This document shows positions 1 to 64,000 of a DNA stretch of 64,000 bases, one piece after another. Numbering within the stretch: position 1 is the first letter of the stretch; each line of letters opens with the position of its first letter. Both the position numbers and the translations under genes were made by a program. The stretch is taken from positions 64,001 through 128,000 of the forward strand of contig CAZCTC010000010.1 of assembly GCA_964501335.1 (NCBI GenBank). The letters run 5' to 3'. The DNA comes from an uncultured Anaerolineales bacterium (GTDB lineage: Bacteria > Chloroflexota > Anaerolineae > B4-G1 > SLSP01). The notes beneath the pieces were generated by a model. It made no database searches and was not told where the DNA came from. It saw only the letters and a program-made list of their open reading frames with translations.

Positions 1-1
1 G

Positions 2-958
2 GCCGGCTTTGAACTGTCGGACAGCTATCTGGATCTGCATGCCAAGGGGATGTGCTATCGGGACATCTCGTTCGGCAACGTTTTCTTCGATCCGACGAAC
101 GGCGATACCCTGATCTGCGACAACGACAATGTGGCCGTAGACAACCAGGAGCACTCCGGGGTGTTGGGGACGCCGCGGTTTATGGCGCCCGAAATTGTGC
201 GAGGGGAGGCGAAGCCCAGCACGCAGACGGATCTTTTCTCGCTGGCGGTTTTGTTGTTCTACATGTTGATGGTCCACCATCCATTGGAAGGCAAGAAGGA
301 GAGCGAGATCCGCTGTCTGGATCTGCCGGCGATGAATAAGTTGTACGGTTCCGAACCGATTTTCATCTACGATCCCAACGACGACAGCAATCGGCCGGTG
401 CCGGGGGTGCATGACAATGTGCTGGCTTTCTGGCCGCTCTATCCGTCGTTCCTGCGCGATCTTTTTATCAAGGCGTTCACGGTGGGGTTGAAAGATCCGC
501 TGGCGCGGGTGCGTGAGAGTGAGTGGCGGTCGACGATGGTACGGCTACGCGATTCAATCTATTATTGCGCGAACTGCAATGCCGAGAATTTCTACGATGT
601 AGAAGCGATGAAGGCTTCCGGCGGCAACCCCGGCAAGTGCTGGTCGTGCGGTAAGGATCTCGTGCTGACGCCCCGGTTGAAGCTGGATCGGGATATTGTC
701 ATGTTGAACCATGATACGAAGCTCTATCCGCACCATGTGGATACGCAACGGCTGTACGATTTCACTCAGGCGCAGGCTGAGGTGAATCGCCATCCGACCA
801 ATCCCAATATCTGGGGGTTAAAGAATCTCAGCCAGGAGAAATGGGTGATCACTACGCCGGACGGCACCGTGAAAGATGTTGATCCGGGGCGCAGTGTGAC
901 GTTGACTGTGGGAACACGGATCAATTTCGGTAAACGTGAGGGAGAGATCAGAGTCTAA
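2..958 (+). CDS. Ser/Thr protein kinase, C-terminal part with a zinc ribbon; the 5' end lies outside the window
   Basis: The reading frame is open from base 2. Catalytic-loop-like YRDISFGNVFFD and activation-segment GTPRFMAPE motifs are present. C-terminal CANCNAENF...CWSCGKD zinc ribbon. Confidence 0.7.
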   Translation, partial: AGFELSDSYLDLHAKGMCYRDISFGNVFFDPTNGDTLICDNDNVAVDNQEHSGVLGTPRFMAPEIVRGEAKPSTQTDLFSLAVLLFYMLMVHHPLEGKKESEIRCLDLPAMNKLYGSEPIFIYDPNDDSNRPVPGVHDNVLAFWPLYPSFLRDLFIKAFTVGLKDPLARVRESEWRSTMVRLRDSIYYCANCNAENFYDVEAMKASGGNPGKCWSCGKDLVLTPRLKLDRDIVMLNHDTKLYPHHVDTQRLYDFTQAQAEVNRHPTNPNIWGLKNLSQEKWVITTPDGTVKDVDPGRSVTLTVGTRINFGKREGEIRV

Positions 959-995
959 CGGAAAACGTTAGAGCGTTTCAACGTTAAGGAGAAGC

Positions 996-2282
996 ATGAA
1001 TCGTACCCGTTGGATTTTTGTAGGCATTGTGGCGCTGGCATTGTTGATTATTGGAGGATCGGTGTTGGTGCAGATGCTTTCGGGAGGCACCCCGGGGACT
1101 ACGGTTCCGGGCACGACGCCTCAGGCGATTGCAACTGTTGAACAACCCGATGCGGTGACGGTGCGGGTCCTGACGGCCCTGCCGGTAGAGCCCTGGGTGC
1201 GCCAGGCGGCTGAGAAATTCAACGCCAGCAACCCGACTGTGGACGGCAGTACCACGACGATCAAGGTCGAAGTGGTGGGGATGGATGGGCTTTCGGCGTT
1301 GGGGCGCTGGGACAGCAATGATTTCGGGGCGCTGCCGGCGGACAAGCGACCGGAGGATCTGACGGCTGAGGAAAAGGCGGCGCTGGCGAAATTCCCCACC
1401 GTCTGGATTCCCGATAACCGTTATCTGGTGGAACTGGCCAATGCTTCATACAAGGAGCGGTTGGGCCGGGATGTTTTCCTGACCGATGGTGAGTACCGGG
1501 CCAAGCCCATTGCGATCAGCCTCTTTACCTGGGGCATTTATGAGAGTCGGGCGAAGGTCTTGCAGGGCCATTTTGGGGACATCACCTGGGGTACCATCCA
1601 CGATGCGGCGATCGCGCCGGGCGGCTGGCCGGAACTGGGCGGGGATGCGGGATGGGGCTACTTCAAACTGGTGGTTCCCAATCCCAGCAAGAATGTGGGC
1701 GGTCTTTCGGCCATGGTGGCGGCAGCCGGTGAGTATTATAGCCGGACGGAGATCACCGTCCAGGATACGACCGACGCCGGTTTCCAGAAATGGCTGAAGG
1801 AATTGATGAGCTCGGGCACGGCCGTGGGGAGCGCCAGTGCCTATACTGCGCAAGATTTTGCGTTGTTTGGGTACAGCGTGGGCGACGGCGGTCAGTTGCT
1901 GGAGAGCGATCTGTTGCAAAATATGGAAGGGATTGTGACGCGCTGGGAAGATCCCCTGCGGCTCTATTATCCTCGTTATGTGACCTGGTTTGACTTCCCG
2001 TTTACCGTCTGGATGGGGCCGGAGACTTCGGCGGTGGAAAAGAATGCCGCGTTGCAGTTTGAGCGCTATCTGTTGGCCGATGAGCAGCAGAAGGCGGCGC
2101 TGGCCTATGGTTTACGCCCGGCGAATCCTGCCATTCCCCTGGATGCCACTCCGGAAAGCCTTTTCAGCAAATGGAAGGACCGGGGAGTTCAGATGGTGGT
2201 GCCGAGAGCCGACGCGATGCGCAGTCCCAACCGCGATGTGTTGCTGGCGATGCTGCGTTGGTTCGAACTGAACGTGAAGTAA
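996..2282 (+). CDS. membrane-anchored protein with a periplasmic solute-binding-like fold; paralogue of the N-terminal half of the next gene
   Basis: 428-aa ORF with an RBS-like aaggag upstream and an N-terminal TM helix (WIFVGIVALALLIIGGSVLV). Its fold-level similarity to the 2298-4094 product includes the segments GGWPELGGDAGWGYFKLVVPNP and LSAMVAAAGEYY. Confidence 0.6.
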   Translation: MNRTRWIFVGIVALALLIIGGSVLVQMLSGGTPGTTVPGTTPQAIATVEQPDAVTVRVLTALPVEPWVRQAAEKFNASNPTVDGSTTTIKVEVVGMDGLSALGRWDSNDFGALPADKRPEDLTAEEKAALAKFPTVWIPDNRYLVELANASYKERLGRDVFLTDGEYRAKPIAISLFTWGIYESRAKVLQGHFGDITWGTIHDAAIAPGGWPELGGDAGWGYFKLVVPNPSKNVGGLSAMVAAAGEYYSRTEITVQDTTDAGFQKWLKELMSSGTAVGSASAYTAQDFALFGYSVGDGGQLLESDLLQNMEGIVTRWEDPLRLYYPRYVTWFDFPFTVWMGPETSAVEKNAALQFERYLLADEQQKAALAYGLRPANPAIPLDATPESLFSKWKDRGVQMVVPRADAMRSPNRDVLLAMLRWFELNVK

Positions 2283-2297
2283 CGAGGTGATGTCATC

Positions 2298-4094
2298 ATG
2301 GTGAATGAGACACGCAGGTACGAGACTCCTCCCAAGGAGCCCAGCGGAAGTCTGGTGCCCTGGGCGGTTCTCATCGCGGGGGCGGTGGTGTTGCTCTGTG
2401 TCTGCGGCGGCATGGCGCTTCTTTTTAATTTCGGTTCGAGTGCCTGGAATGCTCTGCAAACTGCAGGGGCCGATAATACGCCGACTCCGGTGGGGCAAAG
2501 CTGGTCGACGGAAAGTGCCGAGCTGACGGTGGCTGTGGCGCCGGGAATGGCTCCGACTTTTCAGAAGCTGGCGGACGATTTCAACGCTCAGCAGAATAAG
2601 ACGCCGGACGGGGAAGTGATGACCGTCAAAGTCGTCGTGCTGGCGCCCGATCAGATGGTGGAGCAGAGTGTGGACAGGCCGGCTTTCCAGGCCGTGGCGC
2701 CCGACAGCAGTATCTGGCTGGCGCGGATCGAGCAGCGCTGGATCGCTACGCAGGGATTGACCGACACGGCTGAAAGTTCGCTGATCCCGATCAGCGATCG
2801 GCGGGTGGGGATGCCGGTGCGCTATGCGGTAAGCCCGGTGGTGATTGCGGCCTGGGAAGAGGTGGCGCGGGAGTTGGGCTGGCCGGAGACGGTGGGCTGG
2901 CGGCGGATTCAGCAGCGAGCCACCGAAGATCCCAATTTCAAGTGGAACCATCCGAGCACCGGTCAGGCGAGCGGTCTGTTGGCGACGCTGGCGGAATTCT
3001 ATGCCGGCGCCGGGGTGACGCGCGATTTGACGGCGGAACTGGCGCAGAAGCAGGAGACGCTGGACTATGTGCGCGCGGTGGAAGGGACCATCCGTTTCTA
3101 CGGCGAAGGCGAGAGCGTCATCATCGAGCATCTGGAGTCGGAAGGCCGGGGATTCCTGGATGCCTTTGCGACTCAGGAGCAGGTGGTGCTGGCCTGGAAT
3201 CAGAAGCACCCCGATCAGAAGCTGGTGGCGATCTATCCGGCGGAAGGGACCTTGTGGACCGACCATCCGCTGGCGCTGTTGGAGCTGGGGGCGGAGGGTG
3301 AGACGCGGGTAAGCGACAACCAGCGTTTGACTTTCCAGGAACTGGCGGCCTATCTTACCTCGGTGGATGTGCAGAAGCAGTTGCTGGCGGCGGGGTATCG
3401 GCCGGCCGATCTGAGCCTGCGGCTCGACGGCGAGGGCAGTCCCTTTGCCGGCACCAATGCGGTGGACTGGCGGCAGCCGCAGACGACCTTGCAGATCCCG
3501 GGGCCGGATGTCGTCGATGTGGTGATGAATGTCTGGTGGTATACCAAGCGGCCGACCAATGTCATTCTGGTGGTCGATACCAGCGGCAGTATGGAAGGTA
3601 ACAAGATCGCCCGGACCCGTGAGGCGTTGTTGGCTTTTGTGAATCAGATTCAAGGGCCGCGGGACCGGGTGGGCATTCTGGAATTCAGCAATGAGATCAA
3701 GCTGGAAGTGCCGTTGACGGAGATGACGGCGGAGAATCGTGAGCGGCTGTCACAGCAGATCTCGAATATGCGGTCCGACGGGGACACGGCGATGATCGAT
3801 GCCGTGTTGCGGGCGCGTCAGACCCTGGAAGAGAGCGGGGATCCCGAAGCGATCAATGCGATTGTGGTGATGACCGACGGGCAGGAGAATTCCAGCCGCG
3901 CCGACTTGAACGATCTTCAGACGGCTTTTGGTGCCAATCAGGAAAAGCGGGTGGTGATCTTTACGATTGCTTTCGGCAGCGATGCCGATGAGAAATTGTT
4001 GAAGAATATCGCCGAATTGGGCGACGGGCAGTTCCGTCGGGCCACTGAGATGGATATCCAAGAGCTGTACAAGGTCATTTCGACTTACTTCTAA
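2298..4094 (+). CDS. membrane-anchored solute-binding-like protein with a C-terminal von Willebrand factor A (vWA) domain
   Basis: 598 aa with an N-terminal TM helix. The vWA MIDAS motif is VILVVDTSGSMEG, followed by DGDTAMIDAV and VVMTDGQENSS. 15-nt gap to the upstream gene. Confidence 0.75.
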   Translation: MVNETRRYETPPKEPSGSLVPWAVLIAGAVVLLCVCGGMALLFNFGSSAWNALQTAGADNTPTPVGQSWSTESAELTVAVAPGMAPTFQKLADDFNAQQNKTPDGEVMTVKVVVLAPDQMVEQSVDRPAFQAVAPDSSIWLARIEQRWIATQGLTDTAESSLIPISDRRVGMPVRYAVSPVVIAAWEEVARELGWPETVGWRRIQQRATEDPNFKWNHPSTGQASGLLATLAEFYAGAGVTRDLTAELAQKQETLDYVRAVEGTIRFYGEGESVIIEHLESEGRGFLDAFATQEQVVLAWNQKHPDQKLVAIYPAEGTLWTDHPLALLELGAEGETRVSDNQRLTFQELAAYLTSVDVQKQLLAAGYRPADLSLRLDGEGSPFAGTNAVDWRQPQTTLQIPGPDVVDVVMNVWWYTKRPTNVILVVDTSGSMEGNKIARTREALLAFVNQIQGPRDRVGILEFSNEIKLEVPLTEMTAENRERLSQQISNMRSDGDTAMIDAVLRARQTLEESGDPEAINAIVVMTDGQENSSRADLNDLQTAFGANQEKRVVIFTIAFGSDADEKLLKNIAELGDGQFRRATEMDIQELYKVISTYF

Positions 4095-4939
4095 TGACCG
4101 GAGGGTCGATGGCTTCCAATCGGGCCGCAGCAGTCAAAAAAGCACAGGGGGTGGCGATTCAGTATGCCTTCTTCCGTTGGGAGAGCGCGCTGGTGCTGGC
4201 CGGGACGTTGGTGGTGACCTTTTTCTTTTGGAACAATGCGAGTTCGCCGCTGCCTTCCTGGGGCTGGCCCGTGATAGGAGCGCTGGCGCTGGCTGCGTTG
4301 GTCTATTCCAGCCTGACCGATCCGGATACCAATGCGCGGTTGCTGTGGGAGGTGCTGCAAGGGCCAGTGGATCCTAAGAAGATTCAGGAGTCGTCGTTAC
4401 GCGATTCGCTGCGGGAAGCGTTGACGTTGCAACAGCGTTTTGAACTCGAGGTTCAACGTCAAAAGAATGCGGCCGTGCGGAGCTGGTTGAATGAACGTGC
4501 CGAAGAGGTCGATAGCTGGACCCAGGCTTTTGCGGCGCTGATCTGGGATCTGGACCGCGACCGGCAGGATCCCCGGATGAAGGATGCGCAGCAACGGGCG
4601 GCGGAGGCGATCGAGACGGTGGTTTCACGCCGGCGCTTTGAGCGGAATCCGCAGGCGCAGCAGCGGCTGAATGAATCGATGGAAAAACTGGGCAAGCAAT
4701 GGGAAGCATTGCGCCAGCTGGGGGGCCATCTGGCCCGCGATGAGGCGCTGTTGATATCCAATCTGACAGTGCTGAAGGAACTTTCCGACCGGATCGTGGC
4801 CGTCGAAGCGGCAGACGTGGAAGGTGGGGCAGCCGATGCGCTGAGGATGAAACTGGTGGCGCAGATTCAAGATGTGGAGTCACGGCTGGCCAATCTGACA
4901 ACGCTGGTGGGAATGATAGATTTTGGAGGAGATGCCTGA
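4094..4939 (+). CDS. hypothetical membrane protein with a long coiled-coil region
   Basis: 281 aa. The start overlaps the vWA gene stop (ATGA). Two hydrophobic helices are followed by Q/E/R-rich heptad-like sequence. Confidence 0.5.
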   Translation: MTGGSMASNRAAAVKKAQGVAIQYAFFRWESALVLAGTLVVTFFFWNNASSPLPSWGWPVIGALALAALVYSSLTDPDTNARLLWEVLQGPVDPKKIQESSLRDSLREALTLQQRFELEVQRQKNAAVRSWLNERAEEVDSWTQAFAALIWDLDRDRQDPRMKDAQQRAAEAIETVVSRRRFERNPQAQQRLNESMEKLGKQWEALRQLGGHLARDEALLISNLTVLKELSDRIVAVEAADVEGGAADALRMKLVAQIQDVESRLANLTTLVGMIDFGGDA

Positions 4940-4942
4940 ACC

Positions 4943-6100
4943 ATGAAAAATAAGTTCCTGGCCCTGATTTTAATTGTCAGTCTGCTGCTGGCGGGCTGCA
5001 ATGGTGGCAAAAATACCCCCGGCACTTCGGGAACGACGCCGACCAAAGGCGATGTGCTGGTGTTTGTGGCAGTGCCGTTGAGCGGTTTCCAGGCCAACGG
5101 TGGTCAGACGGTGTTGGGGGGGGTCCGGTTGGCGGCCGAGGAGATCAATCGCTCCGGCGGTCTGCTGGGCTATCGTGTCGTCGTCCAGGCGCTGGATGAT
5201 GAGTCCGACAGCGATGTGGCGGTGGCGAACGTCGAGAAGATCAAAGAGGCGTTGCAGGGGAACGTCAAGGTGATCGCTGTGATCGGCCACCTGAACAGCG
5301 GTCAGACGCTGGCGGCGATGGAGCTTTACAAGGATCTGCCCTTGATTGTGATTACGCCGACGGCATCGGAGCAGAGTTTGACGCAGAAGGGGTATACCAA
5401 CTTCTTCCGGGTCAATGCGAGCGATGCGATCCAGGCGGCGGTGGATGCGCAGTTCCTGGCGGAAAAGCTGGGGGCCCGGCGTGTGGCGGTGGTTTTCAAC
5501 AATACGGAGTATGGTCGTGGTCTGGGGGCGCAGCTGACGGCGGCGCTGAAGTCCAAGGGGGCTGAGGCGGTGACGCAGATCGAGGTCGAGGAAGGTCAGA
5601 GCCATTATGAGAAAGAAGTGGCTGAAATCCAGGCCGCGAACCCGGATGCGATTTTCTACGCCGGTTATGAAATTGAGACGCCCTATCTGCGGGCGGCTTT
5701 GATCGGGGCCGGAGTGAAGGTGCCGATGCTGGCGAGCGACGGGGCTTTCCTTTCGGCGACGATCGATGAATCCAGTGGGACGGCGGAGGGGCTCTATGTG
5801 AGTGCTTTTGCGCCGAGCCCGAAGAATGTGGCCGATGCCAGCTGGTTCGCGGCCTATCAGGCGGTGGAGTATCGCAATCCCGAGACCTATTCGGTGAACG
5901 GGTATGTGGCGATGCAGGTGCTGGCGGCCGGTGTGAAGAATGCCAATTCGCTGGATTCCAAGGCGGTGGCGGCGGCGCTGCTCCAGAAGGGGATTCCGAC
6001 GTTGCTTTCGGAACTGAGTTACGATGCGAACGGCGATCTGAAGAATCCGCAGATCTGGATCTATCAGGTGAAGAACGAGGCGTTCGAGCAGGTGCAGTAG
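4943..6100 (+). CDS. branched-chain amino acid ABC transporter substrate-binding lipoprotein (LivJ/LivK family)
   Basis: 385 aa. Lipoprotein signal LLLAGCNGG. Type-I periplasmic binding fold motifs VIAVIGHLNSGQT and PLIVITPTASE. Confidence 0.8.
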   Translation: MKNKFLALILIVSLLLAGCNGGKNTPGTSGTTPTKGDVLVFVAVPLSGFQANGGQTVLGGVRLAAEEINRSGGLLGYRVVVQALDDESDSDVAVANVEKIKEALQGNVKVIAVIGHLNSGQTLAAMELYKDLPLIVITPTASEQSLTQKGYTNFFRVNASDAIQAAVDAQFLAEKLGARRVAVVFNNTEYGRGLGAQLTAALKSKGAEAVTQIEVEEGQSHYEKEVAEIQAANPDAIFYAGYEIETPYLRAALIGAGVKVPMLASDGAFLSATIDESSGTAEGLYVSAFAPSPKNVADASWFAAYQAVEYRNPETYSVNGYVAMQVLAAGVKNANSLDSKAVAAALLQKGIPTLLSELSYDANGDLKNPQIWIYQVKNEAFEQVQ

Positions 6101-6123
6101 CCGGCTGCGGGGTTAAGGATAAG

Positions 6124-6162
6124 GGGAGGCTCCTGAGAGGGGGCCTCCTTTTTTGTTTATCT
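6124..6162. terminator. rho-independent-type hairpin with a T-tract between convergent genes
   Basis: ggaggctcc-tgagaggg-ggcctcc followed by ttttttgttt. Confidence 0.55.
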
Positions 6163-6913
6163 ACCAGCTGAGTGTTTCTCCATCGGCGGGGATGGCAACG
6201 TGGTCGATCAGGCCGGCCCGGGTAAGCTGGTCGGCGAGGGGGCGGCGTTGCAACCGGCAATGGTTGACGGCTTCCATGTGGACGGCGACGATGTGGGCCT
6301 GGGGCGCGGCGCGGCCGACATTGATCACGTCGGCGGCGGTCATGGTGATGGGAGCGCCGATGTTGAATTGGGCGGCGCCGGCGTTGAGGACGATGATGTC
6401 GGGGTGATATTGCTCAAGGACGGCCTGGACGGTGGCGTTCCAGACGGTGTCTCCGGCGATGTAGAGGAGGGGTTCCCGGGGGGGGTTGATGATGAAGCCG
6501 GAGACGGCCCCCATGAGGTTGCCGAGGAGGCCGCGGCCATGTTTTCCGCCCGTGCGGGTGAAGTGGAGACCGTTCACTTCGGCGGAGGTTGCGATGGGCA
6601 AGACGTGGGTGAAGTTTGCTTTTTGGAAGGAGGGCTGATCGGGGGGCTGGCAGATGAGGGGGAGCTGTTTGGGGAGCCGGGCTGCGGCAACGGCATCGAA
6701 ATGATCGAAGTGGGAATGGGTGGCGACGATCATATCGGGATGCAGCAGTTCGTCGATAGGGCAGGGGAGCGGGACCGTCGGGTTGGTGGCGGCGGATGTT
6801 CCAAAGGTCAGGGATTGCAGGGTGTGGGCTTCAGCCAGCAATGGATCGATGAGGATGGATTGGCCGGCCAGTTCGATTTGCAGGGTGGCATGGCGGATCA
6901 GACGTAGTTTCAT
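6161..6913 (-). CDS. MBL-fold metallo-hydrolase
   Basis: The HxHxDH motif is ATHSHFDHFD. The start is placed at the internal Met (MKLRLIRHATL), the typical MBL N-terminus; the annotated ORF extends to 6988. Confidence 0.75.
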   Translation of the reverse strand: MKLRLIRHATLQIELAGQSILIDPLLAEAHTLQSLTFGTSAATNPTVPLPCPIDELLHPDMIVATHSHFDHFDAVAAARLPKQLPLICQPPDQPSFQKANFTHVLPIATSAEVNGLHFTRTGGKHGRGLLGNLMGAVSGFIINPPREPLLYIAGDTVWNATVQAVLEQYHPDIIVLNAGAAQFNIGAPITMTAADVINVGRAAPQAHIVAVHMEAVNHCRLQRRPLADQLTRAGLIDHVAIPADGETLSW

Positions 6914-7073
6914 GGGCCTCCTGGGATGGTTGGGAAATTGGATGTGGAAGGTATACCTCATTTTGCGGGAGTGGCAAGGGAGCGGCACCTGGAAGGATGA
7001 AAAAGAGATTTCACCGCAGAGGCACAGAGAACACAGAGAAGAAGAGAGGAGATTTTTCTGAATTTTCTCTGTA

Positions 7074-7386
7074 AAAAGGGCTATGTTTTGGCGGGGCCCT
7101 CACCCCCTGCCCCCTCTCCCCTATTTTGTTGTTAAGTAGCGACGCGATTCGAGTGGATGCGTTTTGGGGTATAGCTGCGAGCGATGCGGGAGGGAGAGGG
7201 GGGAAGAGCGTGCCGCCGGGGCGGTTCTGAAAAAGGGCTATGTTTTGGCGCGGCCCTCACCCCCTGCCCCCTCTCCCCTATTTTGTTGTTAAGTAGCGAC
7301 GCGATTCGAGTGGATGCGTTTTGGGGTATAGCTGCGAGCGATGCGGGAGGGAGAGGGGGGAAGAGCGTGCCGCCGGGGCGGTTCTG
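7074..7386. repeat. two near-identical 157-bp direct tandem units
   Basis: Units span 7074-7230 and 7231-7387 and differ at one position. Each contains a C-rich tract (ccctcaccccctgccccctctcccc) and a complementary G-rich tract (gggagggagaggggggaagag). Confidence 0.85.
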
Positions 7387-7560
7387 AAAAAGGGCTATGT
7401 TTTCGGCGGCTTCAGAAAGCCGCCGAAAACATAAACAAAAAAAACTCTCTCCCGATCCAGCGCGGTGCATTTTAGGGGGAAAGCGTCTTATGCGGGGAGG
7501 GGCGATTTTCCAAAGAGGTGCGTTGCATCTTTGAGAAACGTTGATTTATTTTGAGTAAGT
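7387..7560. repeat. dispersed intergenic repeat element, copy A (hairpin 7397-7432 plus conserved right arm)
   Basis: Perfect palindrome atgttttcggcggc-ttcagaaa-gccgccgaaaacat, followed by aaacaaaaaaaactctctcccgatccagcgcgg...ggggga. Homologous to the copies at 28826-29150, 32075-32180 and 51180-51290. Confidence 0.8.
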
Positions 7561-7648
7561 TATACAATGTTGCTGATTCTACGTATGGAGCTAATTTTAT
7601 GTTGAGAAGATTGAGAGGCCAGCTGAAGGTAGAATCAAGGAGGATTTT

Positions 7649-8356
7649 ATGGCGGGGAAATTGCGATGGTTGGGCGTGGCGTTTGTCGAGTTTATCACCG
7701 GGGACGGCCGGACGATCCTTTTCGATCCGTGGACGAAGACGGACGGCAGTCCGACCTGCCCGCTGGAGACGGAGGAGATCCGGAAGGCCGATCTGATTCT
7801 GGTGAGCCACGATCATTTCGATCATATCGCTTCGGCGGCGAAGTTGTGTAAACAGACGGGGGCGCTGCTGGGCGGCCCGGATGAGACGATGAAGCGGTTG
7901 ATGCGGGATGAGGGTTTGGAGCCGGAGCAGATTGTCAATCATGGCGCGGGGTATATTGTGGGCGGCGGCACGGTGTTGCCGTGGGCGAAGGTGGTTTCCA
8001 CGCCGGCGTATCATACGTCGAATACTTCGGTGCCGGTCGGGACCATTGTCAAGGCGGTGGATGGGACGACGATCTATCATGCCGGGGATACCAGTCTGAC
8101 CGGCGAGATGGAGATCTATGCGCGGCTTTATCCGTTGGATGTGGCGATTTTGCCGATTTTCGGGATTGCGACGATGGATGCACTTCAGGCGACGGAGGCT
8201 GTGCGGCTGATGAAGCCGCGGAAGGTGATGCCGATCCATTTCGATTTCTGTGCGGAGCCGGAGGCGGTGCTGGCGGAGTTTGTGGCTCTGTGCCGGGAGC
8301 GGGCTCCCGAGGTGGAGATTCTGGTGCCGGCGCCGGGGAAGTATTTTGAGCTTTAA
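7649..8356 (+). CDS. MBL-fold metal-dependent hydrolase
   Basis: 235 aa. LILVSHDHFDHIAS motif. RBS aaggagg lies upstream of the ATG. Confidence 0.75.
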   Translation: MAGKLRWLGVAFVEFITGDGRTILFDPWTKTDGSPTCPLETEEIRKADLILVSHDHFDHIASAAKLCKQTGALLGGPDETMKRLMRDEGLEPEQIVNHGAGYIVGGGTVLPWAKVVSTPAYHTSNTSVPVGTIVKAVDGTTIYHAGDTSLTGEMEIYARLYPLDVAILPIFGIATMDALQATEAVRLMKPRKVMPIHFDFCAEPEAVLAEFVALCRERAPEVEILVPAPGKYFEL

Positions 8357-8370
8357 GAGGGTTTTTTTAT

Positions 8371-8410
8371 CTATGTTTTCGCGCGCTTCAGAAAGCGCGC
8401 GAAAACATAG
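8371..8410. terminator. hairpin of the same family as the dispersed repeat, acting as a terminator after the MBL gene
   Basis: ctatgttttcgcgcgc-ttcagaaa-gcgcgcgaaaacatag followed by atattttt. Confidence 0.55.
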
Positions 8411-8478
8411 ATATTTTTCCCCCTTATTTTCTGGGGGACCCATAGCCAGTATTTTGACTGAGAGGCAGGGCGGTAAGG

Positions 8479-8895
8479 ATGAGTGAATACAATCGGCGGA
8501 GACGGCCGCATCTGTTGGCGGGACGGAAGCCGGCGGATGAAGCGGCCCGGCGGCGTTATTATCGCCGGCCTACTCCTGCCGAAAGGGTGGGGGCAGATTT
8601 ATTCTTTTTTATCATGGGAGCCACATCCTTTGTGATTAAAGGGCTTTCGTTGATTTATCAAGACCGTGACTGGAGAATCACTGAGGTGGCGATCGGTGGG
8701 AGTGCAATTGTTATGTTATTGACCATTGAGCTGTCGAAGTCGAGCCGGCTTTTTGTTCTGGGAGTGTTTTGGGCGGTTTTGTCGGCCGTGGCTTTGGTAC
8801 GGATTGAGTCCTATGGAGAGTTGATCTATCTGGCCTTTTGCGGGCTTTTTTTGTTTGATCTGTTTTTGCTTCGCGATAAAGAATGGAATGAGTAG
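8479..8895 (+). CDS. hypothetical small membrane protein
   Basis: 138-aa ORF with an Arg-rich N-terminus and three hydrophobic helices. No recognisable family; start uncertain. Confidence 0.3.
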   Translation: MSEYNRRRRPHLLAGRKPADEAARRRYYRRPTPAERVGADLFFFIMGATSFVIKGLSLIYQDRDWRITEVAIGGSAIVMLLTIELSKSSRLFVLGVFWAVLSAVALVRIESYGELIYLAFCGLFLFDLFLLRDKEWNE

Positions 8896-9036
8896 AGAAA
8901 AAACCCTTTGCGTGCCATTTCAGGTGCGGAAAGTTTTAGAAGGCCAGTTCAGGGTGCCCACGCAGGGGCACCCCTACAGAGACCGTTTCCGGGTAGGGGC
9001 GGCCACATCGGGCCGCCCTTGATCCCAGAAAGACGG

Positions 9037-9807
<771 letters not shown>

Positions 9808-9808
9808 T

Positions 9809-10981
9809 TTATTTCTGCTCCAACAGAATGGTGATGCGGACGGTCATGCCCCAGCGCAGATCGGGATCGGGTTGATCGAGGGCGATGACGGTCTTGTAGA
9901 CAACATCTCCGCTGCTGATGGTTTCGCCGCGCAGGGCGACGGAGACGATATGGCCGGAAAGTTTCTTGTCGTCAAAGGCGGTCAGGGTGATCTGAGCCGG
10001 GTCGCCGGGTTTGATATGGGTAGCGCCCCATTCATCCAGATCGGTCGTTTCGATTTGCAGGGTGGAGAGGTCGGCCAGGACGGCGACGGCCGCGCCGGGT
10101 TGAGCCCAATCGCCCAGGCGCAGTTGCCGTTTGATGAGGGTGCCGGCAAAGGGGGCGCGGAGGGTGGCGGATGCCAGATCTTTTTGGGCCCGTTCGAGCA
10201 GCAGGGTCTTGACTTCGACGTCCAGGGTCAGGAGCGGATCGACGCCCCGTTCCAGTTCGGCCAGCTTGAGACGGGCGCGCTCGACATCGGTTTGAAGGGC
10301 GGCGGCGTCACGGCTGACGGCGGTCTGTTCGCCTTTGCGGGCATCGACGTTGGCCTGGGCGACGGCGAGATCCTGTTTGGCTTTGTTCCAGTTGTCGGTG
10401 TAGACATTCCGCACGTCTTCGGAGATCCATTCCCAGGGGCGATCCTGGGCCCGGGCGTAGGCGGTGGCGGCGTCGGCTTCGGCTTTGCGGGCGCGTTCCA
10501 GTTCGACTTCGGATTGGGTGAGGCTGGGGTAGCGGGCGGTGGTCTGGCCGACGCGGGCCTGGGCGCTGCGCAGAGAGAGTTGCGCGTCGCTGATGTCCTG
10601 GGTGTGATTGAGTTCGGCCTGGTGCAGTTTGGTTTCGGCGGAATCCAGGTCGGCCTGGGCCTGACGGACGGCGAATTCCAGCTGGGTGGTGTCGAGTTGG
10701 GCGATGGGATCCCCGGCTTTGACGGTGGCGCCTTCTTCGACCAGCCATTTGACGATCGGGCCGCTGCGGTCGAAGGCGAGGGAACTCCAGGCGGCGGGGA
10801 CGACTTCTCCCCGGGCGCGGACGGCCAGTTCAGCGGAGGGGGTGCCCTGGGGGGTGAGGGTGAGGGCGATGTTTTGCATGGCGGCGTTGCCGGCGGTTGA
10901 GAGCATGCTGCTGGCGGCGCATAAAACGATGGCCGCGATGAGAATTCCTCCGATGATGAATGCTAACTTCTTGGGTTTCAC
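9809..10981 (-). CDS. efflux transporter periplasmic adaptor subunit (HlyD/MacA family)
   Basis: 390 aa. N-terminal TM anchor, long coiled-coil (AQADLDSAETKLHQAEL...) and a C-terminal beta-barrel-like region. Confidence 0.85.
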   Translation of the reverse strand: MKPKKLAFIIGGILIAAIVLCAASSMLSTAGNAAMQNIALTLTPQGTPSAELAVRARGEVVPAAWSSLAFDRSGPIVKWLVEEGATVKAGDPIAQLDTTQLEFAVRQAQADLDSAETKLHQAELNHTQDISDAQLSLRSAQARVGQTTARYPSLTQSEVELERARKAEADAATAYARAQDRPWEWISEDVRNVYTDNWNKAKQDLAVAQANVDARKGEQTAVSRDAAALQTDVERARLKLAELERGVDPLLTLDVEVKTLLLERAQKDLASATLRAPFAGTLIKRQLRLGDWAQPGAAVAVLADLSTLQIETTDLDEWGATHIKPGDPAQITLTAFDDKKLSGHIVSVALRGETISSGDVVYKTVIALDQPDPDLRWGMTVRITILLEQK

Positions 10982-11130
10982 GGTTCCTCCTTATTTATTC
11001 GTTTTTTCGGCCGAAGGCCGAAAAAACGCTACTTCTGATTTTTGATACTGCCCTGCACCTGAAGCTTTGTTTTTCAGATACGACGCGCTGGATGGGGGGA
11101 GAGTTATTTTGTGTATGGTTTTTTCTTTTT

Positions 11131-13446
11131 TTACTCGGCGTGAAGGGCGATGGCCGGGTCGAGTCGGGCGGCGGTGCGGGCAGGCAGGATTCCGGCGACC
11201 ATGCCTAAGACGATGCTGAAGATGAAGGCGCCCAGGACCAGGCGGGGGGAGAGGTTGAGCATGGTGAGGCCCAGGGAGGCCTGTAGCTGGATGTTGACCA
11301 GGATGACGGTGATCCAGGAGACGACCAGGCCGACGGCGCCGCCCAGGGCGCCGAGTTTGGCAGCGTCGAGGAGCACTTCGGCCAGGATGTCACCGTCATC
11401 GGCACCGACGGCTTTTTTCAGGCCGATTTCCCAGGTGCGCTCTTTGACGGAAATGACCATGGTATTGATGACGGAGACGGCTCCGACAAAGACGGCGATA
11501 GAGAAGATCCCGGCCATGACGGCGATCAGGGTCATGAAGACCTGCTGCAGGTTGCCGAAGATATCGGTGACGGTCTGGACCTGGAGGCCGGGCAGCTCTT
11601 CGCTGATCAGTTTTTTGAAGGATTCCGGCGAGACTCCGGGCTGAGCGCGGACGGAGAGGGCGCCGAGCTCGCTGTTGGCATCGGTCACGGAGACCAGGCC
11701 GTTGATCGACATGTAAGCCGCGGTGTTGTAGCCGCCAAAGTCGTAGGGGACAAAGTCCCAGATGCCGACGATGGTGATTTCTCGTTCTTTCTGTCCTACC
11801 CGGATGCGATCGCCGACGTGTAGATTGTTGACCTGGGCGAGGGAGGCGCCGACCATCATTTCGGTAGCGCTGCCGGGGGCATATTTCCGTCCGGAGGCGA
11901 CCCGGATATCCATCGGCATGTCGAAGCTGAAGTTGCCCAGTTCTGAATTGTTGGCCCAGATTTGGACTTCTTTCATCTCTTTGTCGTCGGTGCCGAAATA
12001 GATCGGGACCTGGCGGGAGTTGAAGCGCATCACTTCGGCGACGCCGGGGAAGTTGCGCAGGACGCGGGCGGTGGATTCGCCCATCGGGACGCCGGCTTTC
12101 TCAGGCTGCAAGAAGAGCATGTCCTGGGTGCCGTTGGTGACATCGTTGAGGGCGGTGTTCATTCCTTCGGCGAGGCTGCCCAGAGCGGCGATGGCGAAGA
12201 TGCCGATGGCGATCCCGCCGGCGGTGAGGATGGGGCGGAGGTTGCGGCGCAGAAGGTAGAAGAGGCGTTTGAGGCCGTGGGCGGCATAGCCGCCGGTGCT
12301 GCCGCCGCGCAGGGCGACTACCGGATCAAGCCGGGCGGCCTGTAAGGCGGGATAAATTCCGGCCAGGACTCCCATGACGGTGCTGAAGGCGACGACGCCG
12401 ACGGCCAGTCGAGGGGTCAGCAGAAAGAGTTTCGAGCCTATCTGGGCGATCAGGGCCTGGTTGGCGAGCATACCGCAGAGGGCTCCTACCAGCATGCCCG
12501 ACAAGCCTCCCAGCCCGGCGATCAGGACGGCTTCGGCGATCACTTCGGAGAGGATGTGGCTGTCTTCTGCGCCCAGGGCTTTTTTCAGGCCGATTTCACG
12601 GCGGCGTTCGTGGACGCTGACGGCCATGGTGTTGACGATGGTGAAGGTGCCGATCAACAGGGAGAGAATCCCACTGGCGCCGATGATGAGGGTGAAGATC
12701 AGGACCTGCTGGCGGGCCTGTTCGACCATGGCTTTGGGCGAGGTAGCGGTGATATCGCTGACTTCGGTTTCGATCTTTTTAGCGACGGCTTCCAGATCGG
12801 CTCCCGGTTGGGGGACGACGCTGACGACCTGAGCTCCGCCGGCTATGAAGACATCCCGGCCCAGCAGGTCTTCGGCGGCTTCGTAGCTGATGTAGGCGGT
12901 GCGGCCACCGACGGTCGGTTCGGATTCCCAGATGCCGACGATTTTGAAGGCGCGGTCGCGGATTTCCAGCAGTTGGCCGACTTCCAGGTGGCGGGCCTGG
13001 GCAAGGCCCCAGGAGACGACCGTTTCGGTCCGGCTGCCGGGATCGGGAATACGGCCGGCATAGAGTTTCAGTCCGCTCATCGGGGGCTCAAATTCCAGGC
13101 CGGGGATGTCGGAGCGGGTGCCGATAAAGGATTCCGGATTGACGGAGATCGTGGCGACATTTTCTTCCGGTTTGGCGATGTTGGCGACGATGGAAACGGT
13201 CAGTCCACGCACTCCGGGAATCCGGCGGATGACACTCATGGCCGATTCGGAGATCGGTTTCGAGTAGTCTTTGGTCATAACAGAGATGCGGGTTTGGGCA
13301 TCATTTCCGGTGAGTTGAATGAGGTCTTCCATCTGTTCCGTGATACCGCCGACCATGGTGACGGCGAAGATGCCGACCGCCACCGCAAACATAGTCAGGG
13401 CCGTGCGCATTTTGCGCCGCAGCAGATAGCGGATAATTTCGTTCAT
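11131..13446 (-). CDS. ABC transporter permease with duplicated FtsX/MacB-type domains
   Basis: Two repeats of TM helix + large periplasmic domain + 3-TM FtsX bundle. The start is assigned at MNEIIRYLLRRKMR, the typical FtsX N-terminus; the annotated ORF extends to 13542. Confidence 0.8.
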   Translation of the reverse strand: MNEIIRYLLRRKMRTALTMFAVAVGIFAVTMVGGITEQMEDLIQLTGNDAQTRISVMTKDYSKPISESAMSVIRRIPGVRGLTVSIVANIAKPEENVATISVNPESFIGTRSDIPGLEFEPPMSGLKLYAGRIPDPGSRTETVVSWGLAQARHLEVGQLLEIRDRAFKIVGIWESEPTVGGRTAYISYEAAEDLLGRDVFIAGGAQVVSVVPQPGADLEAVAKKIETEVSDITATSPKAMVEQARQQVLIFTLIIGASGILSLLIGTFTIVNTMAVSVHERRREIGLKKALGAEDSHILSEVIAEAVLIAGLGGLSGMLVGALCGMLANQALIAQIGSKLFLLTPRLAVGVVAFSTVMGVLAGIYPALQAARLDPVVALRGGSTGGYAAHGLKRLFYLLRRNLRPILTAGGIAIGIFAIAALGSLAEGMNTALNDVTNGTQDMLFLQPEKAGVPMGESTARVLRNFPGVAEVMRFNSRQVPIYFGTDDKEMKEVQIWANNSELGNFSFDMPMDIRVASGRKYAPGSATEMMVGASLAQVNNLHVGDRIRVGQKEREITIVGIWDFVPYDFGGYNTAAYMSINGLVSVTDANSELGALSVRAQPGVSPESFKKLISEELPGLQVQTVTDIFGNLQQVFMTLIAVMAGIFSIAVFVGAVSVINTMVISVKERTWEIGLKKAVGADDGDILAEVLLDAAKLGALGGAVGLVVSWITVILVNIQLQASLGLTMLNLSPRLVLGAFIFSIVLGMVAGILPARTAARLDPAIALHAE

Positions 13447-13656
13447 AAGGATTCCTGTCTGGTCCAGTTTTTTAAGGGAAAGGCATTTATAGGAAACGCG
13501 CGAAAACAAGAGCTTTTTTATTGGACGGTGTAAGGATACCACGAGGAGTAGTTTTTGCCATCGGACCGGGGGCGGGTTTTGAATCCGCCTGGAGACCGGC
13601 CTGTAACAGGGCTGGAGATGGATATTTTACAGAGAAGAATTTTCTCGGCGGTTTTT

Positions 13657-14106
13657 TCAGGGTAGTTTTTTGGGCAAATCGATGATTCCGAGCCAGAAAT
13701 TCCCCAGAATTTTGACTATTTTGACCAGAGAATCGAAGGTGATCGGTTTGGTGATATAGGCATTGGCGCCGAGATTGTAACTTTGCTGGAGATCTTTTTC
13801 GGCGTGGGAAGATGTGATGATAACGATCGGAATGGAGTTGAATTCAGGGTCGTTTTTAAGTTCGAGCAACGTTTCCCGCCCGTCTTTGCGCGGCATGTTC
13901 AAATCCATTAAAACCAGATCGGGCCGCCTGGGGGGGGCGGCGGCATAGGTTCCCTGTCCACGCAGGTAATCGAGCAGGGCTTCCCCGTTATCCACAAATT
14001 CCAGGGCGATGTTGATATCAGATTTTGCAAGGGCTTCCTGCGTTAACAGGCGATCGTCAGGATCGTCTTCTGCCATCAGAATGAGTAATTTAGAGTGCTC
14101 AGTCAT
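13657..14106 (-). CDS. response regulator, receiver domain only (CheY-like)
   Basis: 149 aa. Acid pocket EDDPDD and phospho-acceptor in VLMDLNMP. Overlaps the histidine kinase gene by 8 nt. Confidence 0.85.
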   Translation of the reverse strand: MTEHSKLLILMAEDDPDDRLLTQEALAKSDINIALEFVDNGEALLDYLRGQGTYAAAPPRRPDLVLMDLNMPRKDGRETLLELKNDPEFNSIPIVIITSSHAEKDLQQSYNLGANAYITKPITFDSLVKIVKILGNFWLGIIDLPKKLP

Positions 14107-16090
14107 GGAAACTTCCTCCAGGGTGATTTTTTATTGTGTAGATGTGACCGGCCGGGAGTGTGATGATAAAACGAGAACCCTGTCCTGGAATACTGTGAGC
14201 GGTAATTGCTCCTGCATGGCGTTCCACAATTTTGTGGCAGATTGAGAGCCCCATGCCGACGCCGGCGAATTCTTCCCGGGTATGCAGACGTTGGAAGGGT
14301 TGGAAGATGCGATCCAGATACTTTTCGTCGAATCCAATGCCGTTATCGGCGACAACGATCTGGACCTTTTCCGGGTTTTGAGCCGGGTGGACGGCAATTT
14401 CGATGTGGGGGGGAGTATTTGGGCGATGAAATTTCAAGGCATTGCCGATCAAATTTTGGAAGAGCCGGCGCATTTGACCGGGATCGGCGATAACGGTAGG
14501 GAGTTCGCTGATTTCAATTTTGCCACCGGTTTCTGCGATGGGGATTTCCAGATCGACTAAAAGTTCTTCGATCAGGGGCGTCAGCTGGACGGGGACCAGC
14601 GGTTGGGCCTGGGTGGTGATTTGTGTATAGAGCAGTAACTCATCGATCAGTTGCTGCATTCGTTGGGCGGCATTCTGCATGCGTTTCAGATAATCGAGTT
14701 CCTGGATATCGAGGCGCTCTCCGGCGCGGTTTTCCAGGCGTTCTCCAAAGATGCGAATTTTGCGCAGTGGTTCCTGGAGATCGTGAGAGGCGATGCGGGT
14801 GAAATCTTCCATTTCGGCATTGGCGATGCTTAATTCCAGGGCTTTTTGGGCCAGAGCTTCTTCGCTGAGTTTACGATCAGTGATATTTTCATGGGCGATG
14901 ACCACATAAATGCCTTGAGGCCCCTGAAAACGGGTGGCGTGCATGGTAAACCAGCGTTTTTTTAAGGGGGCATGGCAGGGATATTCGACAGAGAATTCGG
15001 GAATCTCATTTGCAATAAGGCGTCTAATTCCGGTCGCTGTAGAGGCAGCTTCTTCATCCCAGGGGGGACAGGCGTTATCGCAGACCAGCAAATAGTTTCG
15101 TCCCAGGCCGTAATCAACCCAGCCCAGGTTGTTTTCATCGGCAAATTGTTTCCAGGAAGTGTTTACTGCCCGAATTGTGCCGGAAGCGTCGAGGATGGCG
15201 ATCTGTGCGATCAGGGAATCCAGTGTGGATTGGACGAATTGTTGGGATTCTTGAAGTTCGTCGGTTGTTTTTTTTAGATGAAGGTTTTGTTCGCGTAATT
15301 TTTCCCGATTGAGGAAGAGATCCTGGAAGATCACTTTGTAGGGATTCCGGAGGCTGGATTCGACCACGGATTTATAAAGGCTTATGGTAGCGATCAATTT
15401 GAGGATATGGCCTCCCATGTTGAAGAGGTCATAGACATCGGTGTAGACGCTAAAAGCGAGTTCGGCCAGGATAGAAAATAAAACAAAGATCTGGATGTCG
15501 CGCATTTCAACATGGATAGCTTCGAGTTCTTTTTTGATGCTCCAGATTTTGGGGAAAGTGGAGAGCAGCAGCAACATAATGACGATTTCGCTGCTTTTTT
15601 TAAACCAGGTCAGTCCTTCTCCTTCGATATAACAGGCCGGGAAATTTCCGGTGAAAATGGCAATCAGCAGCAGGCTGCCGGTCAGGGTGTATCCTCCCAG
15701 GGTCAGGGGGGGGGAGATTTTGTGCACGGGGAGATAGAATGCCGCCCAGACAGAGATGCTGCAAAGGAACTGGCCGGCGATCCAGAGTTGAGTGGGGAGA
15801 TTGGGGGTGGAATTGTAGAAAATCGGCATGCCTTTATAGGCGAGCAGATGCAGGGCGTGAAACAGGCCGATGAAAAGATAGGCTATGCCTAAAAAGCGCA
15901 GGATGGGGTTTTGGATCATCTGGCGGGTGTTCCAGATGATGATAAAGATACCACCGGCCACGAACACGACAAACATTTCCACCAGGGAATGGAAGAGCAG
16001 GTAATTGTAAATTTTGCTCAGGTAGAGCCCGGTGAGAAGTCCCAGGATTTTTAATAAATCCAGCCCGTAGTGGCGAATGTGAGCGTTCAT
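14099..16090 (-). CDS. sensor histidine kinase with a multi-TM N-terminal sensor, PAS, HisKA and HATPase_c domains
   Basis: Around 7 N-terminal TM helices. H-box ASHDLQEPLRKI, N-box LIGNALKFH, G-boxes DNGIGFD and GVGMGLSI. Confidence 0.85.
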   Translation of the reverse strand: MNAHIRHYGLDLLKILGLLTGLYLSKIYNYLLFHSLVEMFVVFVAGGIFIIIWNTRQMIQNPILRFLGIAYLFIGLFHALHLLAYKGMPIFYNSTPNLPTQLWIAGQFLCSISVWAAFYLPVHKISPPLTLGGYTLTGSLLLIAIFTGNFPACYIEGEGLTWFKKSSEIVIMLLLLSTFPKIWSIKKELEAIHVEMRDIQIFVLFSILAELAFSVYTDVYDLFNMGGHILKLIATISLYKSVVESSLRNPYKVIFQDLFLNREKLREQNLHLKKTTDELQESQQFVQSTLDSLIAQIAILDASGTIRAVNTSWKQFADENNLGWVDYGLGRNYLLVCDNACPPWDEEAASTATGIRRLIANEIPEFSVEYPCHAPLKKRWFTMHATRFQGPQGIYVVIAHENITDRKLSEEALAQKALELSIANAEMEDFTRIASHDLQEPLRKIRIFGERLENRAGERLDIQELDYLKRMQNAAQRMQQLIDELLLYTQITTQAQPLVPVQLTPLIEELLVDLEIPIAETGGKIEISELPTVIADPGQMRRLFQNLIGNALKFHRPNTPPHIEIAVHPAQNPEKVQIVVADNGIGFDEKYLDRIFQPFQRLHTREEFAGVGMGLSICHKIVERHAGAITAHSIPGQGSRFIITLPAGHIYTIKNHPGGSFHD

Positions 16091-16113
16091 AGTTTTGTTT
16101 TTCCTGTAGATTT

Positions 16114-18105
16114 TCAGGAACGATCAGTAGTGACCGAGGTGATTGTAGTATTTTTCAGAATATGAGCAATTTCCTGGCGTATCAGGGGGTCCCGATCGTG
16201 GCTTAAGAGTTGCAGGGCTTGAAGGGCGGCCGGATCGGGGATACGAGCCAGAATGTGGACGGCCAGACGCCGGAAATGGGGATTAAGGGCATGGCCTAAT
16301 CTTTCCAGGGCGGGAATTGCTTCGGGATTTTGGAGTGCGCCGAGGGCCTCGGCGGCGGCCATGATGAGCGGCAGGGATGTGGATTCCAGCATCAAGATTA
16401 AATCGGGGAGGACTTCCTGATCTTTTAGTTCACCCAGATTGCGGGCGGCGGTATAGCGGACCCATAACGATTCATCGTGTAGGGCGGTGCGCAGGGCCGG
16501 CAGGACATCGGGATGACGGGTGTGGGTCAGGGCACCGGTGGCCAGCTGGCGCACCTGCCAGTCGGGATCCTGCAAGGCGGCTTTCAAGGCCGGGATAATT
16601 TCACGGCCTGGGCGCCGGCTGAGCAGCCGCGCGGCCACGCGGCGGGTTTCCGGCAGGGGCGCCTGTAAGGCATCGAGGAGCAGGGAGAGAATTTGGGGGT
16701 GTTGCATTTGATCTAAAGTTTGTAAGGCCGCGGTGGCTACTTCGGGACTTTTATCGTGAATCATGACGGTGAGTTGGGGCAGGAGATCGGGATCGTTCAG
16801 CTGCCCCAGAATGCGGGCGACAGCGAGGCGCACCTGGGGGGCGGGATCTTGCAAGCTCGGGAAGATTTCTTTTCCGGAAACGGTGGGAACCGCAAAGGTC
16901 AGCGCCTGGGCGCAGTGGGTGCGAATGGTGGGATCGGGATTATTGAGGGCGGCGACCAACGGCGCGGTGATATGCAATCGGCCCAAAATCTCAGCCAGTT
17001 GGGGGCGGTTTTGGGGGGTAGCTTTCTGGAAGGCGGCGATCAAGCGGGTTTGGTCGGTGCTGCCGAGGCGTACCAGTGTTTGCAGGGCTGCCCGGGAAAC
17101 GATTTCGGAAGACCTTTCCAGGAAGGGCAAAATATGGGGGATGTCGGTTGCATTGCCGATCCAACCGATGGCGTTGAGGGTCAAGCCACAGAGAGAATCT
17201 TCCGGGGTTTTTAAGCCGGCAATAAGTCGGGGCCATAGTTGGGGATAATTCTGGATGTGGGTCAGCCATTGACTTTTGCAACGTTGATCCAACCGTCCCA
17301 GGGCAATGACCGTGGAGGCGACGATGGCCAGGTCTTTGTGATTGAGGTTGGGAAGCAGAATTGTGCCCGCGGCCGTGTCGCCTACCTGACCGATGGCTTC
17401 AATTAAGGGGCCCCGTAGATTGGAGGCATTTTCCAGATGTTTGAGCAGAGTGGGATAACAGATGGGGTCTCCGATTTTGCCCAGAGTTTCAATAATGGGA
17501 AGCTGAATCCATTCGTCGATATCGAGGATTTTCAGCAGTTCAGGAATGGCCCGGGGATCCCCAATTTTGCCCAGGGCTTCAACCGTACTATAGCGGATAT
17601 TGGGATTGATATCTTTTAACATGGCGAGCAGCGCCGGCACCGCTTCCCAGGCACCGATTTCGCCCAACATGGTGACGGCAAATTTTCGCCCGGACTCGTT
17701 GGATTGAGCGAGGCGTTCTTCCAGCAGGGGGAGCGCCCGGGAGTTTAATTTGATAAGCAGCTTGCGGGTCAGGGAGCGATAACTCGGTTCTTTGTGTTCC
17801 AGCAGTTCGGTTAGAAATACGGATGAGATTTCTTCTGCGTGTTCAGTTAAGAATTCGAGGGCCATTTTTTGAATTGTGGAATTGGAGTCGTTCAGAGCTT
17901 CCATAAAGAGAAGGGGAGCTAAGGGATCATCTGTAATGAGCAGTTCATGATACGCAGCAAGACGGTCATCTTCTTCAGGGGCATGAAGTCGAGCGTGTAA
18001 GTTCAGATATTCGGGTGAAATTTCAATCAGGTTTTTGATGTGGAAGGAGATCATCGACTTTTTGCTCCTGCTGAGTGCCACCGGGGGCGGTCTGGTTGGA
18101 ATCAA
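16114..18105 (-). CDS. HEAT-repeat (PBS-lyase type) protein
   Basis: 663 aa consisting almost entirely of about 30-aa repeats ending in the consensus LG.IGD..A.P.L...L.D. Confidence 0.8.
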   Translation of the reverse strand: MIPTRPPPVALSRSKKSMISFHIKNLIEISPEYLNLHARLHAPEEDDRLAAYHELLITDDPLAPLLFMEALNDSNSTIQKMALEFLTEHAEEISSVFLTELLEHKEPSYRSLTRKLLIKLNSRALPLLEERLAQSNESGRKFAVTMLGEIGAWEAVPALLAMLKDINPNIRYSTVEALGKIGDPRAIPELLKILDIDEWIQLPIIETLGKIGDPICYPTLLKHLENASNLRGPLIEAIGQVGDTAAGTILLPNLNHKDLAIVASTVIALGRLDQRCKSQWLTHIQNYPQLWPRLIAGLKTPEDSLCGLTLNAIGWIGNATDIPHILPFLERSSEIVSRAALQTLVRLGSTDQTRLIAAFQKATPQNRPQLAEILGRLHITAPLVAALNNPDPTIRTHCAQALTFAVPTVSGKEIFPSLQDPAPQVRLAVARILGQLNDPDLLPQLTVMIHDKSPEVATAALQTLDQMQHPQILSLLLDALQAPLPETRRVAARLLSRRPGREIIPALKAALQDPDWQVRQLATGALTHTRHPDVLPALRTALHDESLWVRYTAARNLGELKDQEVLPDLILMLESTSLPLIMAAAEALGALQNPEAIPALERLGHALNPHFRRLAVHILARIPDPAALQALQLLSHDRDPLIRQEIAHILKNTTITSVTTDRS

Positions 18106-18294
18106 GTCAATTTTTCAGCTACTTTAATCATAAATAAAAAAGGCCGGGTGATTGTTGGGGTTGTGTTAGGACTTCGTTGTGGTTTTGTTGGTAGGCATGT
18201 TTGTAACTTGAGCTAAAATGGTAGATACCAATTTTGGGTTGAATTTGGATTGTCCCGTGAGGTTGAAATCAAGATAGTAAGAAAGGTTGAACCC

Positions 18295-20967
18295 ATGGAT
18301 AAAGAGTGGATTTTGCCTTTGGATGCCGGGGGGGCTCAATTAGAGGCTGTGGGAGGTAAAGGGGCCAATCTGGCCCGGCTGATGGCGGCCGGTTTTTCGG
18401 TTCCAGGTGGTTTTTTGGTTACCACGTCGGCCTATGAAGCCTTTGTTGCGGCCAATGATTTGCGTCGGCGAGTCTCTGTCCTGGCTGAGACAGTTGCCGT
18501 AGACGATCTGGCAGCTCTGGAGGCTGTGTCGGCGGAGATTCGCGCCGGTTTTGCCCGGGGGACGATGCCGCCGGCGTTGGCAGAAAGTTTACAGGATGCT
18601 TATCGTCAGTTGGGCCAGCCGCCTGTAGCCGTGCGTTCTTCGGCGACGGCGGAAGATCTGCCGGATTTTTCTTTTGCCGGACAACAGGATACGTTTCTTA
18701 ATGTGATCGGTGAGGATGCTCTGTTGCGGGCCGTGGTGGATTGTTGGAGCAGTTTGTGGACGGCCCGGGCTATCGGTTATCGCAAACGTAATGCAGTCAG
18801 CACGGGCGGGTTGGCGTTGGGTGTAGTGGTTCAACAGATGGTGAACAGCGAGGTTTCGGGGGTGCTCTTTACGGCCAATCCCCTCACCGGGGATCGGACT
18901 GAAGTGGTGATCGATGCGACCTGGGGATTGGGGGAGGCTTTGGTTTCCGGGCAGGTGGAGCCGGATCATTATGTAGTAGCGGCAGGGACGTTGATTTTGC
19001 AGAAGGCTGTGGGGGCCAAAGCGGTGATGATCCGGCCGGCAGACACCGGGGGCGTGGTTTCATTGGAGGCCGGTCTCTCGCATCAACAGGCGCTGCCCGA
19101 TCCGGTGATTTTGGAACTGGCGCAGTTGGGGCGGAAGATCGCGGTGCTTTACGGCGTGCCGCAGGATGTGGAATGGGCCTGGGCGGAAGGGAAGCTTTTT
19201 GTGCTTCAGGCGCGGCCGATCACTTCTCTTTACCCGCTGCCGGACGGGCTGCCGGAGAATCCGCTGGCTGTGTTGATTTCCTTTGGGGCGGTACAGGGGA
19301 TGTTGGATCCGATGACGCCGTTGGGGCGCCAGTGGATTCAGAGTTGTATTCCAGTCATTGCCCGGCGTTTTGGGATGAAGAAGGATTTGAAGACGCAGAC
19401 CGTATTGGTGGAATCGGCAGAACGGATGTTTATGAATCTCACACCCGTCGCTCATAATAAAGTGGGGCGAAAGCTTATGCGGGCGGCCATGGGGGCGGTC
19501 GAACCGGCGGCGCGGGCCGGATTGGAGTTGTTGTGGGACGATCCTCGATTGGCCCATCCCGGGCCGTTGCGGTTTCGTTCGGTTGGGGCTCTGGTGCGAG
19601 GGATGGGACCGGTATTTGTGCGGGTCATCGGCAATCTGTTACGGCCCGAATCGATGCGGCCGCGGGTAGATAAACGGGTGGAAGCGATGCTCGCTGATTT
19701 TGCCCAACGCAGCGCGGCGGCAGCCTCTCTGGCGGATCGTTTAACTCTTTTTCAGGTGATTTGGGAAAGTATCCCCGGGATTATTTTGGGGGAACTTTTG
19801 CCGGGGATGGTCGCCGGGATGGCGATGTTTGTTGCTTTGATGAAGCTGGCCGAAGCGGTGCCCGGGGGGGATCTGGAGGTCCTGGCGGTGACGCGAGGGA
19901 TGCCGGGAAACGTCACGACGGAGATGGATCTGGCTTTGTGGGTAACCGCGCGACAAATTCAATCTGATCCGGCGGTGAAGGCCTTCTTTTTGCAGACGCC
20001 GGCGGAGCAACTGGCGGCGGATTGGATGGCCGGAACTCTGCCTTCGATGGCTCATTCGGCGATTCAGGCTTTTATGGATCGTTATGGGATGCGCGGGTTG
20101 GCGGAGATCGATCTGGGGCGGCCCCGTTGGCGAGAAGAGCCGGTTCCGGTTTTTCAGTCCTTGCAGAGCTATTTACAGATCACCGATCCGGAGCTGGCGC
20201 CGGATGCCGTTTTCAGCCGGGGAGCCGTGGCCGCGGAAGCGGCTTTGACGTATCTGGTAACCGCATTACGGTCCCGGCCGGGCGGCTGGTTGAAGGCGCG
20301 GCTGGCGCGAGCTGCAGGGCGACGGGTGCGGTTGTTGCTGGGGATTCGTGAAAGTCCCAAGTTTTTTGTCATTCGGCTGATGGGAATGTTGCGGATGGCT
20401 TTGTTGGAAAGCGGTCGCGATCTGGTTTCCCGCGGGATCTTGCAGGCGCCGGACGATCTTTTTTTTCTGGGGTTTGCCGAGTTGCAATCTCTGGCCGACC
20501 ATGAACCAGGAGAATGGAGGGCGCTGGTCGATCAACGGCGCGCGGTTTATCAACGTGAACTGCGGCGGCGGCAGATTCCCCGGGTGTTATTGGGCGATGG
20601 GCGGGCTATCTTTGAAGGGTTGAGTGCGGATGCCGAAGCCGCCGGAGTGGGCGAGCTGGTCGGCAGTCCTGTTTCGCCGGGGGTGGTTGAAGGTGGGGTG
20701 CATGTGGTGTTAGATCCCCGGGGAGTTCAGTTGATCCCCGGTGAAATCCTGGTTTGTCCGGGAACCGATCCTTCCTGGACCCCCCTGTTCCTTTCGGCGG
20801 GAGGACTGGTGATGGAGGTCGGTGGGCTGATGACCCATGGAGCCGTCGTGGCGCGAGAGTACGGCATTCCGGCGGTTGTGGGCGTCCATGATGCGACGAC
20901 GCGGTTGCAAACCGGACAACGGATTCGAGTTGACGGAGCAACCGGGAAAATTGTGATTTTGGCGTGA
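18295..20967 (+). CDS. PEP-utilising phosphotransferase with PpsA / rifampicin-phosphotransferase-like architecture
   Basis: N-terminal PPDK_N ATP-grasp segment (GGKGANLARL...GFSVPGGFLVTT). C-terminal swivel phosphohistidine domain (GGLMTHGAVVAREYGIPAVVGV). The start is placed at the ATG with RBS gaaagg (MDKEW); the ORF could extend to 18250. Confidence 0.8.
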   Translation: MDKEWILPLDAGGAQLEAVGGKGANLARLMAAGFSVPGGFLVTTSAYEAFVAANDLRRRVSVLAETVAVDDLAALEAVSAEIRAGFARGTMPPALAESLQDAYRQLGQPPVAVRSSATAEDLPDFSFAGQQDTFLNVIGEDALLRAVVDCWSSLWTARAIGYRKRNAVSTGGLALGVVVQQMVNSEVSGVLFTANPLTGDRTEVVIDATWGLGEALVSGQVEPDHYVVAAGTLILQKAVGAKAVMIRPADTGGVVSLEAGLSHQQALPDPVILELAQLGRKIAVLYGVPQDVEWAWAEGKLFVLQARPITSLYPLPDGLPENPLAVLISFGAVQGMLDPMTPLGRQWIQSCIPVIARRFGMKKDLKTQTVLVESAERMFMNLTPVAHNKVGRKLMRAAMGAVEPAARAGLELLWDDPRLAHPGPLRFRSVGALVRGMGPVFVRVIGNLLRPESMRPRVDKRVEAMLADFAQRSAAAASLADRLTLFQVIWESIPGIILGELLPGMVAGMAMFVALMKLAEAVPGGDLEVLAVTRGMPGNVTTEMDLALWVTARQIQSDPAVKAFFLQTPAEQLAADWMAGTLPSMAHSAIQAFMDRYGMRGLAEIDLGRPRWREEPVPVFQSLQSYLQITDPELAPDAVFSRGAVAAEAALTYLVTALRSRPGGWLKARLARAAGRRVRLLLGIRESPKFFVIRLMGMLRMALLESGRDLVSRGILQAPDDLFFLGFAELQSLADHEPGEWRALVDQRRAVYQRELRRRQIPRVLLGDGRAIFEGLSADAEAAGVGELVGSPVSPGVVEGGVHVVLDPRGVQLIPGEILVCPGTDPSWTPLFLSAGGLVMEVGGLMTHGAVVAREYGIPAVVGVHDATTRLQTGQRIRVDGATGKIVILA

Positions 20968-21176
20968 ACATTTTGCTGAGTGCTCTCGTTTAACGAATAA
21001 GCCGGACAAAAGGGACCGGAATGGAATTGCTTTTATTGATTAAAACATGGATCACAGCCATCCGGGCGCTCCAGAATCAGATCTCTGTCTGGTTTTTGGA
21101 GCAAATTGCGGTTGGACGGCGATTTTTCTTCAGATATGAAGGCTCAGAGGCCGAACCGGCCACGCCTGATTTGATT

Positions 21177-21716
21177 ATGAGCTTTCAGCAAGGGCATCCC
21201 GAAGCATTTGAGCTGATCTATCAACGATTTAAGAACTATGTCTATCGGGTGGCCTGTTTTTTGGTGCGGGACGATGTGGAAGCTGAGGATGCAGTTCAGG
21301 AGACTTTTCTGGATGTGTTGCATGGATTGCCGCATTATGTACCCAGTGAGAAGGCCGCCTTTGAGACCTGGCTTTATCGGGTTACCATCAATCGTTGTAC
21401 TACCCGATTGCGGCGTAAGGTTTTGCCGTCGACCGATTGGGATGAGATGACGGAACAGATGGAGAATTTACCGACTCCTGATCTGGAAGGCGATCCGGAA
21501 GCGGTTTGTCTGGGCCATGAGGAGACCCTGACGTTGTGGCGGGCCGTCGATACATTGTCGGAGGAGCATCGCGCGGTATTGGTGTTGCGTTATGGACAGG
21601 ATTTGGGGTATGAAGAGATTGCTCAGGTTTTAAATATCAATTCAGGGACGGTGAAATCACGCCTGTTCAATGCTCATCGCAAGTTGCGGTCGGTTTTAGA
21701 GGCCATGAGTGGATAA
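21177..21716 (+). CDS. ECF-family RNA polymerase sigma factor (sigma-70 regions 2 and 4)
   Basis: Region 2 FELIYQRFKNYVYRVACFLVRDDVEAEDAVQETFLDV. Region 4 HTH LSEEHRAVLVLRYGQDLGYEEIAQVLNINSGTVKSRL. The start is placed at internal Met 21177 for a 179-aa product; the ORF is open from 21021. Confidence 0.8.
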   Translation: MSFQQGHPEAFELIYQRFKNYVYRVACFLVRDDVEAEDAVQETFLDVLHGLPHYVPSEKAAFETWLYRVTINRCTTRLRRKVLPSTDWDEMTEQMENLPTPDLEGDPEAVCLGHEETLTLWRAVDTLSEEHRAVLVLRYGQDLGYEEIAQVLNINSGTVKSRLFNAHRKLRSVLEAMSG

Positions 21717-21732
21717 TGGCAGGGGGTGGTGA

Positions 21733-24700
21733 GTGAGTAGAAACCATGTGGAGCAGGAATTGCTGGCCTATCTGGACGGAGCATTGGATGCACGGACCCG
21801 AAGCCGGGTCGAAGCGCATCTGAAGGAATGCCCGACCTGTACGGCTGAGCTGGCGCGGTTGAAGCGGCAACGCCTGATATTGGGGCAGGTTTTCAAGATC
21901 AAATTGGGGGAGAAGCAGTTGCCGGCGGCGGCCGATCGCCGGATTCGGACCCGGCTGCGTCAGGAAGCGGAGCCACGCCGGGAATGGTGGTGGGCCTGGC
22001 GCGGTGGGTTGACGCAGGTGGCCCTGGCTTTTATGGCAGTGGCGATGGTGATCACGGCCTGGCCGTTTCTGTCACCTTCGACCTCTCCTGCCGTTCTTCC
22101 GACTGTTCCGCCGCGGACCGAGGTGATGGGACAGAGCCGGCTGGCGCCGGGAAGCCGGGCGGCGATGCGGATCGTGGTGAGAGAACAATTATCTCCGCAG
22201 CCGGTTTCGGGGGCCGAAATTGAAGTGCGGTTGGGCAAGGTGCCCGGACTGGCGGCGTTGGTCTATCGGGGCCGGACGGATGCGGAAGGCATGGTCCAGG
22301 CGGCCTTTACGGTGCCGGAAGAGCTGGAAGGGGCGGTCAATCTGGTGGTGAAGACCGTGGTGGCCGGGCAAAGTGGAGAGATCGTGCGGCCGATTGTGGT
22401 GGTGCGCAGCGCCCGTCTTTTTTTGAATTCCGACAAACCGGTTTATCGGCCCGGGCAGGAGCTGTTTGTGCGGGCGCTGGCATTGGATGCGATGAACCTT
22501 CGCCCGGTGGTTGGGGGGCAGGTGGCTTTTGATATTTTGGACAGCAAGGGGCGTTCCTTAAATCATCAGGTATTGAGGGCTTCGGATTATGGGGTGGCTG
22601 CCTTTACCTGGAAAGTAGCCGATGATTATGCCGACAAGTCGTTGACTTTAAGAGCGACCATCAGTGATACCGTGTCGGAACGTCAGGTAATGGTAGGGGC
22701 TTATCCGCGGGCAGCTTTTCGGCTGAATGTTGAACCGGGACGGACCTTTTATGCCCCCGGGAATCGGGTGACCGGTACCGTTCAGGCTGATTATTTTTTT
22801 GGAAAGGCAGTGGCGGACGCCATGGTGCGGATTGTCGGGCGGCAGGGGGGGGCGGCTGGCGTCATCATAGCCGATGTCAGCGGGCGTACGGATGCCCTGG
22901 GACGGTTCGATTTTACTTTCAATTTGCCACTGGAAGATAGCTGGCGTGAGTTGGGTGGGCAGCCGGACATTCTCTATCTGACTGTGTCGGCGACCGACAG
23001 CGCCGGTCGGACCGAAGGAGTACGTCGGGAGATGCCGGTTTCCCGGGCGGGTCTTCTGATCCAGGCGGTTCCGGAGCGGGGCAGTTTGAAGCCGGGGGTT
23101 GAGAATATCATCTACATTTCGACGGCTTATCCAGATGGACAACCGGCTGCGACGGAGATGGAAATTATGGTTGGAGATGTGTCTTATCAGGTAGCGACCG
23201 ATTCTTACGGCATGGGGGAATTTCGGCTGAAGCCTTTGACTGAGACGGTGATGCTGGAGATTGTCGCTCATGATGAGCAGGGGCAGACGGGCGCCCGGGT
23301 TTTCAATCTGGCAAGCTTTTATGGATCGAAGAGTGTGTTAGTGCGAACCGATGGAGCGATCTATCGAGTAGGGGATACCCTGCATGTGGAAGCTTTGACG
23401 GCGGGGGAAATTCGTCAACTCTATCTGGATGTGTTGCAGGCCGGGCAGTCGGTGGCTATGCTTTCGGGGTTTGTGGAAGAGGGGCGGGCGGCCTGGGCGA
23501 TCGATTTGGACAGCTCGCTGGCAGGGACTCTGGAACTGCATGTGTATGCGGCGGACGATGAGACCCTGGAGGATAGCCGTTCTGTGGTGGTCGATCCGGC
23601 GAATGAGGTTGCCGTGCAGGTGACGGCGGATCGGGCGGTCTATCGGCCTGGAGAGCAGGCCCATTTACAGTTTCAGACAACTTTGACGGAGTCCGGGAAG
23701 TCCCTGCCGGCGCAGGCTTTGCTGGGAGTGGGTGTTGTTGATGCGTCGGTTTATGCGTTGGAACAGTTGCCGGTGGGCTTTGCCCGCACCTATTTTCTGT
23801 TGGATAAAAAATTATCCAGTGTGCCTCAATTGGGTTTTGCCGTGGATCAGGGTTTGGCGGCCGGGTCGGAAAATAGAGCGGTTCGTCTGGCGCAGAGTCG
23901 CGCTGCTGAGGCGGCCTGGGCCTTGGCCGGCGATTCTCCGATCGGAGAAAGGAGGCTTTATGCATTGTCCGTTTCTTATGACGTGCGTTCATCGGCGCAA
24001 AATCAGAAGTCGCCTTCCGATGGGGTGCGGAGACTGTTGGCAGGAATCCTTCTGATATTGGCGATTTTTCTGTGGGTTGTTGTAATTCAGACCCTGTTCC
24101 GGTTGGAGTTAGTGAGAGCGGCTTTGCCCTGGATGGGGGGGGGGATGGTATTTGCTTTTCTGGTCTCACCGCTGCTCTTCTCGCTTACTTCATGGTTGGT
24201 TAATGGCTTGGTTTCGGTGTTGGGGAACTGGATGTTGTTGGTTTTCCTGATTCCGATGGTGGGCCTGTGGGGATTTTTGTGGCGGCAGGGGTGGCGCCGG
24301 CAGGATGTCAGGTTACAGGAAGCGATGGCCATCGTGGGCGCCTATGGGATTTGTGAGAGTTTGCTGATCGTATTGACCCGTGAAAGCCAGAATTTGGCGG
24401 AATTCGAGACGGTGGTGGCGGTCTTTTCTTTTCTGGTATTGCTGGGAGGCATGCTCTTGCTGGGGGCCAGTTTGTGGTTCGAGGGGCATCGTAAGCCGGC
24501 CGGATGGAGCCTGGCTCTGGTGATCGTGTGGGTGATGCTTTCTTTGGCCTTGCCGTCGATCCCGGCCATTTCTTCCCGATTGACTCAGACATTGGGCGAG
24601 CCGGTGCTTTATGCCGGGCCGTTGGGCTGGTTGAGCGGGTGCGCGGCTCCGATGAGTCCTACTGCGGCTCCGACTACAGAGGCTCCGGCTGTTGAGGAGC

Positions 24701-25323
24701 CGACCGAAGCGGCTACAGAAGAAGCAACGGAAGCGCCGACCGAAGAGGCAACTCAGGAAATTCCTACTGCGGCTCCGACTGCTGCGCCGCCGACTGCTAC
24801 GCCCGTTCCAACGCCGGGAATTGAAGTGCCGATGGAACCTTTCCCGTTGCGGCAGTTTTTCCCGGAGACCCTTTACTGGAATGCAGCAGCTGAGACCGAT
24901 GCTGAAGGGCGATGGGATCTGGATTTGCCGTTGGGGGACAATGTGACGACCTGGCGGGTGACGGCGCTGGCTTCAACTCAAGATGGTGCTTTGGGGGCCG
25001 TAGTTTACGATCTGCCGGTCTCTCAGGATTTCTTTATGGAGCTGAATTTACCTGAAACGGTGCGTAGCGGGGCCGAGGTGACCGGTACAGCTACGTTGCA
25101 CAACTATTCACAGGTCAGTCAGACCGTGCAGGTGCAGTTCGCGCCGGCGGACTGGTATGAGGTGCAGGTTTCTTCCGGGACGGTAACGTTAGGACCGGGG
25201 CAGGTAGTTGCCGTGGACTTTGTGTTGAAAGCCGGGCAGGTTGGGAAGTTCACTCTGTTGGTTAAGGCAAACGGGGAGGGAGTCCAGGATGCTCTGGCCC
25301 GGGAAGTCGTGGTCCATGAGTGA
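21733..25323 (+). CDS. anti-sigma factor (zf-HC2 N-terminus) fused to a very large extracytoplasmic domain, an internal multi-TM block, a Pro/Thr/Glu/Ala-rich linker and a C-terminal beta-rich domain
   Basis: GTG start 17 nt after the sigma gene. N-terminus ELLAYLDGALD...HLKECPTCTAEL is the anti-sigma zinc-finger signature. TM helix at about aa 95. About 8 predicted TM helices at aa 760-950. Linker APTTEAPAVEEPTEAATEEATEAPTEEAT. Confidence 0.75.
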   Translation: MSRNHVEQELLAYLDGALDARTRSRVEAHLKECPTCTAELARLKRQRLILGQVFKIKLGEKQLPAAADRRIRTRLRQEAEPRREWWWAWRGGLTQVALAFMAVAMVITAWPFLSPSTSPAVLPTVPPRTEVMGQSRLAPGSRAAMRIVVREQLSPQPVSGAEIEVRLGKVPGLAALVYRGRTDAEGMVQAAFTVPEELEGAVNLVVKTVVAGQSGEIVRPIVVVRSARLFLNSDKPVYRPGQELFVRALALDAMNLRPVVGGQVAFDILDSKGRSLNHQVLRASDYGVAAFTWKVADDYADKSLTLRATISDTVSERQVMVGAYPRAAFRLNVEPGRTFYAPGNRVTGTVQADYFFGKAVADAMVRIVGRQGGAAGVIIADVSGRTDALGRFDFTFNLPLEDSWRELGGQPDILYLTVSATDSAGRTEGVRREMPVSRAGLLIQAVPERGSLKPGVENIIYISTAYPDGQPAATEMEIMVGDVSYQVATDSYGMGEFRLKPLTETVMLEIVAHDEQGQTGARVFNLASFYGSKSVLVRTDGAIYRVGDTLHVEALTAGEIRQLYLDVLQAGQSVAMLSGFVEEGRAAWAIDLDSSLAGTLELHVYAADDETLEDSRSVVVDPANEVAVQVTADRAVYRPGEQAHLQFQTTLTESGKSLPAQALLGVGVVDASVYALEQLPVGFARTYFLLDKKLSSVPQLGFAVDQGLAAGSENRAVRLAQSRAAEAAWALAGDSPIGERRLYALSVSYDVRSSAQNQKSPSDGVRRLLAGILLILAIFLWVVVIQTLFRLELVRAALPWMGGGMVFAFLVSPLLFSLTSWLVNGLVSVLGNWMLLVFLIPMVGLWGFLWRQGWRRQDVRLQEAMAIVGAYGICESLLIVLTRESQNLAEFETVVAVFSFLVLLGGMLLLGASLWFEGHRKPAGWSLALVIVWVMLSLALPSIPAISSRLTQTLGEPVLYAGPLGWLSGCAAPMSPTAAPTTEAPAVEEPTEAATEEATEAPTEEATQEIPTAAPTAAPPTATPVPTPGIEVPMEPFPLRQFFPETLYWNAAAETDAEGRWDLDLPLGDNVTTWRVTALASTQDGALGAVVYDLPVSQDFFMELNLPETVRSGAEVTGTATLHNYSQVSQTVQVQFAPADWYEVQVSSGTVTLGPGQVVAVDFVLKAGQVGKFTLLVKANGEGVQDALAREVVVHE

Positions 25324-25350
25324 GTGGGGGTATTAAAAAAGGAGATAGGG

Positions 25351-25770
25351 ATGGAACGGAATGAGAAAAAGATTAAACGTCCTTTTTTGCGGAAACGCTG
25401 GGCTTTGATTTCCGGTCTGGCGCTGGCTTTTTCGGCAGCCTGTGCCGTGCCGGTAACCTGTTATACTCCTATGCCGTCAACGATTGAGCCGTCAGCGACG
25501 CCGACCCAAACGCCGACTCCCACGCCTACGCTTTTTTTCGTCTGTTATACGCCGACGCCTTCGCTGCAACCGATTGATACGTTGACGCCAACCTGTTATA
25601 CGGCTACTCCGATAGCGACTCCCACGCCAGTTTTGATTCCGCCGCCCGAGGCGACCTTCACGCCGATTCCGGCCACGCCTACGCCGATGCCGCAGACATT
25701 GGATGAATTGCGGGAGAAGTTGCTGGTCGAGGGGCGGTTTCCGGAGGGTGTGGTTAAGGAATTGAAGTAG
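25351..25770 (+). CDS. secreted Pro/Thr-rich Cys-Tyr-motif peptide with the conserved C-terminal EGRFP motif (precursor-like, type C)
   Basis: RBS ggag 7 nt upstream. Signal-peptide-like N-terminus. Three CYT(P/A) motifs. C-terminus LDELREKLLVEGRFPEGVVKELK. Confidence 0.6.
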   Translation: MERNEKKIKRPFLRKRWALISGLALAFSAACAVPVTCYTPMPSTIEPSATPTQTPTPTPTLFFVCYTPTPSLQPIDTLTPTCYTATPIATPTPVLIPPPEATFTPIPATPTPMPQTLDELREKLLVEGRFPEGVVKELK

Positions 25771-25783
25771 TTGTGGAGGTTAT

Positions 25784-26128
25784 ATGGAACTCGGAAACAG
25801 AAATCGAGGACGGTTGTCGCGCAAGTTGAAATTGTTGGCGGCTTCCGGGATTGCGTTGGGCCTGGCGGCCCGTTGTGCGGCCGAGCCTACTCCTGAAGTG
25901 CTCTGTTATGCTCCGGTTGCGCCGACTCCGACTGAAACGCCCATGGTGATGTGTTATGAACCCACCATGTCGCCCATTGAGGAGACGCCCACGATCACGC
26001 CAACGGCAACGCTTACCGGTTCTCCGGAAATCACCATTACACCAACTTTGGAATCCCGGAGCACTTTAATGGAACAATTATTGACTGAAGGACGTTTTCC
26101 AAAATGTGTGGCGGAGGAATTGAAATAA
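25784..26128 (+). CDS. secreted Cys-Tyr-motif peptide, type A (copy 1)
   Basis: RBS ggagg. N-terminus MELGNRNRGRLSRKLKLLAASGIALGLAA. Motifs LCYAP and MCYEP. C-terminus RSTLMEQLLTEGRFPKCVAEELK. Confidence 0.6.
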   Translation: MELGNRNRGRLSRKLKLLAASGIALGLAARCAAEPTPEVLCYAPVAPTPTETPMVMCYEPTMSPIEETPTITPTATLTGSPEITITPTLESRSTLMEQLLTEGRFPKCVAEELK

Positions 26129-26154
26129 TTAAATTAATCTAAAGGGATTGATGT

Positions 26155-26547
26155 ATGGGCCAGAAAAAGAGAAGGTTATCGCGTAAGGCGATGTTGGTGG
26201 TGGTTTCTGGAATGGCCGTGGGAATGGCGGCAAGTTATAATGCGGGAGTTGCCATGCCGCCGCCCACGCCTACGCCCACTGCCATTTATTTGACCCCGGC
26301 GGCACTTCCGAACGAAAGCACTGTTTTGCCGCGTTTTCATCCACGCGACATAAGCTGTTATATAGTAATTGATGTAACCCCAGAAGAGAGCTGGATCTCG
26401 TCTCCGGATGGAGCTACCGCGACGCCGACTCCCACACCTACTCCGACTTTGATAGGGAGTTCGGGACCGACCTCTCTGGATCTTTTACGGGAGCAGTTGC
26501 TGGCAGAAGGGCGATTTCCGGATGAGGTGGCGAAGGAATTGAAATAG
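26155..26547 (+). CDS. secreted Cys-Tyr-motif peptide, type B (copy 1)
   Basis: N-terminus MGQKKRRLSRKAMLVVVSGMAVGMAAS. Motif SCYIVIDV. C-terminus LDLLREQLLAEGRFPDEVAKELK. Confidence 0.6.
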   Translation: MGQKKRRLSRKAMLVVVSGMAVGMAASYNAGVAMPPPTPTPTAIYLTPAALPNESTVLPRFHPRDISCYIVIDVTPEESWISSPDGATATPTPTPTPTLIGSSGPTSLDLLREQLLAEGRFPDEVAKELK

Positions 26548-26637
26548 CGAAAATCCTTTTCGGGTGATTTGTTTTTAGTGTCCCACAAAGGGATTTTGCC
26601 CGGTAAGAAGCGACGCGCTGGAGGGAGGAAGGGGCAT

Positions 26638-26982
26638 ATGGAAAGCAAAAACAGAAATCGAGGCCGGTTGTCGCGTAAGTTGAAATTGTTGGTGGCTTCC
26701 GGGATTGCGTTAGGGTTGGCGGCGCGCTGTGTGGCTGAGCCTACGCCGGAAGTGACCTGTTATGCAGTGGCGGCGCCGACGCCGACTGAAACGCCGATGG
26801 TGATGTGTTATGAACCCACCATGCCGCCCATGGAGGAGACGCCCACGATCACGCCGACGGCAACGCTTACCGGTTCTCCGGAGATCACCATAACACCAAA
26901 TGTGGAATCCCGGAGCACTTTAATGGAACAATTATTGACTGAAGGACGTTTTCCAGAATGTGTGGCGGAGGAATTGAAGTAA
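26638..26982 (+). CDS. secreted Cys-Tyr-motif peptide, type A (copy 2)
   Basis: Around 90% nucleotide identity to 25784-26128. RBS ggaggaagg. Motifs TCYAV and MCYEP. C-terminus ...EGRFPECVAEELK. Confidence 0.6.
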   Translation: MESKNRNRGRLSRKLKLLVASGIALGLAARCVAEPTPEVTCYAVAAPTPTETPMVMCYEPTMPPMEETPTITPTATLTGSPEITITPNVESRSTLMEQLLTEGRFPECVAEELK

Positions 26983-27008
26983 TTAAATTAATCGAAAAGG
27001 ATTGATGT

Positions 27009-27428
27009 ATGGGCCAGAAAAAGATAAAGTTATCGCGTAAGGCGATGTTGGTGGTGGTTTCCGGAATAGCCGTGGGAATGGCGGCAAGTTATAATGCGGG
27101 AGTTGCTATGCCGTCGCCCGCGTCCATATTCACGCCCACGTCCACGCCAACTCCCTCTTTCGTTCATTTGCTTTCGAACGGAATTGCCGTTTCGTCGCCC
27201 CATCGTCCAATCGGCGTGAGGTGTTATCTTGTAATTGATGTAACTGAGGTAACTCCAGAAGAAAGTGGGATCTGGTATCCTGATGGAGTTTTCGCGACGC
27301 CGACTCCAACGCCGACTCCCACTCCGACTTTGATAGGGAGTTCGGGGCCGACCTCACTGGATCTTCTACGGGAACAGTTGCTGGCGGAAGGGCGTTTCCC
27401 GGATGCGGTGGCGAAGGAGTTGAAGTAA
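27009..27428 (+). CDS. secreted Cys-Tyr-motif peptide, type B (copy 2)
   Basis: Paralogue of 26155-26547. Motif RCYLVIDV. C-terminus LDLLREQLLAEGRFPDAVAKELK. Confidence 0.6.
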   Translation: MGQKKIKLSRKAMLVVVSGIAVGMAASYNAGVAMPSPASIFTPTSTPTPSFVHLLSNGIAVSSPHRPIGVRCYLVIDVTEVTPEESGIWYPDGVFATPTPTPTPTPTLIGSSGPTSLDLLREQLLAEGRFPDAVAKELK

Positions 27429-27433
27429 GAAGC

Positions 27434-27703
27434 ATGATAAAAAAGCGGAGTAACAAAATCTCCGGGGGGCCGCGCCGGAAGCCGGGGGCGGATTTTTTGG
27501 TCCAGATGTTTCAGGAGTTACACGATGCTGAGGTACGTTCTACTCCGGATTTGAGCATCTGTTACGAGATCCAGGCTGTGGAACCTGATCCGGTAACCGG
27601 GGCAGCTCAACCGGAGAAATCCCGGCAGCTTTTGCGAAGCCGGTTGGTCAAAACCAACCGCTTTCCTGCCGGTGTGGAGGGTGAGTTGGGGGAGGAACGA
27701 TGA
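27434..27703 (+). CDS. sixth family member: no signal peptide, degenerate C-terminal motif, translationally coupled to the radical SAM gene
   Basis: 89 aa. Motif SICYEIQAV is related to the type B SCYIVIDV. C-terminus LLRSRLVKTNRFPAGVEGELGE. Its stop overlaps the rSAM start (ATGA). Confidence 0.5.
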   Translation: MIKKRSNKISGGPRRKPGADFLVQMFQELHDAEVRSTPDLSICYEIQAVEPDPVTGAAQPEKSRQLLRSRLVKTNRFPAGVEGELGEER

Positions 27704-28815
27704 AAAGAAAAGAAGGAAAGCGGACCTGGCTTTCGCGGTGGCGGCAGGTGCTGGCTCAGGTAGAGATGCGGCAGGCGCAAAAGAGAGAGCCGGAACGGGC
27801 TTCTTATTTTATTCTGGAGTTGACGGCGCGTTGTAACCAGGATTGCCGGTATTGTTATAATGTCTGGAAGGCGCGCGAGGGGATGGTCCAACGGGAGATG
27901 ACGACCGAAGAGTGGTGCACGTTGATCGGTCGGTTACAGGACGAGATGGGCTGTCGGCAGGTGACTTTTTCGGGCGGGGAGCCGCTGCTGCGAGAGGATT
28001 TCCGTGAGATCCTGGCCTTCTGTCACCGGCGAGGGTTGGAGAGTATTGTGATTAGCAATGGCCGGTATCTGGACCAGGAGATGCTGGAATTCTGTCTGGC
28101 CCACGGGGTGAAGATGTTTGAAGTGACGCTGCTGGGTTCCAATGCGGCGACCCATGACGGATTGACGCGGGTGCCGGGCAGTTGGGAGCGGGCTCTTTCC
28201 GCGATGACCCGGCTTTACAAGGCCGGGGCTACCTGGTGCGGTGTTTTTGTGGCGACGAGTGAAAATATCGGGCAGGTGCGGGAGACGGTGGAGATGATGA
28301 TTGCGCTGGGGGCGAAGGTCATTATGTTTAACCGGTTCAATCCTGGCGGAGAGGGGGCCCGGCATCGCGATTTGATGCCGGCACCGGATGATGTGCAGAA
28401 GGCGTTGCGGGTTGTGGATGAGCTGGCTGTGGCGTATAATTTCCCTGCAACGGCTTCGGTGCCGGTGATGCCCTGTCTGGTCGATCTACACGGCTTTCAA
28501 CGGGTGCAATTTGGGTTTTGTGCGGCGGGGCGGGCGGGTTCTTATCCCACCATCGGGCCGGATGGCCGGGTGCGCCCTTGCAATCACAGTGCGACCATTC
28601 TGGGGGATTTTCATCAACAGTCGATGCAGGAGATGTTGGAGGGGCCTGCGTTGCGGGCTTTTACGGCCGTGGTGCCTGAGGTTTGCCGGCCCTGTCCGGG
28701 GCTGGATCAATGCCGGGCGGGGTGCAGGGCGGCTGCAGAGGTCTGTTTTGGTTCATTGGAAGAGCCGGAACCCTGGTTGAAGGCTAATTTAGAGCGATTG
28801 CCGCCTATGGTTTAG
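27700..28815 (+). CDS. radical SAM enzyme with a C-terminal SPASM-type auxiliary Fe-S cluster domain (peptide/protein maturase type)
   Basis: CX3CX2C motif CNQDCRYC near the N-terminus. SAM-binding GGEPLL. C-terminal Cys-rich block CAAGRAG...CNHS...CRPCPGLDQCRAGCRAAA. 371 aa. Confidence 0.85.
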   Translation: MKRKEGKRTWLSRWRQVLAQVEMRQAQKREPERASYFILELTARCNQDCRYCYNVWKAREGMVQREMTTEEWCTLIGRLQDEMGCRQVTFSGGEPLLREDFREILAFCHRRGLESIVISNGRYLDQEMLEFCLAHGVKMFEVTLLGSNAATHDGLTRVPGSWERALSAMTRLYKAGATWCGVFVATSENIGQVRETVEMMIALGAKVIMFNRFNPGGEGARHRDLMPAPDDVQKALRVVDELAVAYNFPATASVPVMPCLVDLHGFQRVQFGFCAAGRAGSYPTIGPDGRVRPCNHSATILGDFHQQSMQEMLEGPALRAFTAVVPEVCRPCPGLDQCRAGCRAAAEVCFGSLEEPEPWLKANLERLPPMV

Positions 28816-28825
28816 GCACATTGAG

Positions 28826-29150
28826 GGATGAAAAAGGAATTTCACCACAGAGGCGCAGAGATCACAGAGAAGAAGAAGAGAGGAGATTTTCTGAAACGTA
28901 AAAAGTAATGATCTGTGGGTTTGGTGCAACGGTGAAGGGAGGGGGTAAGCGGATGTTGCCGGGATGCTTTTGGAAAAAGCCATGTTTTTGCGCGCATTCT
29001 GATGCGCGCAAAAACATAAATAAAAAACTCTCTCTGCCTATCCAGCGCGGCGTATTGTAAGGGGAGAGTGCCATTTACGGGTGAGGAGGATTTTTCCAGA
29101 CAGGTGTAACGCACTCGGATCTTGCAATGATGGGCGGTTTGCCTTCAGAT
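28826..29150. repeat. dispersed intergenic repeat element, copy B (left arm, hairpin 28982-29017, right arm)
   Basis: Left arm ggatgaaaaaggaatttcaccacagaggcgcagagatcacagagaagaagaagagaggagattttctgaa matches 6995-7062. Hairpin atgtttttgcgcgc-attctgat-gcgcgcaaaaacat. Right arm aaataaaaaactctctctgcctatccagcgcgg. Confidence 0.8.
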
Positions 29151-29238
29151 TGGTCCGTTTGAATCGATGGTTCTATGGATAGAAAGTGCGTCGCACCTTA
29201 AGGTGGGTTATTTTCAGGACAGAATTTGAGGAGGCGTT

Positions 29239-30093
29239 ATGTTGTTAACCGATTTTATCCATCGTCAGGCTGTTCCTGAGCCATGGGCGGAGGGGGAGAA
29301 GATCCCCTGGAACGATCCGGAATTCAGCCGGCGGATGTTATTGGAGCATCTTTCGCAGGCCCATGATGCTGCCAGCCGGCGTTTCGAGCGGATTGAGCGG
29401 CATGTGGCCTGGATCCAAAGGGTATTGTTGAAGGGGCAATCGGCGCGGATTTTGGATCTGGGATGCGGTCCGGGATTTTATTCTAACCGACTGGCGCGGC
29501 TGGGAAATCAATGTGTGGGGATCGATTTTTCTCCGGCTTCGGTCGAATATGCGCGAGAGCTGGCCGGGGCCGATCAGCTGGATTGTACTTTTATAGAAGG
29601 GGATATTCGGAAGGTGGCGTATGGTGGGGACTATGATTTGGCCATGTTGATTTATGGCGAGTTCAACGTTTTCAAGCCGGCGGAGGCGGAATCCATTTTG
29701 CACAAGGCGTGGGCGGCGTTGAAGCCGGGAGGAATTTTATTGTTGGAACCTTCGACCTATGCCTGTATCCAGGAATTGGGGCAGCGGCCTCCGGAATGGT
29801 ACAGTGCCGATGGTGGGTTATTTTCCGAGCGGCCGCATTTATGCTTGATGGAAAATTTCTGGGATGAAGAGTGCAACGTGACGACGGAGCGATATTGGAT
29901 TGTAGATGCGGAGACGGGGAGTGTGACCCGGCATGCTTCGAGTTCCCAGGCGTACAGCGATGCCCAATTTCAGGCGCTGCTGGAGCGCTGTGGTTTTGAG
30001 GGGGTGACCTTTTATCCTTCTTTAATGGGGGAGGTCGATCCTGAGCAACGGCATCTTATGGCGGTGATGGGATGGAAAGGACAATCTGAATGA
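29239..30093 (+). CDS. class I SAM-dependent methyltransferase
   Basis: Motif I ILDLGCGPGFYS. Acidic motif II IDFS. Motif LKPGGILLLE. Confidence 0.8.
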   Translation: MLLTDFIHRQAVPEPWAEGEKIPWNDPEFSRRMLLEHLSQAHDAASRRFERIERHVAWIQRVLLKGQSARILDLGCGPGFYSNRLARLGNQCVGIDFSPASVEYARELAGADQLDCTFIEGDIRKVAYGGDYDLAMLIYGEFNVFKPAEAESILHKAWAALKPGGILLLEPSTYACIQELGQRPPEWYSADGGLFSERPHLCLMENFWDEECNVTTERYWIVDAETGSVTRHASSSQAYSDAQFQALLERCGFEGVTFYPSLMGEVDPEQRHLMAVMGWKGQSE

Positions 30094-30974
30094 AGTCGCG
30101 TGTTTATGCTGCCTCTGATTATCCGGCTTTACTACATCTATTGGGGCAGTGTGAGATGTTTACCCAGTGGACCTTCAATCCCAATGAGGTTCCCGAGAAC
30201 CCGGCTTTTACCCGTTTGTGGGAGGATGAGGCCGGGAAATTGTTGGCGGCGGCGTTTTTGCATTATCATTCCAAAGCGGAGAATGCGCGGGCTTATCTGA
30301 CGTGGGCGGTGTTGCCCGCGTGGCGGGCGGTATTGTTGCGGCAGTTGCTCGAATGGGCGATGGAGAACCGGCAGAAGTTCAATCCTATGGCTACTGTGGG
30401 GTGTAGGGCCCAGGCGGACGACGAGGCGACGGCGGCATTTTTAACGGAAGTTGGTTTTATGCCGCATCCGGAGTTGATCACTTCGTTTATGGGGCGACCC
30501 TGTGGTGGGGACCTGGAAATTCCGGCCTTACCTGCGGGCTATCAGCTGCGGCCGTTCCAGCCGGCGGATATGGCGGCTTGGCTGGCGGTGTGGAGTCAGA
30601 CTCAAAGCCATGCTTTGACTCCAGATGAACGGATGGGGTGGTTGAATTATCCTTCTTATCGACCTGAACTGGATTGGGTGATCGAGACTCCGGACGGTGG
30701 GGTGGGAGGGTATGGAGTCGGAAACCTCTTTTTAGATGAAGGGGATAGGGTCGGGCCCGATTCCGCCTGGATTTTGTGGTTGGGGGTGGATTCCGGGGTG
30801 CGGCGGCAGGGATTGGCCCAGATCCTGCTTGGGCAGTTGTTGAAGGAATTCGAGGCTATGGACTGTGAGCGGGTGATTCTCAATGTGATGTCGAGCAATG
30901 AACCGGCCATCCGGTTGTATGAAAAATTGGGGTTTACCACGTTGTGGCAGAGTATGTATTTTTCCTGCTCTTGA
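30090..30974 (+). CDS. GNAT-family N-acetyltransferase (probably a tandem GNAT fold)
   Basis: Acetyl-CoA-binding motif RRQGLAQILLGQLL...RLYEKLGF. Start overlaps the methyltransferase stop by 4 nt. Confidence 0.7.
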   Translation: MKSRVYAASDYPALLHLLGQCEMFTQWTFNPNEVPENPAFTRLWEDEAGKLLAAAFLHYHSKAENARAYLTWAVLPAWRAVLLRQLLEWAMENRQKFNPMATVGCRAQADDEATAAFLTEVGFMPHPELITSFMGRPCGGDLEIPALPAGYQLRPFQPADMAAWLAVWSQTQSHALTPDERMGWLNYPSYRPELDWVIETPDGGVGGYGVGNLFLDEGDRVGPDSAWILWLGVDSGVRRQGLAQILLGQLLKEFEAMDCERVILNVMSSNEPAIRLYEKLGFTTLWQSMYFSCS

Positions 30975-31002
30975 TGGAATAAGCAGGTGTGGGGAATGAG
31001 GA

Positions 31003-31036
31003 GCGCGTTGCCTTTCAGGAGGGCAACGCGCTTTTT
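31003..31036 (+). terminator. rho-independent terminator after the GNAT gene
   Basis: gcgcgttgcc-tttcaggag-ggcaacgcgc followed by tttttgtttc. Confidence 0.6.
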
Positions 31037-31046
31037 GTTTCTGTGC

Positions 31047-31074
31047 ATTGACAAACTTTGGTTCGCTTTTATAA
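31047..31074 (+). promoter_or_regulatory. consensus sigma-70 promoter (TTGACA - 16 nt - TATAAT) upstream of the marR-family gene, overlapped by an AGTTAG inverted repeat
   Basis: ttgaca at 31047-31052, tataat at 31069-31074. tagttagacaaactaac follows at 31076-31092. Confidence 0.6.
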
Positions 31075-31106
31075 TTTAGTTAGACAAACTAACAAGGTGC
31101 GGCGAA

Positions 31107-31538
31107 ATGGAATTTGAATTGCTGTTGTTGGAATTGAACGAAATTATCCACAATTTGCTTCGTCAGTATAAAGAAGGGGTGATCGGCGGGGAGGGATTTG
31201 GAGATATTACAACCAGTGAATTGCTTTATGTAGAAGCCATTCACCGATTGGAAAGGCCGACCGTGACCGAGCTGGCGGTGCATCTTAAGGTTTCTAAAGC
31301 TTCTACGACGCTGGCTGTGCAAAAGTTGATCAAGAAGGGAATTGTTGAAAAAACTCCATCGACAGATGATAAACGGAGTTTCACCATTACCTTATCAGGA
31401 CGGGGGGCCGGATTGATTGAAGCCGAGATGAAAGCCTTGCAGGATGTTACGGGGAGTATTCGAATTTTGTTAAACACCGAAGAGATCGAACTGACCACCA
31501 CAGTATTGCGAAAGATTATAGCTCATTATCGCCGTTAA
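31107..31538 (+). CDS. MarR-family transcriptional regulator
   Basis: 143 aa. Winged-HTH motif TVTELAVHLKVSKASTTLAVQKLIKKGIVEK. Confidence 0.8.
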   Translation: MEFELLLLELNEIIHNLLRQYKEGVIGGEGFGDITTSELLYVEAIHRLERPTVTELAVHLKVSKASTTLAVQKLIKKGIVEKTPSTDDKRSFTITLSGRGAGLIEAEMKALQDVTGSIRILLNTEEIELTTTVLRKIIAHYRR

Positions 31539-31638
31539 AGGCTGGATTTGAGTGCGGAAGTTGCATTCAAATCCAGTTTTTTATCTTGAAAAAAGTTAGT
31601 TAGTTTAACAAATTAAAAAATGAAAGGGGGATAAGCAG

Positions 31639-32037
31639 ATGAAAAACGGTAAGCTGTTGTTAAGGGTGACTTTCTGGTGGGGGCTGATCGCGGATGCGGT
31701 TGAGACGATTCGTATGTTGGCTCCAGAGCTGATGAAATCTACGACGGGACTGACTTTGCCGGTAGACAGTGGGTTGCAGTTTGGGTTGCTTTATGGAATG
31801 CCGGTGATGTTAGGATGGACACTTATTCTGTTCTGGGCCGATCGTAAACCCCTGGAGCGGAGAGGGTTGTTGCTTTGCCTTATTCCCGTTGTGCTTTCCT
31901 ATATTGGTGTGGAGCTGTTTGCCATTGCGCAGGGATGGCTGCCCGTGCAGACCATGATTTTTCCATTCTTTTCGGAAGCGGTTCTTTTGGGGTTAAGCCT
32001 GGTTTCGTATTATATGACCGGTAAAGCGGGTGACTGA
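31639..32037 (+). CDS. hypothetical membrane protein (4 TM helices)
   Basis: 132 aa and hydrophobic. RBS-like aagggggat upstream. Confidence 0.5.
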   Translation: MKNGKLLLRVTFWWGLIADAVETIRMLAPELMKSTTGLTLPVDSGLQFGLLYGMPVMLGWTLILFWADRKPLERRGLLLCLIPVVLSYIGVELFAIAQGWLPVQTMIFPFFSEAVLLGLSLVSYYMTGKAGD

Positions 32038-32074
32038 GAAGGCGGCACTCTTAAGTTCGAGGGCGTCGCCGGGA

Positions 32075-32180
32075 CGGTTCTGGAAAAAGCCATGTTTTGG
32101 TGCGCCTTCTGAGGCGCACCAAAACATCAACAAAAAAATGCTCTCCTTCCATCCTGTGATGTGCTTCTTACGAGAAAAGT
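32075..32180. repeat. dispersed intergenic repeat element, copy C (hairpin 32092-32127)
   Basis: ggttctggaaaaagcc-atgttttggtgcgcc-ttctga-ggcgcaccaaaacat-caacaaaaaaatgctctcc... Confidence 0.75.
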
Positions 32181-32181
32181 G

Positions 32182-32679
32182 TCAGGGGATGGGGGGGCAA
32201 TAACGATCCCAGTTTTGGAGCAGGTAGCCCCGAATGCCGGTTTTAGGATTGTAAGTAGGGTAACGTTGTTTGAACTGCAGCTCGGCTTCCGGGACGGTGG
32301 CGGCAGTGATCGCGCCGCAATAGACGAGGTAGAGCAGGGCAATGGAGGGCGAGCGGGATTCGCCCTGATTGCAGTGGACCAGAACTTTATGTCCTTCGGT
32401 CAGGCCGGCGTGGATAAATTCCAGGGCGGCATCGATGACTGCGGCATGGAAATATTTGGGATCATCGGCATCGACCAGATTGAGGATCAGCCGGTTATCC
32501 CGGTAGGCCAGATAGTATTCCGGGTGATTTTTATCGGCGGCGGAGCCTTTGTAGCCCAGCGCCTGGCGGTGATAGGGTTCCTTGCAGGCCTGGACGACTT
32601 TCCAGCCGGGCTGACCGGCGACCTCTTGTTCGTAAGCTTCCTGATTCCCCACATAGAGATTGGGATAGATCTCGATCAT
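32182..32679 (-). CDS. dual-specificity / protein-tyrosine phosphatase
   Basis: P-loop CX5R motif VHCNQGESRS. Confidence 0.8.
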   Translation of the reverse strand: MIEIYPNLYVGNQEAYEQEVAGQPGWKVVQACKEPYHRQALGYKGSAADKNHPEYYLAYRDNRLILNLVDADDPKYFHAAVIDAALEFIHAGLTEGHKVLVHCNQGESRSPSIALLYLVYCGAITAATVPEAELQFKQRYPTYNPKTGIRGYLLQNWDRYCPPIP

Positions 32680-32901
32680 GGATGCTCCTTATCGTATTTG
32701 AGAATGAAGGCCATCATTATAGGCGTAAACAGAAATAAGCCCATATTTTCCGGGCTGACGGCGCAGGTTGGAATTTCTTAAAAAAAGAAAATTGCTTCTG
32801 AAATCGTGAACATTTTGGGGAGTGGTCTCGTGTAATGAATAAGTCGCAGCTACAACGCCCCAAGATTTAGTAGCGAAATCAGTTAGTTAATAAGGAGGAT
32901 T

Positions 32902-34515
32902 GTGATGAACGCTTTTACACGGATGTTAAGTGGAGGAGTGATTTTAGGAACGCTGTTCCTGACGGCCTGTGGTACCCCTGTTCCTACCGGGGCTCCGACT
33001 CAAGAAATGCGGCTTGAGTCAGCAGCTACGGAAGAAGCCACGGAGGCGCCTTATGATTATGCGCCCGCAGCGACTGCGGCGCCCGCGTTTGACGAGGCGC
33101 TTGGGGGACCTTCGACCGGAGGATCGGCCGAACCGAACGATCAACCTTACGGCGATGTTTTCTTTGAGAACTATGGGGTCAATCCGGTCATCGACACGGA
33201 AGATGATCATTTTTCGACCTTTGCCGTGGATGTGGACACGGCTTCTTACACGGTAATGCGCCGCTATCTGGCCGACGGCAATCTGCCGGACAAAGACTCG
33301 GTGCGGGTCGAGGAATACATCAATTTCTTCGATCAGGAATATACGCCCCCAACGGAAGGCGCTTTTGCCATCCATCTGGAAGGATCGCCGGCGCCTTACG
33401 GTGAGAACAATTACTATCTGGTGCGGGTGGGGTTGAAGGGTTATGAAGTTCCGGCTGAAGAGCGGAAGCCGGTGGTACTCACCTTTGTGATCGATGTTTC
33501 CGGGTCGATGGGAGAAGGAAACCGGCTGGCATTGGTTAAGCAGGCTTTGCAACTGCTGGTGCAGAACCTTCGCCCTACGGATAAAGTTGCCGTCGTGGTG
33601 TACGGCGATGTGGCGCATGTGGTGCTGGAACATACCCCCGTTTCGGAATCCAACACCATTTTGCAGGCGATCAATCGTTTGCAGACCGAAGGGGCTACCA
33701 ATGCTGAGGATGGGCTGAAATTGGGTTATCAACTTGCAGATCAGGCTTTTGAAGATGGTGCCATCAACCGGGTGATCCTCTGCTCGGATGGGGTAGCCAA
33801 TGTAGGAAATACGGGGCCCGATTCTATTTTGCAGCAGATTCGCCGCTATGCCGACAATGGTATTTTTATGACGACCGTGGGCTTTGGGATGGGGAATTAC
33901 AACGATGTGCTGATGGAGCAACTGGCCGATGACGGCGACGGTTTTTACGCTTATGTGGACGATATCAAAGAGGCCGAGCGGGTCTTTGTGAACGATTTGA
34001 CTTCATCGTTACAGGTGATCGCCAAGGATGCCAAAATCCAGGTCGATTTCAATCCCCAGGTGGTGGCTCGTTATCGGCTGATCGGTTATGAGAATCGGGA
34101 TGTGGCCGATGAAGATTTCCGCAACGACAATGTGGATGCGGGTGAGATCGGGGTCGGGCACAGCGTCACGGCGCTTTATGAGGTGAAATTCCAGCGGGAG
34201 ATCGATCCTCAGGCGACGGCGATGACCGTGGCGGTGCGGTATGCCGATCCCGACAGCGGGAATGTGACAGAGATTTCCCGTTCGATCGCTCAGGCCGATC
34301 TGGCAACTGCTTTTGAGGCGACCTCGCCGCGGTTCCAGTTGGATGCGGTGGCGGCTGAATATGCGGAGATTTTGCGGGAGAGTTACTGGGCGCGCGGTTC
34401 AACGTTAGAAGCCCTGGTTTCTCAAGCGCGGCGGATTGCCGATGCTTTGCCGCAAGATGCAGAGGTGCGGGAATTTGCGGATCTGGTAGCCCGAGCCGCT
34501 CAGTTGCGGAGATAA
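32902..34515 (+). CDS. vWA-domain lipoprotein (YfbK-like architecture)
   Basis: Lipobox LTACG. MIDAS motif VLTFVIDVSGSMGEG, followed by CSDGVANVG. 537 aa. Confidence 0.8.
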   Translation: MMNAFTRMLSGGVILGTLFLTACGTPVPTGAPTQEMRLESAATEEATEAPYDYAPAATAAPAFDEALGGPSTGGSAEPNDQPYGDVFFENYGVNPVIDTEDDHFSTFAVDVDTASYTVMRRYLADGNLPDKDSVRVEEYINFFDQEYTPPTEGAFAIHLEGSPAPYGENNYYLVRVGLKGYEVPAEERKPVVLTFVIDVSGSMGEGNRLALVKQALQLLVQNLRPTDKVAVVVYGDVAHVVLEHTPVSESNTILQAINRLQTEGATNAEDGLKLGYQLADQAFEDGAINRVILCSDGVANVGNTGPDSILQQIRRYADNGIFMTTVGFGMGNYNDVLMEQLADDGDGFYAYVDDIKEAERVFVNDLTSSLQVIAKDAKIQVDFNPQVVARYRLIGYENRDVADEDFRNDNVDAGEIGVGHSVTALYEVKFQREIDPQATAMTVAVRYADPDSGNVTEISRSIAQADLATAFEATSPRFQLDAVAAEYAEILRESYWARGSTLEALVSQARRIADALPQDAEVREFADLVARAAQLRR

Positions 34516-34534
34516 GAGCGACTTTTCCATAGGG

Positions 34535-34568
34535 ATTGGGCGCGCCTTTTTAAAAGGCGCGCCCAATC
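34535..34568. terminator. perfectly palindromic, bidirectional terminator-like hairpin
   Basis: gattgggcgcgcc-tttttaaaaa-ggcgcgcccaatc. Confidence 0.55.
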
Positions 34569-34637
34569 TGCGTTTCTGGGATTTGTCTGACTCCGGGGTA
34601 TAATGCGAATCGAATTTTGAACAAAGGAGGCTAGAGG

Positions 34638-35654
34638 ATGCACATCATTTATACAGAACGGCATCGACTCCATGCGACGGAGGATGTCTGGTATGAAGGG
34701 CATCCTCTGATAGTCGAAGAGGTCCCGGCGCGGGTGGAGAATATTTTGACAGCGGTGCAGGCGGGGGGGCTGGGACCGGTCATCCCGGCGGAGGACCACG
34801 GCCTTGAGCCGGTGCTGGCCGTTCACGACGAAGGGATGGTGCAATATCTTCAATCAGCTTATGCTGAAAACCTGGCCTATTTCGGCAAGGCGGAACCTGT
34901 CTTACCGGGAACCTTTGCGATGCGTTATACCGGTTCTCGTCCCAAAGGTTTTTTAGGGCAATTGGGATATTATGCTTTTGGAATTGGGACCCCCATACTG
35001 GAACAGACATGGGAAGCGGCGTACTGGAGTGCTCAAAGTGCTTTAACGGCGGCTGACCGGGTATTGGCCGGGGAACGGGTCACTTATGCGCTTTGTCGTC
35101 CGCCGGGACACCATGCTGCTCAGGATTTATATGGGGGGTTTTGCTATCTGAACAACGTAGCCATCGCGGCGCGGCGGTTGCAGCGTGAGGGGAAGGTAGC
35201 GATTCTGGATATCGATTACCATCACGGCAACGGGACCCAATCCATTTTTTATTCAGATCCGACCGTGTTGTTTTGTTCTTTACATGCCGACCCTGAGGAG
35301 AATTATCCTTTTTATTGGGGAAATCCTCAGGAACGAGGCTGTGGAGCGGGAGAAGGGTTCAATTATAACTGGATCGTGCCGCAGCTGGCGGATGATTTCA
35401 TTTATCTTCGGATTTTGGAACAGGCCCTGGGTAAAATTCAGGAGTTCAAACCGACGGTGTTACTGGTTTCGACCGGGTTTGATACGGCAGTGGGCGATGA
35501 AGTGGGGGGATTTTGTGTGACAGGGGATGGTTTTCGATCCATTGGACGGGCTATTGCCGGGTTAGGATTGCCGATTGTTTTGGTTCAAGAGGGCGGATAT
35601 CGACTGGATACCCTGGGGGAAAACGCTGTGGCATTTTTGGAGGCTTTTGAATGA
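34638..35654 (+). CDS. histone-deacetylase-family (arginase/deacetylase fold) protein, AcuC / acetylpolyamine amidohydrolase-like
   Basis: Motifs CRPPGHHA and DIDYHHGNGTQ. Confidence 0.85.
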   Translation: MHIIYTERHRLHATEDVWYEGHPLIVEEVPARVENILTAVQAGGLGPVIPAEDHGLEPVLAVHDEGMVQYLQSAYAENLAYFGKAEPVLPGTFAMRYTGSRPKGFLGQLGYYAFGIGTPILEQTWEAAYWSAQSALTAADRVLAGERVTYALCRPPGHHAAQDLYGGFCYLNNVAIAARRLQREGKVAILDIDYHHGNGTQSIFYSDPTVLFCSLHADPEENYPFYWGNPQERGCGAGEGFNYNWIVPQLADDFIYLRILEQALGKIQEFKPTVLLVSTGFDTAVGDEVGGFCVTGDGFRSIGRAIAGLGLPIVLVQEGGYRLDTLGENAVAFLEAFE

Positions 35655-36511
35655 GCTTATCGGAAAGAATATCTGTGGAGAGTGGGCGGGAAAGTCACCG
35701 TTCCCGGCGGAGTTTGACGGATCTTTTGGGGTGGACTAAATCCAGCTATTGGATGATCAGTATTTTCTTTGCCATTGTCTTTTTGATTGTGATTGTCTGG
35801 TGGCCTTTGGCTGAAGAAGTCCTTTCGTATATCGACCCTGCGCGGCCGTTATGGTTGCAACTGGATTGGTTGTTGCTGGGGATCTTTCTGATGATGTCGT
35901 TGTTGATCATGGCGGGGGCGGATTTGCGGGCAGATGTCTGGATTGTGTTTGTGGGGCTGGCTGGAGGGCTGGTTATTGAGAGTTGGGGAACCCAGACGCA
36001 ATTGTGGACCTATTTCACGCTGGAACGTCCGCCCTTATGGATCATTCCCGCCTGGCCGATTGCCAGCCTTTCGATTGACCGGGTGGTGCGTTTTCTCGAT
36101 AAGCGATTTTTTCAGGGTCCAGAGCGGGTGTATAAGATTTTGTATGTGGCAGTTTTTTTTATCTTTTTGATCGCTATGGTGCAATTTGTTTACGTAACTT
36201 TTAATCGATCTTTGACATGGGCGGCCCTTTTACTCTGTCTTTTTTTGATCTTTACACCTGTGAATTGGCGACTTACCTTATTGACTTTTGCCGCTGGGGC
36301 AGGTTTGGGATATTTCCTGGAACTTTGGGGAACAACACGGGAATGTTGGACTTATTATACACATCAGACCCCCCCGTTTTTTGCCGTACTGGCGCATGGG
36401 ATGGCGGCGGTAGCTTTCTGGCGAGCCGGGCTGGTACTTAAGTGGGGCTGGGATCAGTTGCTGGGGCGATTCCGTAAACAGATGGTGGATTCGGGATCGG
36501 CGGCTGGATAG
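35651..36511 (+). CDS. hypothetical polytopic membrane protein
   Basis: 286 aa with 7-8 TM helices. Start overlaps the HDAC stop by 4 nt. Confidence 0.5.
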   Translation: MSLSERISVESGRESHRSRRSLTDLLGWTKSSYWMISIFFAIVFLIVIVWWPLAEEVLSYIDPARPLWLQLDWLLLGIFLMMSLLIMAGADLRADVWIVFVGLAGGLVIESWGTQTQLWTYFTLERPPLWIIPAWPIASLSIDRVVRFLDKRFFQGPERVYKILYVAVFFIFLIAMVQFVYVTFNRSLTWAALLLCLFLIFTPVNWRLTLLTFAAGAGLGYFLELWGTTRECWTYYTHQTPPFFAVLAHGMAAVAFWRAGLVLKWGWDQLLGRFRKQMVDSGSAAG

Positions 36512-36535
36512 TCTGGGGAAAAGAGTTTGGGGGCT

Positions 36536-36568
36536 TTTTTTCGCCCGCCTTTGGAGGCGGGCGAAAAA
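36536..36568. terminator. bidirectional terminator hairpin between convergent genes
   Basis: tttttcgcccgcc-tttgga-ggcgggcgaaaaa. Confidence 0.55.
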
Positions 36569-36575
36569 TTGAGGC

Positions 36576-37295
36576 TTAGACTTGCGAGTGTTGGCATTCA
36601 CCTGGAAAAAGTTCGCCAGTTTCCATCATGTGTTTAAAGTTACAGAGATCCTCTCTGATTTGTTGTTCCGGAGTTTTGCCGAACATGGTCGCAATGGCCA
36701 TCCCCAGAGAGCCAGCCGGAGGGATATAGCGCAGAATGACATGGATTCGGGTTTGTCCGTCCGGCAGGGATTCAAAATGGACTGAACCGGCATGTTCCAC
36801 TGCGGACCCTGGAAGGGATCGCCAGCCGATCAGCTTATTTTCTTCCTCATTGACGATTTCTCCGTCCCATGCTACCCGAATTCCGGCGGGACCCCGGGCC
36901 ACCCAGCGGGTACGTTTCTCATCCAACCATTCGACAGATTCCAGATGGCGCATAATGCGGGGCAGGTTTTCCAGATTACGCCAATAGCGATAGAGTTCAT
37001 CTGCCGGTTTATCGACCACAATGGATTCCTCAAACTTGTAGCCTTTTCCGTAAGGCACACTGATATTGGCTCCTCCGCCCCTAATAATGGGAAGATGCCC
37101 TTCCACATCCCGGAGTTTCAGGCTTTGGGTTGCTCCATTGTAGATGAACCCGCCGCCGATGATCGCCAGGAGCAGTCCATCAAAAGAACGTCGTCTTAGA
37201 CCATAGAGAGTGAGGACACTGCCGCCGATGATGGTTGCCAGACGCCGTGCTTTAACAGGGTCCATTTGATTTTTGGATACATTTTCCATTTCCAT
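36576..37295 (-). CDS. SRPBCC (polyketide cyclase/dehydrase-like) protein with an N-terminal membrane segment
   Basis: Hydrophobic N-terminal segment GGSVLTLYGL...IIGGGFIYNG, followed by a START/Bet v1-like region. Confidence 0.6.
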   Translation of the reverse strand: MEMENVSKNQMDPVKARRLATIIGGSVLTLYGLRRRSFDGLLLAIIGGGFIYNGATQSLKLRDVEGHLPIIRGGGANISVPYGKGYKFEESIVVDKPADELYRYWRNLENLPRIMRHLESVEWLDEKRTRWVARGPAGIRVAWDGEIVNEEENKLIGWRSLPGSAVEHAGSVHFESLPDGQTRIHVILRYIPPAGSLGMAIATMFGKTPEQQIREDLCNFKHMMETGELFPGECQHSQV

Positions 37296-37331
37296 ATTTT
37301 TGGTCCTTTTCCTTAAGAGGATTAAGGGATA

Positions 37332-38012
37332 TTAAAAGGCCTGCGGTCCTGTAAATTGTCGGGCTCGAGTGCGAAATAAGCTGCCGATGAGCATACCGAA
37401 CACAAATCCGCCTATATGGGCCCAGACCGCCACTCCGCTGGTTTGTGCAGTAGGGATTCCCAGGCTGGCGACCCCATTGAAAAGTTGAGTGATAAACCAG
37501 ATGCCGAGGAAGAGCAGTGCCGTGACTCGCGTGATCGTGGCATAGAATCCCAACAGGAGCAACACCCTGATGTGGGAATGCGGAAACATTAGAATATAAG
37601 CGCCCAGAATCGCCGCGATGGCACCGCTGGCGCCCAGGCTGGGAATGAGGCTGTCGGGATTAAAAAGAATGTGGGTTAACGAGGCTACAATTCCACCTGC
37701 GAGGTAGACCGCGAGGTAAGTCAATTTTCCCATGATTGCTTCGACATTGTCTCCGAAGACCCAGAGGAAGAGCAGATTTCCCAGAATGTGAGCCCATCCG
37801 CCGTGGATGAACATGGAAGTTAACAGGGGCGATACTCCATTTCCCTGTAACAATTCTGCGGGGATAACTGCGTAATTTCGATAAAAATTTTCCAATTCAG
37901 GAGGTGTTAAAAGTAACTGATAAGCAAAAACGGCTGCATTCAACGCGATCAGCAGCCATGTTATCCAGGGGCGGATATCATTTCGAACTTCTTCATCGCC
38001 AATAGGAAACAT
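37332..38012 (-). CDS. rhomboid-family intramembrane serine protease
   Basis: Catalytic Ser in GASGAI (LGASGAIAAILGAY). Catalytic His in HIGGFVFG. 6 TM helices. Confidence 0.8.
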   Translation of the reverse strand: MFPIGDEEVRNDIRPWITWLLIALNAAVFAYQLLLTPPELENFYRNYAVIPAELLQGNGVSPLLTSMFIHGGWAHILGNLLFLWVFGDNVEAIMGKLTYLAVYLAGGIVASLTHILFNPDSLIPSLGASGAIAAILGAYILMFPHSHIRVLLLLGFYATITRVTALLFLGIWFITQLFNGVASLGIPTAQTSGVAVWAHIGGFVFGMLIGSLFRTRARQFTGPQAF

Positions 38013-38034
38013 TGCAAATACTCCGTTTCAGGGT

Positions 38035-38394
38035 TTACAGGAGATCTTCGGGGGGATGACGGAGGTAAAGATGGTTAATTTCGCCGTTACGGGCTTTTAT
38101 TTTCAGGTATACCGTTCCTCCCAGGGCTGAGGTGTCTTCGGATTCTATTTCCTGGGCATCGCCGATAATATGGTTGAGATCATTGTCATTTTTTTCTTGT
38201 AAAAGGATGGCGATAGAATCTGTACTTTCTTGTTGTTCGGCGGTAATTCCTTTGAAGGGTAATTCTCGGACCATCAAATGGCGGTTGGTATAGGGCGAAT
38301 CGACCGTCAGGGTCGTCAGCCAGTTTTTATAGGTTTTGCTGAAATCGTTGCAAAAGGCAGTCCATTGTTCTTTGGGAATATTTATCGATGCCAT
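38035..38394 (-). CDS. hypothetical protein
   Basis: 119-aa ORF with RBS ggagaaa upstream. No recognisable motif. Confidence 0.4.
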   Translation of the reverse strand: MASINIPKEQWTAFCNDFSKTYKNWLTTLTVDSPYTNRHLMVRELPFKGITAEQQESTDSIAILLQEKNDNDLNHIIGDAQEIESEDTSALGGTVYLKIKARNGEINHLYLRHPPEDLL

Positions 38395-38487
38395 AATTTT
38401 TCTCCTTGTCGGGTGAGTTTTTTGTGGGTGAGAGCGATGGTAGACCAGGGAGGTCAGGTTTCCTGACCTCCCGGGTTGGATTAACCG

Positions 38488-40005
38488 TTAACTTACGTTT
38501 TTCGCGCGGTTCCACCCTTCATGGATGGCATCGCGAAATTCTTCCCAGGGGCCGAGGTGCCGTTCTTCCCAGTTCCGTTGCACTTCTGGTTCAATTTCTG
38601 ACCAGTCGCGATTGCGATAACGGGGCTCCGTGGCCAGGCTGTATCCATAACGATACCCGGGTTCGTACCGCTCATAGGAATAGCCGCGAGTTCCAAAGGT
38701 GCTCTGGTAGTGGCGGCGGAAGTCATCTCGGTAGGTGTTGAAATCCGGTACGCCGGTGCGTACCCCTTCTCCGCCGTAGGCCGCTTTACGGACTTCATTC
38801 CAGGAATAGTAGATCGTGTCGCGGAATTCATTCCAGCTTCCCGGATGGCTTTCTTCCCAGTGTTGCCGTACTTCCGATTCGATATCCGACCAGCTTCGAT
38901 TGCGGTAACTGGGGTTGACGGCTACATCATAGCCATAGCGGTAGGCGGGTTCGTATCGTTCATAAGGATAACCGCGGGTGCGGTAATTGGTCTGGTAATG
39001 GTTGCGGAAGGTAAAGTTGTAAGTACTGTATCCTCCTTCGCGTAGAACCGGTTCGGGCTCTTTGCCGGACACCATGGGGGGAGAAACGGGTTCCTGTTTC
39101 CCCGTCACCGTAGTTTTAACCTGATCCCAGGCCCGGCGCACGGCATCCTTCACTTCATCCCAGGGGCCGGTATTGCCCTCTTCCCATCCCCGGCGGGCTT
39201 CCGTTTCGAATTCTTTCCAATCGCGGTTGTGATAGGTGGGTTCCATGGCTAATCCGTAGCCATAGCGATAGGCGGCTTCGAAATGTTCATAAGGATAGCC
39301 CGTGTTTCCAAAGTAAGTCTGATAGTCACGGCGGAAGACCGGATCGAACGCGTTGTAATCGCTGCCCGACATCTTTCCGGGTTCGGGAGAGGGCGTGGGG
39401 GGGGCGGTGACATTGGGGCCGGTCACATTTGAGGGGGTGAAAACGCCCGGGCGCCAGCCTTGTTCCTGCCATTTAGCTGCCCGTTCCTCTACATTGACCG
39501 GGTTATAGTTCTTCATAATGGAGATAGCTTCATTTACCCGATTGTCGGGGGTTTGAACTACCACCAGGGTCCCGCCGCGGCGGATCCCTTCGGCGTAGAG
39601 GCGGGCTTCGTTTTCCGGAATTCCGGCATTGACCAACGCACCCACCAGGGCTCCGGCTGCTGCTCCAATCCCTGCGCCGGCAGCTGCTCCCACACCGGTT
39701 CCCAGCAAGACCGTGGCAATAGAACCGGCGGTGATGATGGGGCCGATGCCGGGAATCACAATTGCTCCCAGCCCGGCCAGCAATCCACTCAAGCCTCCCA
39801 ACACCGCTCCCATTCCGGCCCCGGCGGCGGTATCTTCGCCTACCGTTCCTACTTCTCCTGATTGAATCAATTTCCCATACCGGCCTTCCGGATCATAAGC
39901 CGTGAGGCTGATATCATCCCGGTTGAATCCATGTTGGGTCAGATCGCGGACCACATCCCGGGCGGTTGTCATATCGTCATACAAGCCTACGACTGTCTTT
40001 GCCAT
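38488..40005 (-). CDS. glycine-zipper membrane-associated protein (YflT/general-stress-like N-terminus) with three tandem ~95-aa Tyr/Arg/Trp-rich repeats
   Basis: Gly-zipper GAGMGAVLGGLSGLLAGLGA...GAAAGAGIGAAAGALVGALV. Three repeats of the pattern F(R/N)xxY(Q)xxF...GYPYExxExAYRYGY...YxNRxWxExExE..xxWEE... Confidence 0.6.
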   Translation of the reverse strand: MAKTVVGLYDDMTTARDVVRDLTQHGFNRDDISLTAYDPEGRYGKLIQSGEVGTVGEDTAAGAGMGAVLGGLSGLLAGLGAIVIPGIGPIITAGSIATVLLGTGVGAAAGAGIGAAAGALVGALVNAGIPENEARLYAEGIRRGGTLVVVQTPDNRVNEAISIMKNYNPVNVEERAAKWQEQGWRPGVFTPSNVTGPNVTAPPTPSPEPGKMSGSDYNAFDPVFRRDYQTYFGNTGYPYEHFEAAYRYGYGLAMEPTYHNRDWKEFETEARRGWEEGNTGPWDEVKDAVRRAWDQVKTTVTGKQEPVSPPMVSGKEPEPVLREGGYSTYNFTFRNHYQTNYRTRGYPYERYEPAYRYGYDVAVNPSYRNRSWSDIESEVRQHWEESHPGSWNEFRDTIYYSWNEVRKAAYGGEGVRTGVPDFNTYRDDFRRHYQSTFGTRGYSYERYEPGYRYGYSLATEPRYRNRDWSEIEPEVQRNWEERHLGPWEEFRDAIHEGWNRAKNVS

Positions 40006-40830
40006 TTTATTTGAACTCCTTCTCTGAATTTTCTCAAGAAAGTCAAATATCTTGACCGAGTTTTGATAATTTTTATCCTAACCGAGGGGCGAGGATTTGA
40101 TAAAGATGCTTTCTGGGGATGTTTTCTGGTCCAGCAAGGTTGACGCGGGGTGTAATTTTCCCGCCCGGGGGCGGGAGTAGTAAGTTGAGAGGCTTTCCCC
40201 AGCATTCCCGGAGGCTCTATCTCTTTTGAATGTAAAGAGGTTGTACGGATCTTCAAAATTTAACTTCCTTGTTTTGTTTGTCGCTGATTTGAACCCGAAG
40301 GTTTTAGATCTTTGGTCAATGTTCTAAAACTAACATAGCGGAAACCTGATGTCCATGTGCCGGGATACAAAAAAGAGATAGGGCTGAAGATATATTCCCT
40401 CCCCGGATGCTGGGCGGTTTCGACGCTATTCGCTAGGAAATTTGGCCGGGAAGGGGATCGCATGGGGCGAGCGGATACAGAAAAGCTATAGATATATCGG
40501 ATTTTATGCCTGGGGTTAGCAGAAGATATATAGACAAGGTTTTTGTTTACCGGTACGCTGGATTATGGAATACGGGCAGGAATTTATAGATAGAAAATTG
40601 GAACAGAGCGTTCTACAGATGAGTAATTTTTCCCTCTGGCAGGTTGTCCTCAGGTTGAGTCCTGGATAATTAACTATTTTTTCGGGCATGTTAAAAATTC
40701 TATCCTGGTATCATCGATGAAAATCCTTTATTGCCTGAATATTGGAACGAGAAAGTGACAGCGAATTTTCGCCTGAGAAAATCCCGAGGGAGAAATCCTG
40801 AAGGGCGAGCTGATTTGAAAGGAGGCTGGG

Positions 40831-41121
40831 ATGGCGGGAGATTCAAAAATGACTCAGGATCATGAGGTGATTCGCAAGTGGGCTGAAGAACGCGATGGTC
40901 GGCCGGCCATGGTGAAAGGAATCGGCGGCGGTGGGGTTGGGTTGTTAAGGATCAGTTTTCCCGGGTATGGAGAAGAAGATTCTTTGCAAGAAATTTCATG
41001 GGAAGAATTTTTTGAAAAATTCGAGGAAAAAAAACTGACTTTTCTTTACCAGGAACGGAAATCCAGTGGGGAGCTCAGCCGGTTTTCCAAATTTGTAAAC
41101 CGAGAATCTTTGAATGAATGA
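40831..41121 (+). CDS. hypothetical small acidic protein
   Basis: 96 aa with RBS aaggagg upstream. No recognisable family. Confidence 0.4.
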   Translation: MAGDSKMTQDHEVIRKWAEERDGRPAMVKGIGGGGVGLLRISFPGYGEEDSLQEISWEEFFEKFEEKKLTFLYQERKSSGELSRFSKFVNRESLNE

Positions 41122-41183
41122 ACGGATTATTCCTTGTCTGACGGGTGTCAGGCAAGGAATTTTTATTTTTAAAGGAGTGCAAT

Positions 41184-41573
41184 ATGAGGGTGCCAGTGTG
41201 TCGGGGGGTGGGTTTTTTCGAACCACCGCAGGTTATTTCACTAGGGGCCGTATTGGGATTTCCAGTGCGGAATCAGCGGGGCGAAAATCTTGGGCGGTTG
41301 GATGAAGTTGTTTTCGATGCCGATGAAGCCCGGATTGCTTATGCGATTTTGGTTTTTGAGAATTTTTCTGAGGAGGTCCCGGAAAAACGTTTTGCTATCC
41401 CCTGGAAGGCTTTGGTGTTGCGTGCGGAAGAGGGTTTCTTTATGTTGAAATGTGATCGGAATACCTTGGAAGATGCTCCTGGTTTTGATCGCACGACATG
41501 GAGTCGCATGACCGAGCGCCAATGGTTATCAGAACTTTATCATTATTATGGCTATGTTCCTTATTGGAAATAA
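41184..41573 (+). CDS. PRC-barrel domain protein
   Basis: RBS aaaggag 7 nt upstream of the ATG. PRC-barrel-like segment GAVLGFPVRNQRGENLGRLDEVVFDADEARIAYAIL. Confidence 0.55.
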   Translation: MRVPVCRGVGFFEPPQVISLGAVLGFPVRNQRGENLGRLDEVVFDADEARIAYAILVFENFSEEVPEKRFAIPWKALVLRAEEGFFMLKCDRNTLEDAPGFDRTTWSRMTERQWLSELYHYYGYVPYWK

Positions 41574-41585
41574 GGGGTTACCACC

Positions 41586-42533
41586 TTGTTTCAACATATT
41601 TTAGTTCCTTTGGACGGATCGGTGTTAGCAGAATGTGTTTTGCCTCACGTTTTGACGATGGCGCGCACTTTCAACAGTCGGATTACCCTCTTAAAAGTTT
41701 TACAGCAGGAAGCTTCGTTTGAACAAATTGACCCTGTTTTCTGGCATATTGCCAAGACCGAAGCTCAGGCTTATCTGGCTCAATGGGCGGTAAAATTGCA
41801 GACTTTGGGCATAAGTGTTGAGACTCAGGTGCTGGATGGGCAACCTGCTGAGCGGGTGTTGGAATTTGCGCAACTTAATGATGTGGATCTCATTCTCTTA
41901 AGCAGCCATGGTCAGAGTGGATTGAGCGAATGGAATGTCAGTAGCGTGGTGCAGAAAATTATTATGCGGGCGAAATCTTCGATCATGATTATCCGGGCTT
42001 ACCAGCCGCTCCATTCGCAATGGGAAGCGCTGGTTTATCATCGATTTTTATTACCGTTAGATTGCTCGGCCCGGGCTGAGTGTGTCCTGCCGGCCGCGAT
42101 TATGTTGGCACGCTCTCACCATGTTCCGGTTTTGTTGGCCCATGTGGTTCAGCCTTTTGAATTACTTTGTCAGGATAGGGTTTCTTCTGAGGAACTGGAG
42201 GTGATTTCGAGAATGAATGAACGTAATCGTCTAGAGGCGGAACAATATTTTCAGCAAATTATCGCGCGTTATGAGGCTGATTTTAAACCGAACGTTTTGG
42301 TAAATTCCAGTGTTGGAGCTGCTTTGCATGATTTAGTAGAGCAGGAAAAGGTGGATTTGGTAATTCTAAGCGCGCATGGGCGCTCCGGGAATGTTCGTTG
42401 GCCCTATGGAGGGGTAGTGGTTAATTTTATTGCTTATGGTCATACCCCTTTGTTGATTGTTCAAGATTTACCTGTAGATCGAGGACCGATTTCTTTGGTA
42501 GATGTTTCTATGCAGGTACAAAAAGGCCATTGA
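41586..42533 (+). CDS. universal stress protein with tandem UspA domains
   Basis: Segments HILVPLDGS...LILLSSHGQSGLSE and LPLDCS...LVILSAHGRSG. Probable TTG start. Confidence 0.8.
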   Translation: MFQHILVPLDGSVLAECVLPHVLTMARTFNSRITLLKVLQQEASFEQIDPVFWHIAKTEAQAYLAQWAVKLQTLGISVETQVLDGQPAERVLEFAQLNDVDLILLSSHGQSGLSEWNVSSVVQKIIMRAKSSIMIIRAYQPLHSQWEALVYHRFLLPLDCSARAECVLPAAIMLARSHHVPVLLAHVVQPFELLCQDRVSSEELEVISRMNERNRLEAEQYFQQIIARYEADFKPNVLVNSSVGAALHDLVEQEKVDLVILSAHGRSGNVRWPYGGVVVNFIAYGHTPLLIVQDLPVDRGPISLVDVSMQVQKGH

Positions 42534-45500
42534 GTCTGCTCTTTTATTTTTAGGGCAGTTTTATTTAAAGGGTAAGGCAATAGAAAGTCGTAAGCGTGTG
42601 GTTGAAATAGAGAATCTGGCCTATCAGGTGGCAGAAGGGCATCGAATTTATCTTTCGCCCGGGAGTTCTCCCTCTTTGATTGACTGGTTAAAAGAACAAA
42701 GTCGCCTTCTGAGCGAAATCCATTTGATTTTTAGTCAGCGCAGGGATGAAGATCCGGCGATTTCTTATGCTTCCGAGTGGTTGTTGGATAATTTTTACAT
42801 TGTTCAACAAACCATTACTCAAATTAAAGAGGATCTTCCGGATAAATATTACCGTCAGTTGCCGAAACTGACTGGTGGGCCCTTGAATGATTATCCCCGG
42901 ATTTACGATATCGCACGGGAATTGATTAAAAATGCCGATGCGTTGCTGGATTTTCCTCAACTGATTGAGTTTGTGCGGGCTTATCAACAAATAACCCCTT
43001 TGACCATGGGTGAATTATGGGCTTTTCCCACGATGTTACGGTTGGGAATTTTGGATGTTTTGATTGAAGCTTTGATCGTTTTGAATGGACAACCTCAAGG
43101 CGAAAATCGACCTTTTCCTAAAATTGAAATGGCGGAGACTTTACGAGAAGATGGGGTGGTAGCCAATACGATCTTGAGTCTACGGATGTTGGAGGTGCAG
43201 AATTGGAATGATTTTTTCGAGCAGGTTAATTTAATTGATGCCGTGTTAGCGGAGGATCCGGCCCAAATTTACAAATATATGGATTTTGAAACGCGGAACC
43301 GTTATCGGCAAATTATTGAAAACCTGGCTTCTGCAACTGGATTTAGTGAGATGGCGGTAGCTCAGCTGGCCGTGAAACTGGCTCAGGCTGAAGCGGTTGT
43401 TTCCGGAGATGAGATCCATGTTGAAGCGCATGTGGGATTTTATCTGGCGGGGAATGGGCATAAAGTGTTAGAGAGCCGGTTGGGATTTCGGCCTCCTCCC
43501 GGGCAACGTTTACAGCGGGAAATTTGGGAAGCGCCGGTTTTTTTCTATCTCGGGAGCATCGGGGCCTTATCTATTTTTATTATGATTCCCCTGTTGATTT
43601 ATGTGATGGGTTGGGGAACTACCTGGCTACAATTGATGGCGATGGGGGTGTTGATTTTAGGGCCGGTGATGGCGGTGGCGATCGATTGGGTGAATTTTTT
43701 TATTACTCATGTAATTCCTCCCCGGGTTTTGCCCAAAATGGATTTTGAGAAAGGGATTGCCTCTGATTGTCGGACTATGGTTGTTATCCCTTCTTTATTG
43801 GTCGGGATTGCTGAAATTGATCCCTTGTTACGGCAGTTGGAACTTCATTTTTTAAATAATCCCGATCCCTGGCTGTCTTTTGCCCTGTTGACTGATTTTG
43901 CGGACAGTCTCCAGCCGGAGTTGCCTGATGATAACATTTTGTTGGCTCGGGTAAGCAGTGGAATTGAGGCTCTTAACCGTAAATATCGCCGTGACTCCAA
44001 TTCGCCTTTTTATCTGTTTCACCGACGGCGAAGCTGGAATTCTATGGAAGGGGTATGGATGGGATGGGAACGTAAACGGGGTAAATTGACGGAATTCAAT
44101 CAACTGTTGCAAGGGGATCCTTCGACCTCTTTTCAGGTGAAATTAGGAGAACTTGAGGTTTTATCTCAGATTCGTTATGTGATCACTTTGGATGCGGACA
44201 GCGTTTTGCCTTGGGATGCCGCTAAAAAATTGGTGGCGACATTAGCGCATCCTTTGAACTGGCCCCGATTTGATGATGTGACAGGGAAAGTGACTGCCGG
44301 ATATACAGTTTTGCAGCCTCGGGTTGAGTTGAAACCGGTCAGTGCCCGACGTTCTGTTTTTTCGCGAATTTTTTCAGGGGATACGGGGTTGGATTTGTAT
44401 ACTCGGGCAGTCTCCAATGTTTATCAAGATCTGTTAGGGGAAGGAATTTTTGTTGGCAAGGGGATTTACGATGTCAAAGCTTTTGATCGCAGTCTGGCGG
44501 GAAGAGTGCCTGAAAATGCTTTATTGAGCCACGATCTTTTTGAAGGGATTTTAGGGCGGGCTGGATTGGTGACGGATGTGGTTGTATATGAAGAATATCC
44601 TTCTCATTACCTGGCGCATGCTCAGCGAATTCATCGATGGGTAAGAGGCGATTGGCAATTGTTGCCCTGGTTGGGGCGTCGAGTTCGTACGGCGGATGGC
44701 GGAAAGATCCCCAGTCAGCTTTCTTTGATCGATCGTTGGAAAATTTTTGATAATTTACGCCGAAGCCTTTTGATTCCCTGGTTGCTGTTGATTTTTGTTT
44801 TGGGATGGACCGCGGTCTTGCCGGGGCCTCCCTGGATTTGGAGCTGGATTGGATTGCTGCCGTTAGGGGGAACTTTTGTCGTTACTTGTTTTGAAGGATT
44901 ATGGCGTTCGTTTACTCGGCCTTCTCGTCAGGTTTTACCCCCTTTATGGAGCGGGTTGGGGCGTTGGGTCATGGCTCTTATTTTTCTTCCTTTTGAGTCA
45001 TTGTTGTTATTGGATGCTATTGTGCGTACCCTGGTTCGTATTTTGGTAACCCATCGTTCTTTATTAGAATGGGTTCCGGCTGCTTATGCCGGGCAACAGT
45101 TGGAAACAGCGGAACAAAATCGTTTGGTCTGGCGGCGGATGGGATATGCTTCTGCTTTTGCCTTAGGTGTGGGGCTTTTGTTGTTTTCTTTCCGGCCGGC
45201 CGGGTTGGGGGTGGCAGCTCCTCTTTTGTTGATCTGGTTGTTTTCGCCTCAAATAGCTTTCTGGATCAGTTTGCCGTTGATTCAAAAATCACCCCCCTTA
45301 GCAGCATCCCAATTGCCGATTTTGCGGCGTTTGGCCCGACGCACATGGTTGTATTTTGAACATTTTGTGGGGCCGGATGATCATTGGCTACCGCCTGATC
45401 ATTTTCAGGAGACGCCTTTAGGTGTTACTACCCATTTGACCTCGCCTACCAATATGGGGATGGGAATGTTGGCTTCTCTGGCGGCTTATGATTTGGGGTA

Positions 45501-48500
45501 TGTAGGCCTGTTGGGCTTGACGTTGCGTTTGCGCGCTATTTTTGATACCTTGGAACAATTGGAACGTCATCGGGGACATTTTTTGAACTGGTATGATACT
45601 CGTACTCTGGTTGCCGTAGGATCTCAATATGTTTCAACTGTAGATAGCGGCAATCTGGCAGCTTCTTTTTTAATTTTCCGGCGAGGCGTGATGGAGTTAA
45701 CGAAAGCTCCGATCTGGCGTTGGGCTTACTGGCAGGGAATTCTGGATACGGTTGAAGTCTTGATCGAATTGTTATCCCCTTTGACCTCAGGGAGTCAGCC
45801 TTTGCTGGCATATCTTGAGCGGTTACAGCGGTATTTATGGAGTGGTCAGGACGATGAGACGATCTGGGGAAAATTACTTCAGGATCTTAACAGTGAGATG
45901 GTACGGACGGAACTGGATCGTTTGTTGATTGTGTGGGTAGAATCTTCATCTGAACTGGAACCGGAGTTGTTGCGAAGTTTGCGAATCTGGTTTGAGCGGT
46001 TTCGGCATCAGGTAGAGGTAGTGATTCAGGAATTGAACTTTCTGGTTCCCTGGCTTTTTTTGTTAGATGAAGCTCCCGTGGGGTTGAAAGAGGCCGAAGC
46101 CGGCTCCGTATTAGGGGAGGCCTGGAAGAAAATTCAGGCCGTTTTATCTTCTTCCGTTACTGTAGAGCAGCTCCCTGATGTTTGTCGGCGCGGTGAAGCT
46201 CTGTTGATGGGTTTACAAGCTGAATTGTCGATTTCTTCTGGCGATCCGGATGAAAGGTTAAGGTTGTGGATCTCGCAATTGCACGCCGCTTTACAAACTT
46301 CCCGGCTTAATGCTTCCGGTTTATACATTGCCTGTCAGGATCTGGCGGAGCGAGCGGAACAGTATTTTCGAGAGATGGATTTCAGTTTTTTGCTGGATCC
46401 GCAACGGCTGGTTTTTCATCTGGGATATAACGTTGAATCGGGTCGTTTGGATGCTAATTATTATGATTTACTGGCTTCAGAGGCCCGGATTGCGAGTCTG
46501 GTGGCGATTGCTAAAGGGGATGTGCCTCAGATCCATTGGCTTCATTTAAGCCGTCCTGTGGCTTTGATGGATCATGGGCGGGGTTTGATTTCCTGGAGCG
46601 GGACTATGTTTGAATATCTGATGCCGCTTTTGTTTATGAAAGACGATCCGGATACTTTGTTGGGACAAAGTGTGCGGGCAGCGGTGGATGTTCAAATTCA
46701 TTATGGCCGTCGGAAAGCCACCCCTTGGGGAGTTTCGGAATCAGCTTACTATCATTTTGATGCGGCTTTGAATTATCAGTACAAAGCCTTTGGGGTTCCT
46801 GGTTTGGGTTTTAAACGAGGGTTGGGCGAGGAATTGGTCATAGCGCCTTATGCATCTCTGTTGGCGTTGTCTTTGCGACCGCAGGCGGTCTGGAAAAATA
46901 TAGTGGCTTTGTTGAAAGTGGGATTGTTGGGGGATTATGGTTTTTATGAGGCCATCGATTATACCCCTGCTCGAATGGGGTTGGGCCAGGGATCAGGGCT
47001 GGTTAAAACTTACATGGTGCATCATCAGGGGATGATTTTATTGTCCTTAACGAACTATTTACTGGATCAGGTGATGGTGCAGCGCTTCCATGCTGATTTG
47101 CGAATTCAAAGTGTAGAGCTGTTGTTGTATGAACAGGTTGCTGCCGTGCTTTCGGCCGGACCTCTTGATGCAACTGCTATCGCTCCTGCCCGGCCTGAAA
47201 AACCTCAAACTATTTATGGAGCCTGGAATATACCTTTGACCAGCCAGATCATGCAATCGCATTTGCTTTCTAATGGGCGTTATACTGTTTTCCTGACTCA
47301 AAGCGGCAGTGGGTACAGTGCCTGGAATGCTTTTGCTTTAACCTGGTGGCGGGCGGATTCTGTTTTGGACGATTACGGGACCTGGATTTATGTGCAGGAA
47401 CAGGGGGGGGATAACCTTTGGTCGGTGAGTTTTCAGCCTACCGCGGCCTGGGTTGAGAATCAAAATGTGTACTTTTCACCTCACCAGGTGGAATACCGTT
47501 GCCGGCATCGGGATATTTCTTTTCAGACTTTAATTACGGTTTCCCCTTATGAGGATGTAGAGATTCGGGTGGTCATGTTGACCAATCATACGGATCGAAA
47601 ACGTCAGCTGCGTCTGACGAGTTATGGAGAAGTGGCGCTGGCTCGCTTCGAAGATGTGCAACGGCACCCGGTTTTCAATAAGCTTTTTATTGAAAGTGAA
47701 TATCTTCCGGAAATCAACGGGCTTTTATTTCGCCGTCGCCCCCGTTCTGTGGATGATCCGACTTTTTATTTTGTTCATATGGTGGTTCCAGAATCGGGAG
47801 TATCCGTTACCGGGGCCTACGAGAGCGATCGCGAGCGTTTTCTGGGAAGAGGTAGAACTTCTCGTCGGCCTCAGATTTTAGATCTGGATAGTTCCTGGCT
47901 CTCGGGGACGGCGGGGGCTACTTTGGATCCGGTGATGGCCCTGGGGCAGGAAATCGCATTACCTCCCCATGCTTTTTCCCGGGTGGCTTTTGTGACTTTG
48001 GTGGCTCGATCCCGTAAGGAAGCTCTGGCTCTGGCTGAACGTTATCGGGCCTGGGCGGTATTGGATCGGGTGGTTGAGCAGACTTCTTCGGCCGCGGAAC
48101 TGGAGCTTTACCAGTTGGGTATGGATACTCAAAATCTGGAAATGATACAGCAATTGCTTTCTCTCTTGATCTTTCCCCGCTTCCAGCTACGGGCCTCTAT
48201 GGATGTTCGTTCGGCTAATCGTTTGGGTCAGTCCGGGCTGTGGCCGTTTGGTATTTCGGGAGATTATCCGATTTTGCTGGTTAAGATTGCTTCAAAAAAG
48301 GGTTCCAGGGTGCTTCGGGAATTGTTGCGCGCTCATAATTATTGGCGCAATCGGCAACTTAAGATTGATTTGGTGATCTATAACGAAGGGGATACCGGTT
48401 ACAATCAGGATTTACAGGGATATCTTCGTCGTTTGATAGCTCATTCTGAGGGAGAAGCGTGGATTAATCGGCGTGGAGGGATCTTCCTTATTCAGGTTGC

Positions 48501-51105
48501 GGCGCTTTCGGAGAGCGACCGGATTCTTTTGCAATCAGTTGCCTATGTCGTTCTGGATGGAGAACAGGGGGAGCTGCGTGAGCAACTGGCCTCTTTGCAG
48601 GGACAGATTCTTTCCCTGCCGCATTTTATTCCTACTCTGGTTGATTTAACAGAACGGGAGCCGACCCCGATTTTAGAACGAGATTCCGATTTGCAATTTG
48701 ACAATGGTTTCGGTGGATTCAGCGCGGAGGGGCGGGAATATATTATTTACCGCAATTCCGATCAACCGTTGCCTGCTCCCTGGATTAATGTGATTGCCAA
48801 CTCCGATTTTGGGTTCCTCGTTTCTGATGCTGGTTTGGGGCCGACCTGGGCGATCAACAGTGGGGAGAATCGTCTTACCCCCTGGTTGAACGATCCGGTT
48901 ACCGATTTTCCGGTGGAAGTGATCTATCTGCGTGATGAAGAAACCGGGCGAGTTTGGAGCCCTACACCGGCTCCGGTTAGAGAGCCATTGCCTTATCGTA
49001 TCCGGCATGGAGCCGGTTATTCTGTTTTTGAACATAATAGCCATGGGTTGAGCCAGCATTTGACGGTTTTTGCTTTGATGGATGCACCCGTGAAAGTGAT
49101 CCATGTGCGCCTGGAAAATCATTGGATGCGCATTCGCCGGATTACGGCAACCTGCTATCTTCCCTGGGTGTTGGGCACTACCCCGGAAGCTACACGGCAA
49201 ATGTTAATTCCGGCCTTTGATGCCGGCCGGCGTTTGTTGACGGTGGCTAATCCTTATCATCCTGAATTGAGTGAACGGGTGGCCTTTCTTGCGGCCAGTG
49301 AACCTATTCATGGGGTAACGACGGATCGAATTGAATTTGTGGGCGTTTCCGGCGATTTGGCCCAGCCGGCTGGATTGTTACGGATTGGGTTGAGTGGAAC
49401 GGTTACTGCGACCTCAGATCCGTGTGCAGTTTTGCAGATCCATATTAATCTGGCTCCTGGGGAGAGTCGGGAATTTTATTTCTTGTTGGGGGAGGCGGAG
49501 AATTTAACGGCAGTCCATCAGGTTTTGAAGCGATTGCCGGATCCTTCGGCGGTAGCAGCAGCTCGACAGGCGGTGGATGTTTTTTGGGATCGGTTGTTGG
49601 GGACTGTGACGGTTAAGACCCCAGATCGAGCCATGGATTTCTTGTTGAATCGCTGGCTGCTCTATCAGACGTTGGTTTGTCGTGTGTGGGGACGTTCGGC
49701 TTTTTATCAATCCAGTGGTGCTTTTGGATATCGGGATCAATTACAGGATGTGGGGGCCTTACTTCATGCCCGGCCTGATTTGATCCGGGAGCATATTTTG
49801 CGCGCAGCTGCTCATCAATTTGAAGCCGGGGATGTTTTGCATTGGTGGCATCCCCCTTCCGGTCGGGGCGTCCGAACCCGTTTTTCCGATGATTTGTTGT
49901 GGTTGCCCTGGGTGACGGCCTTGTATGTTAAGACAACCGGGGATCACGGTATTTTGGATGAACTGATTCCTTTTCGTAAGGGAGATCTCCTGTCGCCCGG
50001 CGTGAGCGAACGTTACGATTTATATCCGTTTACCGAAGAGAAGGCTTCATTATATGAACATTGTCGGCGGGCGGTAGAGCGGGGTTTTACGACCGGTCCT
50101 CACGGTTTGCCTTTGATCGGTTCCGGGGATTGGAATGATGGCTTGAATCGGGTGGGAATCGGGGGGCAAGGCGAAAGTGTCTGGCTGGCCTGGTTTTTGT
50201 TCGCTACGTTGAACGGGTTCGCTGATCTATGCGAGGTTCGGGAGGAATTGCAGGCGGCCGCACTTTATCGGACTCGCGCTCAGAATTTATATACGATGAT
50301 TGAAAACGTGGCCTGGGATGGCCAATGGTATCTGCGGGCCTTTTATGATGACGGCACGCCTTTGGGATCGGCGGAGAATCTGGAATGTCAGATCGATGCG
50401 ATTGCTCAATCCTGGGCGATCCTTTCCGGCGCAGCTAAAGAAACATCGCATAGTCGGCAGGCGATGGCTGCTGTGATGAAATGGTTGGTCTCATGGGAGG
50501 ATGCTCTGATCCTTCTCTTTACACCTCCTTTCGATCATACATTGCAGGATCCGGGGTATATAAAAGGCTATCTCCCGGGTGTCCGTGAAAATGGAGGGCA
50601 GTATACGCATGCAGCGATTTGGACTGCATGGGCTATGGCCGGGTTGGGGGAAGGAAATTTAGCGGAATCGCTGTTTCATCTACTTAATCCCATTTATCAT
50701 GCGGAGCGGTTGGAGCAGGCGTTGCATTATCGTGTGGAGCCTTATGTGATAGCGGCCGATATTTACAGTGTGCCGCCGCATCGGGGCCGGGGGGGGTGGA
50801 CCTGGTATACAGGATCTTCAGGGTGGATGTATCGTTTGGGATTGGAGGCTATTTTGGGCCTTCGGCGGCAGGGGGACCGATTGTTCTTTGATCCCTGTAT
50901 TCCTGCCGATTGGGCCGGCTATGAGATCCTTTATCGAGCGGGTGAGACTACCTATCGGATTGTGGTTACCAATCCTCACCATGTTCAACGGGGAGTGAAG
51001 TGGATTTGTCTGGATGGTCAGATGGTTGCGGATGGGGAAATTATATTGTCGGGGGATGGTCAAAGGCATGAAGTAGAAGTTGTGATGGGGGAAGATAAGC
51101 CTTAA
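42502..51105 (+). CDS. cyclic beta-1,2-glucan synthase-like giant protein (N-terminal multi-TM + GT84 glycosyltransferase + C-terminal GH94 glycoside phosphorylase-like domain)
   Basis: 2867 aa. DxD-type motif in ITLDADSVLP. GH94-like C-terminal region (…DDLLWLPWVTALYVKTTGD…GSGDWNDGLN…). The size and domain order match the NdvB/ChvB/Cgs proteins. The exact start is uncertain because it overlaps the Usp gene by 32 nt. Confidence 0.8.
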   Translation: MFLCRYKKAIESALLFLGQFYLKGKAIESRKRVVEIENLAYQVAEGHRIYLSPGSSPSLIDWLKEQSRLLSEIHLIFSQRRDEDPAISYASEWLLDNFYIVQQTITQIKEDLPDKYYRQLPKLTGGPLNDYPRIYDIARELIKNADALLDFPQLIEFVRAYQQITPLTMGELWAFPTMLRLGILDVLIEALIVLNGQPQGENRPFPKIEMAETLREDGVVANTILSLRMLEVQNWNDFFEQVNLIDAVLAEDPAQIYKYMDFETRNRYRQIIENLASATGFSEMAVAQLAVKLAQAEAVVSGDEIHVEAHVGFYLAGNGHKVLESRLGFRPPPGQRLQREIWEAPVFFYLGSIGALSIFIMIPLLIYVMGWGTTWLQLMAMGVLILGPVMAVAIDWVNFFITHVIPPRVLPKMDFEKGIASDCRTMVVIPSLLVGIAEIDPLLRQLELHFLNNPDPWLSFALLTDFADSLQPELPDDNILLARVSSGIEALNRKYRRDSNSPFYLFHRRRSWNSMEGVWMGWERKRGKLTEFNQLLQGDPSTSFQVKLGELEVLSQIRYVITLDADSVLPWDAAKKLVATLAHPLNWPRFDDVTGKVTAGYTVLQPRVELKPVSARRSVFSRIFSGDTGLDLYTRAVSNVYQDLLGEGIFVGKGIYDVKAFDRSLAGRVPENALLSHDLFEGILGRAGLVTDVVVYEEYPSHYLAHAQRIHRWVRGDWQLLPWLGRRVRTADGGKIPSQLSLIDRWKIFDNLRRSLLIPWLLLIFVLGWTAVLPGPPWIWSWIGLLPLGGTFVVTCFEGLWRSFTRPSRQVLPPLWSGLGRWVMALIFLPFESLLLLDAIVRTLVRILVTHRSLLEWVPAAYAGQQLETAEQNRLVWRRMGYASAFALGVGLLLFSFRPAGLGVAAPLLLIWLFSPQIAFWISLPLIQKSPPLAASQLPILRRLARRTWLYFEHFVGPDDHWLPPDHFQETPLGVTTHLTSPTNMGMGMLASLAAYDLGYVGLLGLTLRLRAIFDTLEQLERHRGHFLNWYDTRTLVAVGSQYVSTVDSGNLAASFLIFRRGVMELTKAPIWRWAYWQGILDTVEVLIELLSPLTSGSQPLLAYLERLQRYLWSGQDDETIWGKLLQDLNSEMVRTELDRLLIVWVESSSELEPELLRSLRIWFERFRHQVEVVIQELNFLVPWLFLLDEAPVGLKEAEAGSVLGEAWKKIQAVLSSSVTVEQLPDVCRRGEALLMGLQAELSISSGDPDERLRLWISQLHAALQTSRLNASGLYIACQDLAERAEQYFREMDFSFLLDPQRLVFHLGYNVESGRLDANYYDLLASEARIASLVAIAKGDVPQIHWLHLSRPVALMDHGRGLISWSGTMFEYLMPLLFMKDDPDTLLGQSVRAAVDVQIHYGRRKATPWGVSESAYYHFDAALNYQYKAFGVPGLGFKRGLGEELVIAPYASLLALSLRPQAVWKNIVALLKVGLLGDYGFYEAIDYTPARMGLGQGSGLVKTYMVHHQGMILLSLTNYLLDQVMVQRFHADLRIQSVELLLYEQVAAVLSAGPLDATAIAPARPEKPQTIYGAWNIPLTSQIMQSHLLSNGRYTVFLTQSGSGYSAWNAFALTWWRADSVLDDYGTWIYVQEQGGDNLWSVSFQPTAAWVENQNVYFSPHQVEYRCRHRDISFQTLITVSPYEDVEIRVVMLTNHTDRKRQLRLTSYGEVALARFEDVQRHPVFNKLFIESEYLPEINGLLFRRRPRSVDDPTFYFVHMVVPESGVSVTGAYESDRERFLGRGRTSRRPQILDLDSSWLSGTAGATLDPVMALGQEIALPPHAFSRVAFVTLVARSRKEALALAERYRAWAVLDRVVEQTSSAAELELYQLGMDTQNLEMIQQLLSLLIFPRFQLRASMDVRSANRLGQSGLWPFGISGDYPILLVKIASKKGSRVLRELLRAHNYWRNRQLKIDLVIYNEGDTGYNQDLQGYLRRLIAHSEGEAWINRRGGIFLIQVAALSESDRILLQSVAYVVLDGEQGELREQLASLQGQILSLPHFIPTLVDLTEREPTPILERDSDLQFDNGFGGFSAEGREYIIYRNSDQPLPAPWINVIANSDFGFLVSDAGLGPTWAINSGENRLTPWLNDPVTDFPVEVIYLRDEETGRVWSPTPAPVREPLPYRIRHGAGYSVFEHNSHGLSQHLTVFALMDAPVKVIHVRLENHWMRIRRITATCYLPWVLGTTPEATRQMLIPAFDAGRRLLTVANPYHPELSERVAFLAASEPIHGVTTDRIEFVGVSGDLAQPAGLLRIGLSGTVTATSDPCAVLQIHINLAPGESREFYFLLGEAENLTAVHQVLKRLPDPSAVAAARQAVDVFWDRLLGTVTVKTPDRAMDFLLNRWLLYQTLVCRVWGRSAFYQSSGAFGYRDQLQDVGALLHARPDLIREHILRAAAHQFEAGDVLHWWHPPSGRGVRTRFSDDLLWLPWVTALYVKTTGDHGILDELIPFRKGDLLSPGVSERYDLYPFTEEKASLYEHCRRAVERGFTTGPHGLPLIGSGDWNDGLNRVGIGGQGESVWLAWFLFATLNGFADLCEVREELQAAALYRTRAQNLYTMIENVAWDGQWYLRAFYDDGTPLGSAENLECQIDAIAQSWAILSGAAKETSHSRQAMAAVMKWLVSWEDALILLFTPPFDHTLQDPGYIKGYLPGVRENGGQYTHAAIWTAWAMAGLGEGNLAESLFHLLNPIYHAERLEQALHYRVEPYVIAADIYSVPPHRGRGGWTWYTGSSGWMYRLGLEAILGLRRQGDRLFFDPCIPADWAGYEILYRAGETTYRIVVTNPHHVQRGVKWICLDGQMVADGEIILSGDGQRHEVEVVMGEDKP

Positions 51106-51108
51106 AAA

Positions 51109-51145
51109 TTTTTCCGCAGCCGCTTTGGGCGGCGGCTGCGGAAAA
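51109..51145 (+). terminator. terminator hairpin after the giant gene
   Basis: ttttccgcagccgc-tttgg-gcggcggctgcggaaaa followed by taatc. Confidence 0.55.
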
Positions 51146-51179
51146 TAATCGACCTGGGCCGTTAGCGCGGAAAAGCGTG

Positions 51180-51290
51180 AGAAAAAAAACTGTGTTTTGG
51201 CGCGCCTTCTTATGCGCGCCAAAACATAAACAAAAAACTTTCTCTGCCCACCTTGCGCGTCGTGTCTTACGGGGGAAGTGTCCGGTGAGG
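51180..51290. repeat. dispersed intergenic repeat element, copy D (hairpin 51193-51226)
   Basis: tgttttggcgcgcc-ttcttat-gcgcgccaaaaca, followed by taaacaaaaaactttctctgcccaccttgcgcg... Confidence 0.75.
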
Positions 51291-51353
51291 AACCCCAGAA
51301 ACCCGCCGTGGGGCAACATTACAATAGCTGCACCGGTCGAAACCAATTCAAAG

Positions 51354-52097
51354 TTAACTTTCCGGCATGGGATTCTGAGCGTTGGCCGAGTGAGGATAGA
51401 ATAATTCTTCAGCAATGTTGAATGGTTTTGGAGGGAGGACCGTCATTGTGAAAGGTGCAGTGATAGAAAAGATGGGGATGGGAGAAAGTTGATAGGGGAA
51501 TCGTGAGGACCAGGTTTCCAGATGTATTCGACTTCGACTGAGTTGCATTTGAGAGAAGTAGACCGGGGCCTGAATCCAACGGTTTTCCAGAAAACTGATG
51601 CCTGGAATGGTGATATTCCTGAGGTTCCACGTTCGTGATAGGGGGCCTGAAATGGTCAGATCGGCGATGGTCCCGGCTCCATCGCTGATATGGACATAAT
51701 CCTGTTCCCATTCAAATTGAGCCATTTGTTTGGGAACTCCCCAAATGTGCCTTCCCCCTTCTAGTGATATTTCGTTATTAACCCAAATGTTTAAAATGAA
51801 GAGTCCACAATGATAGTTAAGGCGAACCGGCATACAGATAGCCAGTTCATCGTATTGAAGAGTTCCCTTTAAATAGCGTACCAGAGCCACTATGGCCAGA
51901 CGACGGGTAATTAAGGGGTGGAGTCCAACCAAAAGTCGGATCGGCAGATTTGCCGGAAATAAGCTCATCCAGATTTGTCCCTGACTGAACCAGGGTGCCG
52001 GAGGATAATCCAAAGCCTTTTGCGAAGTATTAAGGGTTTCCATGAGATAAATTCCTTTCTTTGCTGATTTCAACTGTCGGGTTCTTTCTGTTGCCAT
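51354..52097 (-). CDS. acetoacetate decarboxylase (ADC)-family protein
   Basis: 247 aa. N-terminal YPPAPW motif, typical of ADC-like proteins. The start may instead be the internal Met at 52043. Confidence 0.5.
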   Translation of the reverse strand: MATERTRQLKSAKKGIYLMETLNTSQKALDYPPAPWFSQGQIWMSLFPANLPIRLLVGLHPLITRRLAIVALVRYLKGTLQYDELAICMPVRLNYHCGLFILNIWVNNEISLEGGRHIWGVPKQMAQFEWEQDYVHISDGAGTIADLTISGPLSRTWNLRNITIPGISFLENRWIQAPVYFSQMQLSRSRIHLETWSSRFPYQLSPIPIFSITAPFTMTVLPPKPFNIAEELFYPHSANAQNPMPES

Positions 52098-52921
52098 TGG
52101 ATGGTGCCATAATTGCGGCGACTGGCTCCTCCCAAGGTCATAAGTCCCCGAAAGAAGTCAGGAGCGAGCCTGAAAACAAAATAGAACCAGGGTAAGTAAC
52201 CCGGGAGATCGAGGATGGTGGACCGCTGTTGCAGGGCCTTGATGACGACGTGGGCAACTTGTGGCGGGGTGAGATAGGGGATAAAGTCGGCAAGTCGAGG
52301 CAGGATGGTTGAATCTACATGTTTTCGGAAAAAGTCGGTGCCGGCAACTGTGGCCGGACGGATCAGGGTGACGGCAATGTTAGTTTTCCTCAATTCCCAC
52401 TGTAAAACCTGCGTATAGGCATCGATGGCGGCTTTGGTTGCTGCATAGGCTGCCGAGGTTCCTCCCCCAAAGATTTGGCTGGCGCAGGATCCCAGATTGA
52501 TAATGTGGCCCTGATTGGCCGGTAACATGAATTCAAGAACGGCTTTAGTGGCATAAAGCATCCCCTGATAACCAACCTGCATGATTCGTTCGGCGGTTTC
52601 TATCGGCATGGCGGTGACTTCTTCCCACTTTACAAACGCAGCGTTGTTGACGAGGATATCGATTCTGTGGTTTTTCTGATAGATTCCTTTGATCCAGGCA
52701 TTGACCGCGGAACGGTTTGTTACATCACATAAGGTCAAATTTATGGTCCCTTTAAGGGCTGTAGAGGTCAATTGTCGGGTGGCCTGTGCCAGGTTTTCCG
52801 GAGAATTGTCGCATAGGTAGACATGGATGTTTTTTTGAGCCAGCGCCAGGGAAATTGCCCAGCCGATGCCTTGAGCTCCTCCAGTGACTAACCCGATTTT
52901 TTTGTTTAAACAGGTATCCAT
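52070..52921 (-). CDS. SDR-family short-chain dehydrogenase/reductase
   Basis: Cofactor motif TGGAQGIG. Catalytic motif YAATKAA. Confidence 0.85.
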   Translation of the reverse strand: MDTCLNKKIGLVTGGAQGIGWAISLALAQKNIHVYLCDNSPENLAQATRQLTSTALKGTINLTLCDVTNRSAVNAWIKGIYQKNHRIDILVNNAAFVKWEEVTAMPIETAERIMQVGYQGMLYATKAVLEFMLPANQGHIINLGSCASQIFGGGTSAAYAATKAAIDAYTQVLQWELRKTNIAVTLIRPATVAGTDFFRKHVDSTILPRLADFIPYLTPPQVAHVVIKALQQRSTILDLPGYLPWFYFVFRLAPDFFRGLMTLGGASRRNYGTIQWQQKEPDS

Positions 52922-53012
52922 ATCTCTCTTACCTTTTTATAATATTAATGAATATAATAGCATGAATTAAGTTAAATATTGGTGTGCAGAGATACATTTT
53001 AGGTACATAATA

Positions 53013-54206
53013 GTGAAAATTGTCATTCCCCTAAAGGGCGTTATAATTTGCCCTGCAATGAAGCTGAACAGTGTGCCTGTGGTGGCCCTTAATGCGCATT
53101 TGCTTTCCGGCGACGCCTCTTATCGGAGCGCCGGAATTTCTGCTTATCTGTTTAATTTATTCCGCCATCTAAACCCTCAAGAAGATGCTTTGCGGTATGT
53201 GCTGTTTATGGGACGCGGAAAACAGCCCGGTATAAATTTGCCGGTTTCATCTTCTTTGTGGGCGACGGATCGACCGGCGGCCCGGATTCTTTGGGAACAG
53301 CTGGCCTTGCCCTGGGCGTTACATCGTGTGGGAGCGAACCTCTTACATGCCCCGGCTTTTGTCGGTCCATTGTGGAGTTCCTGTCCTCAAGTGATCACCG
53401 TTCATGATCTGAGCTTTTTGCGCCATCCAGAGTTTTTTCGGGGCGGCAACCGTTTCTATTTACAAAAGATGACGGGGGTGACCTGTCGCCGGGCGGCCGC
53501 TGTCGTGGCTGTTTCTGAGTTTACGGCTCGTGAAGTGGTTGCTCTGTTGGGGATCCCTCGCGAGCGGATTCATGTGATTTATCATGGGGTCGATCCGGTT
53601 TTGAAACCATTGCCTGCCGGGGATGTGGCCCGTTTCCGGTTGGAACGAGAATTGCCGGAACGTTTTATTTTGTACTTGGGGACCCTGGAACCTCGTAAAA
53701 ACCTGCCCACTCTGGTGCAGGCTTTTGCCCGATTGAAAGACCCCGCGTTGCATCTGGTTTTAGCGGGGGGGCGGGGATGGTTGTATGAAACCATCTTCGC
53801 CGAGGTAGAACGGCTTGGTTTGACCGGCCGCGTACATTTTCCGGGCTATATCTCACCCCAGGATCAGGTCTATTGGTATAATGCCGCGACTGCTTTTGCT
53901 TATATCTCTCATTACGAGGGATTTGGATTGCCTGTGCTGGAGGCTTTGGCCTGCGGCACTCCCACTCTGGCGGCCGAAACGACAGCTTTACCTGAAGCTG
54001 CGGGTGATGCGGCTGTGTTGGTGCCGCCTACCGACGTAACTGCCGTGGCGGAAGGTTTACATCGAGTGTTGACCGATGCGGGTTTGCGGGATTCTCTGCG
54101 CTGTCGCGGTCCGGCGCATGCAGCTCGTTTTTCCTGGTCCGAAACGGCACGTCAGACTGTAGCCCTTTACCACCAAATCCTGGGAGATCAAGGAAAAGCC
54201 ATATGA
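53013..54206 (+). CDS. GT4-family glycosyltransferase
   Basis: C-terminal motif EGFGLPVLEALACGTP. Confidence 0.8.
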   Translation: MKIVIPLKGVIICPAMKLNSVPVVALNAHLLSGDASYRSAGISAYLFNLFRHLNPQEDALRYVLFMGRGKQPGINLPVSSSLWATDRPAARILWEQLALPWALHRVGANLLHAPAFVGPLWSSCPQVITVHDLSFLRHPEFFRGGNRFYLQKMTGVTCRRAAAVVAVSEFTAREVVALLGIPRERIHVIYHGVDPVLKPLPAGDVARFRLERELPERFILYLGTLEPRKNLPTLVQAFARLKDPALHLVLAGGRGWLYETIFAEVERLGLTGRVHFPGYISPQDQVYWYNAATAFAYISHYEGFGLPVLEALACGTPTLAAETTALPEAAGDAAVLVPPTDVTAVAEGLHRVLTDAGLRDSLRCRGPAHAARFSWSETARQTVALYHQILGDQGKAI

Positions 54207-55621
54207 ACAGAAAATCCGATCACGTCCATTGGAGTATCATGTTGTTCGATGTGGCGGTGATCAACCTGGCCTTATTTCTGGCGTATGTGTTACGTTATCG
54301 GTTGCAATGGCTGAAGGAAGTAGCCTTCGATGCTCCTTTGCAATCCTATCTTCTTTTTTGGGCGGTTTTTTCGGTTTCGGTCCCGATGATGTTGCTGGCG
54401 GACGGTGCTTATAATCATTGGCGCGGTCGTGACTGGCTGGATCATACTTATCGGGTGGTGAATGCTGTGGCCAAGGCTGCGGTAATGGTCATGGCTTTGA
54501 CCTTTTTCTTGCAACCGTTGGTTTATTCCCGGTTATTGATTTTGGAAGCCGGGATTATGATGGTGATTTTTCTATCCCTGGCCCGGGCGACCGCCATCGC
54601 GGTGCAGAGTTATCTGCGGCGGCGCGGGGTGGGAGTAATGCGGGTGGTTATTGTCGGGGCCGGTGAAGTGGGCCGGCGGGTGATGCGCAATATTGTGGCC
54701 CGTCCTGATCTGGGTTATCAGATCGTCGGTTATGTGGACGATAACCCGGTCAAAGGGGAAGGGGAGATCGGTCGCTTCAAAGGCTTGGGGGCAGTGGATA
54801 ACCTGGCCGGCGTGATCGATTCTGAAACGGTGGATGAAGTGATTATCACTTTGCCCTGGACCTATCATCGCCGTATTTTGACGGTGTTACGAGAATGCCG
54901 CCGGCATGAAATCGAAGCCCGTATTGTTCCGGACTTCTTTCAGATGAGTTTGAGCCAGGTGGCGGTCAGCGATCTGGGCGGCGTTCCTTTGATCGGTGTG
55001 CAGGAAATTGCGTTCAGTCAATCGGCTTTGTTGTTCAAACGGGCCATGGATGTTTGTGGTTCGGTCATTTTGTTGATCGTGGGAGCGCCGATTTTTGCGG
55101 TGATTGCCCTGGCGATTAAACTGGATTCCTCGGGACCCGTTTTCTTCCGTCAGGAACGAGTTGGAGAGAAGGGACGTCGTTTTATGATCTACAAATTCCG
55201 TTCGATGCGCCAGGGCGCTGAGAACGAATTGGCGCAGCTGAAGAAGCTGAATGAGGCCGATGGACCGTTATTCAAAATTCGTCGGGATCCGCGGTTGACC
55301 AGGGTGGGGAATTTCTTGCGGCGGACCAGCCTGGATGAATTGCCGCAACTGATCAATGTGTTGCAGGGGGATATGAGTCTGGTGGGCCCTCGACCGCCGA
55401 TCCCGGCCGAGGTGGAGAAATACCAGGCCTGGCATCGTAAGCGTCTGGAGGTCCCCCCCGGCATGACCGGTTTGTGGCAGGTAAGCGGACGTAGTGATCT
55501 GACTTTTGATGAAATGGTTTTGTTGGATCTCTATTATGTGGAACATTGGAGTCCCTGGCTGGATATAACTATTATGTTGCGCACGATTCCTCAGGTTCTT
55601 CTGGGTGATGGGGCATATTGA
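54203..55621 (+). CDS. polyprenyl-phosphate sugar phosphotransferase (WbaP/EpsL-type initiating transferase)
   Basis: N-terminal TM helices. C-terminal bacterial sugar-transferase domain with RPPIPAEVEKY...PGMTGLWQVSGRSDL. Overlaps the GT4 gene by 4 nt. Confidence 0.85.
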   Translation: MNRKSDHVHWSIMLFDVAVINLALFLAYVLRYRLQWLKEVAFDAPLQSYLLFWAVFSVSVPMMLLADGAYNHWRGRDWLDHTYRVVNAVAKAAVMVMALTFFLQPLVYSRLLILEAGIMMVIFLSLARATAIAVQSYLRRRGVGVMRVVIVGAGEVGRRVMRNIVARPDLGYQIVGYVDDNPVKGEGEIGRFKGLGAVDNLAGVIDSETVDEVIITLPWTYHRRILTVLRECRRHEIEARIVPDFFQMSLSQVAVSDLGGVPLIGVQEIAFSQSALLFKRAMDVCGSVILLIVGAPIFAVIALAIKLDSSGPVFFRQERVGEKGRRFMIYKFRSMRQGAENELAQLKKLNEADGPLFKIRRDPRLTRVGNFLRRTSLDELPQLINVLQGDMSLVGPRPPIPAEVEKYQAWHRKRLEVPPGMTGLWQVSGRSDLTFDEMVLLDLYYVEHWSPWLDITIMLRTIPQVLLGDGAY

Positions 55622-56822
55622 GGAGAATGAGTTGATGAATCAATGGCATTTAACGCCGCAAGAACGTGAATCTTTGTTGGAATTTTTGAAGGCGCTGGTC
55701 CGTACTCCCAGCCTGCCGGGACAGGAAGGGGCTGTGGCGGGGTTGGTGATGGAGGAGATGCGCCGCCTGGGTTTTCCTGAAGTCTGGACGGATTCGGCCG
55801 GCAATGTGGTCGGACGGGTTGGCAGCTCGAGCGGGCCGGGTCTGCTGTTGAACAGCCATATGGACACGGTCGATGTGTCCGATCCCGGGGTCTGGATGAA
55901 TGATCCCTGGGGTGCGGTGGTCCGCGAAGGTCGTCTGTACGGCCGGGGTTCGGCCGATATGAAGGCCGGGCTGGCGGCGACGATCTATGGGGCCGCGATG
56001 TTGTTGCGCCGGAATGCCAATTTGCATGGACATGTGCGGGTGGCTGTGGTGGGGCTGGAAGAACCGGCGGAAGGTGTGGGCTCGCGGGCGCTTTTTGAAG
56101 AATGTAAGTTGAAGCCGGATTGGGTGGTGATTGCTGAGCCCTCTAACTTGCAGATCGTGCGCGCTCAACGGGGGCATCTGGAGATGGGGCTGACGGTGAA
56201 AGGCAAGGCCGCTCACTCTTCGGCTCCTCAATTGGGCGAAAATTCGATCTACGCTGCGGCACGGATTATCTTTGGGTTGGAGATGCTTTCCGATCAACTG
56301 GCCGAAGATCCGTTCCTGGGGGCAGGCGTTCTGGCTGTGACACAGATCGATTCTCAAGGGGTCAGCCGCAATGCGATTCCGGACCGTTGTAATTTGATTG
56401 TGGATCGGCGGTTGACGGTGGGAGAGACGGAGGCCCTGGCTCTGGCCGAGGTTCGGCGGATTATTGCCCGTGAAGGGGTCAATGCCGAGGTGCAGGTATT
56501 GGAAGATGAGGTGCGCACCTATACCGGCAAGACCTATCGGGCGCGCCGTTCTTCACCGCCCTGGGCTTTGGAGGAACGTCATCCGTTGATTGGTGCATTG
56601 ACCCACGCGGTTAAAGATATGGGACTGCGGCCGGTGATGACGAAATGGGCCTTTGCCACTGAAGGGTCGTACACGGCCGGGGTGGCTCAGGTGCCGACGG
56701 CCGGCTTTGGCCCGGGCGATCCGGCCCTGGCCCATACTGTGGATGAATATGTGGATTTGGAACAGGTCTACGCGGCAACTTCAGTTTACGCTGCGTTGGC
56801 GTATCGGTTGTTGGGTAAGTAA
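55605..56822 (+). CDS. M20-family metallopeptidase / deacylase (ArgE/DapE-like)
   Basis: Motifs NSHMDTVDV and GRGSADMKAG. The start may instead be Met 55635 (MNQWH). Confidence 0.8.
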   Translation: MMGHIEENELMNQWHLTPQERESLLEFLKALVRTPSLPGQEGAVAGLVMEEMRRLGFPEVWTDSAGNVVGRVGSSSGPGLLLNSHMDTVDVSDPGVWMNDPWGAVVREGRLYGRGSADMKAGLAATIYGAAMLLRRNANLHGHVRVAVVGLEEPAEGVGSRALFEECKLKPDWVVIAEPSNLQIVRAQRGHLEMGLTVKGKAAHSSAPQLGENSIYAAARIIFGLEMLSDQLAEDPFLGAGVLAVTQIDSQGVSRNAIPDRCNLIVDRRLTVGETEALALAEVRRIIAREGVNAEVQVLEDEVRTYTGKTYRARRSSPPWALEERHPLIGALTHAVKDMGLRPVMTKWAFATEGSYTAGVAQVPTAGFGPGDPALAHTVDEYVDLEQVYAATSVYAALAYRLLGK

Positions 56823-56833
56823 CAGGAGGCTAA

Positions 56834-57730
56834 ATGGAACTGGTACAGATTTCAAAGGACATTCAGACGGCGTTAAGTCGGGGGAAGGCGGTGGTGGCGT
56901 TGGAATCCGCTTTGATCACACATGGTTTTGCCTATCCCGACAATATCGATATTACGAAGCGGATGGCCGCCGCTATTGAGGCGGAAGGGGCCGTTCCGGC
57001 GGTGATTGGGATCTGGAAAGGCCAGGCGGTCGTCGGGTTGGAAGATGCTCAGATTGCTGCGCTGGGTGCCGATCGGACGGCGGTCAAGGTGAGTGTGCGC
57101 GATCTGCCGTTGATGGGGGTGCGTGGACTCAATGGCGGCACGACGGTGGCCGCCACGATGTTGATTGCCCATAAGGCCGGCTTGCGCGTTTTTGCTACCG
57201 GCGGTATCGGGGGCGTGCATCGGGGGCATCCGGAAGATATCTCGGCTGATTTGCCCATGCTGGCGACGACGCCGTTGATGGTGGTTTGTGCCGGCGCCAA
57301 GTCGATTCTGGATCTGCCGCGGACGCTGGAATACCTGGAAACCTGGGGCGTGCCGGTGGTTGGTTGGGAAACGGATCAATTTCCGGCTTTCTATAGCCGC
57401 AGCTCGGGGCTGCCGGTGGATTATCGCCTGGATCAGGCTTCCCAGGTGGCTGAGGTCTATCAGTTGCAGCGCCAGTGGGGATTGCGGCAGGGCATGTTGG
57501 TGGCGGCTCCGGTGCCGGTTTTGGACGAATTGCCGGCTTCTGAAGTGGAGCCCTTGATTGCTCAGGCTGTGGCGGAGGCCGATGCTCAAGGGGTGAGTGG
57601 CAAGGCGATGACCCCCTTCTTGCTCTCCCGGTTGGTGACGTTGAGCGAATCGCGCACCCGCAGAGCCAATGAAAGTTTGTTGATCAATAATGCGCGAATT
57701 GCTGCCCGAATTGCCCGGGCGTCAGTGTAA
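56834..57730 (+). CDS. psuG: pseudouridine-5'-phosphate glycosidase
   Basis: N-terminal VVALESALITHGFAYPDN and VFATGGIGGVHRG, characteristic of the PsuG / indigoidine-synthase-A-like family. Confidence 0.8.
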   Translation: MELVQISKDIQTALSRGKAVVALESALITHGFAYPDNIDITKRMAAAIEAEGAVPAVIGIWKGQAVVGLEDAQIAALGADRTAVKVSVRDLPLMGVRGLNGGTTVAATMLIAHKAGLRVFATGGIGGVHRGHPEDISADLPMLATTPLMVVCAGAKSILDLPRTLEYLETWGVPVVGWETDQFPAFYSRSSGLPVDYRLDQASQVAEVYQLQRQWGLRQGMLVAAPVPVLDELPASEVEPLIAQAVAEADAQGVSGKAMTPFLLSRLVTLSESRTRRANESLLINNARIAARIARASV

Positions 57731-57801
57731 GCGTTGAATTGTGTTGTGCCTGCCGGGGAGGCAGGTAGAACATAGTTTCTCAGGATGGGTAGAGGATAAG
57801 T

Positions 57802-60195
57802 ATGAAACGCAATCCGGAGAAAATGCGCGCCGACCGGTGGGGCCGGCGCGCTCTTTTCATCTTGCTTTGCTGGATTTTTCTGGCTCAGCTGGCCTGGGGG
57901 GCGCGCCAGCTCTCGTTGACGATCGATGAGCCTTCCCATCTGATGAATGGCTATGCTGTTTGGACGACCGGGTCGTATTGGACGGTACCTCCGCACACGC
58001 ATCCTCCTCTGGCTAATTTGCTTTCCGCAGCGCCGCTGTTGTTGGAACCTGACCGTCCCGACCCTCGTCAAATTGCCGGTTGGCAGCGAGATTTTGTTCG
58101 CTTTATGTTCAATGTGATGCCGCAGTGGCCGAATCTGGAGCGGTTGGAGCTGGTGGGGCGTTATCCGATTATGTTGCTGGCTCTGATTTTAATGGCGCTG
58201 GTCTATCGCTGGACTAAGGAGCGGGCCGGTGGTTGGGGGGCTTTGCTGGCGATGGGGGTCATGATCTGGGATCCGACGTTGGTGGCTCATTCTCAGTTGA
58301 TGACCAACGATTTGGTGATGACGTTGTTGGGGTTTGCTTTTTTCTATCGGATCGAGCGACTTTCCCGCCGGCGGACTCTGGGAAATTGGGTTTGGGCCGG
58401 GGTGTTGCTCGGTGCCGCATTGGCTACCAAGACTTCGGCGATGTTGTTGGTGCCGGTTGGATTGGGGTTGTTGTCTCTGACGGTCTGGCTGGCCCATCCC
58501 CGGCCTTCCCGGGCCTGGTGGCCCTGGATCGGGGGGATGCTCTTTTTGCTGGCGGTGGCCGGCGTGACTTTGTGGGCGGTCTACGGTTTTGAGTGGTCCG
58601 GCGGCCCGCTGCCGAGCCATATGAAGATGTTGCAGATCTTTTCCTCGGATCGTACCTGGGGGGCTTTTGCCGGGGGTCAGCGGCAGCGCGGCGGCTGGTG
58701 GTGGTATTTTCCGTTGGTCATAGCGATCAAGACGCCTTTGCCGGTTCTGATTGCCTTTCTGATTTTGTTGGGAATCGTTTTGCGTCAGGGTGGGGCCCGG
58801 TTGTGGGCGGACCGCTGGCTGTGGGTTTTCCCGCTTTTCTATCTGGCGACTGCCATGTGGAGCGGTGTAAATGTGGGCTATCGTCATTTGTTGCCGATCT
58901 TTCCTTTTGTCTATGTGGGCTTGGGGGAACTGGTGCCGGCGCTGGCCGCAGTCCGTTCCAAAAAGTTGCTCCTGGGATTGCGGAGCGCGGGAGTTTTGTT
59001 GGGGTTTTGGTTGATCCTGGGGACGTTGCGGATCTATCCTTTCTCCGTAGCTTACTTTAATGAAACGATCGGCGGCGCGCGGCAGGGGTATCGTTACCTC
59101 GTGGATTCCAATCTGGACTGGGGGCAGTATTTCAAGGCGCTTCGTATCTGGATGCAGACGGCGGGCGTACAACAGGTGGAGCTGAGCTATTTCAGCTGGG
59201 TCGATCCGGCTCGCTACGGCATTCGGTATCATAAGCTGCCTCCGGCCCGGCGGGGCGGGGATGTTTTGCTGCGACAGTACGATCCGGCCCCTGGGGTTTA
59301 TGCGATTGGGGCCACGCCTTTGCAGGGATTGTTATTGCGCGATCCTGATCTCTATGAATGGTTTCGGCATTGTGAGCCGGTGGCGGAGCCGGGGTATGGA
59401 TTGTTGATTTACGACGTCCGCCCGCATAATCCGCCGGCAACCTGGCTGGCCCAGTGTCACGTCCCGGTCATACCCTTGACTTCTGAAAAGGTAAAGGTAG
59501 GATTGGGCAGGGCTGATTTGCGTCAGATCCGGTTCGATTGTACTCAGGGCTGGATTTATCCTCGCGGTGGATTGGATACGGGTTGGTATGGGATTTACCG
59601 TTCGACATGGCAGAACGGGGGCGCCTGGATGCGCCGACAGCTTACCCCGGCCCGGTTGAGCTATGAACAGGTGGAAACCGGCGAGGCCCCGCCCTTTGTG
59701 TTGTGGGAACAGGAGGGGGGGCAGGTTATTACCTCAACTTACTCTTTGGAAGGGGTGGCGGCCTTCGATGCCGGTGAGCCGGGAGCCCTGCTGGCGCAAA
59801 CCCCGGCCGTGCAGGCGCCCCTGGCGACCGACGGCCCATTGACGTTGTTGGGGTATTCTCTGGTGCCCAAGGGCGAAACCGGCCCGGAGTTGTGGACTTA
59901 CTGGCGTGTGGAATCGGTTCCCGATCGAGCGCTTTCTTTGATGGCCCATCTGGTCGGGGCCAATAATCAGCCGATTGCGGTGGGGGATGGGCTGGCCGTG
60001 CCGCGGGATCAATGGCAGGCCGGGGATGTGCTTGTGCAGCGCCATCGTTTTGAGATTCCGGCTGGAACTGCGCGTGGAGTTTACTGGTTCCAAATCGGGG
60101 CTTATTGGTCGGATCCGCTGGCGCGTTGGTCTTTTGTAAAAGAGGGGCGACCGATCGGCAATCGCCTGATTGTGGGACTGTGGGAACTGAAATAA
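57802..60195 (+). CDS. polytopic membrane glycosyltransferase, GT39/ArnT-like (polyprenyl-phosphate-sugar dependent), with a C-terminal extracytoplasmic domain
   Basis: About 12 TM helices. First-loop acidic motif TIDEPSH. 797 aa. The family assignment is by architecture only. Confidence 0.55.
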   Translation: MKRNPEKMRADRWGRRALFILLCWIFLAQLAWGARQLSLTIDEPSHLMNGYAVWTTGSYWTVPPHTHPPLANLLSAAPLLLEPDRPDPRQIAGWQRDFVRFMFNVMPQWPNLERLELVGRYPIMLLALILMALVYRWTKERAGGWGALLAMGVMIWDPTLVAHSQLMTNDLVMTLLGFAFFYRIERLSRRRTLGNWVWAGVLLGAALATKTSAMLLVPVGLGLLSLTVWLAHPRPSRAWWPWIGGMLFLLAVAGVTLWAVYGFEWSGGPLPSHMKMLQIFSSDRTWGAFAGGQRQRGGWWWYFPLVIAIKTPLPVLIAFLILLGIVLRQGGARLWADRWLWVFPLFYLATAMWSGVNVGYRHLLPIFPFVYVGLGELVPALAAVRSKKLLLGLRSAGVLLGFWLILGTLRIYPFSVAYFNETIGGARQGYRYLVDSNLDWGQYFKALRIWMQTAGVQQVELSYFSWVDPARYGIRYHKLPPARRGGDVLLRQYDPAPGVYAIGATPLQGLLLRDPDLYEWFRHCEPVAEPGYGLLIYDVRPHNPPATWLAQCHVPVIPLTSEKVKVGLGRADLRQIRFDCTQGWIYPRGGLDTGWYGIYRSTWQNGGAWMRRQLTPARLSYEQVETGEAPPFVLWEQEGGQVITSTYSLEGVAAFDAGEPGALLAQTPAVQAPLATDGPLTLLGYSLVPKGETGPELWTYWRVESVPDRALSLMAHLVGANNQPIAVGDGLAVPRDQWQAGDVLVQRHRFEIPAGTARGVYWFQIGAYWSDPLARWSFVKEGRPIGNRLIVGLWELK

Positions 60196-60289
60196 ATTTT
60201 CGTGAAGCGTACGTTTTCGTGGGTGTGAGGCCGCGAAAAAATGAATTCCAAAAATCCTCTTCAGTCTATCAAAGGGGGCATGATAAAGG

Positions 60290-61111
60290 ATGGCAGTGGT
60301 TTCATCTCGGGACGCCGATAAAGTACCGGCGACCGGCAAATTGAAGAAGATTTCCAGCATCAGTGCGTTTTTTCCGGCCTTCAACGACGGCGGAACGATT
60401 CCAAGTATGGTGCTGGGAGTGCTGCTGGCATTGCGGCAGGTGACCGATGATTATGAAGTGATTGTGGTGAATGACGGCAGTCAGGACTATACGGCCCAGG
60501 TTTTGGAAGAGCTGGCCAGCCGTTATCCTGAGTTGCGCGTGATCCATCATCCTCGCAATATGGGGTATGGGGCGGCGTTGCGTAGCGGATTTGCGGCGGC
60601 GACGAAGGAGTGGATTTTCTACACCGACGGCGATGCCCAATATGATCCGCAGGAATTGACCCATTTGACCGAGGCTTTGCACGAGGGGATCGATGTGGTC
60701 AACGGCTTTAAGATTTCCCGCAACGATCCGATCGAACGGAAAATTATCGGTAAGATCTATCATTATTTTGTAAAGTACACTTTTGGTTTTAAGTTGAAGG
60801 ATGTGGACTGCGATTTCCGGTTGATCCGGCGTTCCATTTTCGATGAGATTAAGCTGGTCAGCGATAGCGGAACGATTTGCCTGGAGATGGTTAAGAAATT
60901 CCAGGATGCGGGCTATGTTTTTGCGGAAGTGCCGGTCCATCACTACCATCGTCAATATGGGATCTCACAGTTTTTCAACTGGCGCCGGTTGATCCGGACG
61001 GCGCGGCAGTTAACCGTGTTGTGGTGGAAGATGGTGATCAAGAAAGAGCATCGGGCCGAATTGGCGATGCGGCGGGCTGCCGCGACGCCGGCTGTCGTTG
61101 AACAGAAATAG
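60290..61111 (+). CDS. GT2-family glycosyltransferase (polyprenyl-phosphate sugar synthase, DPM1/ArnC-like)
   Basis: Motif EVIVVNDGSQD with DxD, followed by YGAALRSG. Confidence 0.8.
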   Translation: MAVVSSRDADKVPATGKLKKISSISAFFPAFNDGGTIPSMVLGVLLALRQVTDDYEVIVVNDGSQDYTAQVLEELASRYPELRVIHHPRNMGYGAALRSGFAAATKEWIFYTDGDAQYDPQELTHLTEALHEGIDVVNGFKISRNDPIERKIIGKIYHYFVKYTFGFKLKDVDCDFRLIRRSIFDEIKLVSDSGTICLEMVKKFQDAGYVFAEVPVHHYHRQYGISQFFNWRRLIRTARQLTVLWWKMVIKKEHRAELAMRRAAATPAVVEQK

Positions 61112-61117
61112 GATACC

Positions 61118-63604
61118 ATGCCTGCTATTGCGCTGACTCCTCGCGGATTTGTTCTTGACGGACGCCCGGCTTTGATTCAAGCCGGGACGTTGTCTTATCT
61201 CCGGCTGCCGCATCCTGATCTCTGGCGTCCGGCTTTGGAGCGTCTGCGTATGGCGGGCTGTAATACGGTGGTTTTTCCGGTGCCGTGGGCTTATCACAGC
61301 CCGGCGGCGGGCATGATCGATTTTACCGGTCTGCGGGATCTGCCGCGGTTGCTTTCGGAGGCGGAGCGGGCCGGGTTGTGGGTGGTGATTCAGGCGGGAC
61401 CCTGGCTGGGCGGCGGGCTGGATCGCGGCGGGCTGCCGGGATGGTTGACCGGGCTGGGGATTGCCTTGAACGATGAATCCCCGGCTTTTTTACGTCAGTT
61501 GCGGGAATGGTGGGAACAGCTCTGGCCGGTGGTACGGCGCTGCCATACTTTGCTGGCTGTGCAGGTGCACGGCATGGCCGGGGATGCGGGCATGATGGCC
61601 CTGGCGCGTCAGACCGGGCCGGCCGTGCCCATTTTGGGTTGGGATGATGCGCGGTTGCCCCGTGTGGAGCTGCAATTCCCGGACGGCTGGGGCGGGCAGG
61701 GGGCGGAGCGTTTGCGCCGGCAGCTCGATCCCTGGCATCCGATCGGGCGGGTGGCACCGGTACTGGCCGGCGGGGCGGCGGGCTATGTGCTGGATCCTTT
61801 TGCGGCCGGCTGCACCTGGGGTTATTGGGGACCGCCGGAAAGCTATACGGCCTACGGCAACGGCGCGCCGGTTTTGGAAGGCGGCTTGTTGGATGAGATC
61901 TATTTCCGGACGCGTCGTTGGGCGATGACGGTGGAAACTCTGGGGGAGGTGTTGGCCGGAGCGGAGCCGACGGATGCGTTGTATGCTTCGGAGCCGGGGG
62001 CGCTGACCGGCGCCTTTCATCAGGGGAAGACGGCGCTGGCCTGGCTTTATGCAGGGGAAGAAGCGCTGGAAGGGCTCAGGCTTTCCTGGCCGGTGGATGA
62101 TGAGGTGTGGACGACGGCACCTTTCAATCTGGCGGCGGGGAGCCGGCGGCTGTTGCCTTTTAACTGGCCGCTGGCGGGCGGTATGTTGCGCACGACGACT
62201 TTGGAGCCCGTGCTCCGGGTGACGGTGGCCGGGCGGGATCTGTTGATTGTGTGCAACGACGGCGGCGGCGAGTTGTTGCTTTCGGACGATTTTCGGCCGC
62301 GCCATGCTCAGGGGCCGGTGCGGACGCTGCGCGGAGCGGGTGGTTTGACGATACGGATTGAGCCCGAGCGGGTGGTTTCGTTGGTTTTGGATGGACCGCG
62401 GGGAATGTTGCAAATTCTGGCGTTGGAGCCGGGATGGGCCTCGCGGATCTGGCCGTTGGACGATGCCTGGCGGACGACGCCGGCGGCGGCGCCGACCTGG
62501 GCTCCCGATCCTCAGGAGCCGGCGCGGGGGTTGCTTTTTGGCCCGGAATGGCTGGTGCCGCGTCCGGACGGCGGCTATGCTTTTGGGGCGTTGGCGCGCG
62601 GCTTCGGTTACCGTTGGGGCCCGTGGCGGGGCAGTAATCCGCAGACCTGGCTGGCGCCGCTTTCCTGGGAGGCCCCGGCTCCGGTGCGCCTGCCCGATTT
62701 GACGGGGTGGGAATCCCGTGCGGCGGCGCCGGAAGTCCGGCCGGATTACGATGATCGGGAGTGGCGGGAGGTTTTATCGCCTACGCCGCTGGCGATGGAG
62801 GCTCAGGGCGTGTTCTCCGGGTTGATCTGGTACCGGGGCCGATTTTCCGGGCCGGCGGCCGAGATGACCTGGACCTGTCGTCATGGCTGCGATCTTTTCT
62901 TGAATGGTGAGCTGATTGCAGTTTCCAATGTGCTGCCAGGGACGCCGGAGTCGATCGATCCGGTACCGCAGACGATTCCTTTGCCGGCGCGGTTGATGCA
63001 GGAGGAGAATTCTGTGGTGATTCTGGCCGAAGGGCTGGGGCATCTTTCGACGCCGGCCGGGGTGACGGCGCCGAATGGGTTGCTTTCTTTCTCTTTGCAG
63101 TCGGCGCCGCTGCTGCCGGAAGTGGAATCTGCGGCCGAGGGGGAATCGGCGGATCCTCCCGTGTCGGTTATCCAGGCGGTGCCCTGTCAATGGCGAGTTC
63201 GGGGGGGATTGAGTGGTGAACGTGGACAGCAGGGTTTCCCTGGTTTTGCCGAATGGGAAAGGGTTCCGGAGAGCGGCGATGAGGCGGTGACCTGGCATCG
63301 GTTCCATTGGGCGATGGGATTGGCGGACAATCTGGATACGACGCTCTTTTTAATTGTGGAGCGGTTGGCCGGAAAGGCTTTTTTCTTTCTGAACGGGCAG
63401 TTGATCGGGCGATATTGGGAGGCTCAGGGGCCGCAGCGGCGTTTCTGGCTGCCGGATGGACTGTTACAGCGGCGGGGCGAGAATGCGCTGTGGGTGGTGC
63501 AGTGGTTGCGGGGGGCCGAGGCGGGGCCCGGCCGGGTGCGGCTGGAGGCGGTGGGGACGCTTCGCTGGTATAGTGAACCGGGATTGCCCCGTAAGCCAAA
63601 ATGA
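61118..63604 (+). CDS. large glycoside-hydrolase-like protein with a GH35-type N-terminal TIM barrel and C-terminal beta-sandwich domains
   Basis: N-terminus FVLDGRPALIQAGTLSYLRLP...MAGCNTVVFPVPWAYH..G.IDFTG parallels the GH35 beta-galactosidase N-terminus. The expected ENEY acid/base motif is not evident (VQVHGMAGD). Confidence 0.5.
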   Translation: MPAIALTPRGFVLDGRPALIQAGTLSYLRLPHPDLWRPALERLRMAGCNTVVFPVPWAYHSPAAGMIDFTGLRDLPRLLSEAERAGLWVVIQAGPWLGGGLDRGGLPGWLTGLGIALNDESPAFLRQLREWWEQLWPVVRRCHTLLAVQVHGMAGDAGMMALARQTGPAVPILGWDDARLPRVELQFPDGWGGQGAERLRRQLDPWHPIGRVAPVLAGGAAGYVLDPFAAGCTWGYWGPPESYTAYGNGAPVLEGGLLDEIYFRTRRWAMTVETLGEVLAGAEPTDALYASEPGALTGAFHQGKTALAWLYAGEEALEGLRLSWPVDDEVWTTAPFNLAAGSRRLLPFNWPLAGGMLRTTTLEPVLRVTVAGRDLLIVCNDGGGELLLSDDFRPRHAQGPVRTLRGAGGLTIRIEPERVVSLVLDGPRGMLQILALEPGWASRIWPLDDAWRTTPAAAPTWAPDPQEPARGLLFGPEWLVPRPDGGYAFGALARGFGYRWGPWRGSNPQTWLAPLSWEAPAPVRLPDLTGWESRAAAPEVRPDYDDREWREVLSPTPLAMEAQGVFSGLIWYRGRFSGPAAEMTWTCRHGCDLFLNGELIAVSNVLPGTPESIDPVPQTIPLPARLMQEENSVVILAEGLGHLSTPAGVTAPNGLLSFSLQSAPLLPEVESAAEGESADPPVSVIQAVPCQWRVRGGLSGERGQQGFPGFAEWERVPESGDEAVTWHRFHWAMGLADNLDTTLFLIVERLAGKAFFFLNGQLIGRYWEAQGPQRRFWLPDGLLQRRGENALWVVQWLRGAEAGPGRVRLEAVGTLRWYSEPGLPRKPK

Positions 63605-63795
63605 GTTTATAAGTTTATGGTAGGAGTTTTTGTTCTTCCTCATTTTCCGGTCAATTGCACAGGGGAATTTTATGAGGTTGTCCTTCGGGCCTTCGCTTTT
63701 CACCATTTTAGGCTATGTTATAATATGAGGGTGATGGCTCAGTTTCTCACTAACTAAACGTCCAGGGGTATTCTGCCTAAAGGGATCGTGACTCC

Positions 63796-64000
63796 ATGGA
63801 TTATTTCCAGTGGCGCGACATGAATGGTTCCCTTTTGTTTCCCGAAAACATAGCCGGGATTGTTGTGGTCCTGGTTTATGCTGTGGGCATGGGTTGGATG
63901 CTGTGGCGCCATCTCCGTGAGTTTAAGGAATTCACTCCCTGGATCTGGGGCCTCTTTTTATTCGGTGTGTTGTTTTTATTTCCGGCCAACTCCATCGATT
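63796..64000 (+). CDS. N-terminal fragment of a hypothetical membrane protein (runs off the window)
   Basis: ATG at 63796, followed by hydrophobic helices (IAGIVVVLVYAVGMGWMLW). No stop before the window end. Confidence 0.3.
   Translation, partial: MDYFQWRDMNGSLLFPENIAGIVVVLVYAVGMGWMLWRHLREFKEFTPWIWGLFLFGVLFLFPANSID

Follow-up and report, generated by a model that had tools for sequence, protein, structure and literature searches.

An array of six Cys-Tyr peptide genes, including a tandemly duplicated two-gene unit, adjoins a radical SAM/SPASM enzyme gene in an Anaerolineales bacterium

We analyzed a stretch of 64,000 nucleotides (the window) from an uncultured Anaerolineales bacterium (contig CAZCTC010000010.1). 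The window contains an operon on the plus strand, of which the first gene (21021..21716) encodes an ECF-type sigma-70 factor. Its product matches Pfam Sigma70_r2 and Sigma70_r4_2 and reaches 96.9 bits with NCBIfam TIGR02937 (cutoff 42.9). The second gene (21733..25323) encodes a protein of 1196 aa, in which an anti-sigma domain is fused to an alpha-2-macroglobulin-like ectodomain (Pfam zf-HC2, MG2, A2M_BRD and A2M). The stop codon of this gene lies 27 nt upstream of an array of six paralogous peptide genes, in the order C, A1, B1, A2, B2 and F, and the array lies directly 5' of a gene for a radical SAM/SPASM enzyme.

Peptide C (25351..25770; 139 aa) is preceded at 8 nt by a GGAG ribosome-binding site. 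It has a lipobox-like FSAAC, found by the lipobox pattern search, three Cys-Tyr sites, and the C-terminal sequence LLVEGRFPEGVVKELK, which scored 41 bits with an HMM of the C-terminal motif. The genes of unit 1 follow, both taken from the ORF list: peptide A1 (25784..26128; 114 aa; motif HMM 53 bits), which has two Cys-Tyr sites, and peptide B1 (26155..26547; 130 aa; motif HMM 47 bits), for which the Cys/Tyr inventory showed one Cys-Tyr site and a hydrophobic N-terminus without a lipobox Cys. A unique spacer of 90 nt (26548..26637), which carries the ribosome-binding site of A2, separates them from unit 2, whose genes encode peptide A2 (26638..26982; 114 aa) and peptide B2 (27009..27428; 139 aa), also in the ORF list. 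Peptide F (27434..27703; 89 aa; motif HMM 36.6 bits) has no hydrophobic N-terminal segment, a single Cys-Tyr site, and the divergent C-terminal motif LVKTNRFPAGVEGEL. Its gene overlaps by 4 nt the start of the radical SAM/SPASM gene (27700..28815), whose product of 371 aa, the presumed maturase, matches Pfam Radical_SAM, SPASM and Fer4_12. The operon is likely to end at a hairpin with an 18-bp stem followed by a T-run (28980..29019; no strand assigned), which is the strongest terminator-like site in 20800-29300; across this region, promoter-like and terminator-like sites are not enriched. The six-gene array and the putative export signals of its products had been missed in the initial annotation.

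Several other features were looked for in and around the operon. We considered the 90-nt spacer as a structured RNA or an attenuator and rejected this idea, because its fold was no better than those of shuffled sequences (z = -0.19). No dedicated peptidase or exporter was found within about 8 kb in the window, and none was conserved in eight neighbourhoods. Neither the operon of the window nor the related loci contained an MNIO (DUF692) gene. There was no sulfatase domain among the neighbours, and no PqqA- or PqqD-like gene near the enzyme in the window.

A tandem duplication specific to this lineage turned a unit of two genes, A-B, into the A1-B1-A2-B2 of 25784-27428. The global alignment of 25784-26547 (764 nt) with 26638-27428 (791 nt) was collinear. 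It had 664 identical columns, 27 columns with a gap and 100 mismatches, so that the identity is 86.9% if gaps are left out of the count and 83.9% if they are included. BLASTN matched 25782-26546 with 26636-27427 at 83.6% over 792 columns (E = 0), well above the level of about 70% below which the initial annotation would have given up its claim of an A-B-A-B duplication, and a repeat search returned a 300-nt block of 89% identity at a spacing of 854. The flanks of the two copies aligned no better than random sequences (49% over 100 nt upstream and 41% over 90 nt downstream), so that the repeat extends from about 2 nt 5' of the A start codon through the B stop codon. Thus, the duplication claimed from the first inspection was borne out, although its identity is lower than the 90% or so given there and is very uneven: it reaches 93-98% over a 330-nt tract (25934-26263) and falls to 53-70% over 26264-26422. 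The spacing of about 854 bp given there is exact for the start codons of A (25784 to 26638) and B (26155 to 27009), but the stop codons are 881 nt apart because B2 has a net gain of 27 nt through in-frame indels. The intergenic sequences do match as stated, with 24 of 26 positions identical between the two A-B spacers, whereas the 90 nt between the units (26548-26637) are not repeated.

Since the contig comes from a metagenome assembly, the repeat might in principle be an artefact produced by a chimeric join of strain variants. We regard the chance of this as negligible. Although a divergence of 13-16% and four in-frame indels separate the copies, the ORFs of A1, B1, A2 and B2 are all intact and under purifying selection, and the unique spacer and the flanks are coherent. 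Furthermore, an independent assembly (L100, run SRR6476076) is identical at 100% to window positions 27200-28868; it contains the gene of peptide F and reproduces the B2-F-enzyme junction exactly. A multi-gene array is likewise present in a relative (L099).

The two peptides of the unit have diverged to different degrees. A1 and A2 share 89% amino-acid identity (dS 0.25, dN 0.065, dN/dS 0.26), and B1 and B2 share 69% with four in-frame indels (dS 0.40, dN/dS 0.29). In gene B, the dN value was 0.23 in the core and 0.014 in the C-terminal motif, and the C-terminal 32 codons gave a dS of 0.50 and a dN/dS of 0.03. In gene A, dN was 0.074 in the core as against 0.087 in the signal region. That is, the clustering of nonsynonymous differences in the cores, which the initial annotation had described with correctly quoted peptide strings (LCYAPVAP versus TCYAVAAP and others), holds for B but not for A. 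The dN/dS values ranged from 0.03 to 0.44 over all segments of the unit. These values, all of them below 1, indicate that both copies are kept by selection and give no sign of positive selection; with dN/dS below 0.45 in every segment, positive selection on the units was rejected, and the earlier suggestion of ongoing diversification, taken in that sense, finds no support.

Synonymous divergence is distributed unevenly along the unit. The dS value was 0.07-0.25 from gene A through the A-B spacer to the 5' end of B, and 0.5-0.7 in the remaining part of B; the segments are short (24-61 codons), so these values carry large errors, and the B core, being rich in indels, cannot be aligned with certainty. 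For the signal region, core and C-terminus, respectively, pS was 0.31, 0.21 and 0.07 in gene A and 0.09, 0.39 and 0.36 in gene B, a heterogeneity with a chi-square p of about 0.02. The low dS in the 5' part and the high dS in the rest of B suggest an older split of the two copies that was partly homogenised. In the 3' half of B, dS was 0.68 between B1 and B2 and 0.73 between B1 and a homologue from another organism (L099_B), whereas in gene A it was 0.25 between A1 and A2 and 0.63-0.74 between A and L099_A; L099 is represented by a single partial contig on which the genes are ordered differently, and the orthology of L099_B to B is not secure. To call the duplication recent, as was done from the first inspection, is therefore an overstatement. 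We give nearly even odds to the view that the duplication is old, of about the age of the split from the nearest sampled relative, and that gene conversion later homogenised gene A, the A-B spacer and the signal region of B, which make up the 5' two-thirds of the unit. On this view, the pattern does not stem from one recent duplication after which the B core diverged fast. It is favoured by the variation in pS (0.07-0.39), by the position of the 330-nt conserved tract next to the poorly conserved one, and by the dS values, which in the 3' half of B are similar for B1/B2 and B1/L099_B but in gene A are much lower for A1/A2 than for A/L099_A. The short segments, the uncertain B core alignment and the insecure L099 comparison count against it.

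The peptides belong to a rare family. A profile search gave 41 clusters, every named one of which is a "hypothetical protein" of Chloroflexi, and an exhaustive HMMER scan of 1.84 billion (1.84e9) representatives yielded no more than 59 clusters (E<=1e-3). None of the six peptides matched Pfam or NCBIfam beyond noise at E<=0.1. Members of the family have a putative export signal at the N-terminus, of a lipobox-like or a twin-arginine kind, and one to five sites of the form T-P-x-V-x-C-Y-[TE]-[PA], and they end in a helix hairpin, LLxxLLAEGRFPxxVAxxL. Among 50 distinct members, the C-Y dipeptides hold 131 of the 181 Cys and 131 of the 144 Tyr residues, and the remaining Cys residues are nearly all at the lipobox position near residue 31. 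A PROSITE-style lipobox pattern was found in 31 of these 50 members and RRQLL in 7, and two proteins (P0036 and P0040) reached the cutoff of the TAT signal model TIGR01409. A distant acidic protein with Cys-Tyr repeats (P0209, E 1.5e-5) had no radical-SAM gene within 5 kb; P0200 and P0203, taken up as further distant relatives, proved to be false positives driven by repeats.

The six peptides of the window, of 89-139 aa in a family whose precursors span 89-183 aa, share the C-terminal helix-turn-helix LLxxLLxEGRFPxxVxxEL and a Pro/Thr-rich disordered core with one to three invariant Cys-Tyr dipeptides. In the AlphaFold2 model of A1, residues 8-30 form an N-terminal helix and residues 89-113 a C-terminal helix-turn-helix (pLDDT 81-85), and the core is disordered. 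A putative N-terminal export signal or membrane anchor is present on five of the six. Peptide C matches the lipobox, position -1 is R in A1 and A2, and B1 and B2 lack the lipobox Cys; since A and B thus deviate from the lipobox of the family, it is uncertain by which route they are exported. In peptide F the hydrophobic N-terminus is lost, and the Cys-Tyr site and the C-terminal motif are retained. A comparison of copy number gave six peptide genes in the window, at least four in L099, which is the closest relative, and one or two in the other loci.

The enzyme scored 78.9 bits with Radical_SAM and 31.5 bits with SPASM. It has CxxxCxxC at residues 45-52, and a pattern of Cx14Gx4C and Cx2Cx5Cx3C...C that is invariant in 26 orthologues. 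It reached no family cutoff in NCBIfam: the best model was PqqE (TIGR02109; 114.7 bits vs 381), MftC also scored below its cutoff, StsB gave 88 bits vs 625, and all thioether-maturase models were far below their cutoffs. The enzyme is of the full SPASM type and fits no characterised family. The PqqE structure PDB 6c8v matched it at E 4e-25. The nearest folds to its structure model (pLDDT 80) were SkfB, SuiB, PqqE and anSME, with SkfB 6efn at the top (E 1.7e-16) and anSME 4k39 at a TM of 0.63. The chemistries of these fold neighbours comprise thioether, C-C cross-link and formylglycine formation, so that more than one type of reaction is conceivable. PqqD/RRE (PF05402) gave no match in the enzyme at E<=0.1, no PqqD gene occurred in any inspected neighbourhood, and no RiPP recognition element of the PqqD-like kind, fused or separate, was found in the enzyme or its neighbours.

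We examined whether the coupling of peptide and enzyme genes is kept in relatives. In 7 of 7 other orthologous loci with upstream sequence (L012, L013, L014, L095, L096, L097 and L098), a motif-bearing peptide gene ends 3-4 nt 5' of the orthologous radical-SAM gene (62-70% identity). Including the window, the two genes abut in 8 of 8 loci, the context having been inspected for 8 of about 50 orthologous enzyme clusters. The ECF sigma gene is also upstream in L012 and L014, where homologues of the anti-sigma/A2M protein (1213 aa and 1167 aa, respectively) occupy the equivalent position. The sigma/anti-sigma pair is present in only three of the eight loci, which indicates that the conserved core is the peptide and the enzyme. 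A DUF456 protein and a 69-aa membrane protein are encoded upstream in 5 of 8 loci; as obligatory partners they were rejected, being absent from the window (tblastn negative). A scan of the genome collection with the single enzyme sequence gave only distant radical-SAM proteins (27-38% identity). A metagenome scan with the orthologue alignment gave mostly generic radical-SAM motifs, together with six loci of a sister clade and one fragment of a true orthologue (L015); the ORF upstream of this fragment does not encode a peptide of the family.

In the sister clade, whose enzymes have about 40% identity to the present one, an exported protein with [AT]-[TL]-C-Y-x-[PM] is encoded directly upstream in 5 of 5 distinct loci. 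A reciprocal look-up from the Cys-Tyr protein P0247 found a 4-nt overlap with a radical-SAM gene, so that in the sister clade the genes for the Cys-Tyr protein and the enzyme are direct neighbours in 6 of 6 loci. Taken together, a short, adjacent, co-oriented precursor gene accompanies the radical SAM/SPASM gene in all of the orthologous (8/8) and sister-clade (6/6) loci. The sister family (Anaerolineae; L016, L018, L019-L021 and L103) consists of helical Tat-signal proteins of 220-275 aa with T-C-Y-x-P sites, and its radical-SAM enzymes are 340-350 aa long. It resembles the present family in the Cys-Tyr context, the enzyme family, and the order and coupling of the genes, and hybrid proteins (P0202, P0207, P0210 and P0213), which combine the architectures of the two, bridge them. 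In contrast, the sister proteins are larger, mostly helical and not Pro/Thr-rich, and they do not have the EGRFP motif: hmmsearch for the C-terminal motif was negative at E<=1, and hhalign matched it only weakly with their helix after the Cys-Tyr site (probability 22%, P 9e-4). Moreover, an N-terminal enzyme helix of about 26 residues is found in the EGRFP-partnered clade and is absent from the sister clade, the median position of CxxxCxxC being 44 and 18, respectively. The sister family is likewise uncharacterised.

We think that the Cys-Tyr sites are modified in the cytoplasm by the radical-SAM enzyme, which docks on the C-terminal motif, and that the peptides are then exported; we put the probability of this reading at roughly 0.6. 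According to this model, the enzyme would bind the C-terminal motif as a "follower" recognition element and would modify each Cys-Tyr site by 5'-deoxyadenosyl radical chemistry with the aid of two auxiliary Fe-S clusters. The most likely product would be a Cys-derived thioether, another cross-link, or an oxidized Cys. The modified protein would then reach the cell surface via the general Sec, lipoprotein or Tat route, and no dedicated leader protease or transporter would take part. The only grounds for the chemistry proposed here are the superfamily of the enzyme and the invariance of Cys-Tyr. The C-terminal motif may serve in docking, but it could just as well have a function of its own, as a domain, in the mature protein.

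Several known systems resemble the present one in part. The radical SAM/SPASM thioether RiPPs comprise the sactipeptides and ranthipeptides, examples being SkfA/SkfB, SCIFF/CteB and freyrasin PapA/PapB, the last with six repeated Cys sites. They likewise have a SPASM-type radical-SAM gene beside one or more short Cys-bearing precursors and a short Cys motif repeated within one precursor, and SkfB is the top fold match. However, the enzyme described here has no RRE/PqqD domain, its scores with StsB and the remaining family models lie far under the cutoffs, and neither a protease nor an exporter of its own accompanies it. Its peptides have putative general export signals instead of a cleaved leader, with the recognition-like element at the C-terminus. 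Tyr invariably adjoins each Cys, and outside these sites there is no conserved acceptor residue. PqqE (with PqqA and PqqD) and MftC (with MftA) both act on the Tyr of a small peptide, and PqqE is the closest in sequence; but at 115 bits vs 381 it is far from the family, there is no PqqD or MftB chaperone here, the site is Cys-Tyr rather than Glu-x3-Tyr or a C-terminal Val-Tyr, and the substrates would be exported and have no downstream tailoring genes. anSME, with a length of about 370 aa, is a SPASM enzyme that has no RRE; it acts on Cys in export-destined proteins before their translocation, and its fold matches as given above. Its C/S-x-P/A-x-R motif is absent here, however: the sites are C-Y-[TE]-[PA] without Arg at +4, no sulfatase is encoded nearby, and the sequence similarity is confined to the SPASM region.

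To our knowledge, general export signals on RiPPs are documented for MNIO-modified peptides, and we know of none on radical-SAM-modified ones. Bufferins and the lipidated ChrH-type peptides are MNIO-modified RiPPs with Sec or lipoprotein signal peptides; that is, the Cys residues of precursors with a signal peptide or lipobox are modified in the cytoplasm by a signal-less enzyme before export by the general pathway, bufferin operons are under ECF sigma/anti-sigma control, and the lipo-RiPP paper predicts such systems to be leader-independent or to use follower peptides (PMC11626156, PMC13056109). The present locus resembles these in the putative Sec or lipobox signals on the precursors and in the ECF sigma/anti-sigma pair in the operon. 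It differs in that the enzyme is a radical SAM/SPASM protein and not an MNIO (DUF692), in its unrelated precursors with Cys-Tyr repeats and an EGRFP tail, and in its phylum, Chloroflexi. In the literature we found no specific description of a radical-SAM, Cys-Tyr system with Tat or lipoprotein signals in Chloroflexi.

Other readings of the peptides have to be weighed against the model of modification followed by export. The small ORFs may encode ordinary secreted proteins or lipoproteins, rich in Pro and Thr, which belong to the ECF regulon and are never touched by the enzyme; the adjacency would then reflect only shared regulation. The export signals and Pro/Thr-rich linkers, the lack of an RRE, protease or transporter, and the occurrence of P0209 away from a radical-SAM gene agree with this; but gaps or overlaps of 3-4 nt are kept in 8/8 and 6/6 loci despite very different flanking genes, the sigma/anti-sigma pair is present in only 3/8, and the near-exclusive pairing of Cys with Tyr is typical of a modification site, so that we consider this reading unlikely. 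The initial annotation had seen a multi-precursor RiPP locus, and to the extent that a radical SAM/SPASM gene lies 3' of the array and keeps its place in relatives, this view gained ground. The export signals, the absence of a nearby protease or transporter, and the length of 89-139 aa are nevertheless unlike classical RiPP loci with cleaved leaders. A classical secreted bioactive RiPP, for example an antimicrobial with a cleaved leader and duplicated precursors under diversifying selection on the core, would fit the several precursors adjoining the enzyme gene and the hypervariable, indel-bearing B core. It would not fit dN/dS below 1 in each segment, the lack of a conserved peptidase, ABC exporter or immunity gene, precursors of up to 183 aa (89 at the least), or general export signals combined with a conserved element that is C-terminal, and we hold it to be improbable.

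It is also conceivable, though very doubtful, that the peptides are scaffolds for a small cofactor or metabolite derived from Cys-Tyr, in the manner of PQQ or mycofactocin, the repeated sites and copies serving to raise the yield. PqqE is the best sequence match by both NCBIfam (115 bits) and PDB (6c8v), MftC scores too, both enzymes act on Tyr, and several Cys-Tyr sites per peptide would suit a multi-core scaffold. All these scores, however, are far under the family cutoffs, no genes like PqqB, PqqC, PqqD or MftB-F and no peptidases are nearby, and export signals make poor sense on a cytoplasmic scaffold.

Returning to the model of modification before export, we tentatively extend it, at somewhat less than even odds, to an undescribed class of radical SAM/SPASM substrates. 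These would be lipid-anchored or Tat-routed exported proteins that carry a novel modification on the invariant Cys-Tyr, possibly a cross-link of the adjacent residues or a redox or metal-binding group derived from Cys and/or Tyr. The C-terminal helix hairpin might dock as a follower on the clade-specific N-terminal helix of the RRE-less enzyme, and the array of six genes, including the signal-less F, might tune the dosage or variety of surface-displayed modified peptides under ECF sigma control.

As to the history of the locus, most relatives have one or two of the putative substrates, and duplication brought their number to six in the window. Purifying selection keeps both copies; it acts on the Cys-Tyr sites and most strongly on the C-terminal motif. 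The B core drifted by substitutions and in-frame indels, and the 5' two-thirds of the unit were probably re-homogenised via gene conversion.

Taken alone, the duplication is unremarkable, an instance of the birth and death of genes in a small family. It points, however, to a compact and tractable system of one enzyme and short substrates, for which we found no Pfam or NCBIfam model and no paper. This system is a good candidate for new radical-SAM peptide chemistry, since its site signature is unusually clean, with nearly every Tyr following a Cys. The apparently C-terminal, RRE-independent mode of recognition and the general export signals on putative radical-SAM substrates speak for it as well. 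A1 and A2 with 89% identity, B1 and B2 with 69% and indels, and the signal-less F would form a natural panel of substrates with which the needs of the enzyme may be mapped.

We aligned the two copies of the A-B peptide gene unit (25784-26547 and 26638-27428) globally, and they were collinear throughout, as the initial annotation had proposed. Its estimate of roughly 90% identity was somewhat high, because the identity was 86.9% without gaps and 83.9% with gaps (664 identical positions, 100 mismatched ones and 27 gap columns). BLASTN between the copies gave 83.6% over 792 columns, and a repeat finder detected a 300-nt block at 89% with a spacing of 854. The intergenic and peptide strings quoted in the annotation were correct, and the A-B spacer was identical at 24 of 26 positions. 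The flanks just outside the copies were unrelated in alignment (41-49%). Thus, each copy begins at the A start codon and ends at the B stop codon, and the 90 nt that separate them (26548-26637) are unique. The proposed period of ~854 bp holds at both start codons (854 nt) but not at the stop codons (881 nt), owing to in-frame indels in B2 with a net gain of 27 nt. With 13-16% divergence between the copies and intact ORFs in both, an assembly artefact was excluded. The stretch 27200-28868 was matched exactly by an independent assembly from another sequencing run.

The duplicated unit is part of a six-gene array of consecutive plus-strand ORFs sharing one architecture: C (25351-25770), A1 (25784-26128), B1 (26155-26547), A2 (26638-26982), B2 (27009-27428) and F (27434-27703). 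Upstream lie the genes for an ECF sigma factor (21021-21716) and, 27 nt before the array, a zf-HC2 anti-sigma factor fused to alpha-2-macroglobulin (A2M) domains (21733-25323). Downstream is the gene for a 371-aa radical SAM/SPASM protein (27700-28815, plus strand), and a strong hairpin at 28980-29019 is probably the end of the operon. A motif HMM found no further peptide copies elsewhere in the 64-kb window. A vWF_A/VWA/YfbK_C protein is encoded 4 kb downstream of the operon (32902-34515, plus strand), and the same domain architecture occurs inside the cluster of a homologous locus (L012:5327-6949), with the anti-sigma-A2M gene on one side and the peptide genes on the other; the protein may belong loosely to the system. 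The window also holds a very long ORF of 2867 aa (42502-51105, plus strand).

In order to characterize the evolution of the copies, we calculated Nei-Gojobori estimates of dS and dN. For the whole genes, dS, dN and dN/dS were 0.25, 0.065 and 0.26 for A1/A2 and 0.40, 0.117 and 0.29 for B1/B2. The Pro/Thr-rich core of B, which contains four in-frame indels, gave 0.54, 0.23 and 0.42, and its C-terminal 32 codons gave 0.50, 0.014 and 0.03. These values indicate that purifying selection maintains both copies and acts very strongly on the tail. The annotation had seen ongoing diversification in the cores; we found no evidence of positive selection there, as dN/dS was well below 1 in every segment of A and B.

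Synonymous divergence was uneven, with dS falling to 0.07 at the A 3' end and 0.09 in the B signal region. A 330-nt tract running from the A 3' end through the A-B spacer into the B 5' end (25934-26263 against 26788-27117) was 93-98% identical and looks like a gene-conversion tract; the adjoining tract in the B core was 53-70% identical. The closest relative found was L099, a 1.5-kb contig with B-like, X, A-like and Y genes. The duplication had been called recent, which is overstated. With a dS of 0.25, compared with 0.63-0.74 against L099, the A copies are clearly younger than the species split, and the B 3' halves are about as old as that split (dS 0.68 between copies, 0.73 and 1.18 against L099). 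The mosaic is therefore explained no less well by an older duplication that gene conversion has partly homogenised than by one recent event, and because the segments are short we put the odds at about even.

Copy number also varies among relatives: six in the window, the largest peptide array among the loci seen, at least four in a different order in L099, and one or two in other loci. In the homologous locus L095 (6717-7925), the peptide frame has a second, degraded tail motif upstream (PTPEARRLLQERWPAEGRFPQTVAWQLRD), apparently what is left of an earlier copy that was lost or fused, and a sign that genes die in these arrays. Together with the varying array size, this remnant indicates that the family evolves by birth and death.

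Searching with a profile built from the six peptides gave 41 clusters, every named one a Chloroflexi "hypothetical protein". Only 59 clusters reached E<=1e-3 when 1.84 billion representatives were scanned exhaustively with HMMER, and Pfam and NCBIfam hold no model for the family. Members share an N-terminal basic-then-hydrophobic segment, a Pro/Thr-rich core and a C-terminal motif, EARxLLxxLLAEGRFPxDVARxL. The N-terminal segment closes with a lipobox-like xxAC around residue 31 in 31 of 50 members; seven more have PSAC in its place and seven a twin-arginine RRQLLK signal instead, and the TAT model recognized two family members at its curated cutoff. The core carries one to five sites of the form T-P-x-[VP]-[TML]-C-Y-[TE]-[PA]. 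C-Y dipeptides hold 131 of the 144 Tyr and 131 of the 181 Cys residues of 50 distinct members, and almost all other Cys are lipobox Cys. This exclusive pairing marks a site and is not a matter of composition. In the AlphaFold2 model of A1, an N-terminal helix (8-30) and a disordered core precede a C-terminal helix-turn-helix (89-113), where alone the residues are confident (pLDDT 81-85).

Peptide C keeps the lipobox, A1 and A2 have Arg at -1 relative to the lipobox-position Cys, and B1 and B2 have no Cys there. Peptide F lacks the hydrophobic export segment of the other five but has retained a single Cys-Tyr and a tail of divergent sequence, NRFPAGVEGEL; it is the only copy without a signal among the loci seen. 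It may act in the cytoplasm as a decoy or regulator, serve in a chaperone-like way, or be a gene in decay. F fills the slot immediately before the enzyme gene, overlapping its start by 4 nt. An additional Cys108 lies inside the tail motif of A1 (26105-26107, GRFPKCV) and A2 (26959-26961, GRFPECV) and is missing in the closest L099 homologue (GRFPEGV) and nearly all other members.

In the enzyme, CxxxCxxC occupies residues 45-52, and the SPASM pattern is complete (Cx14Gx4C followed by Cx2Cx5Cx3C...C) and invariant in 26 orthologues. A PqqD/RRE domain is absent, both from the enzyme itself and as a separate gene nearby. All NCBIfam families scored far below their cutoffs (the best, PqqE, 115 bits against 381), and PqqE was also the best PDB sequence match. 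The folds nearest to its AlphaFold2 model (pLDDT 80) were SkfB, SuiB, BlsE, PqqE and anSME; apart from BlsE, these are SPASM or twitch enzymes that modify peptides or proteins by several different chemistries. Homologues form about 50 clusters at 62-70% identity, followed by a drop to ~45%.

In every other orthologous locus readable with upstream sequence (L012, L013, L014, L095, L096, L097 and L098), the gene of a motif-bearing peptide stops 3-4 nt short of the enzyme gene. The flanking genes vary: the sigma/anti-sigma-A2M pair occurs in three of eight orthologous loci, and in five of eight a DUF456 protein and a conserved two-helix membrane protein of 69-70 aa (MxRRxxxRR...APRKGT...ALAIAGGLLIL) are encoded upstream of the peptides (L012:1-717; L013:7660-8172, DUF456 gene only; L095:5855-6581; L096:6494-7223; L098:92-778). 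This pair was absent from the window by tblastn. Since the flanks differ, the conserved core is peptide plus enzyme. One locus has a TatA/B/E gene (L096:5949-6128) ~1.2 kb ahead of its peptide genes, which may be coincidental.

A sister clade of enzymes (~40% identity) showed similar coupling, as in five of five distinct loci an exported [AT]-[TL]-C-Y-x-[PM] protein is encoded directly upstream. The proteins of this sister system (220-440 aa; L016:3096-3806, L018:~555-1250, L019:3172-4176, L020:1693-3015, L021:4795-5793 and 5897-6835, L103:5001-5711) are mostly helical, Tat-signal or membrane-anchored, with T-C-Y-x-P/M sites and, 15-25 residues after each Cys-Tyr, a helix such as RLPLLEKLAAAGKVxPxVLxKVL that loosely resembles the EGRFP tail (hhalign P 9e-4). 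Their family comprises 48 Anaerolineae clusters with no family name, and proteins such as P0202 and P0210 join N-terminal Cys-Tyr repeats to the sister-type helical domain. Reciprocal look-up from P0247 led, on an 845-kb contig, to a radical-SAM gene overlapped by 4 nt; P0209, a weak, acidic Cys-Tyr-repeat match, had no radical-SAM gene within 5 kb. The sister enzymes are shorter (~340-350 aa) and lack an N-terminal helix of ~26 residues present in the EGRFP-partnered clade, the median CxxxCxxC position being 18 against 44. This correlation suggests a possible docking place for the tail.

We propose that each Cys-Tyr site would be modified by the cytoplasmic enzyme. SPASM enzymes acting on Cys peptides most commonly produce a Cys-derived thioether or cross-link. 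Here, only Cys and Tyr are invariant in the site, and the reaction may be of that kind or may instead join the adjacent Cys and Tyr in one product, oxidise the Cys or be directed at the Tyr. The C-terminal hairpin would serve as a recognition ("follower") element, and the retention of only Cys-Tyr and tail in F fits this role. The products would then be exported via the Sec, lipoprotein or Tat pathways, with no protease or exporter dedicated to them. The same export logic has precedents in MNIO-modified bufferins (PMC11626156) and lipidated ChrH-type MNIO-modified peptides (PMC13056109), and signal-bearing systems are predicted to be leader-independent or follower-dependent (PMC13056109).

In the way it would work, the system resembles radical-SAM RiPP or protein-maturation systems. 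It differs from classical RiPP clusters in having no RRE, no leader protease or exporter, and precursors of 89-183 aa; it shares its logic with signal-peptide RiPPs, but the enzyme superfamily is different, and the enzyme belongs to none of the curated families. No description of a Cys-Tyr peptide/radical-SAM system was found in the searchable literature. As a duplication the event is unremarkable; what gives it interest is the enzyme-substrate pair it flagged, which is uncharacterised and experimentally tractable.

Follow-up and report, generated by a model that had tools for sequence, protein, structure and literature searches.

An undescribed modification of an invariant Cys-Tyr (CY) pair by a dedicated radical SAM (rSAM)/SPASM enzyme without an RRE, directed at exported, lipid-anchored, Tat-dependent and membrane proteins of many bacterial phyla and some archaea, is the furthest-reaching interpretation that we propose for the locus described here, with a probability of roughly 0.45. 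In the window (the whole stretch of 64 000 nt of Anaerolineales DNA that was analysed), the enzyme encoded at 27700–28815 is probably the modifying component of a two-component system whose substrates are the six proteins encoded directly upstream of it (Table 1). Relatives of this enzyme adjoin exported or membrane proteins that share the invariant Cys-Tyr; as far as sequence comparisons go, this speaks for a protein modification not yet described, and not for sulfatase maturation.

Table 1. Features of the gene array that ends with the rSAM/SPASM gene; positions are nucleotides of the window
Feature	Position	Strand	Remarks
ECF-type sigma factor	21021..21716	+	Opens the tightly packed + strand array
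Anti-sigma factor (zf-HC2) fused to alpha-2-macroglobulin-like domains (MG2, A2M_BRD, A2M)	21733..25323	+	
Substrate peptide 1 (candidate), 139 aa	25351..25770	+	CY sites at nt 25459, 25543, 25594
Substrate peptide 2 (candidate), 114 aa	25784..26128	+	CY at nt 25904 (CYAPVAP) and 25952 (CYEPTMS)
Substrate peptide 3 (candidate), 130 aa	26155..26547	+	Single CY at nt 26356 (CYIVIDV)
Substrate peptide 4 (candidate), 114 aa	26638..26982	+	CY at nt 26758 and 26806
Substrate peptide 5 (candidate), 139 aa	27009..27428	+	CY at nt 27222 (CYLVIDV)
Peptide 6, 89 aa	27434..27703	+	One CY at nt 27560
Radical SAM/SPASM enzyme, 371 aa	27700..28815	+	Pfam, conserved Cys, AF2 model

The enzyme had been recognized as an rSAM/SPASM protein in the initial annotation from its length, its CNQDCRYC motif and its C-terminal Cys block, and this assignment was borne out. 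Pfam matched the product to Radical_SAM (E=6e-22) and SPASM (E=2e-7); CNQDCRYC supplies the rSAM cluster (C45-x3-C49-x2-C52), and the C-terminal block is a complete CX2CX5CX3C (C329-x2-C332-x5-C338-x3-C342). The SPASM region holds eight Cys (C259, C274, C294, C329, C332, C338, C342 and C349), all of which were kept in an alignment of 25 homologues, and C329, C332, C338 and C342 together with C294 aligned to C317, C320, C326 and C330 together with C276 of anSME. The two auxiliary [4Fe-4S] clusters are probably fully Cys-ligated, and auxiliary cluster I seems, from the eight conserved Cys, to lack an open coordination site. The family signatures CYNVWK, NRFNPGG and RPCNHS are also present. In the AF2 model (pLDDT 92) one N-terminal helix (residues 2–28; residues 1–35 comprise this helix and a linker) is followed by the barrel and then by the SPASM domain. 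The initial annotation had left open whether an RRE (PqqD-like) domain was present: none was found in the enzyme by Pfam (PqqD at E≤0.1) or by inspection of the AF2 model, and Pfam detected no PqqD-like domain in the neighbouring ORFs, including the 89 aa ORF at 27434–27703.

Cys-Tyr was found in all six of the tandem + strand ORFs upstream of the enzyme gene, at ten sites in total (CYTPMP, CYTPTP, CYTATP, CYAPVAP, CYEPTMS, CYIVIDV, CYAVAAP, CYEPTMP, CYLVIDV and CYEIQAV). An invariant C-Y-x-P had been proposed for the peptide types A and C of the initial annotation; C-Y was indeed the invariant element, but Pro at +3 was present in only five of the ten sites and was optional even within those two types. 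The enrichment of CY upstream of the enzyme is far above chance, as 10 of the 33 CY dipeptides counted in all six-frame ORFs of ≥60 aa in the 64 kb window fell within this 2.4 kb stretch. Among 38 homologous type A peptides, 111 of the 125 Tyr and 111 of the 149 Cys residues were located in CY dipeptides.

Peptide 1 is T/P-rich, with a signal- or lipobox-like N-terminus (..LAFSAAC) and a C-terminal helix (LREKLLVEGRFPEGVVKELK); C-terminal helices were also identified in peptide 2 (LMEQLLTEGRFPKCVAEELK) and peptide 3 (LLREQLLAEGRFPDEVAKELK). The C-terminal segment LLTEGRFPKCVAEELK of peptide 2 is a putative follower helix, and PEVLCYAPVAPT is an example of a short putative CY-site substrate sequence. 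Peptide 4 is a paralogue of peptide 2 that stems from the duplication of a two-gene unit, and peptide 5 is a paralogue of peptide 3. Peptide 6 is lineage-specific, lacks the hydrophobic N-terminus and has a degenerate tail (LLRSRLVKTNRFPAGVEGEL); its stop codon overlaps the start of the rSAM gene (ATGA). The genes of the array are tightly packed, with gaps given as ≤25 nt and one overlap of 4 nt. The neighbours of the enzyme comprise the sigma factor, the anti-sigma/A2M protein, the six CY peptides, a methyltransferase and a GNAT. The anti-sigma/A2M gene, which lies directly 5′ of the peptide 1 ORF (given as 1 nt before it), was linked to peptide and rSAM genes in three of the five close loci, and the sigma factor gene occupied the same place in the gene order at loci L002 and L087.

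Relatives of the enzyme, counted by the signatures NRFNPGG[REK]G and CN[HQN]xCx[YH]CYN, were present in at least 561 species-representative genomes, from phyla that included the Chloroflexota, Planctomycetota, Myxococcota, Bacillota, Armatimonadota, Patescibacteria and Thermoplasmatota. The carriers were mostly uncultured lineages, Patescibacteria and archaea among them; Paraliomyxa miuraensis is an example of a cultivated species with an enzyme of the distant subfamily. At 50 of 85 loci CY.P occurred in a same-strand ORF within 3 kb upstream, and CY.P matches were nearly missing from the remaining six-frame translations; (T/M/S)CY without Pro was found at 12 further loci, giving a total of about 62 of 85 with a CY partner. 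The approximately 23 of 85 loci at which a CY partner was not seen were mostly those with an enzyme identity of ≤35 %. The density of CY per 1000 residues was 2.06 in upstream ORFs compared with 0.33 in other ORFs. The partner motif can be written as (T)-C-Y-x-(P)-(M/A/V), with Thr at −1 in 50 and Pro at +3 in 49 of 90 CY sites.

The partners, whose export topology was judged by eye, comprised small T/P-rich peptides that resemble lipoproteins, helical proteins with a Tat signal, and membrane proteins; many were 200–800 aa long, their architectures were unrelated outside the CY module, and they matched no Pfam or NCBIfam domain. H-x-x-R-x(4-8)-CY was found in 118 of the 120 Tat proteins of type B. 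The AF2 model of type B (pLDDT 75) was all-alpha with the CY motifs in low-confidence loops, suggesting that these are accessible segments, and a Foldseek search of this fold against the PDB gave no significant match. The helix C-terminal to CY was related between types B and C (hhalign probability 95 %, P=4e-8), and the C-terminal tail of type A matched the type C module with a probability of 61 % (P=8e-5); an HMM of type A tails alone, when searched against all loci, matched type A only. Homology of the type A helix to those of the other types is thus moderately supported by these profile comparisons. All-against-all BLAST of the ORFs of 87 loci recovered the enzyme and type C partners but no third conserved gene, and no protease, transporter or RRE protein was conserved in these loci. 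The adjacent peptides are very probably the substrates of the enzyme, as had been proposed. Site-specific chemistry at Cys(-Tyr), likewise proposed, is strongly backed by the retention of the CY motif beside homologous enzymes in different phyla.

The enzyme was placed among known families by the ranking of NCBIfam bit scores, used as a proxy for a phylogeny with reference sequences. No curated family in NCBIfam or Pfam was matched above its cutoff by the enzyme, by four distant homologues or by any of the five partner types. PqqE (TIGR02109) was the top NCBIfam match of the window enzyme (114.7 bits, cutoff 381), and MftC (TIGR03962) gave 73 bits (cutoff 265). The scores of StsB (88 bits, cutoff 625) and, over the window enzyme and its homologues, of PapB (51–54 bits, cutoff 340) and SkfB (46–50 bits, cutoff 300) were lower than their cutoffs; the QhpD model was not among the best 25 matches of the window enzyme. 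Foldseek ranked SkfB (the top match), PqqE, SuiB and anSME about equal (TM 0.62–0.68), so that structure does not decide the chemistry of the enzyme. On the model scores, the system belongs to a large unannotated family that is distinct from anSME, from PqqE and from the known sacti-/ranthipeptide maturases. No description of it was found in the literature, including a 2025 review of protein-derived cofactors, and no names for the proteins of the window itself were found in the public collection.

A likeness to anSME had been put forward in the initial annotation, and it stood for the architecture but not for the sequence. In common with anSMEcpe (PDB 4K36–4K39), the enzyme is a single-polypeptide rSAM/SPASM protein of ~370 aa that has no RRE, has a SPASM motif of seven Cys and one further Cys upstream of it, which map onto the anSME cluster ligands, and probably has two fully ligated auxiliary clusters; the TM-score to the enzyme model was 0.67–0.69, and the target would likewise be a short Cys motif of export-bound proteins. 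An anSME-like reaction, in which a C-beta hydrogen of Cys would be abstracted and Cys converted via a thioaldehyde to formylglycine in exported proteins before translocation, would fit this architecture and the export signals that the substrates share with sulfatases. We consider it improbable, as sequence similarity is very low: TIGR03942 was missing from the best 25 NCBIfam matches of the window enzyme (<57 bits, cutoff 349), reached 61 bits in the homologue L052, and phmmer aligned 4k37 over the SPASM part only (E=6e-4), leaving the rSAM core unaligned. Whereas anSME acts on C/S-x-P-x-R in sulfatases, the window motif is C-Y-x-(P) and no partner contained a sulfatase domain in Pfam. The analogy with C-x-P-x-R drawn in the initial annotation proved superficial, since Pro is at +3 instead of +2 and optional, Arg at +4 is absent, and no sulfatase is encoded near the enzyme; C/S-x-P-x-R was found at none of the ten CY sites, its sole match (SSPHR in peptide 5) lying away from the CY site. 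Formylglycine formation would also leave the invariant Tyr at +1 unexplained, and, beyond the active sites of sulfatases and phosphonatases, formylglycine is not known to have a role.

The best full-length sequence matches of the enzyme were PqqE (PDB 6C8V) and MftC (99.6–115 and 67–89 bits, respectively, over the window enzyme and homologues; PqqE aligned full-length in phmmer, E=3.5e-17). Both are SPASM enzymes and introduce an oxidative modification into a ribosomal peptide that contains Tyr, as is proposed here for the window enzyme. A Tyr-centred carbon–carbon link of the PqqE/MftC or cyclophane type, joining the Tyr ring or C-beta to the +2 residue or Pro and leaving Cys for recognition or as an Fe-S/metal ligand, would agree with these relatives; fully ligated auxiliary clusters would fit carbon–carbon crosslinkers such as SuiB, and Y-x-P may be likened to a three-residue aromatic-x-x motif. 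Such a link is nonetheless unlikely, as Cys is invariant to the same degree as Tyr, the residue at +2 from Tyr is Pro in only ~55 % of cases and otherwise Ala, Met or Val, and the cyclophane-maturase models (YhhB and others) all scored far from their cutoffs. The window further differs from the PqqE and MftC systems in that the PqqD/MftB RRE partner and the pqq and mft genes are absent, and in its substrates, which have neither E-x3-Y nor a C-terminal VY and are predicted to be multi-site exported proteins.

NirJ2 and AhbD were also among the best NCBIfam matches (84–118 bits), and type B partners possess an invariant His91, His122 and Arg125 close to CY together with Tat export, the route of cofactor-loaded proteins. 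These features would be expected of a NirJ/AhbD-like cofactor or tetrapyrrole enzyme, or of cofactor attachment to Cys with the CY proteins as cofactor acceptors. This possibility appears very remote: the NirJ2 and AhbD scores were far under the cutoffs of 500, no linked cofactor genes, such as heme d1 or ahb genes, were seen in the neighbourhoods of the loci, and the type A peptides of the window consist of short T/P-rich segments without a conserved His. With scores at ≤30 % of the cutoffs, the enzyme is placed by its bit scores outside the PQQ, heme and other cofactor clades, membership of which the initial annotation had regarded as evidence against its predicted chemistry.

Conceptually, the nearest known system is QhpD–QhpC, in which a cytoplasmic rSAM/SPASM enzyme modifies Cys of a protein, as opposed to a small antibiotic peptide, and no protease-released product is formed. 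QhpC, the gamma subunit of quinohemoprotein amine dehydrogenase, works outside the cytoplasm; QhpD links its Cys to Asp or Glu and is encoded in an operon with the dehydrogenase subunits, and motif and partners are unrelated to those of the window. The sacti- and ranthipeptide maturases (AlbA, SkfB, CteB, PapB and StsB) resemble the window enzyme as rSAM proteins with a SPASM or twitch domain encoded beside Cys-bearing precursors, and repeated Cys motifs within one precursor are common to the window peptides and to the CX3D repeats of PapB. However, these maturases combine an N-terminal RRE with an N-terminal leader, whereas the window enzyme has no RRE and, in most partner types, the putative recognition helix follows the sites on their C-terminal side. 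A protease or a transporter is usually encoded in the clusters of these maturases, but neither is conserved here; they have seven rather than eight SPASM Cys, and partners in the window family can be proteins of 200–800 aa. TIGR04133 (‘rSAM_w_lipo’), which is also an uncharacterised rSAM/SPASM family, presumably represents a similar concept through its pairing with a lipoprotein partner, but a score of 79 bits (cutoff 425) places the window enzyme outside it.

For the reading that we favour, the barrel of the RRE-less enzyme would directly bind an extended (T/M/L/V)-C-Y-x-(P/A) segment, with the conserved helix ‘LLxEGRFPxxVxxELK’ C-terminal to the sites probably assisting as a follower-type recognition element. 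The CY site itself would be the target at the atomic level and would undergo a net two-electron oxidation, the second electron being taken up by the two auxiliary [4Fe-4S] clusters, which are probably fully Cys-ligated. The likeliest product would be a covalent link within the motif that involves the sulfur of Cys and the Tyr next to it, and the chemistry that we favour is a Cys-Tyr crosslink. Two points count against it. CteB, the paradigm of thioether formation, has an open coordination site on auxiliary cluster I, and the thioether proposal is weakened because the eight conserved Cys suggest that the window enzyme has no such site; in addition, the closest sequence relatives, PqqE and MftC, carry out carbon–carbon chemistry on Tyr and not sulfur chemistry. 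Modification would take place in the cytoplasm on the unfolded substrate, which would then be exported by a signal-peptide or lipoprotein route. A RiPP cluster in general combines a precursor made up of recognition sequence and core with proteolysis and the export of a small product. In the CY partners a helix resembling a recognition element and repeated core sites were seen, no protease or transporter was conserved over the 87 loci, and many partners are 200–800 aa long; the system as a whole seems closer to protein maturation than to the making of a natural product.

New peptide chemistry has come mainly from rSAM/SPASM enzymes, and the family described here occurs in hundreds of species, without a curated model or a literature description that we could find, and with a very sharply defined putative target in the invariant Cys-Tyr. 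The system needs one enzyme and one short substrate, and is readily testable. Its partners are cell-envelope proteins rather than antibiotic-like peptides. To our knowledge, rSAM maturation of exported proteins has so far been described mainly for sulfatases and QhpC; if the reading is correct, it would extend to proteins that are new to it and far more varied. In the Tat-exported helical partners, a new Cys-Tyr crosslink could then be a protein-derived cofactor with a redox or metal-binding role; in the T/P-rich lipoprotein-like peptides of the window it could be a structural staple.

The radical SAM/SPASM enzyme of the window (Pfam Radical_SAM, E=6e-22; Fer4_12; SPASM, E=2e-7) was preceded by a tightly packed array of genes on the same strand, with gaps of ≤25 nt, ending in six small ORFs. 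Small ORFs 2–3 and 4–5 represented a two-gene unit duplicated in tandem (86–89 % nucleotide identity). In five of the six small ORFs a hydrophobic segment came after an initial basic stretch, and all six possessed a Thr/Pro-rich middle and a conserved C-terminal helix, 'LLxEGRFPxxVxxELK'.

Features of the window and of homologous enzyme loci in other genomes (L-numbers); positions refer to the window unless a locus is named
Feature	Position	Strand	Remarks
ECF sigma factor	21021–21716	+	First gene of the packed array
Anti-sigma factor	21733–25323	+	zf-HC2 and alpha-2-macroglobulin (A2M) domains
Small ORF 1	25351–25770	+	
Small ORF 2	25784–26128	+	
Small ORF 3	26155–26547	+	
Small ORF 4	26638–26982	+	
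Small ORF 5	27009–27428	+	
Small ORF 6	27434–27703	+	4-nt overlap with enzyme start codon
Radical SAM/SPASM enzyme, 371 aa	27700–28815	+	C45-x3-C49-x2-C52 (CNQDCRYC)
Enzyme residues 1–35	27700–27804		N-terminal amphipathic helix
62-nt repeat	6984–7045, 28815–28876		87 % identity; second copy begins at enzyme stop codon
157-nt unit duplicated in tandem	7073–7386		99 % identity; apparently intergenic
73-nt intergenic element, three copies	28955–29027, 32065–32137, 51165–51237		First copy just downstream of enzyme gene
VWA/YfbK protein	32902–34515		7 kb downstream of peptide–enzyme genes
Giant ORF, 2867 aa	42502–51105	+	One 'ATCYLPW' site
Anti-sigma–A2M fusion and VWA/YfbK protein	L002:526–5949		VWA/YfbK protein adjacent to peptide–enzyme genes
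Three tandem small peptides	L083:4360–4990		Sandaracinaceae
Precursor and two enzyme paralogues	L009:3297–6065		Vulcanimicrobiota MAG

The sole invariant internal element of the six small ORFs was a Cys-Tyr (CY) dipeptide. The 2.4-kb stretch of small ORFs accounted for ten of the 33 CY dipeptides that the 64-kb window contains (six-frame ORFs of ≥60 aa), and a set of 38 homologous peptides drawn from public data had Cys directly before 111 of its 125 Tyr residues; this clustering is therefore not due to chance. Domains, motif and CY enrichment thus bore out the initial annotation in placing a radical SAM/SPASM enzyme beside CY-bearing peptides. Of the element C-Y-x-P that it had considered invariant, Cys-Tyr stood, whilst the proline at +3 was common yet optional (five of the 10 sites). 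The giant ORF contains its motif-like site just once, which in so long a protein is compatible with chance.

Approximately 50 homologues of the enzyme were found at >60 % identity and hundreds at ~40 %. When one genome per species was scanned with the signatures NRFNPGG[REK]G and CN[HQN]xCx[YH]CYN, at least 561 family loci were confirmed, spanning Chloroflexota, Planctomycetota, Myxococcota, Bacillota, Armatimonadota, Acidobacteriota, Patescibacteria, Zixibacteria, WOR-3, Thermoplasmatota and others. In 50 of 85 loci examined, an ORF on the same strand within 3 kb upstream of the enzyme carried C-Y-x-P, which was nearly absent elsewhere in the six-frame translations; 12 more carried (T/M/S)-C-Y without the proline. 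CY occurred 2.06 times per 1000 residues in the upstream ORFs compared with 0.33 in other ORFs, a sixfold difference. Among 90 CY sites, Thr was found at −1 in 50 and Pro at +3 in 49, with M/A/V at +4. Loci without a CY partner had enzymes of mostly ≤35 % identity. At one of these, L083, whose enzyme (33 % identity) belongs to a distant subfamily, the signal-anchored peptides possess 'C-x-(P)-C-L-S-P' where others have C-Y, and some outlying members of the family may therefore lack the aromatic residue. Across the loci there was no conserved protease, transporter or RRE protein, nor any other conserved gene. An RRE-less radical SAM/SPASM enzyme and proteins with a common Cys-Tyr site are thus linked genetically in different domains of life, which supports the site-specific cysteine chemistry that had been proposed for this maturase.

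The partner proteins were heterogeneous and fell into five types, none of which matched a Pfam or NCBIfam family. Type A, found in the window and at L002, L003, L007 and L087, comprised Thr/Pro-rich proteins of 100–190 aa with one to five CY sites, a C-terminal helix and a lipobox-like signal (..LSAAC / ..VTTAC). Type B (Anaerolineae, Chloroflexia, Thermoflexales and Acidobacteriota; at least 535 sequence clusters) comprised all-alpha proteins of ~230 aa with a textbook twin-arginine signal (SRRDFMKLFG) and invariant H91, H122, R125 and C132-Y133; some are named 'twin-arginine translocation signal domain-containing protein' by NCBI. Type C (Planctomycetota and Myxococcota) was membrane-anchored, 250–800 aa long, with one to four repeats of the module '...RPTEMRxATCYxPM...'. 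Type D, from a Bacillota MAG (L008) and a Vulcanimicrobiota MAG (L009), had an N-terminal helix region followed by four to five copies of 'KPTCYAPM', and these are classic RiPP-like precursors. At L009, a precursor made up of a leader and four KPTCYAPM copies preceded two tandem enzyme paralogues, which points to processing in two steps or by a heteromer in certain lineages. Type E (Patescibacteria and archaea) comprised multi-pass membrane proteins whose C-terminus is a 'TCYMPM...' tail.

An HMM of type C, built from only the 50 residues after CY and leaving out CY itself, matched type B ~10 residues past its CY site (E 6e-5 to 0.03). Profile–profile comparison related the type B and type C helices (probability 95 %, P=4e-8) and the type A C-terminal tail to the type C module (probability 61 %, P=8e-5). 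These matches indicate that the CY site and a downstream helix form a shared module. The helix of type A lies at the extreme C-terminus, in the manner of a follower. A helix like it is apparently N-terminal to the repeats of type D, although this is suggestive only. The AlphaFold2 model of one type B protein, whose fold had no match in the PDB, placed each of two CY motifs in a low-confidence loop between helices.

No model in NCBIfam (release of June 2026) reached its cutoff with the enzyme, the scores being 114.7 bits for PqqE (cutoff 381), 98.5 for AhbD (500), 91.8 for NirJ2 (500) and 88.1 for StsB (625); four distant homologues gave the same outcome. The enzyme lay outside the PQQ, heme and mycofactocin families, placement in which would have contradicted the proposed chemistry. 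The anSME-like size and layout previously noted were real, but a specific relationship to anSME was not upheld: the anSME model was absent from the best 25 NCBIfam matches and, among sequences of solved structures, PqqE aligned over its full length (E=3.5e-17) whereas the anSME alignment was confined to the SPASM motif (E=6e-4). A confident AlphaFold2 model built from 25 homologues (pLDDT 92) consisted of a single N-terminal helix (residues 2–28), a partial TIM barrel and a SPASM domain, with no winged-helix RRE. Foldseek ranked SkfB, PqqE, SuiB and anSME near-equal (TM 0.62–0.68). Eight Cys residues of the SPASM region were kept across the family (C259, C274, C294, C329, C332, C338, C342 and C349), five of which align to the anSME ligands C276, C317, C320, C326 and C330, and both auxiliary clusters therefore probably have a full set of Cys ligands, like those of anSME. 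The N-terminal amphipathic helix was found only in the type-A-linked clade and was missing from homologues at ~40 % identity; a speculative role would be docking of the C-terminal follower helix.

The enzyme would bind an extended T-C-Y-x-P segment directly, like anSME and its peptide, with affinity probably supplied by the helix near the CY site. It would then remove a hydrogen atom at the CY dipeptide, and the auxiliary clusters would finish a two-electron oxidation. Since Cys and Tyr are both invariant and adjacent, the favoured product is a covalent link inside the motif that involves the Cys sulfur and the Tyr. Tyr-centred C–C chemistry, as used by the nearest relatives PqqE and MftC, is an alternative, as is formylglycine-type oxidation of the Cys; the likeness of the motif to the sulfatase site C-x-P-x-R, drawn in the initial annotation, was not supported. 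The eight-Cys SPASM domain is compatible with every oxidative alternative and, having no obvious open iron site, somewhat disfavours a classical sactionine mechanism. Signal peptides of type A, Tat signals of type B and the topology of types C and E, read manually by the positive-inside rule, place the CY module outside the cytoplasm. If so, the modification would be made before export, as is that of sulfatases.

The sigma/anti-sigma(A2M) pair occurred in the window, at L002 and at L087 but not at L003 or L088, its linkage being limited to the sub-clade of the window. Together, the anti-sigma–A2M fusion and the VWA/YfbK protein alongside the peptide–enzyme genes may constitute an envelope-stress regulon.

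Several other features of the window were recorded. In the 73-nt element, which had no Rfam match and resembles a REP-type or terminator-type repeat, a long G+C-rich hairpin (GCGCGC / GGTGCGC / GGCGCGC ... TTCTGA ...), the stems of which differ among copies by paired changes, is followed by AAAACATAAAYAAAAAA. The 62-nt repeat has the sequence GGCACnTGnAGGGATGAAAAAGnnATTTCACCnCAGAGGCnCAGAGAnCACAGAGAAGAAGA. Strand asymmetry was unusually strong: long ORFs lay mostly on the + strand, and GC skew was positive in all 2-kb bins (mostly +0.16 to +0.31, dipping to +0.03 to +0.06 at 36–40 kb), its cumulative value climbing monotonically across the 64 kb.

By function, the nearest known systems are the anSME–sulfatase and QhpD–QhpC pairs, in each of which a cytoplasmic SPASM enzyme matures proteins destined for export; PqqE and MftC are nearest by sequence. 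For the anSME, QhpD, PqqE and MftC families, score, substrate motif and gene context all spoke against membership. Neither a curated model nor a paper on the enzyme family, the CY motif or a Cys–Tyr modification made by a radical SAM enzyme was found, the literature search being confined largely to papers outside subscription journals, so that prior description is possible. The system is of a known kind, a radical SAM/SPASM maturase with a ribosomal substrate, and what is new is the target motif and the unusual classes of substrate. As the pairing of motif and enzyme is ancient and widespread, the finding is of more interest than first stated.

Follow-up and report, generated by a model that had tools for sequence, protein, structure and literature searches.

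The window (the whole stretch of 64,000 nucleotides that we analyze here) carries on its forward strand a gene for a radical SAM/SPASM (rSAM) enzyme preceded by a row of small precursor genes. Farthest upstream lie a gene for an ECF-type sigma factor (21021-21716, +) and one for a zf-HC2 anti-sigma protein fused to alpha-2-macroglobulin domains (21733-25323, +), a pair of neighbors that recurs in two other loci of our collection (L013 and L015). These are followed by precursors 1-4 (25351-25770, 25784-26128, 26155-26547 and 26638-26982, all +), each with a hydrophobic N-terminal segment, and by precursor 5, a canonical copy of type B (27009-27428, +). The TAA stop codon of precursor 5 (27426-27428) is separated by a gap of 5 nt from the ATG (27434) of the open reading frame studied here, ORF6 (27434-27703, +; 89 aa, TGA at 27701-27703). 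ORF6 in turn runs directly into the enzyme gene (27700-28815, +; 371 aa). We interpret ORF6 as a diverged member of the precursor family that lacks the signal sequence and retains a single Cys-Tyr dipeptide, the presumed modification site of the family.

The enzyme is PqqE-like and falls below every curated cut-off. Its best curated match is the PqqE family TIGR02109 (114.7 bits, cut-off 381.35), its closest solved structure is PqqE 6c8v (E 1.8e-24), and its SPASM region matches anSME 4k37 (E 2.3e-7). We find neither an RRE domain in the enzyme nor a PqqD-like gene beside it, and the precursors match no curated family. The system resembles rSAM_w_lipo (TIGR04133) in combining an rSAM/SPASM enzyme with predicted lipoproteins, in that the relatives of ORF6 carry a lipobox-like ...A-C-S; however, the enzyme scores only 79.3 bits against a cut-off of 425 and is not a member, and the partner family is unmatched as well. 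A search of the full-text literature turned up no account of a Cys-Tyr rSAM system whose substrates are exported, a result which is not proof of absence.

To see what is unusual about ORF6 it helps to start from its relatives. In every orthologous locus that we fetched, the rSAM gene is immediately preceded by a canonical precursor with a signal. Such a protein has a basic start and a hydrophobic segment ending in a lipobox-like x-A-C-S, and the remainder consists of one to five x-C-Y-x-P sites, Thr/Pro linkers and a C-terminal ...EARRLLRERLLAEGRFPQDVARELxS. The basic N-terminus of ORF6, MIKKRSNKIS (27434-27463, +), aligns with and resembles the n-region MGQKKIKLSRK of its neighbors. Residues 11-41, GGPRRKPGADFLVQMFQELHDAEVRSTPDLS (27464-27556, +), take up the position of the relatives' hydrophobic segment and lipobox-like A-C-S; in ORF6 this stretch is charged and mostly helical in an AF2 model (helices 17-36 and 38-47). 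The sole Cys-Tyr follows as Cys43-Tyr44 (27560-27565, +) in the context S-I-C-Y-E-I-Q, from which the usual Pro at +3 is absent, as it is in the type B copies. The C-terminal helix motif RQLLRSRLVKTNRFPAGVEGEL (27623-27688, +) corresponds to the family consensus ARxLLRERLLAEGRFPxDVAREL, of which a weakened form, SRQLLRSRLVKTNRFPAGVEGEL, is present. When the six proteins of the window are aligned, ORF6 shares with the others only the basic N-terminus, one Cys-Tyr and a C-terminal L..L....RFP..V..EL. The Thr/Pro linker columns of a larger family alignment (A4, 20 sequences including foreign members) are gaps in ORF6, whose Pro+Thr fraction is 0.11, compared with 0.21-0.35 in the neighbors.

The contrast at the N-terminus is clearest in hydropathy. 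The maximum Kyte-Doolittle mean over 15 residues is 0.41 in ORF6 but 1.80-2.30 in the five neighbors, and nearly all foreign relatives reach at least 2.0 (up to 2.7). The initial annotation had described ORF6 as lacking the hydrophobic signal sequence, as keeping one Cys-Tyr site and a degenerate C-terminal motif, and as overlapping the rSAM start codon with its stop codon; all four descriptions hold, the last of them at the junction discussed below. We considered whether a signal peptide might be hidden by a frameshift or a homopolymer error (runs of G6, G5 and T6 lie at 27466-27497) and ruled this out, because both alternative frames are interrupted by stops and encode no hydrophobic segment and because ORF6 is identical in an independent Logan assembly (L012). 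A double-glycine leader (KISGG, residues 8-12) also seems unlikely: judged by eye, the leader would be 12 aa long and the usual hydrophobic spacing is missing.

Membership of ORF6 in the family can be examined with a model that has never seen this locus. An HMM of the C-terminal motif, built from 32 non-identical sequences all taken from other loci, was searched against the 1,447 stop-to-stop six-frame ORFs of the window. The highest ranks go to the five canonical copies (E 1e-11 to 8e-9, 32-41 bits) and ORF6 ranks sixth of the 1,447 (E 0.02, 11.1 bits), the next ORF having an E of 0.23. In alignment A4, all four invariant columns are retained by ORF6 (L67, R76, P78 and L85), together with C43, Y44, L71 and F77. 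Counted over conserved positions, eight of nine are kept within the Cys-Tyr site and the motif and none of four elsewhere, every conserved signal and linker position being gone. With blastn, none of the five precursor genes shows significant DNA similarity to ORF6, so that the claim of kinship rests on protein motifs; these give good support to ORF6 as a paralogue within the Cys-Tyr precursor family, though one that has diverged very far. The same lack of significant blastn similarity rules out a recent origin from the type B copies. It also limits the proposed kinship between SICYEIQAV of ORF6 and SCYIVIDV of type B, of which a few shared positions remain but which is weak and comes without similarity in the DNA. 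The uneven retention, with motif and Cys-Tyr kept and the rest lost, argues for some constraint at the level of the protein.

We next ask whether the frame is coding; the initial annotation had called it probably non-coding in the event that it lacked conservation and ribosome occupancy or was disrupted in close relatives. Using a codon model trained on 29 long ORFs of the window, we find that ORF6 scores 0.241 bits/codon in frame, against -0.72 and -0.61 in the other two frames; for reference, genes score 0.357 +/- 0.142 and off-frame windows -0.62 +/- 0.24. Compared with stop-free shuffles of its own bases, the whole of ORF6 has a z of 3.5, and the novel codons 11-41, taken separately, score 0.347 (p 0.0085). 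Among 70 spurious ORFs with lengths of 70-130 aa, just 2 match the ORF6 score. Base composition by codon position (GC1/2/3 of.62/.44/.62) is closer to that of the rSAM gene (.63/.47/.67) than to that of the precursors. Mononucleotide shuffles of ORF6 stay free of stops at a rate of 0.017, and an open frame that fills the gap between its neighbors is therefore unlikely to arise by chance. ORF6 looks genuinely coding on this evidence, and the non-coding case does not apply.

These numbers bear directly on a reading in which the region goes untranslated and works as RNA, in the form of a spacer, a hairpin or an attenuator between precursor and enzyme genes, with the open frame incidental. A hairpin with 13-nt arms and a 4-nt loop (27636-27665, +) does lie over the codons where the motif deviates (RLVKTNRF); at -15.4 kcal/mol it has a z of -2.3 and is matched in stability by 3 of 200 shuffles, which makes it moderately unusual. 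A second structure that might speak for such a role, a GC-rich stem followed by U6 (27470-27499, -13.2 kcal/mol), is no better than shuffles (z -0.33). We looked for an intrinsic terminator inside ORF6 and discarded the idea, the terminator scan calling none and the U6-tailed stem being about as stable as shuffles. No Rfam family matches in the ORF6 region, and the open frame, the family motifs in that frame and the codon signature all point to translation; we consider an RNA-level role very unlikely.

At its 3' end, ORF6 shares four bases with the enzyme gene. The sequence at 27695-27707 is gaacgATGAaaag, and within it the ATGA at 27700-27703 (+), as read from the sequence, holds both the rSAM start and the ORF6 stop. 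This ATG (27700) is supported as the beginning of the rSAM gene by the N-terminus of the enzyme, MKRKEGKRTWLSRWRQ, which matches the start of about 40 orthologues (M.RRNWLQ.TLLRWQ) in alignment. A Shine-Dalgarno-like GGGGGAGG (27688-27695, +) is located 4 nt 5' of the rSAM ATG, within the final codons of ORF6, where it spans those for L85-G86-E87. A second overlap of the ATGA type occurs in the window at 30090-30093.

This arrangement has much in common with other ATGA-coupled cistrons, namely the four-base overlap of stop and start and a downstream Shine-Dalgarno sequence inside the upstream ORF, and there is nothing unusual about it except that the tight junction of the last precursor is conserved across the orthologous clade. 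In 22 distinct loci, the stop of the last precursor lies -4 to +3 nt from the rSAM start. Most of the junctions read TAG-NNN-ATG/GTG; the window, L015 and L037 have an ATGA or GTGA overlap instead, and in most of the 22 loci GGAG/GGGG-type purines are found in the final precursor codons (GAG TTG GAG/GGG ...). As far as these junctions predict it, tight coupling of the enzyme gene to whichever ORF occupies the slot is a conserved trait of the clade and not a peculiarity of ORF6. A junction conserved in this way implies that, whatever the product of ORF6 does, constraint would fall on the reading frame as far as 27700 and on the final codons.

ORF6 could be a relic, meaning a disabled precursor gene whose product is irrelevant and whose open frame and Shine-Dalgarno sequence are kept to deliver ribosomes to the rSAM gene. 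The conserved stop-start distance and the conserved purines of the 22 loci would then mean that coupling itself is selected. If only openness were selected, however, the motif should decay like the rest of the protein, and it has not (8/9 positions kept against 0/4). The Shine-Dalgarno constraint accounts for E84-L85 but not for L67, L71 or R76-F77-P78, and the codon usage is coding-like even across the novel N-terminal part. We regard the relic as the strongest competitor of the reading favored below, possible but somewhat doubtful, and return to it with the evidence from relatives.

Orthologues of the rSAM fall into about 50 clusters at 62-70% identity, from Chloroflexi where annotated, after which identity drops to about 43%; the closest one sampled is only 67-70% identical. 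Searching GTDB genomes returned only distant rSAM relatives (38% identity or less), so that the window's own lineage is not represented in that scan. For ORF6, a word-indexed search of 5.8 billion proteins finds no homologue, only ORF6 itself, and an exhaustive phmmer search of 1.84 billion representatives adds two spurious, repeat-driven matches. A profile search for the family as a whole gives 68 clusters, of which 66 have a hydrophobic or Tat-type N-terminus and whose sources, by the names shown, are all 'hypothetical protein'. The two clusters without a signal are ORF6 and P0174; the latter takes an internal Met as its first residue (MCYVPPPP...) and is apparently a mis-started or truncated call. 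ORF6 is the sole signal-less, Cys-Tyr-bearing member among the 68 family clusters. Conservation of an ORF6-like frame beside rSAM homologues, which the initial annotation had named as a check, is not seen in the orthologous loci that we fetched, the slot being filled there by the canonical signal-bearing precursor. The absence of ORF6 elsewhere is nonetheless weak evidence, because the nearest rSAM is at 67-70% identity and because precursors 5 and 2 of the window (P5 and P2, the two that we looked up) are likewise singleton clusters.

The same survey gives a direction to the change. Since the orthologous slots and 66 of the 68 clusters carry a signal, parsimony indicates that its loss in ORF6 is derived. 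The initial annotation had also offered the reverse, in which ORF6 is the original signal-less form from which the exported copies descend. It is true that signal-less Cys-Tyr peptides occur beside distant rSAM relatives (see below), and that the divergence of ORF6 from the five copies is about that seen between one copy type and another. Besides the distribution of the signal, though, ORF6 keeps the basic n-region, and its distance of 42 aa from start to Cys-Tyr is the same as that of the signal-bearing copies. An ancestral ORF6 is barely credible to us, the comparison being unfavorable to this proposal.

Other loci of the clade hold derivatives that invite comparison with ORF6. One of these (L044 3416-3646) differs from a full-length precursor (L052 678-1061) by one clean in-frame internal deletion, the remainder being nearly identical, and the deletion removed the signal and both Cys-Tyr sites. 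Similar C-terminal remnants are found at L018 64-243 and L043 1966-2145, and in three loci (L017, L022 and L025) a decayed precursor copy is fused upstream. Judging from such copies, the Cys-Tyr precursor family is one of high turnover in which signal-less derivatives do arise. Their existence adds to the case for a relic, as do the singleton status of ORF6 and the low score of its motif; uniqueness together with a weak motif argues for a relic that is kept open for coupling. The remnants in L044, L018 and L043, on the other hand, are recent, have no Cys-Tyr and do not adjoin the rSAM gene, whereas ORF6 is old, Cys-Tyr-bearing and adjacent to the enzyme.

What the retained parts of ORF6 might do can be gauged from the wider rSAM clade. 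Among distant relatives of the enzyme (27-44% identity), an ORF containing Cys-Tyr ends close beside the rSAM start in 37 of 46 distinct loci, compared with only about 9% of background ORFs that contain the dipeptide (in L046 and L047 the ORF counted is an rSAM paralogue, with the Cys-Tyr peptide just upstream of the paralogue). In most of these loci the context is h-[TLM]-C-Y-x-P. The architectures are highly varied, and several include a related 'LLxxLxAEGKhP' helix. This recurrence of Cys-Tyr and helix makes it likely that Cys-Tyr is the site of enzyme action and that the helix is the docking element. Three of the peptides that adjoin distant rSAM relatives have no signal (L045 3335-3928, L046 2360-2716 and L049 3470-3922); they carry the helix either in an N-terminal leader (L046 and L049) or at the C-terminus (L045). 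A substrate in this clade of enzymes can thus do without a signal.

Size and position suggest a further comparison, since an 89-aa protein encoded beside a PqqE-like rSAM recalls PqqD. The initial annotation had raised a chaperone-like partner, in which case ORF6 would adopt the fold of a peptide-recognition element and present the precursors to the enzyme. We find no Pfam family in ORF6 at E up to 10, the PqqD/RRE family PF05402 included, no NCBIfam match and no meaningful sequence match in the PDB. Half of ORF6 is homologous to the substrate family and not to RREs, and no such gene accompanies any of the orthologous loci. A single-sequence AF2 model consists of three helices (17-36, 38-47 and 60-73) and no strands, where an RRE would show a winged helix with a three-stranded beta-sheet, but the mean pLDDT is only 63.7, a low confidence. 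A PqqD/RRE-like role finds no support in these searches and loci, and we hold it to be highly improbable. Even taken together, the RRE-like chaperone, the untranslated RNA spacer and the ancestral form have at most a small chance of including the right answer.

A different kind of partner would be a dedicated cytoplasmic one, in which ORF6 serves as a substrate-mimic decoy, a regulator or an in-trans activator at the peptide-binding site of the enzyme and tunes or enables the processing of the exported copies. The retained docking-type motif and coding signature are what such a role would call for; the ATGA overlap with the enzyme gene favors joint synthesis, and the enzyme comes without an RRE domain or a PqqD-like neighbor. 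Yet the orthologous systems do without such an ORF, which therefore cannot be a required component, and nothing is conserved beyond the source genome. We think a dedicated partner quite unlikely. The bolder form of the idea, in which a purpose-built cytoplasmic mimic, produced in step with the enzyme, would hold the rSAM docking site by means of its C-terminal helix and gate or activate modification of the exported, lipoprotein-like Cys-Tyr peptides, making it a self-encoded regulator evolved from a substrate in an RRE-less rSAM system, we also rate as unlikely.

The reading to which we give about an even chance is that ORF6 is a non-exported small protein derived from a substrate, translated together with the enzyme, on which it can probably still dock. 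According to this account, a lineage-specific paralogue would have lost its export signal and Thr/Pro linker while one Cys-Tyr site and the C-terminal helix remained. Ribosomes that finish precursor 5 would re-initiate on ORF6, and those that finish ORF6 would start on the rSAM gene, such that ORF6 and the enzyme would be made together. Having no Sec, lipoprotein or Tat signal, the ORF6 product would stay in the cytoplasm. There it could use the helix that it has kept, LLxxxL...RFPxxVxxEL, to dock on the enzyme and offer its one Cys-Tyr, either to be modified as a cytoplasmic product or just to compete with the five exported copies. Of the roles that the initial annotation proposed, a cytoplasmic precursor variant is the best fit to an ORF6 that is without a signal and keeps Cys-Tyr and the C-terminal helix. 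Several observations weigh against a substrate variant. ORF6 is unique, and one would expect a cytoplasmic variant of any use to turn up more than once; the ORF6 motif reaches 11 bits compared with 32-41 in the canonical copies, Pro is missing at +3, and turnover in the family is high.

It is instructive to set the locus beside systems that are already understood. PqqE cross-links a Glu and a Tyr of PqqA, aided by PqqD, a small RRE protein. The present system resembles PqqA/PqqD/PqqE in that PqqE is both the best curated match and the closest structure (6c8v) of its enzyme, in having small peptide genes directly upstream, and in having a Tyr in the conserved site. It differs in that the enzyme is far below the PqqE cut-off, that there is no PqqD and no similarity of ORF6 to it, that the substrates have N-terminal export signals and repeated Cys-Tyr sites, and that the recognition-type motif is C-terminal here rather than N-terminal.

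A second point of reference is the group of multi-precursor rSAM/SPASM RiPP clusters with repeated Cys motifs, such as the ranthipeptide PapA/PapB and SCIFF systems. Common to both are several paralogous small ORFs beside one SPASM maturase, a short Cys motif repeated within each peptide, and turnover with degenerate copies; those clusters, however, have N-terminal leaders and maturases with an RRE, in place of the export signals and C-terminal motif seen here. Modification ahead of export also has precedents: anSME with sulfatases and QhpD with QhpC are cytoplasmic Fe-S enzymes whose signal-bearing substrates are modified before they leave the cell. The window shares with these a cytoplasmic Fe-S enzyme with signal-bearing substrates, and the SPASM region of the enzyme matches that of anSME (4k37). 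Its site is C-Y-x-P and not C/S-x-P-x-R, its substrates are short Thr/Pro-rich peptides and not enzymes, and ORF6 has no signal, unlike every substrate of the anSME and QhpD systems. Overall, the kind of system is known, with paralogous precursors beside an rSAM/SPASM maturase, degenerate copies and overlapping cistrons, although the Cys-Tyr precursor family itself appears to be uncurated. What is new is that one copy lacks the signal in a family that otherwise consists of exported members.

By itself, ORF6 is a curiosity of one genome and not a conserved part of the system. The broader significance lies in the system around it, an apparently uncurated one that pairs an RRE-less, PqqE-like rSAM/SPASM enzyme with substrates in which a signal for export at the N-terminus is combined with repeated Cys-Tyr sites and, at the C-terminus, a docking-type helix. 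This pairing of enzyme and substrate is found in Chloroflexi and, in other architectures, across the wider rSAM clade. No other natural member combines solubility, short length and a single site, and as a putative substrate ORF6 would therefore be the most convenient one with which to approach the Cys-Tyr chemistry and the recognition of the C-terminal helix. Should ORF6 prove functional, it would document how the gene of a substrate can be reused for a partner in the cytoplasm; should it be a relic, it exemplifies a frame that selection holds open for the sake of translational coupling and not for its product.

We find that the gene for the PqqE-like radical SAM/SPASM protein (rSAM, 27700-28815, + strand) follows a precursor gene with almost no spacing. 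The distance from the stop of the last precursor to the rSAM start lies between -4 and +3 nt in 22 of 22 distinct loci, comprising the window (27688-27703) and 21 others, as seen for example in two loci of rSAM relatives, L013 (5965-6003) and L028 (3965-4003; all coordinates in L-numbered loci are locus-internal). In most of the 22, the Shine-Dalgarno-like sequence of the rSAM gene is itself formed by conserved C-terminal precursor codons (R-E-L-E/G-S).

The association with Cys-Tyr proteins extends across a whole clade of PqqE-like rSAM/SPASM genes, 27-44% identical to the window rSAM: upstream of these genes lie proteins with the motif h-[TLM]-C-Y-x-P (L045 3335-3928; L046 2360-2716; L049 3470-3922; L001 1598-2260; L054 3327-3986; L056 1229-1936; L088 2934-4031; L094 102-791 and 808-1536). 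A Cys-Tyr protein stands before the rSAM gene in 37 of 46 distinct loci, as against roughly 9% of background ORFs. These proteins are diverse in architecture, ranging over leader-type peptides, polytopic membrane proteins, Tat lipoproteins and 400-aa membrane proteins, and an 'LLxxLxAEGKhP' helix recurs in several of them. The window precursors themselves matched no curated family.

The precursor genes turn over fast. Relative to L052 (678-1061), L044 (3416-3646) has lost some 72 internal codons in a clean in-frame deletion that takes out the signal and both Cys-Tyr sites; C-terminal-only remnants or decayed upstream-fused copies are found in L018 (64-243), L043 (1966-2145) and L017 (4717-5925). 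In the window, a two-gene unit is duplicated in tandem (25784-27428), giving precursors P2+P3 and P4+P5, with DNA identities of 90% for P2/P4 and 75% for P3/P5 and a near-identical intergenic stretch, 'taattaaattaatc.aaa.ggattgatgtATG', in both units. The type B precursors (26155-26547 and 27009-27428) have ...GMAASYNAG... in place of the relatives' lipobox-like ...A-C-S, and hydrophobic residues, not x-P, come after the single Cys-Tyr of each (CYIVIDV, CYLVIDV).

Within ORF6, the signal-less 89-aa paralogue directly 5' of the rSAM gene (27434-27703), a hairpin at 27636-27665 (13-nt arms GAAGCCGGTTGGT / ACCAACCGCTTTC, 4-nt loop; -15.4 kcal/mol, z -2.3) coincides exactly with the codons that depart from the family motif (LVKTN versus LLAEG). 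The N-terminal part of the ORF contains an imperfect GC-rich stem followed by AUUUUUUG (27470-27499) that looks terminator-like by eye; we rejected a terminator at this position, since the stability of the stem does not exceed that of shuffles and a terminator scan made no call there.

Downstream of the rSAM gene, a 73-nt element occurs in two copies (28955-29027 and 32065-32137, 84% identical). Each contains a GC-rich hairpin, and the stem sequences differ between the copies yet are self-complementary in both; the first copy is probably the terminator of the operon. The two copies flank a methyltransferase-GNAT-MarR segment, in which the SAM-dependent methyltransferase and GNAT acetyltransferase genes (29239-30974), just past the rSAM operon, share a further ATGA overlap (30090-30093). 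Genes were called in the loci of four relatives (L013-L015, L017), and in none of these was the pair seen adjoining rSAM; a GNAT gene that lies some 3.5 kb downstream in L015, on the opposite strand, is unrelated.

In the window (21021-25323 and 32902-34515) and in two relatives (L013 1-3949; L015 1105-5381), the neighbours of the precursor-rSAM genes include an ECF-type sigma factor, a 1,196-aa fusion of a zf-HC2 anti-sigma protein with alpha-2-macroglobulin domains, and a vWA/YfbK protein; the loci L014 and L017, from other relatives, lack this set. The presence of these neighbours in the window and two relatives hints that the precursor-rSAM system is under envelope-stress control.
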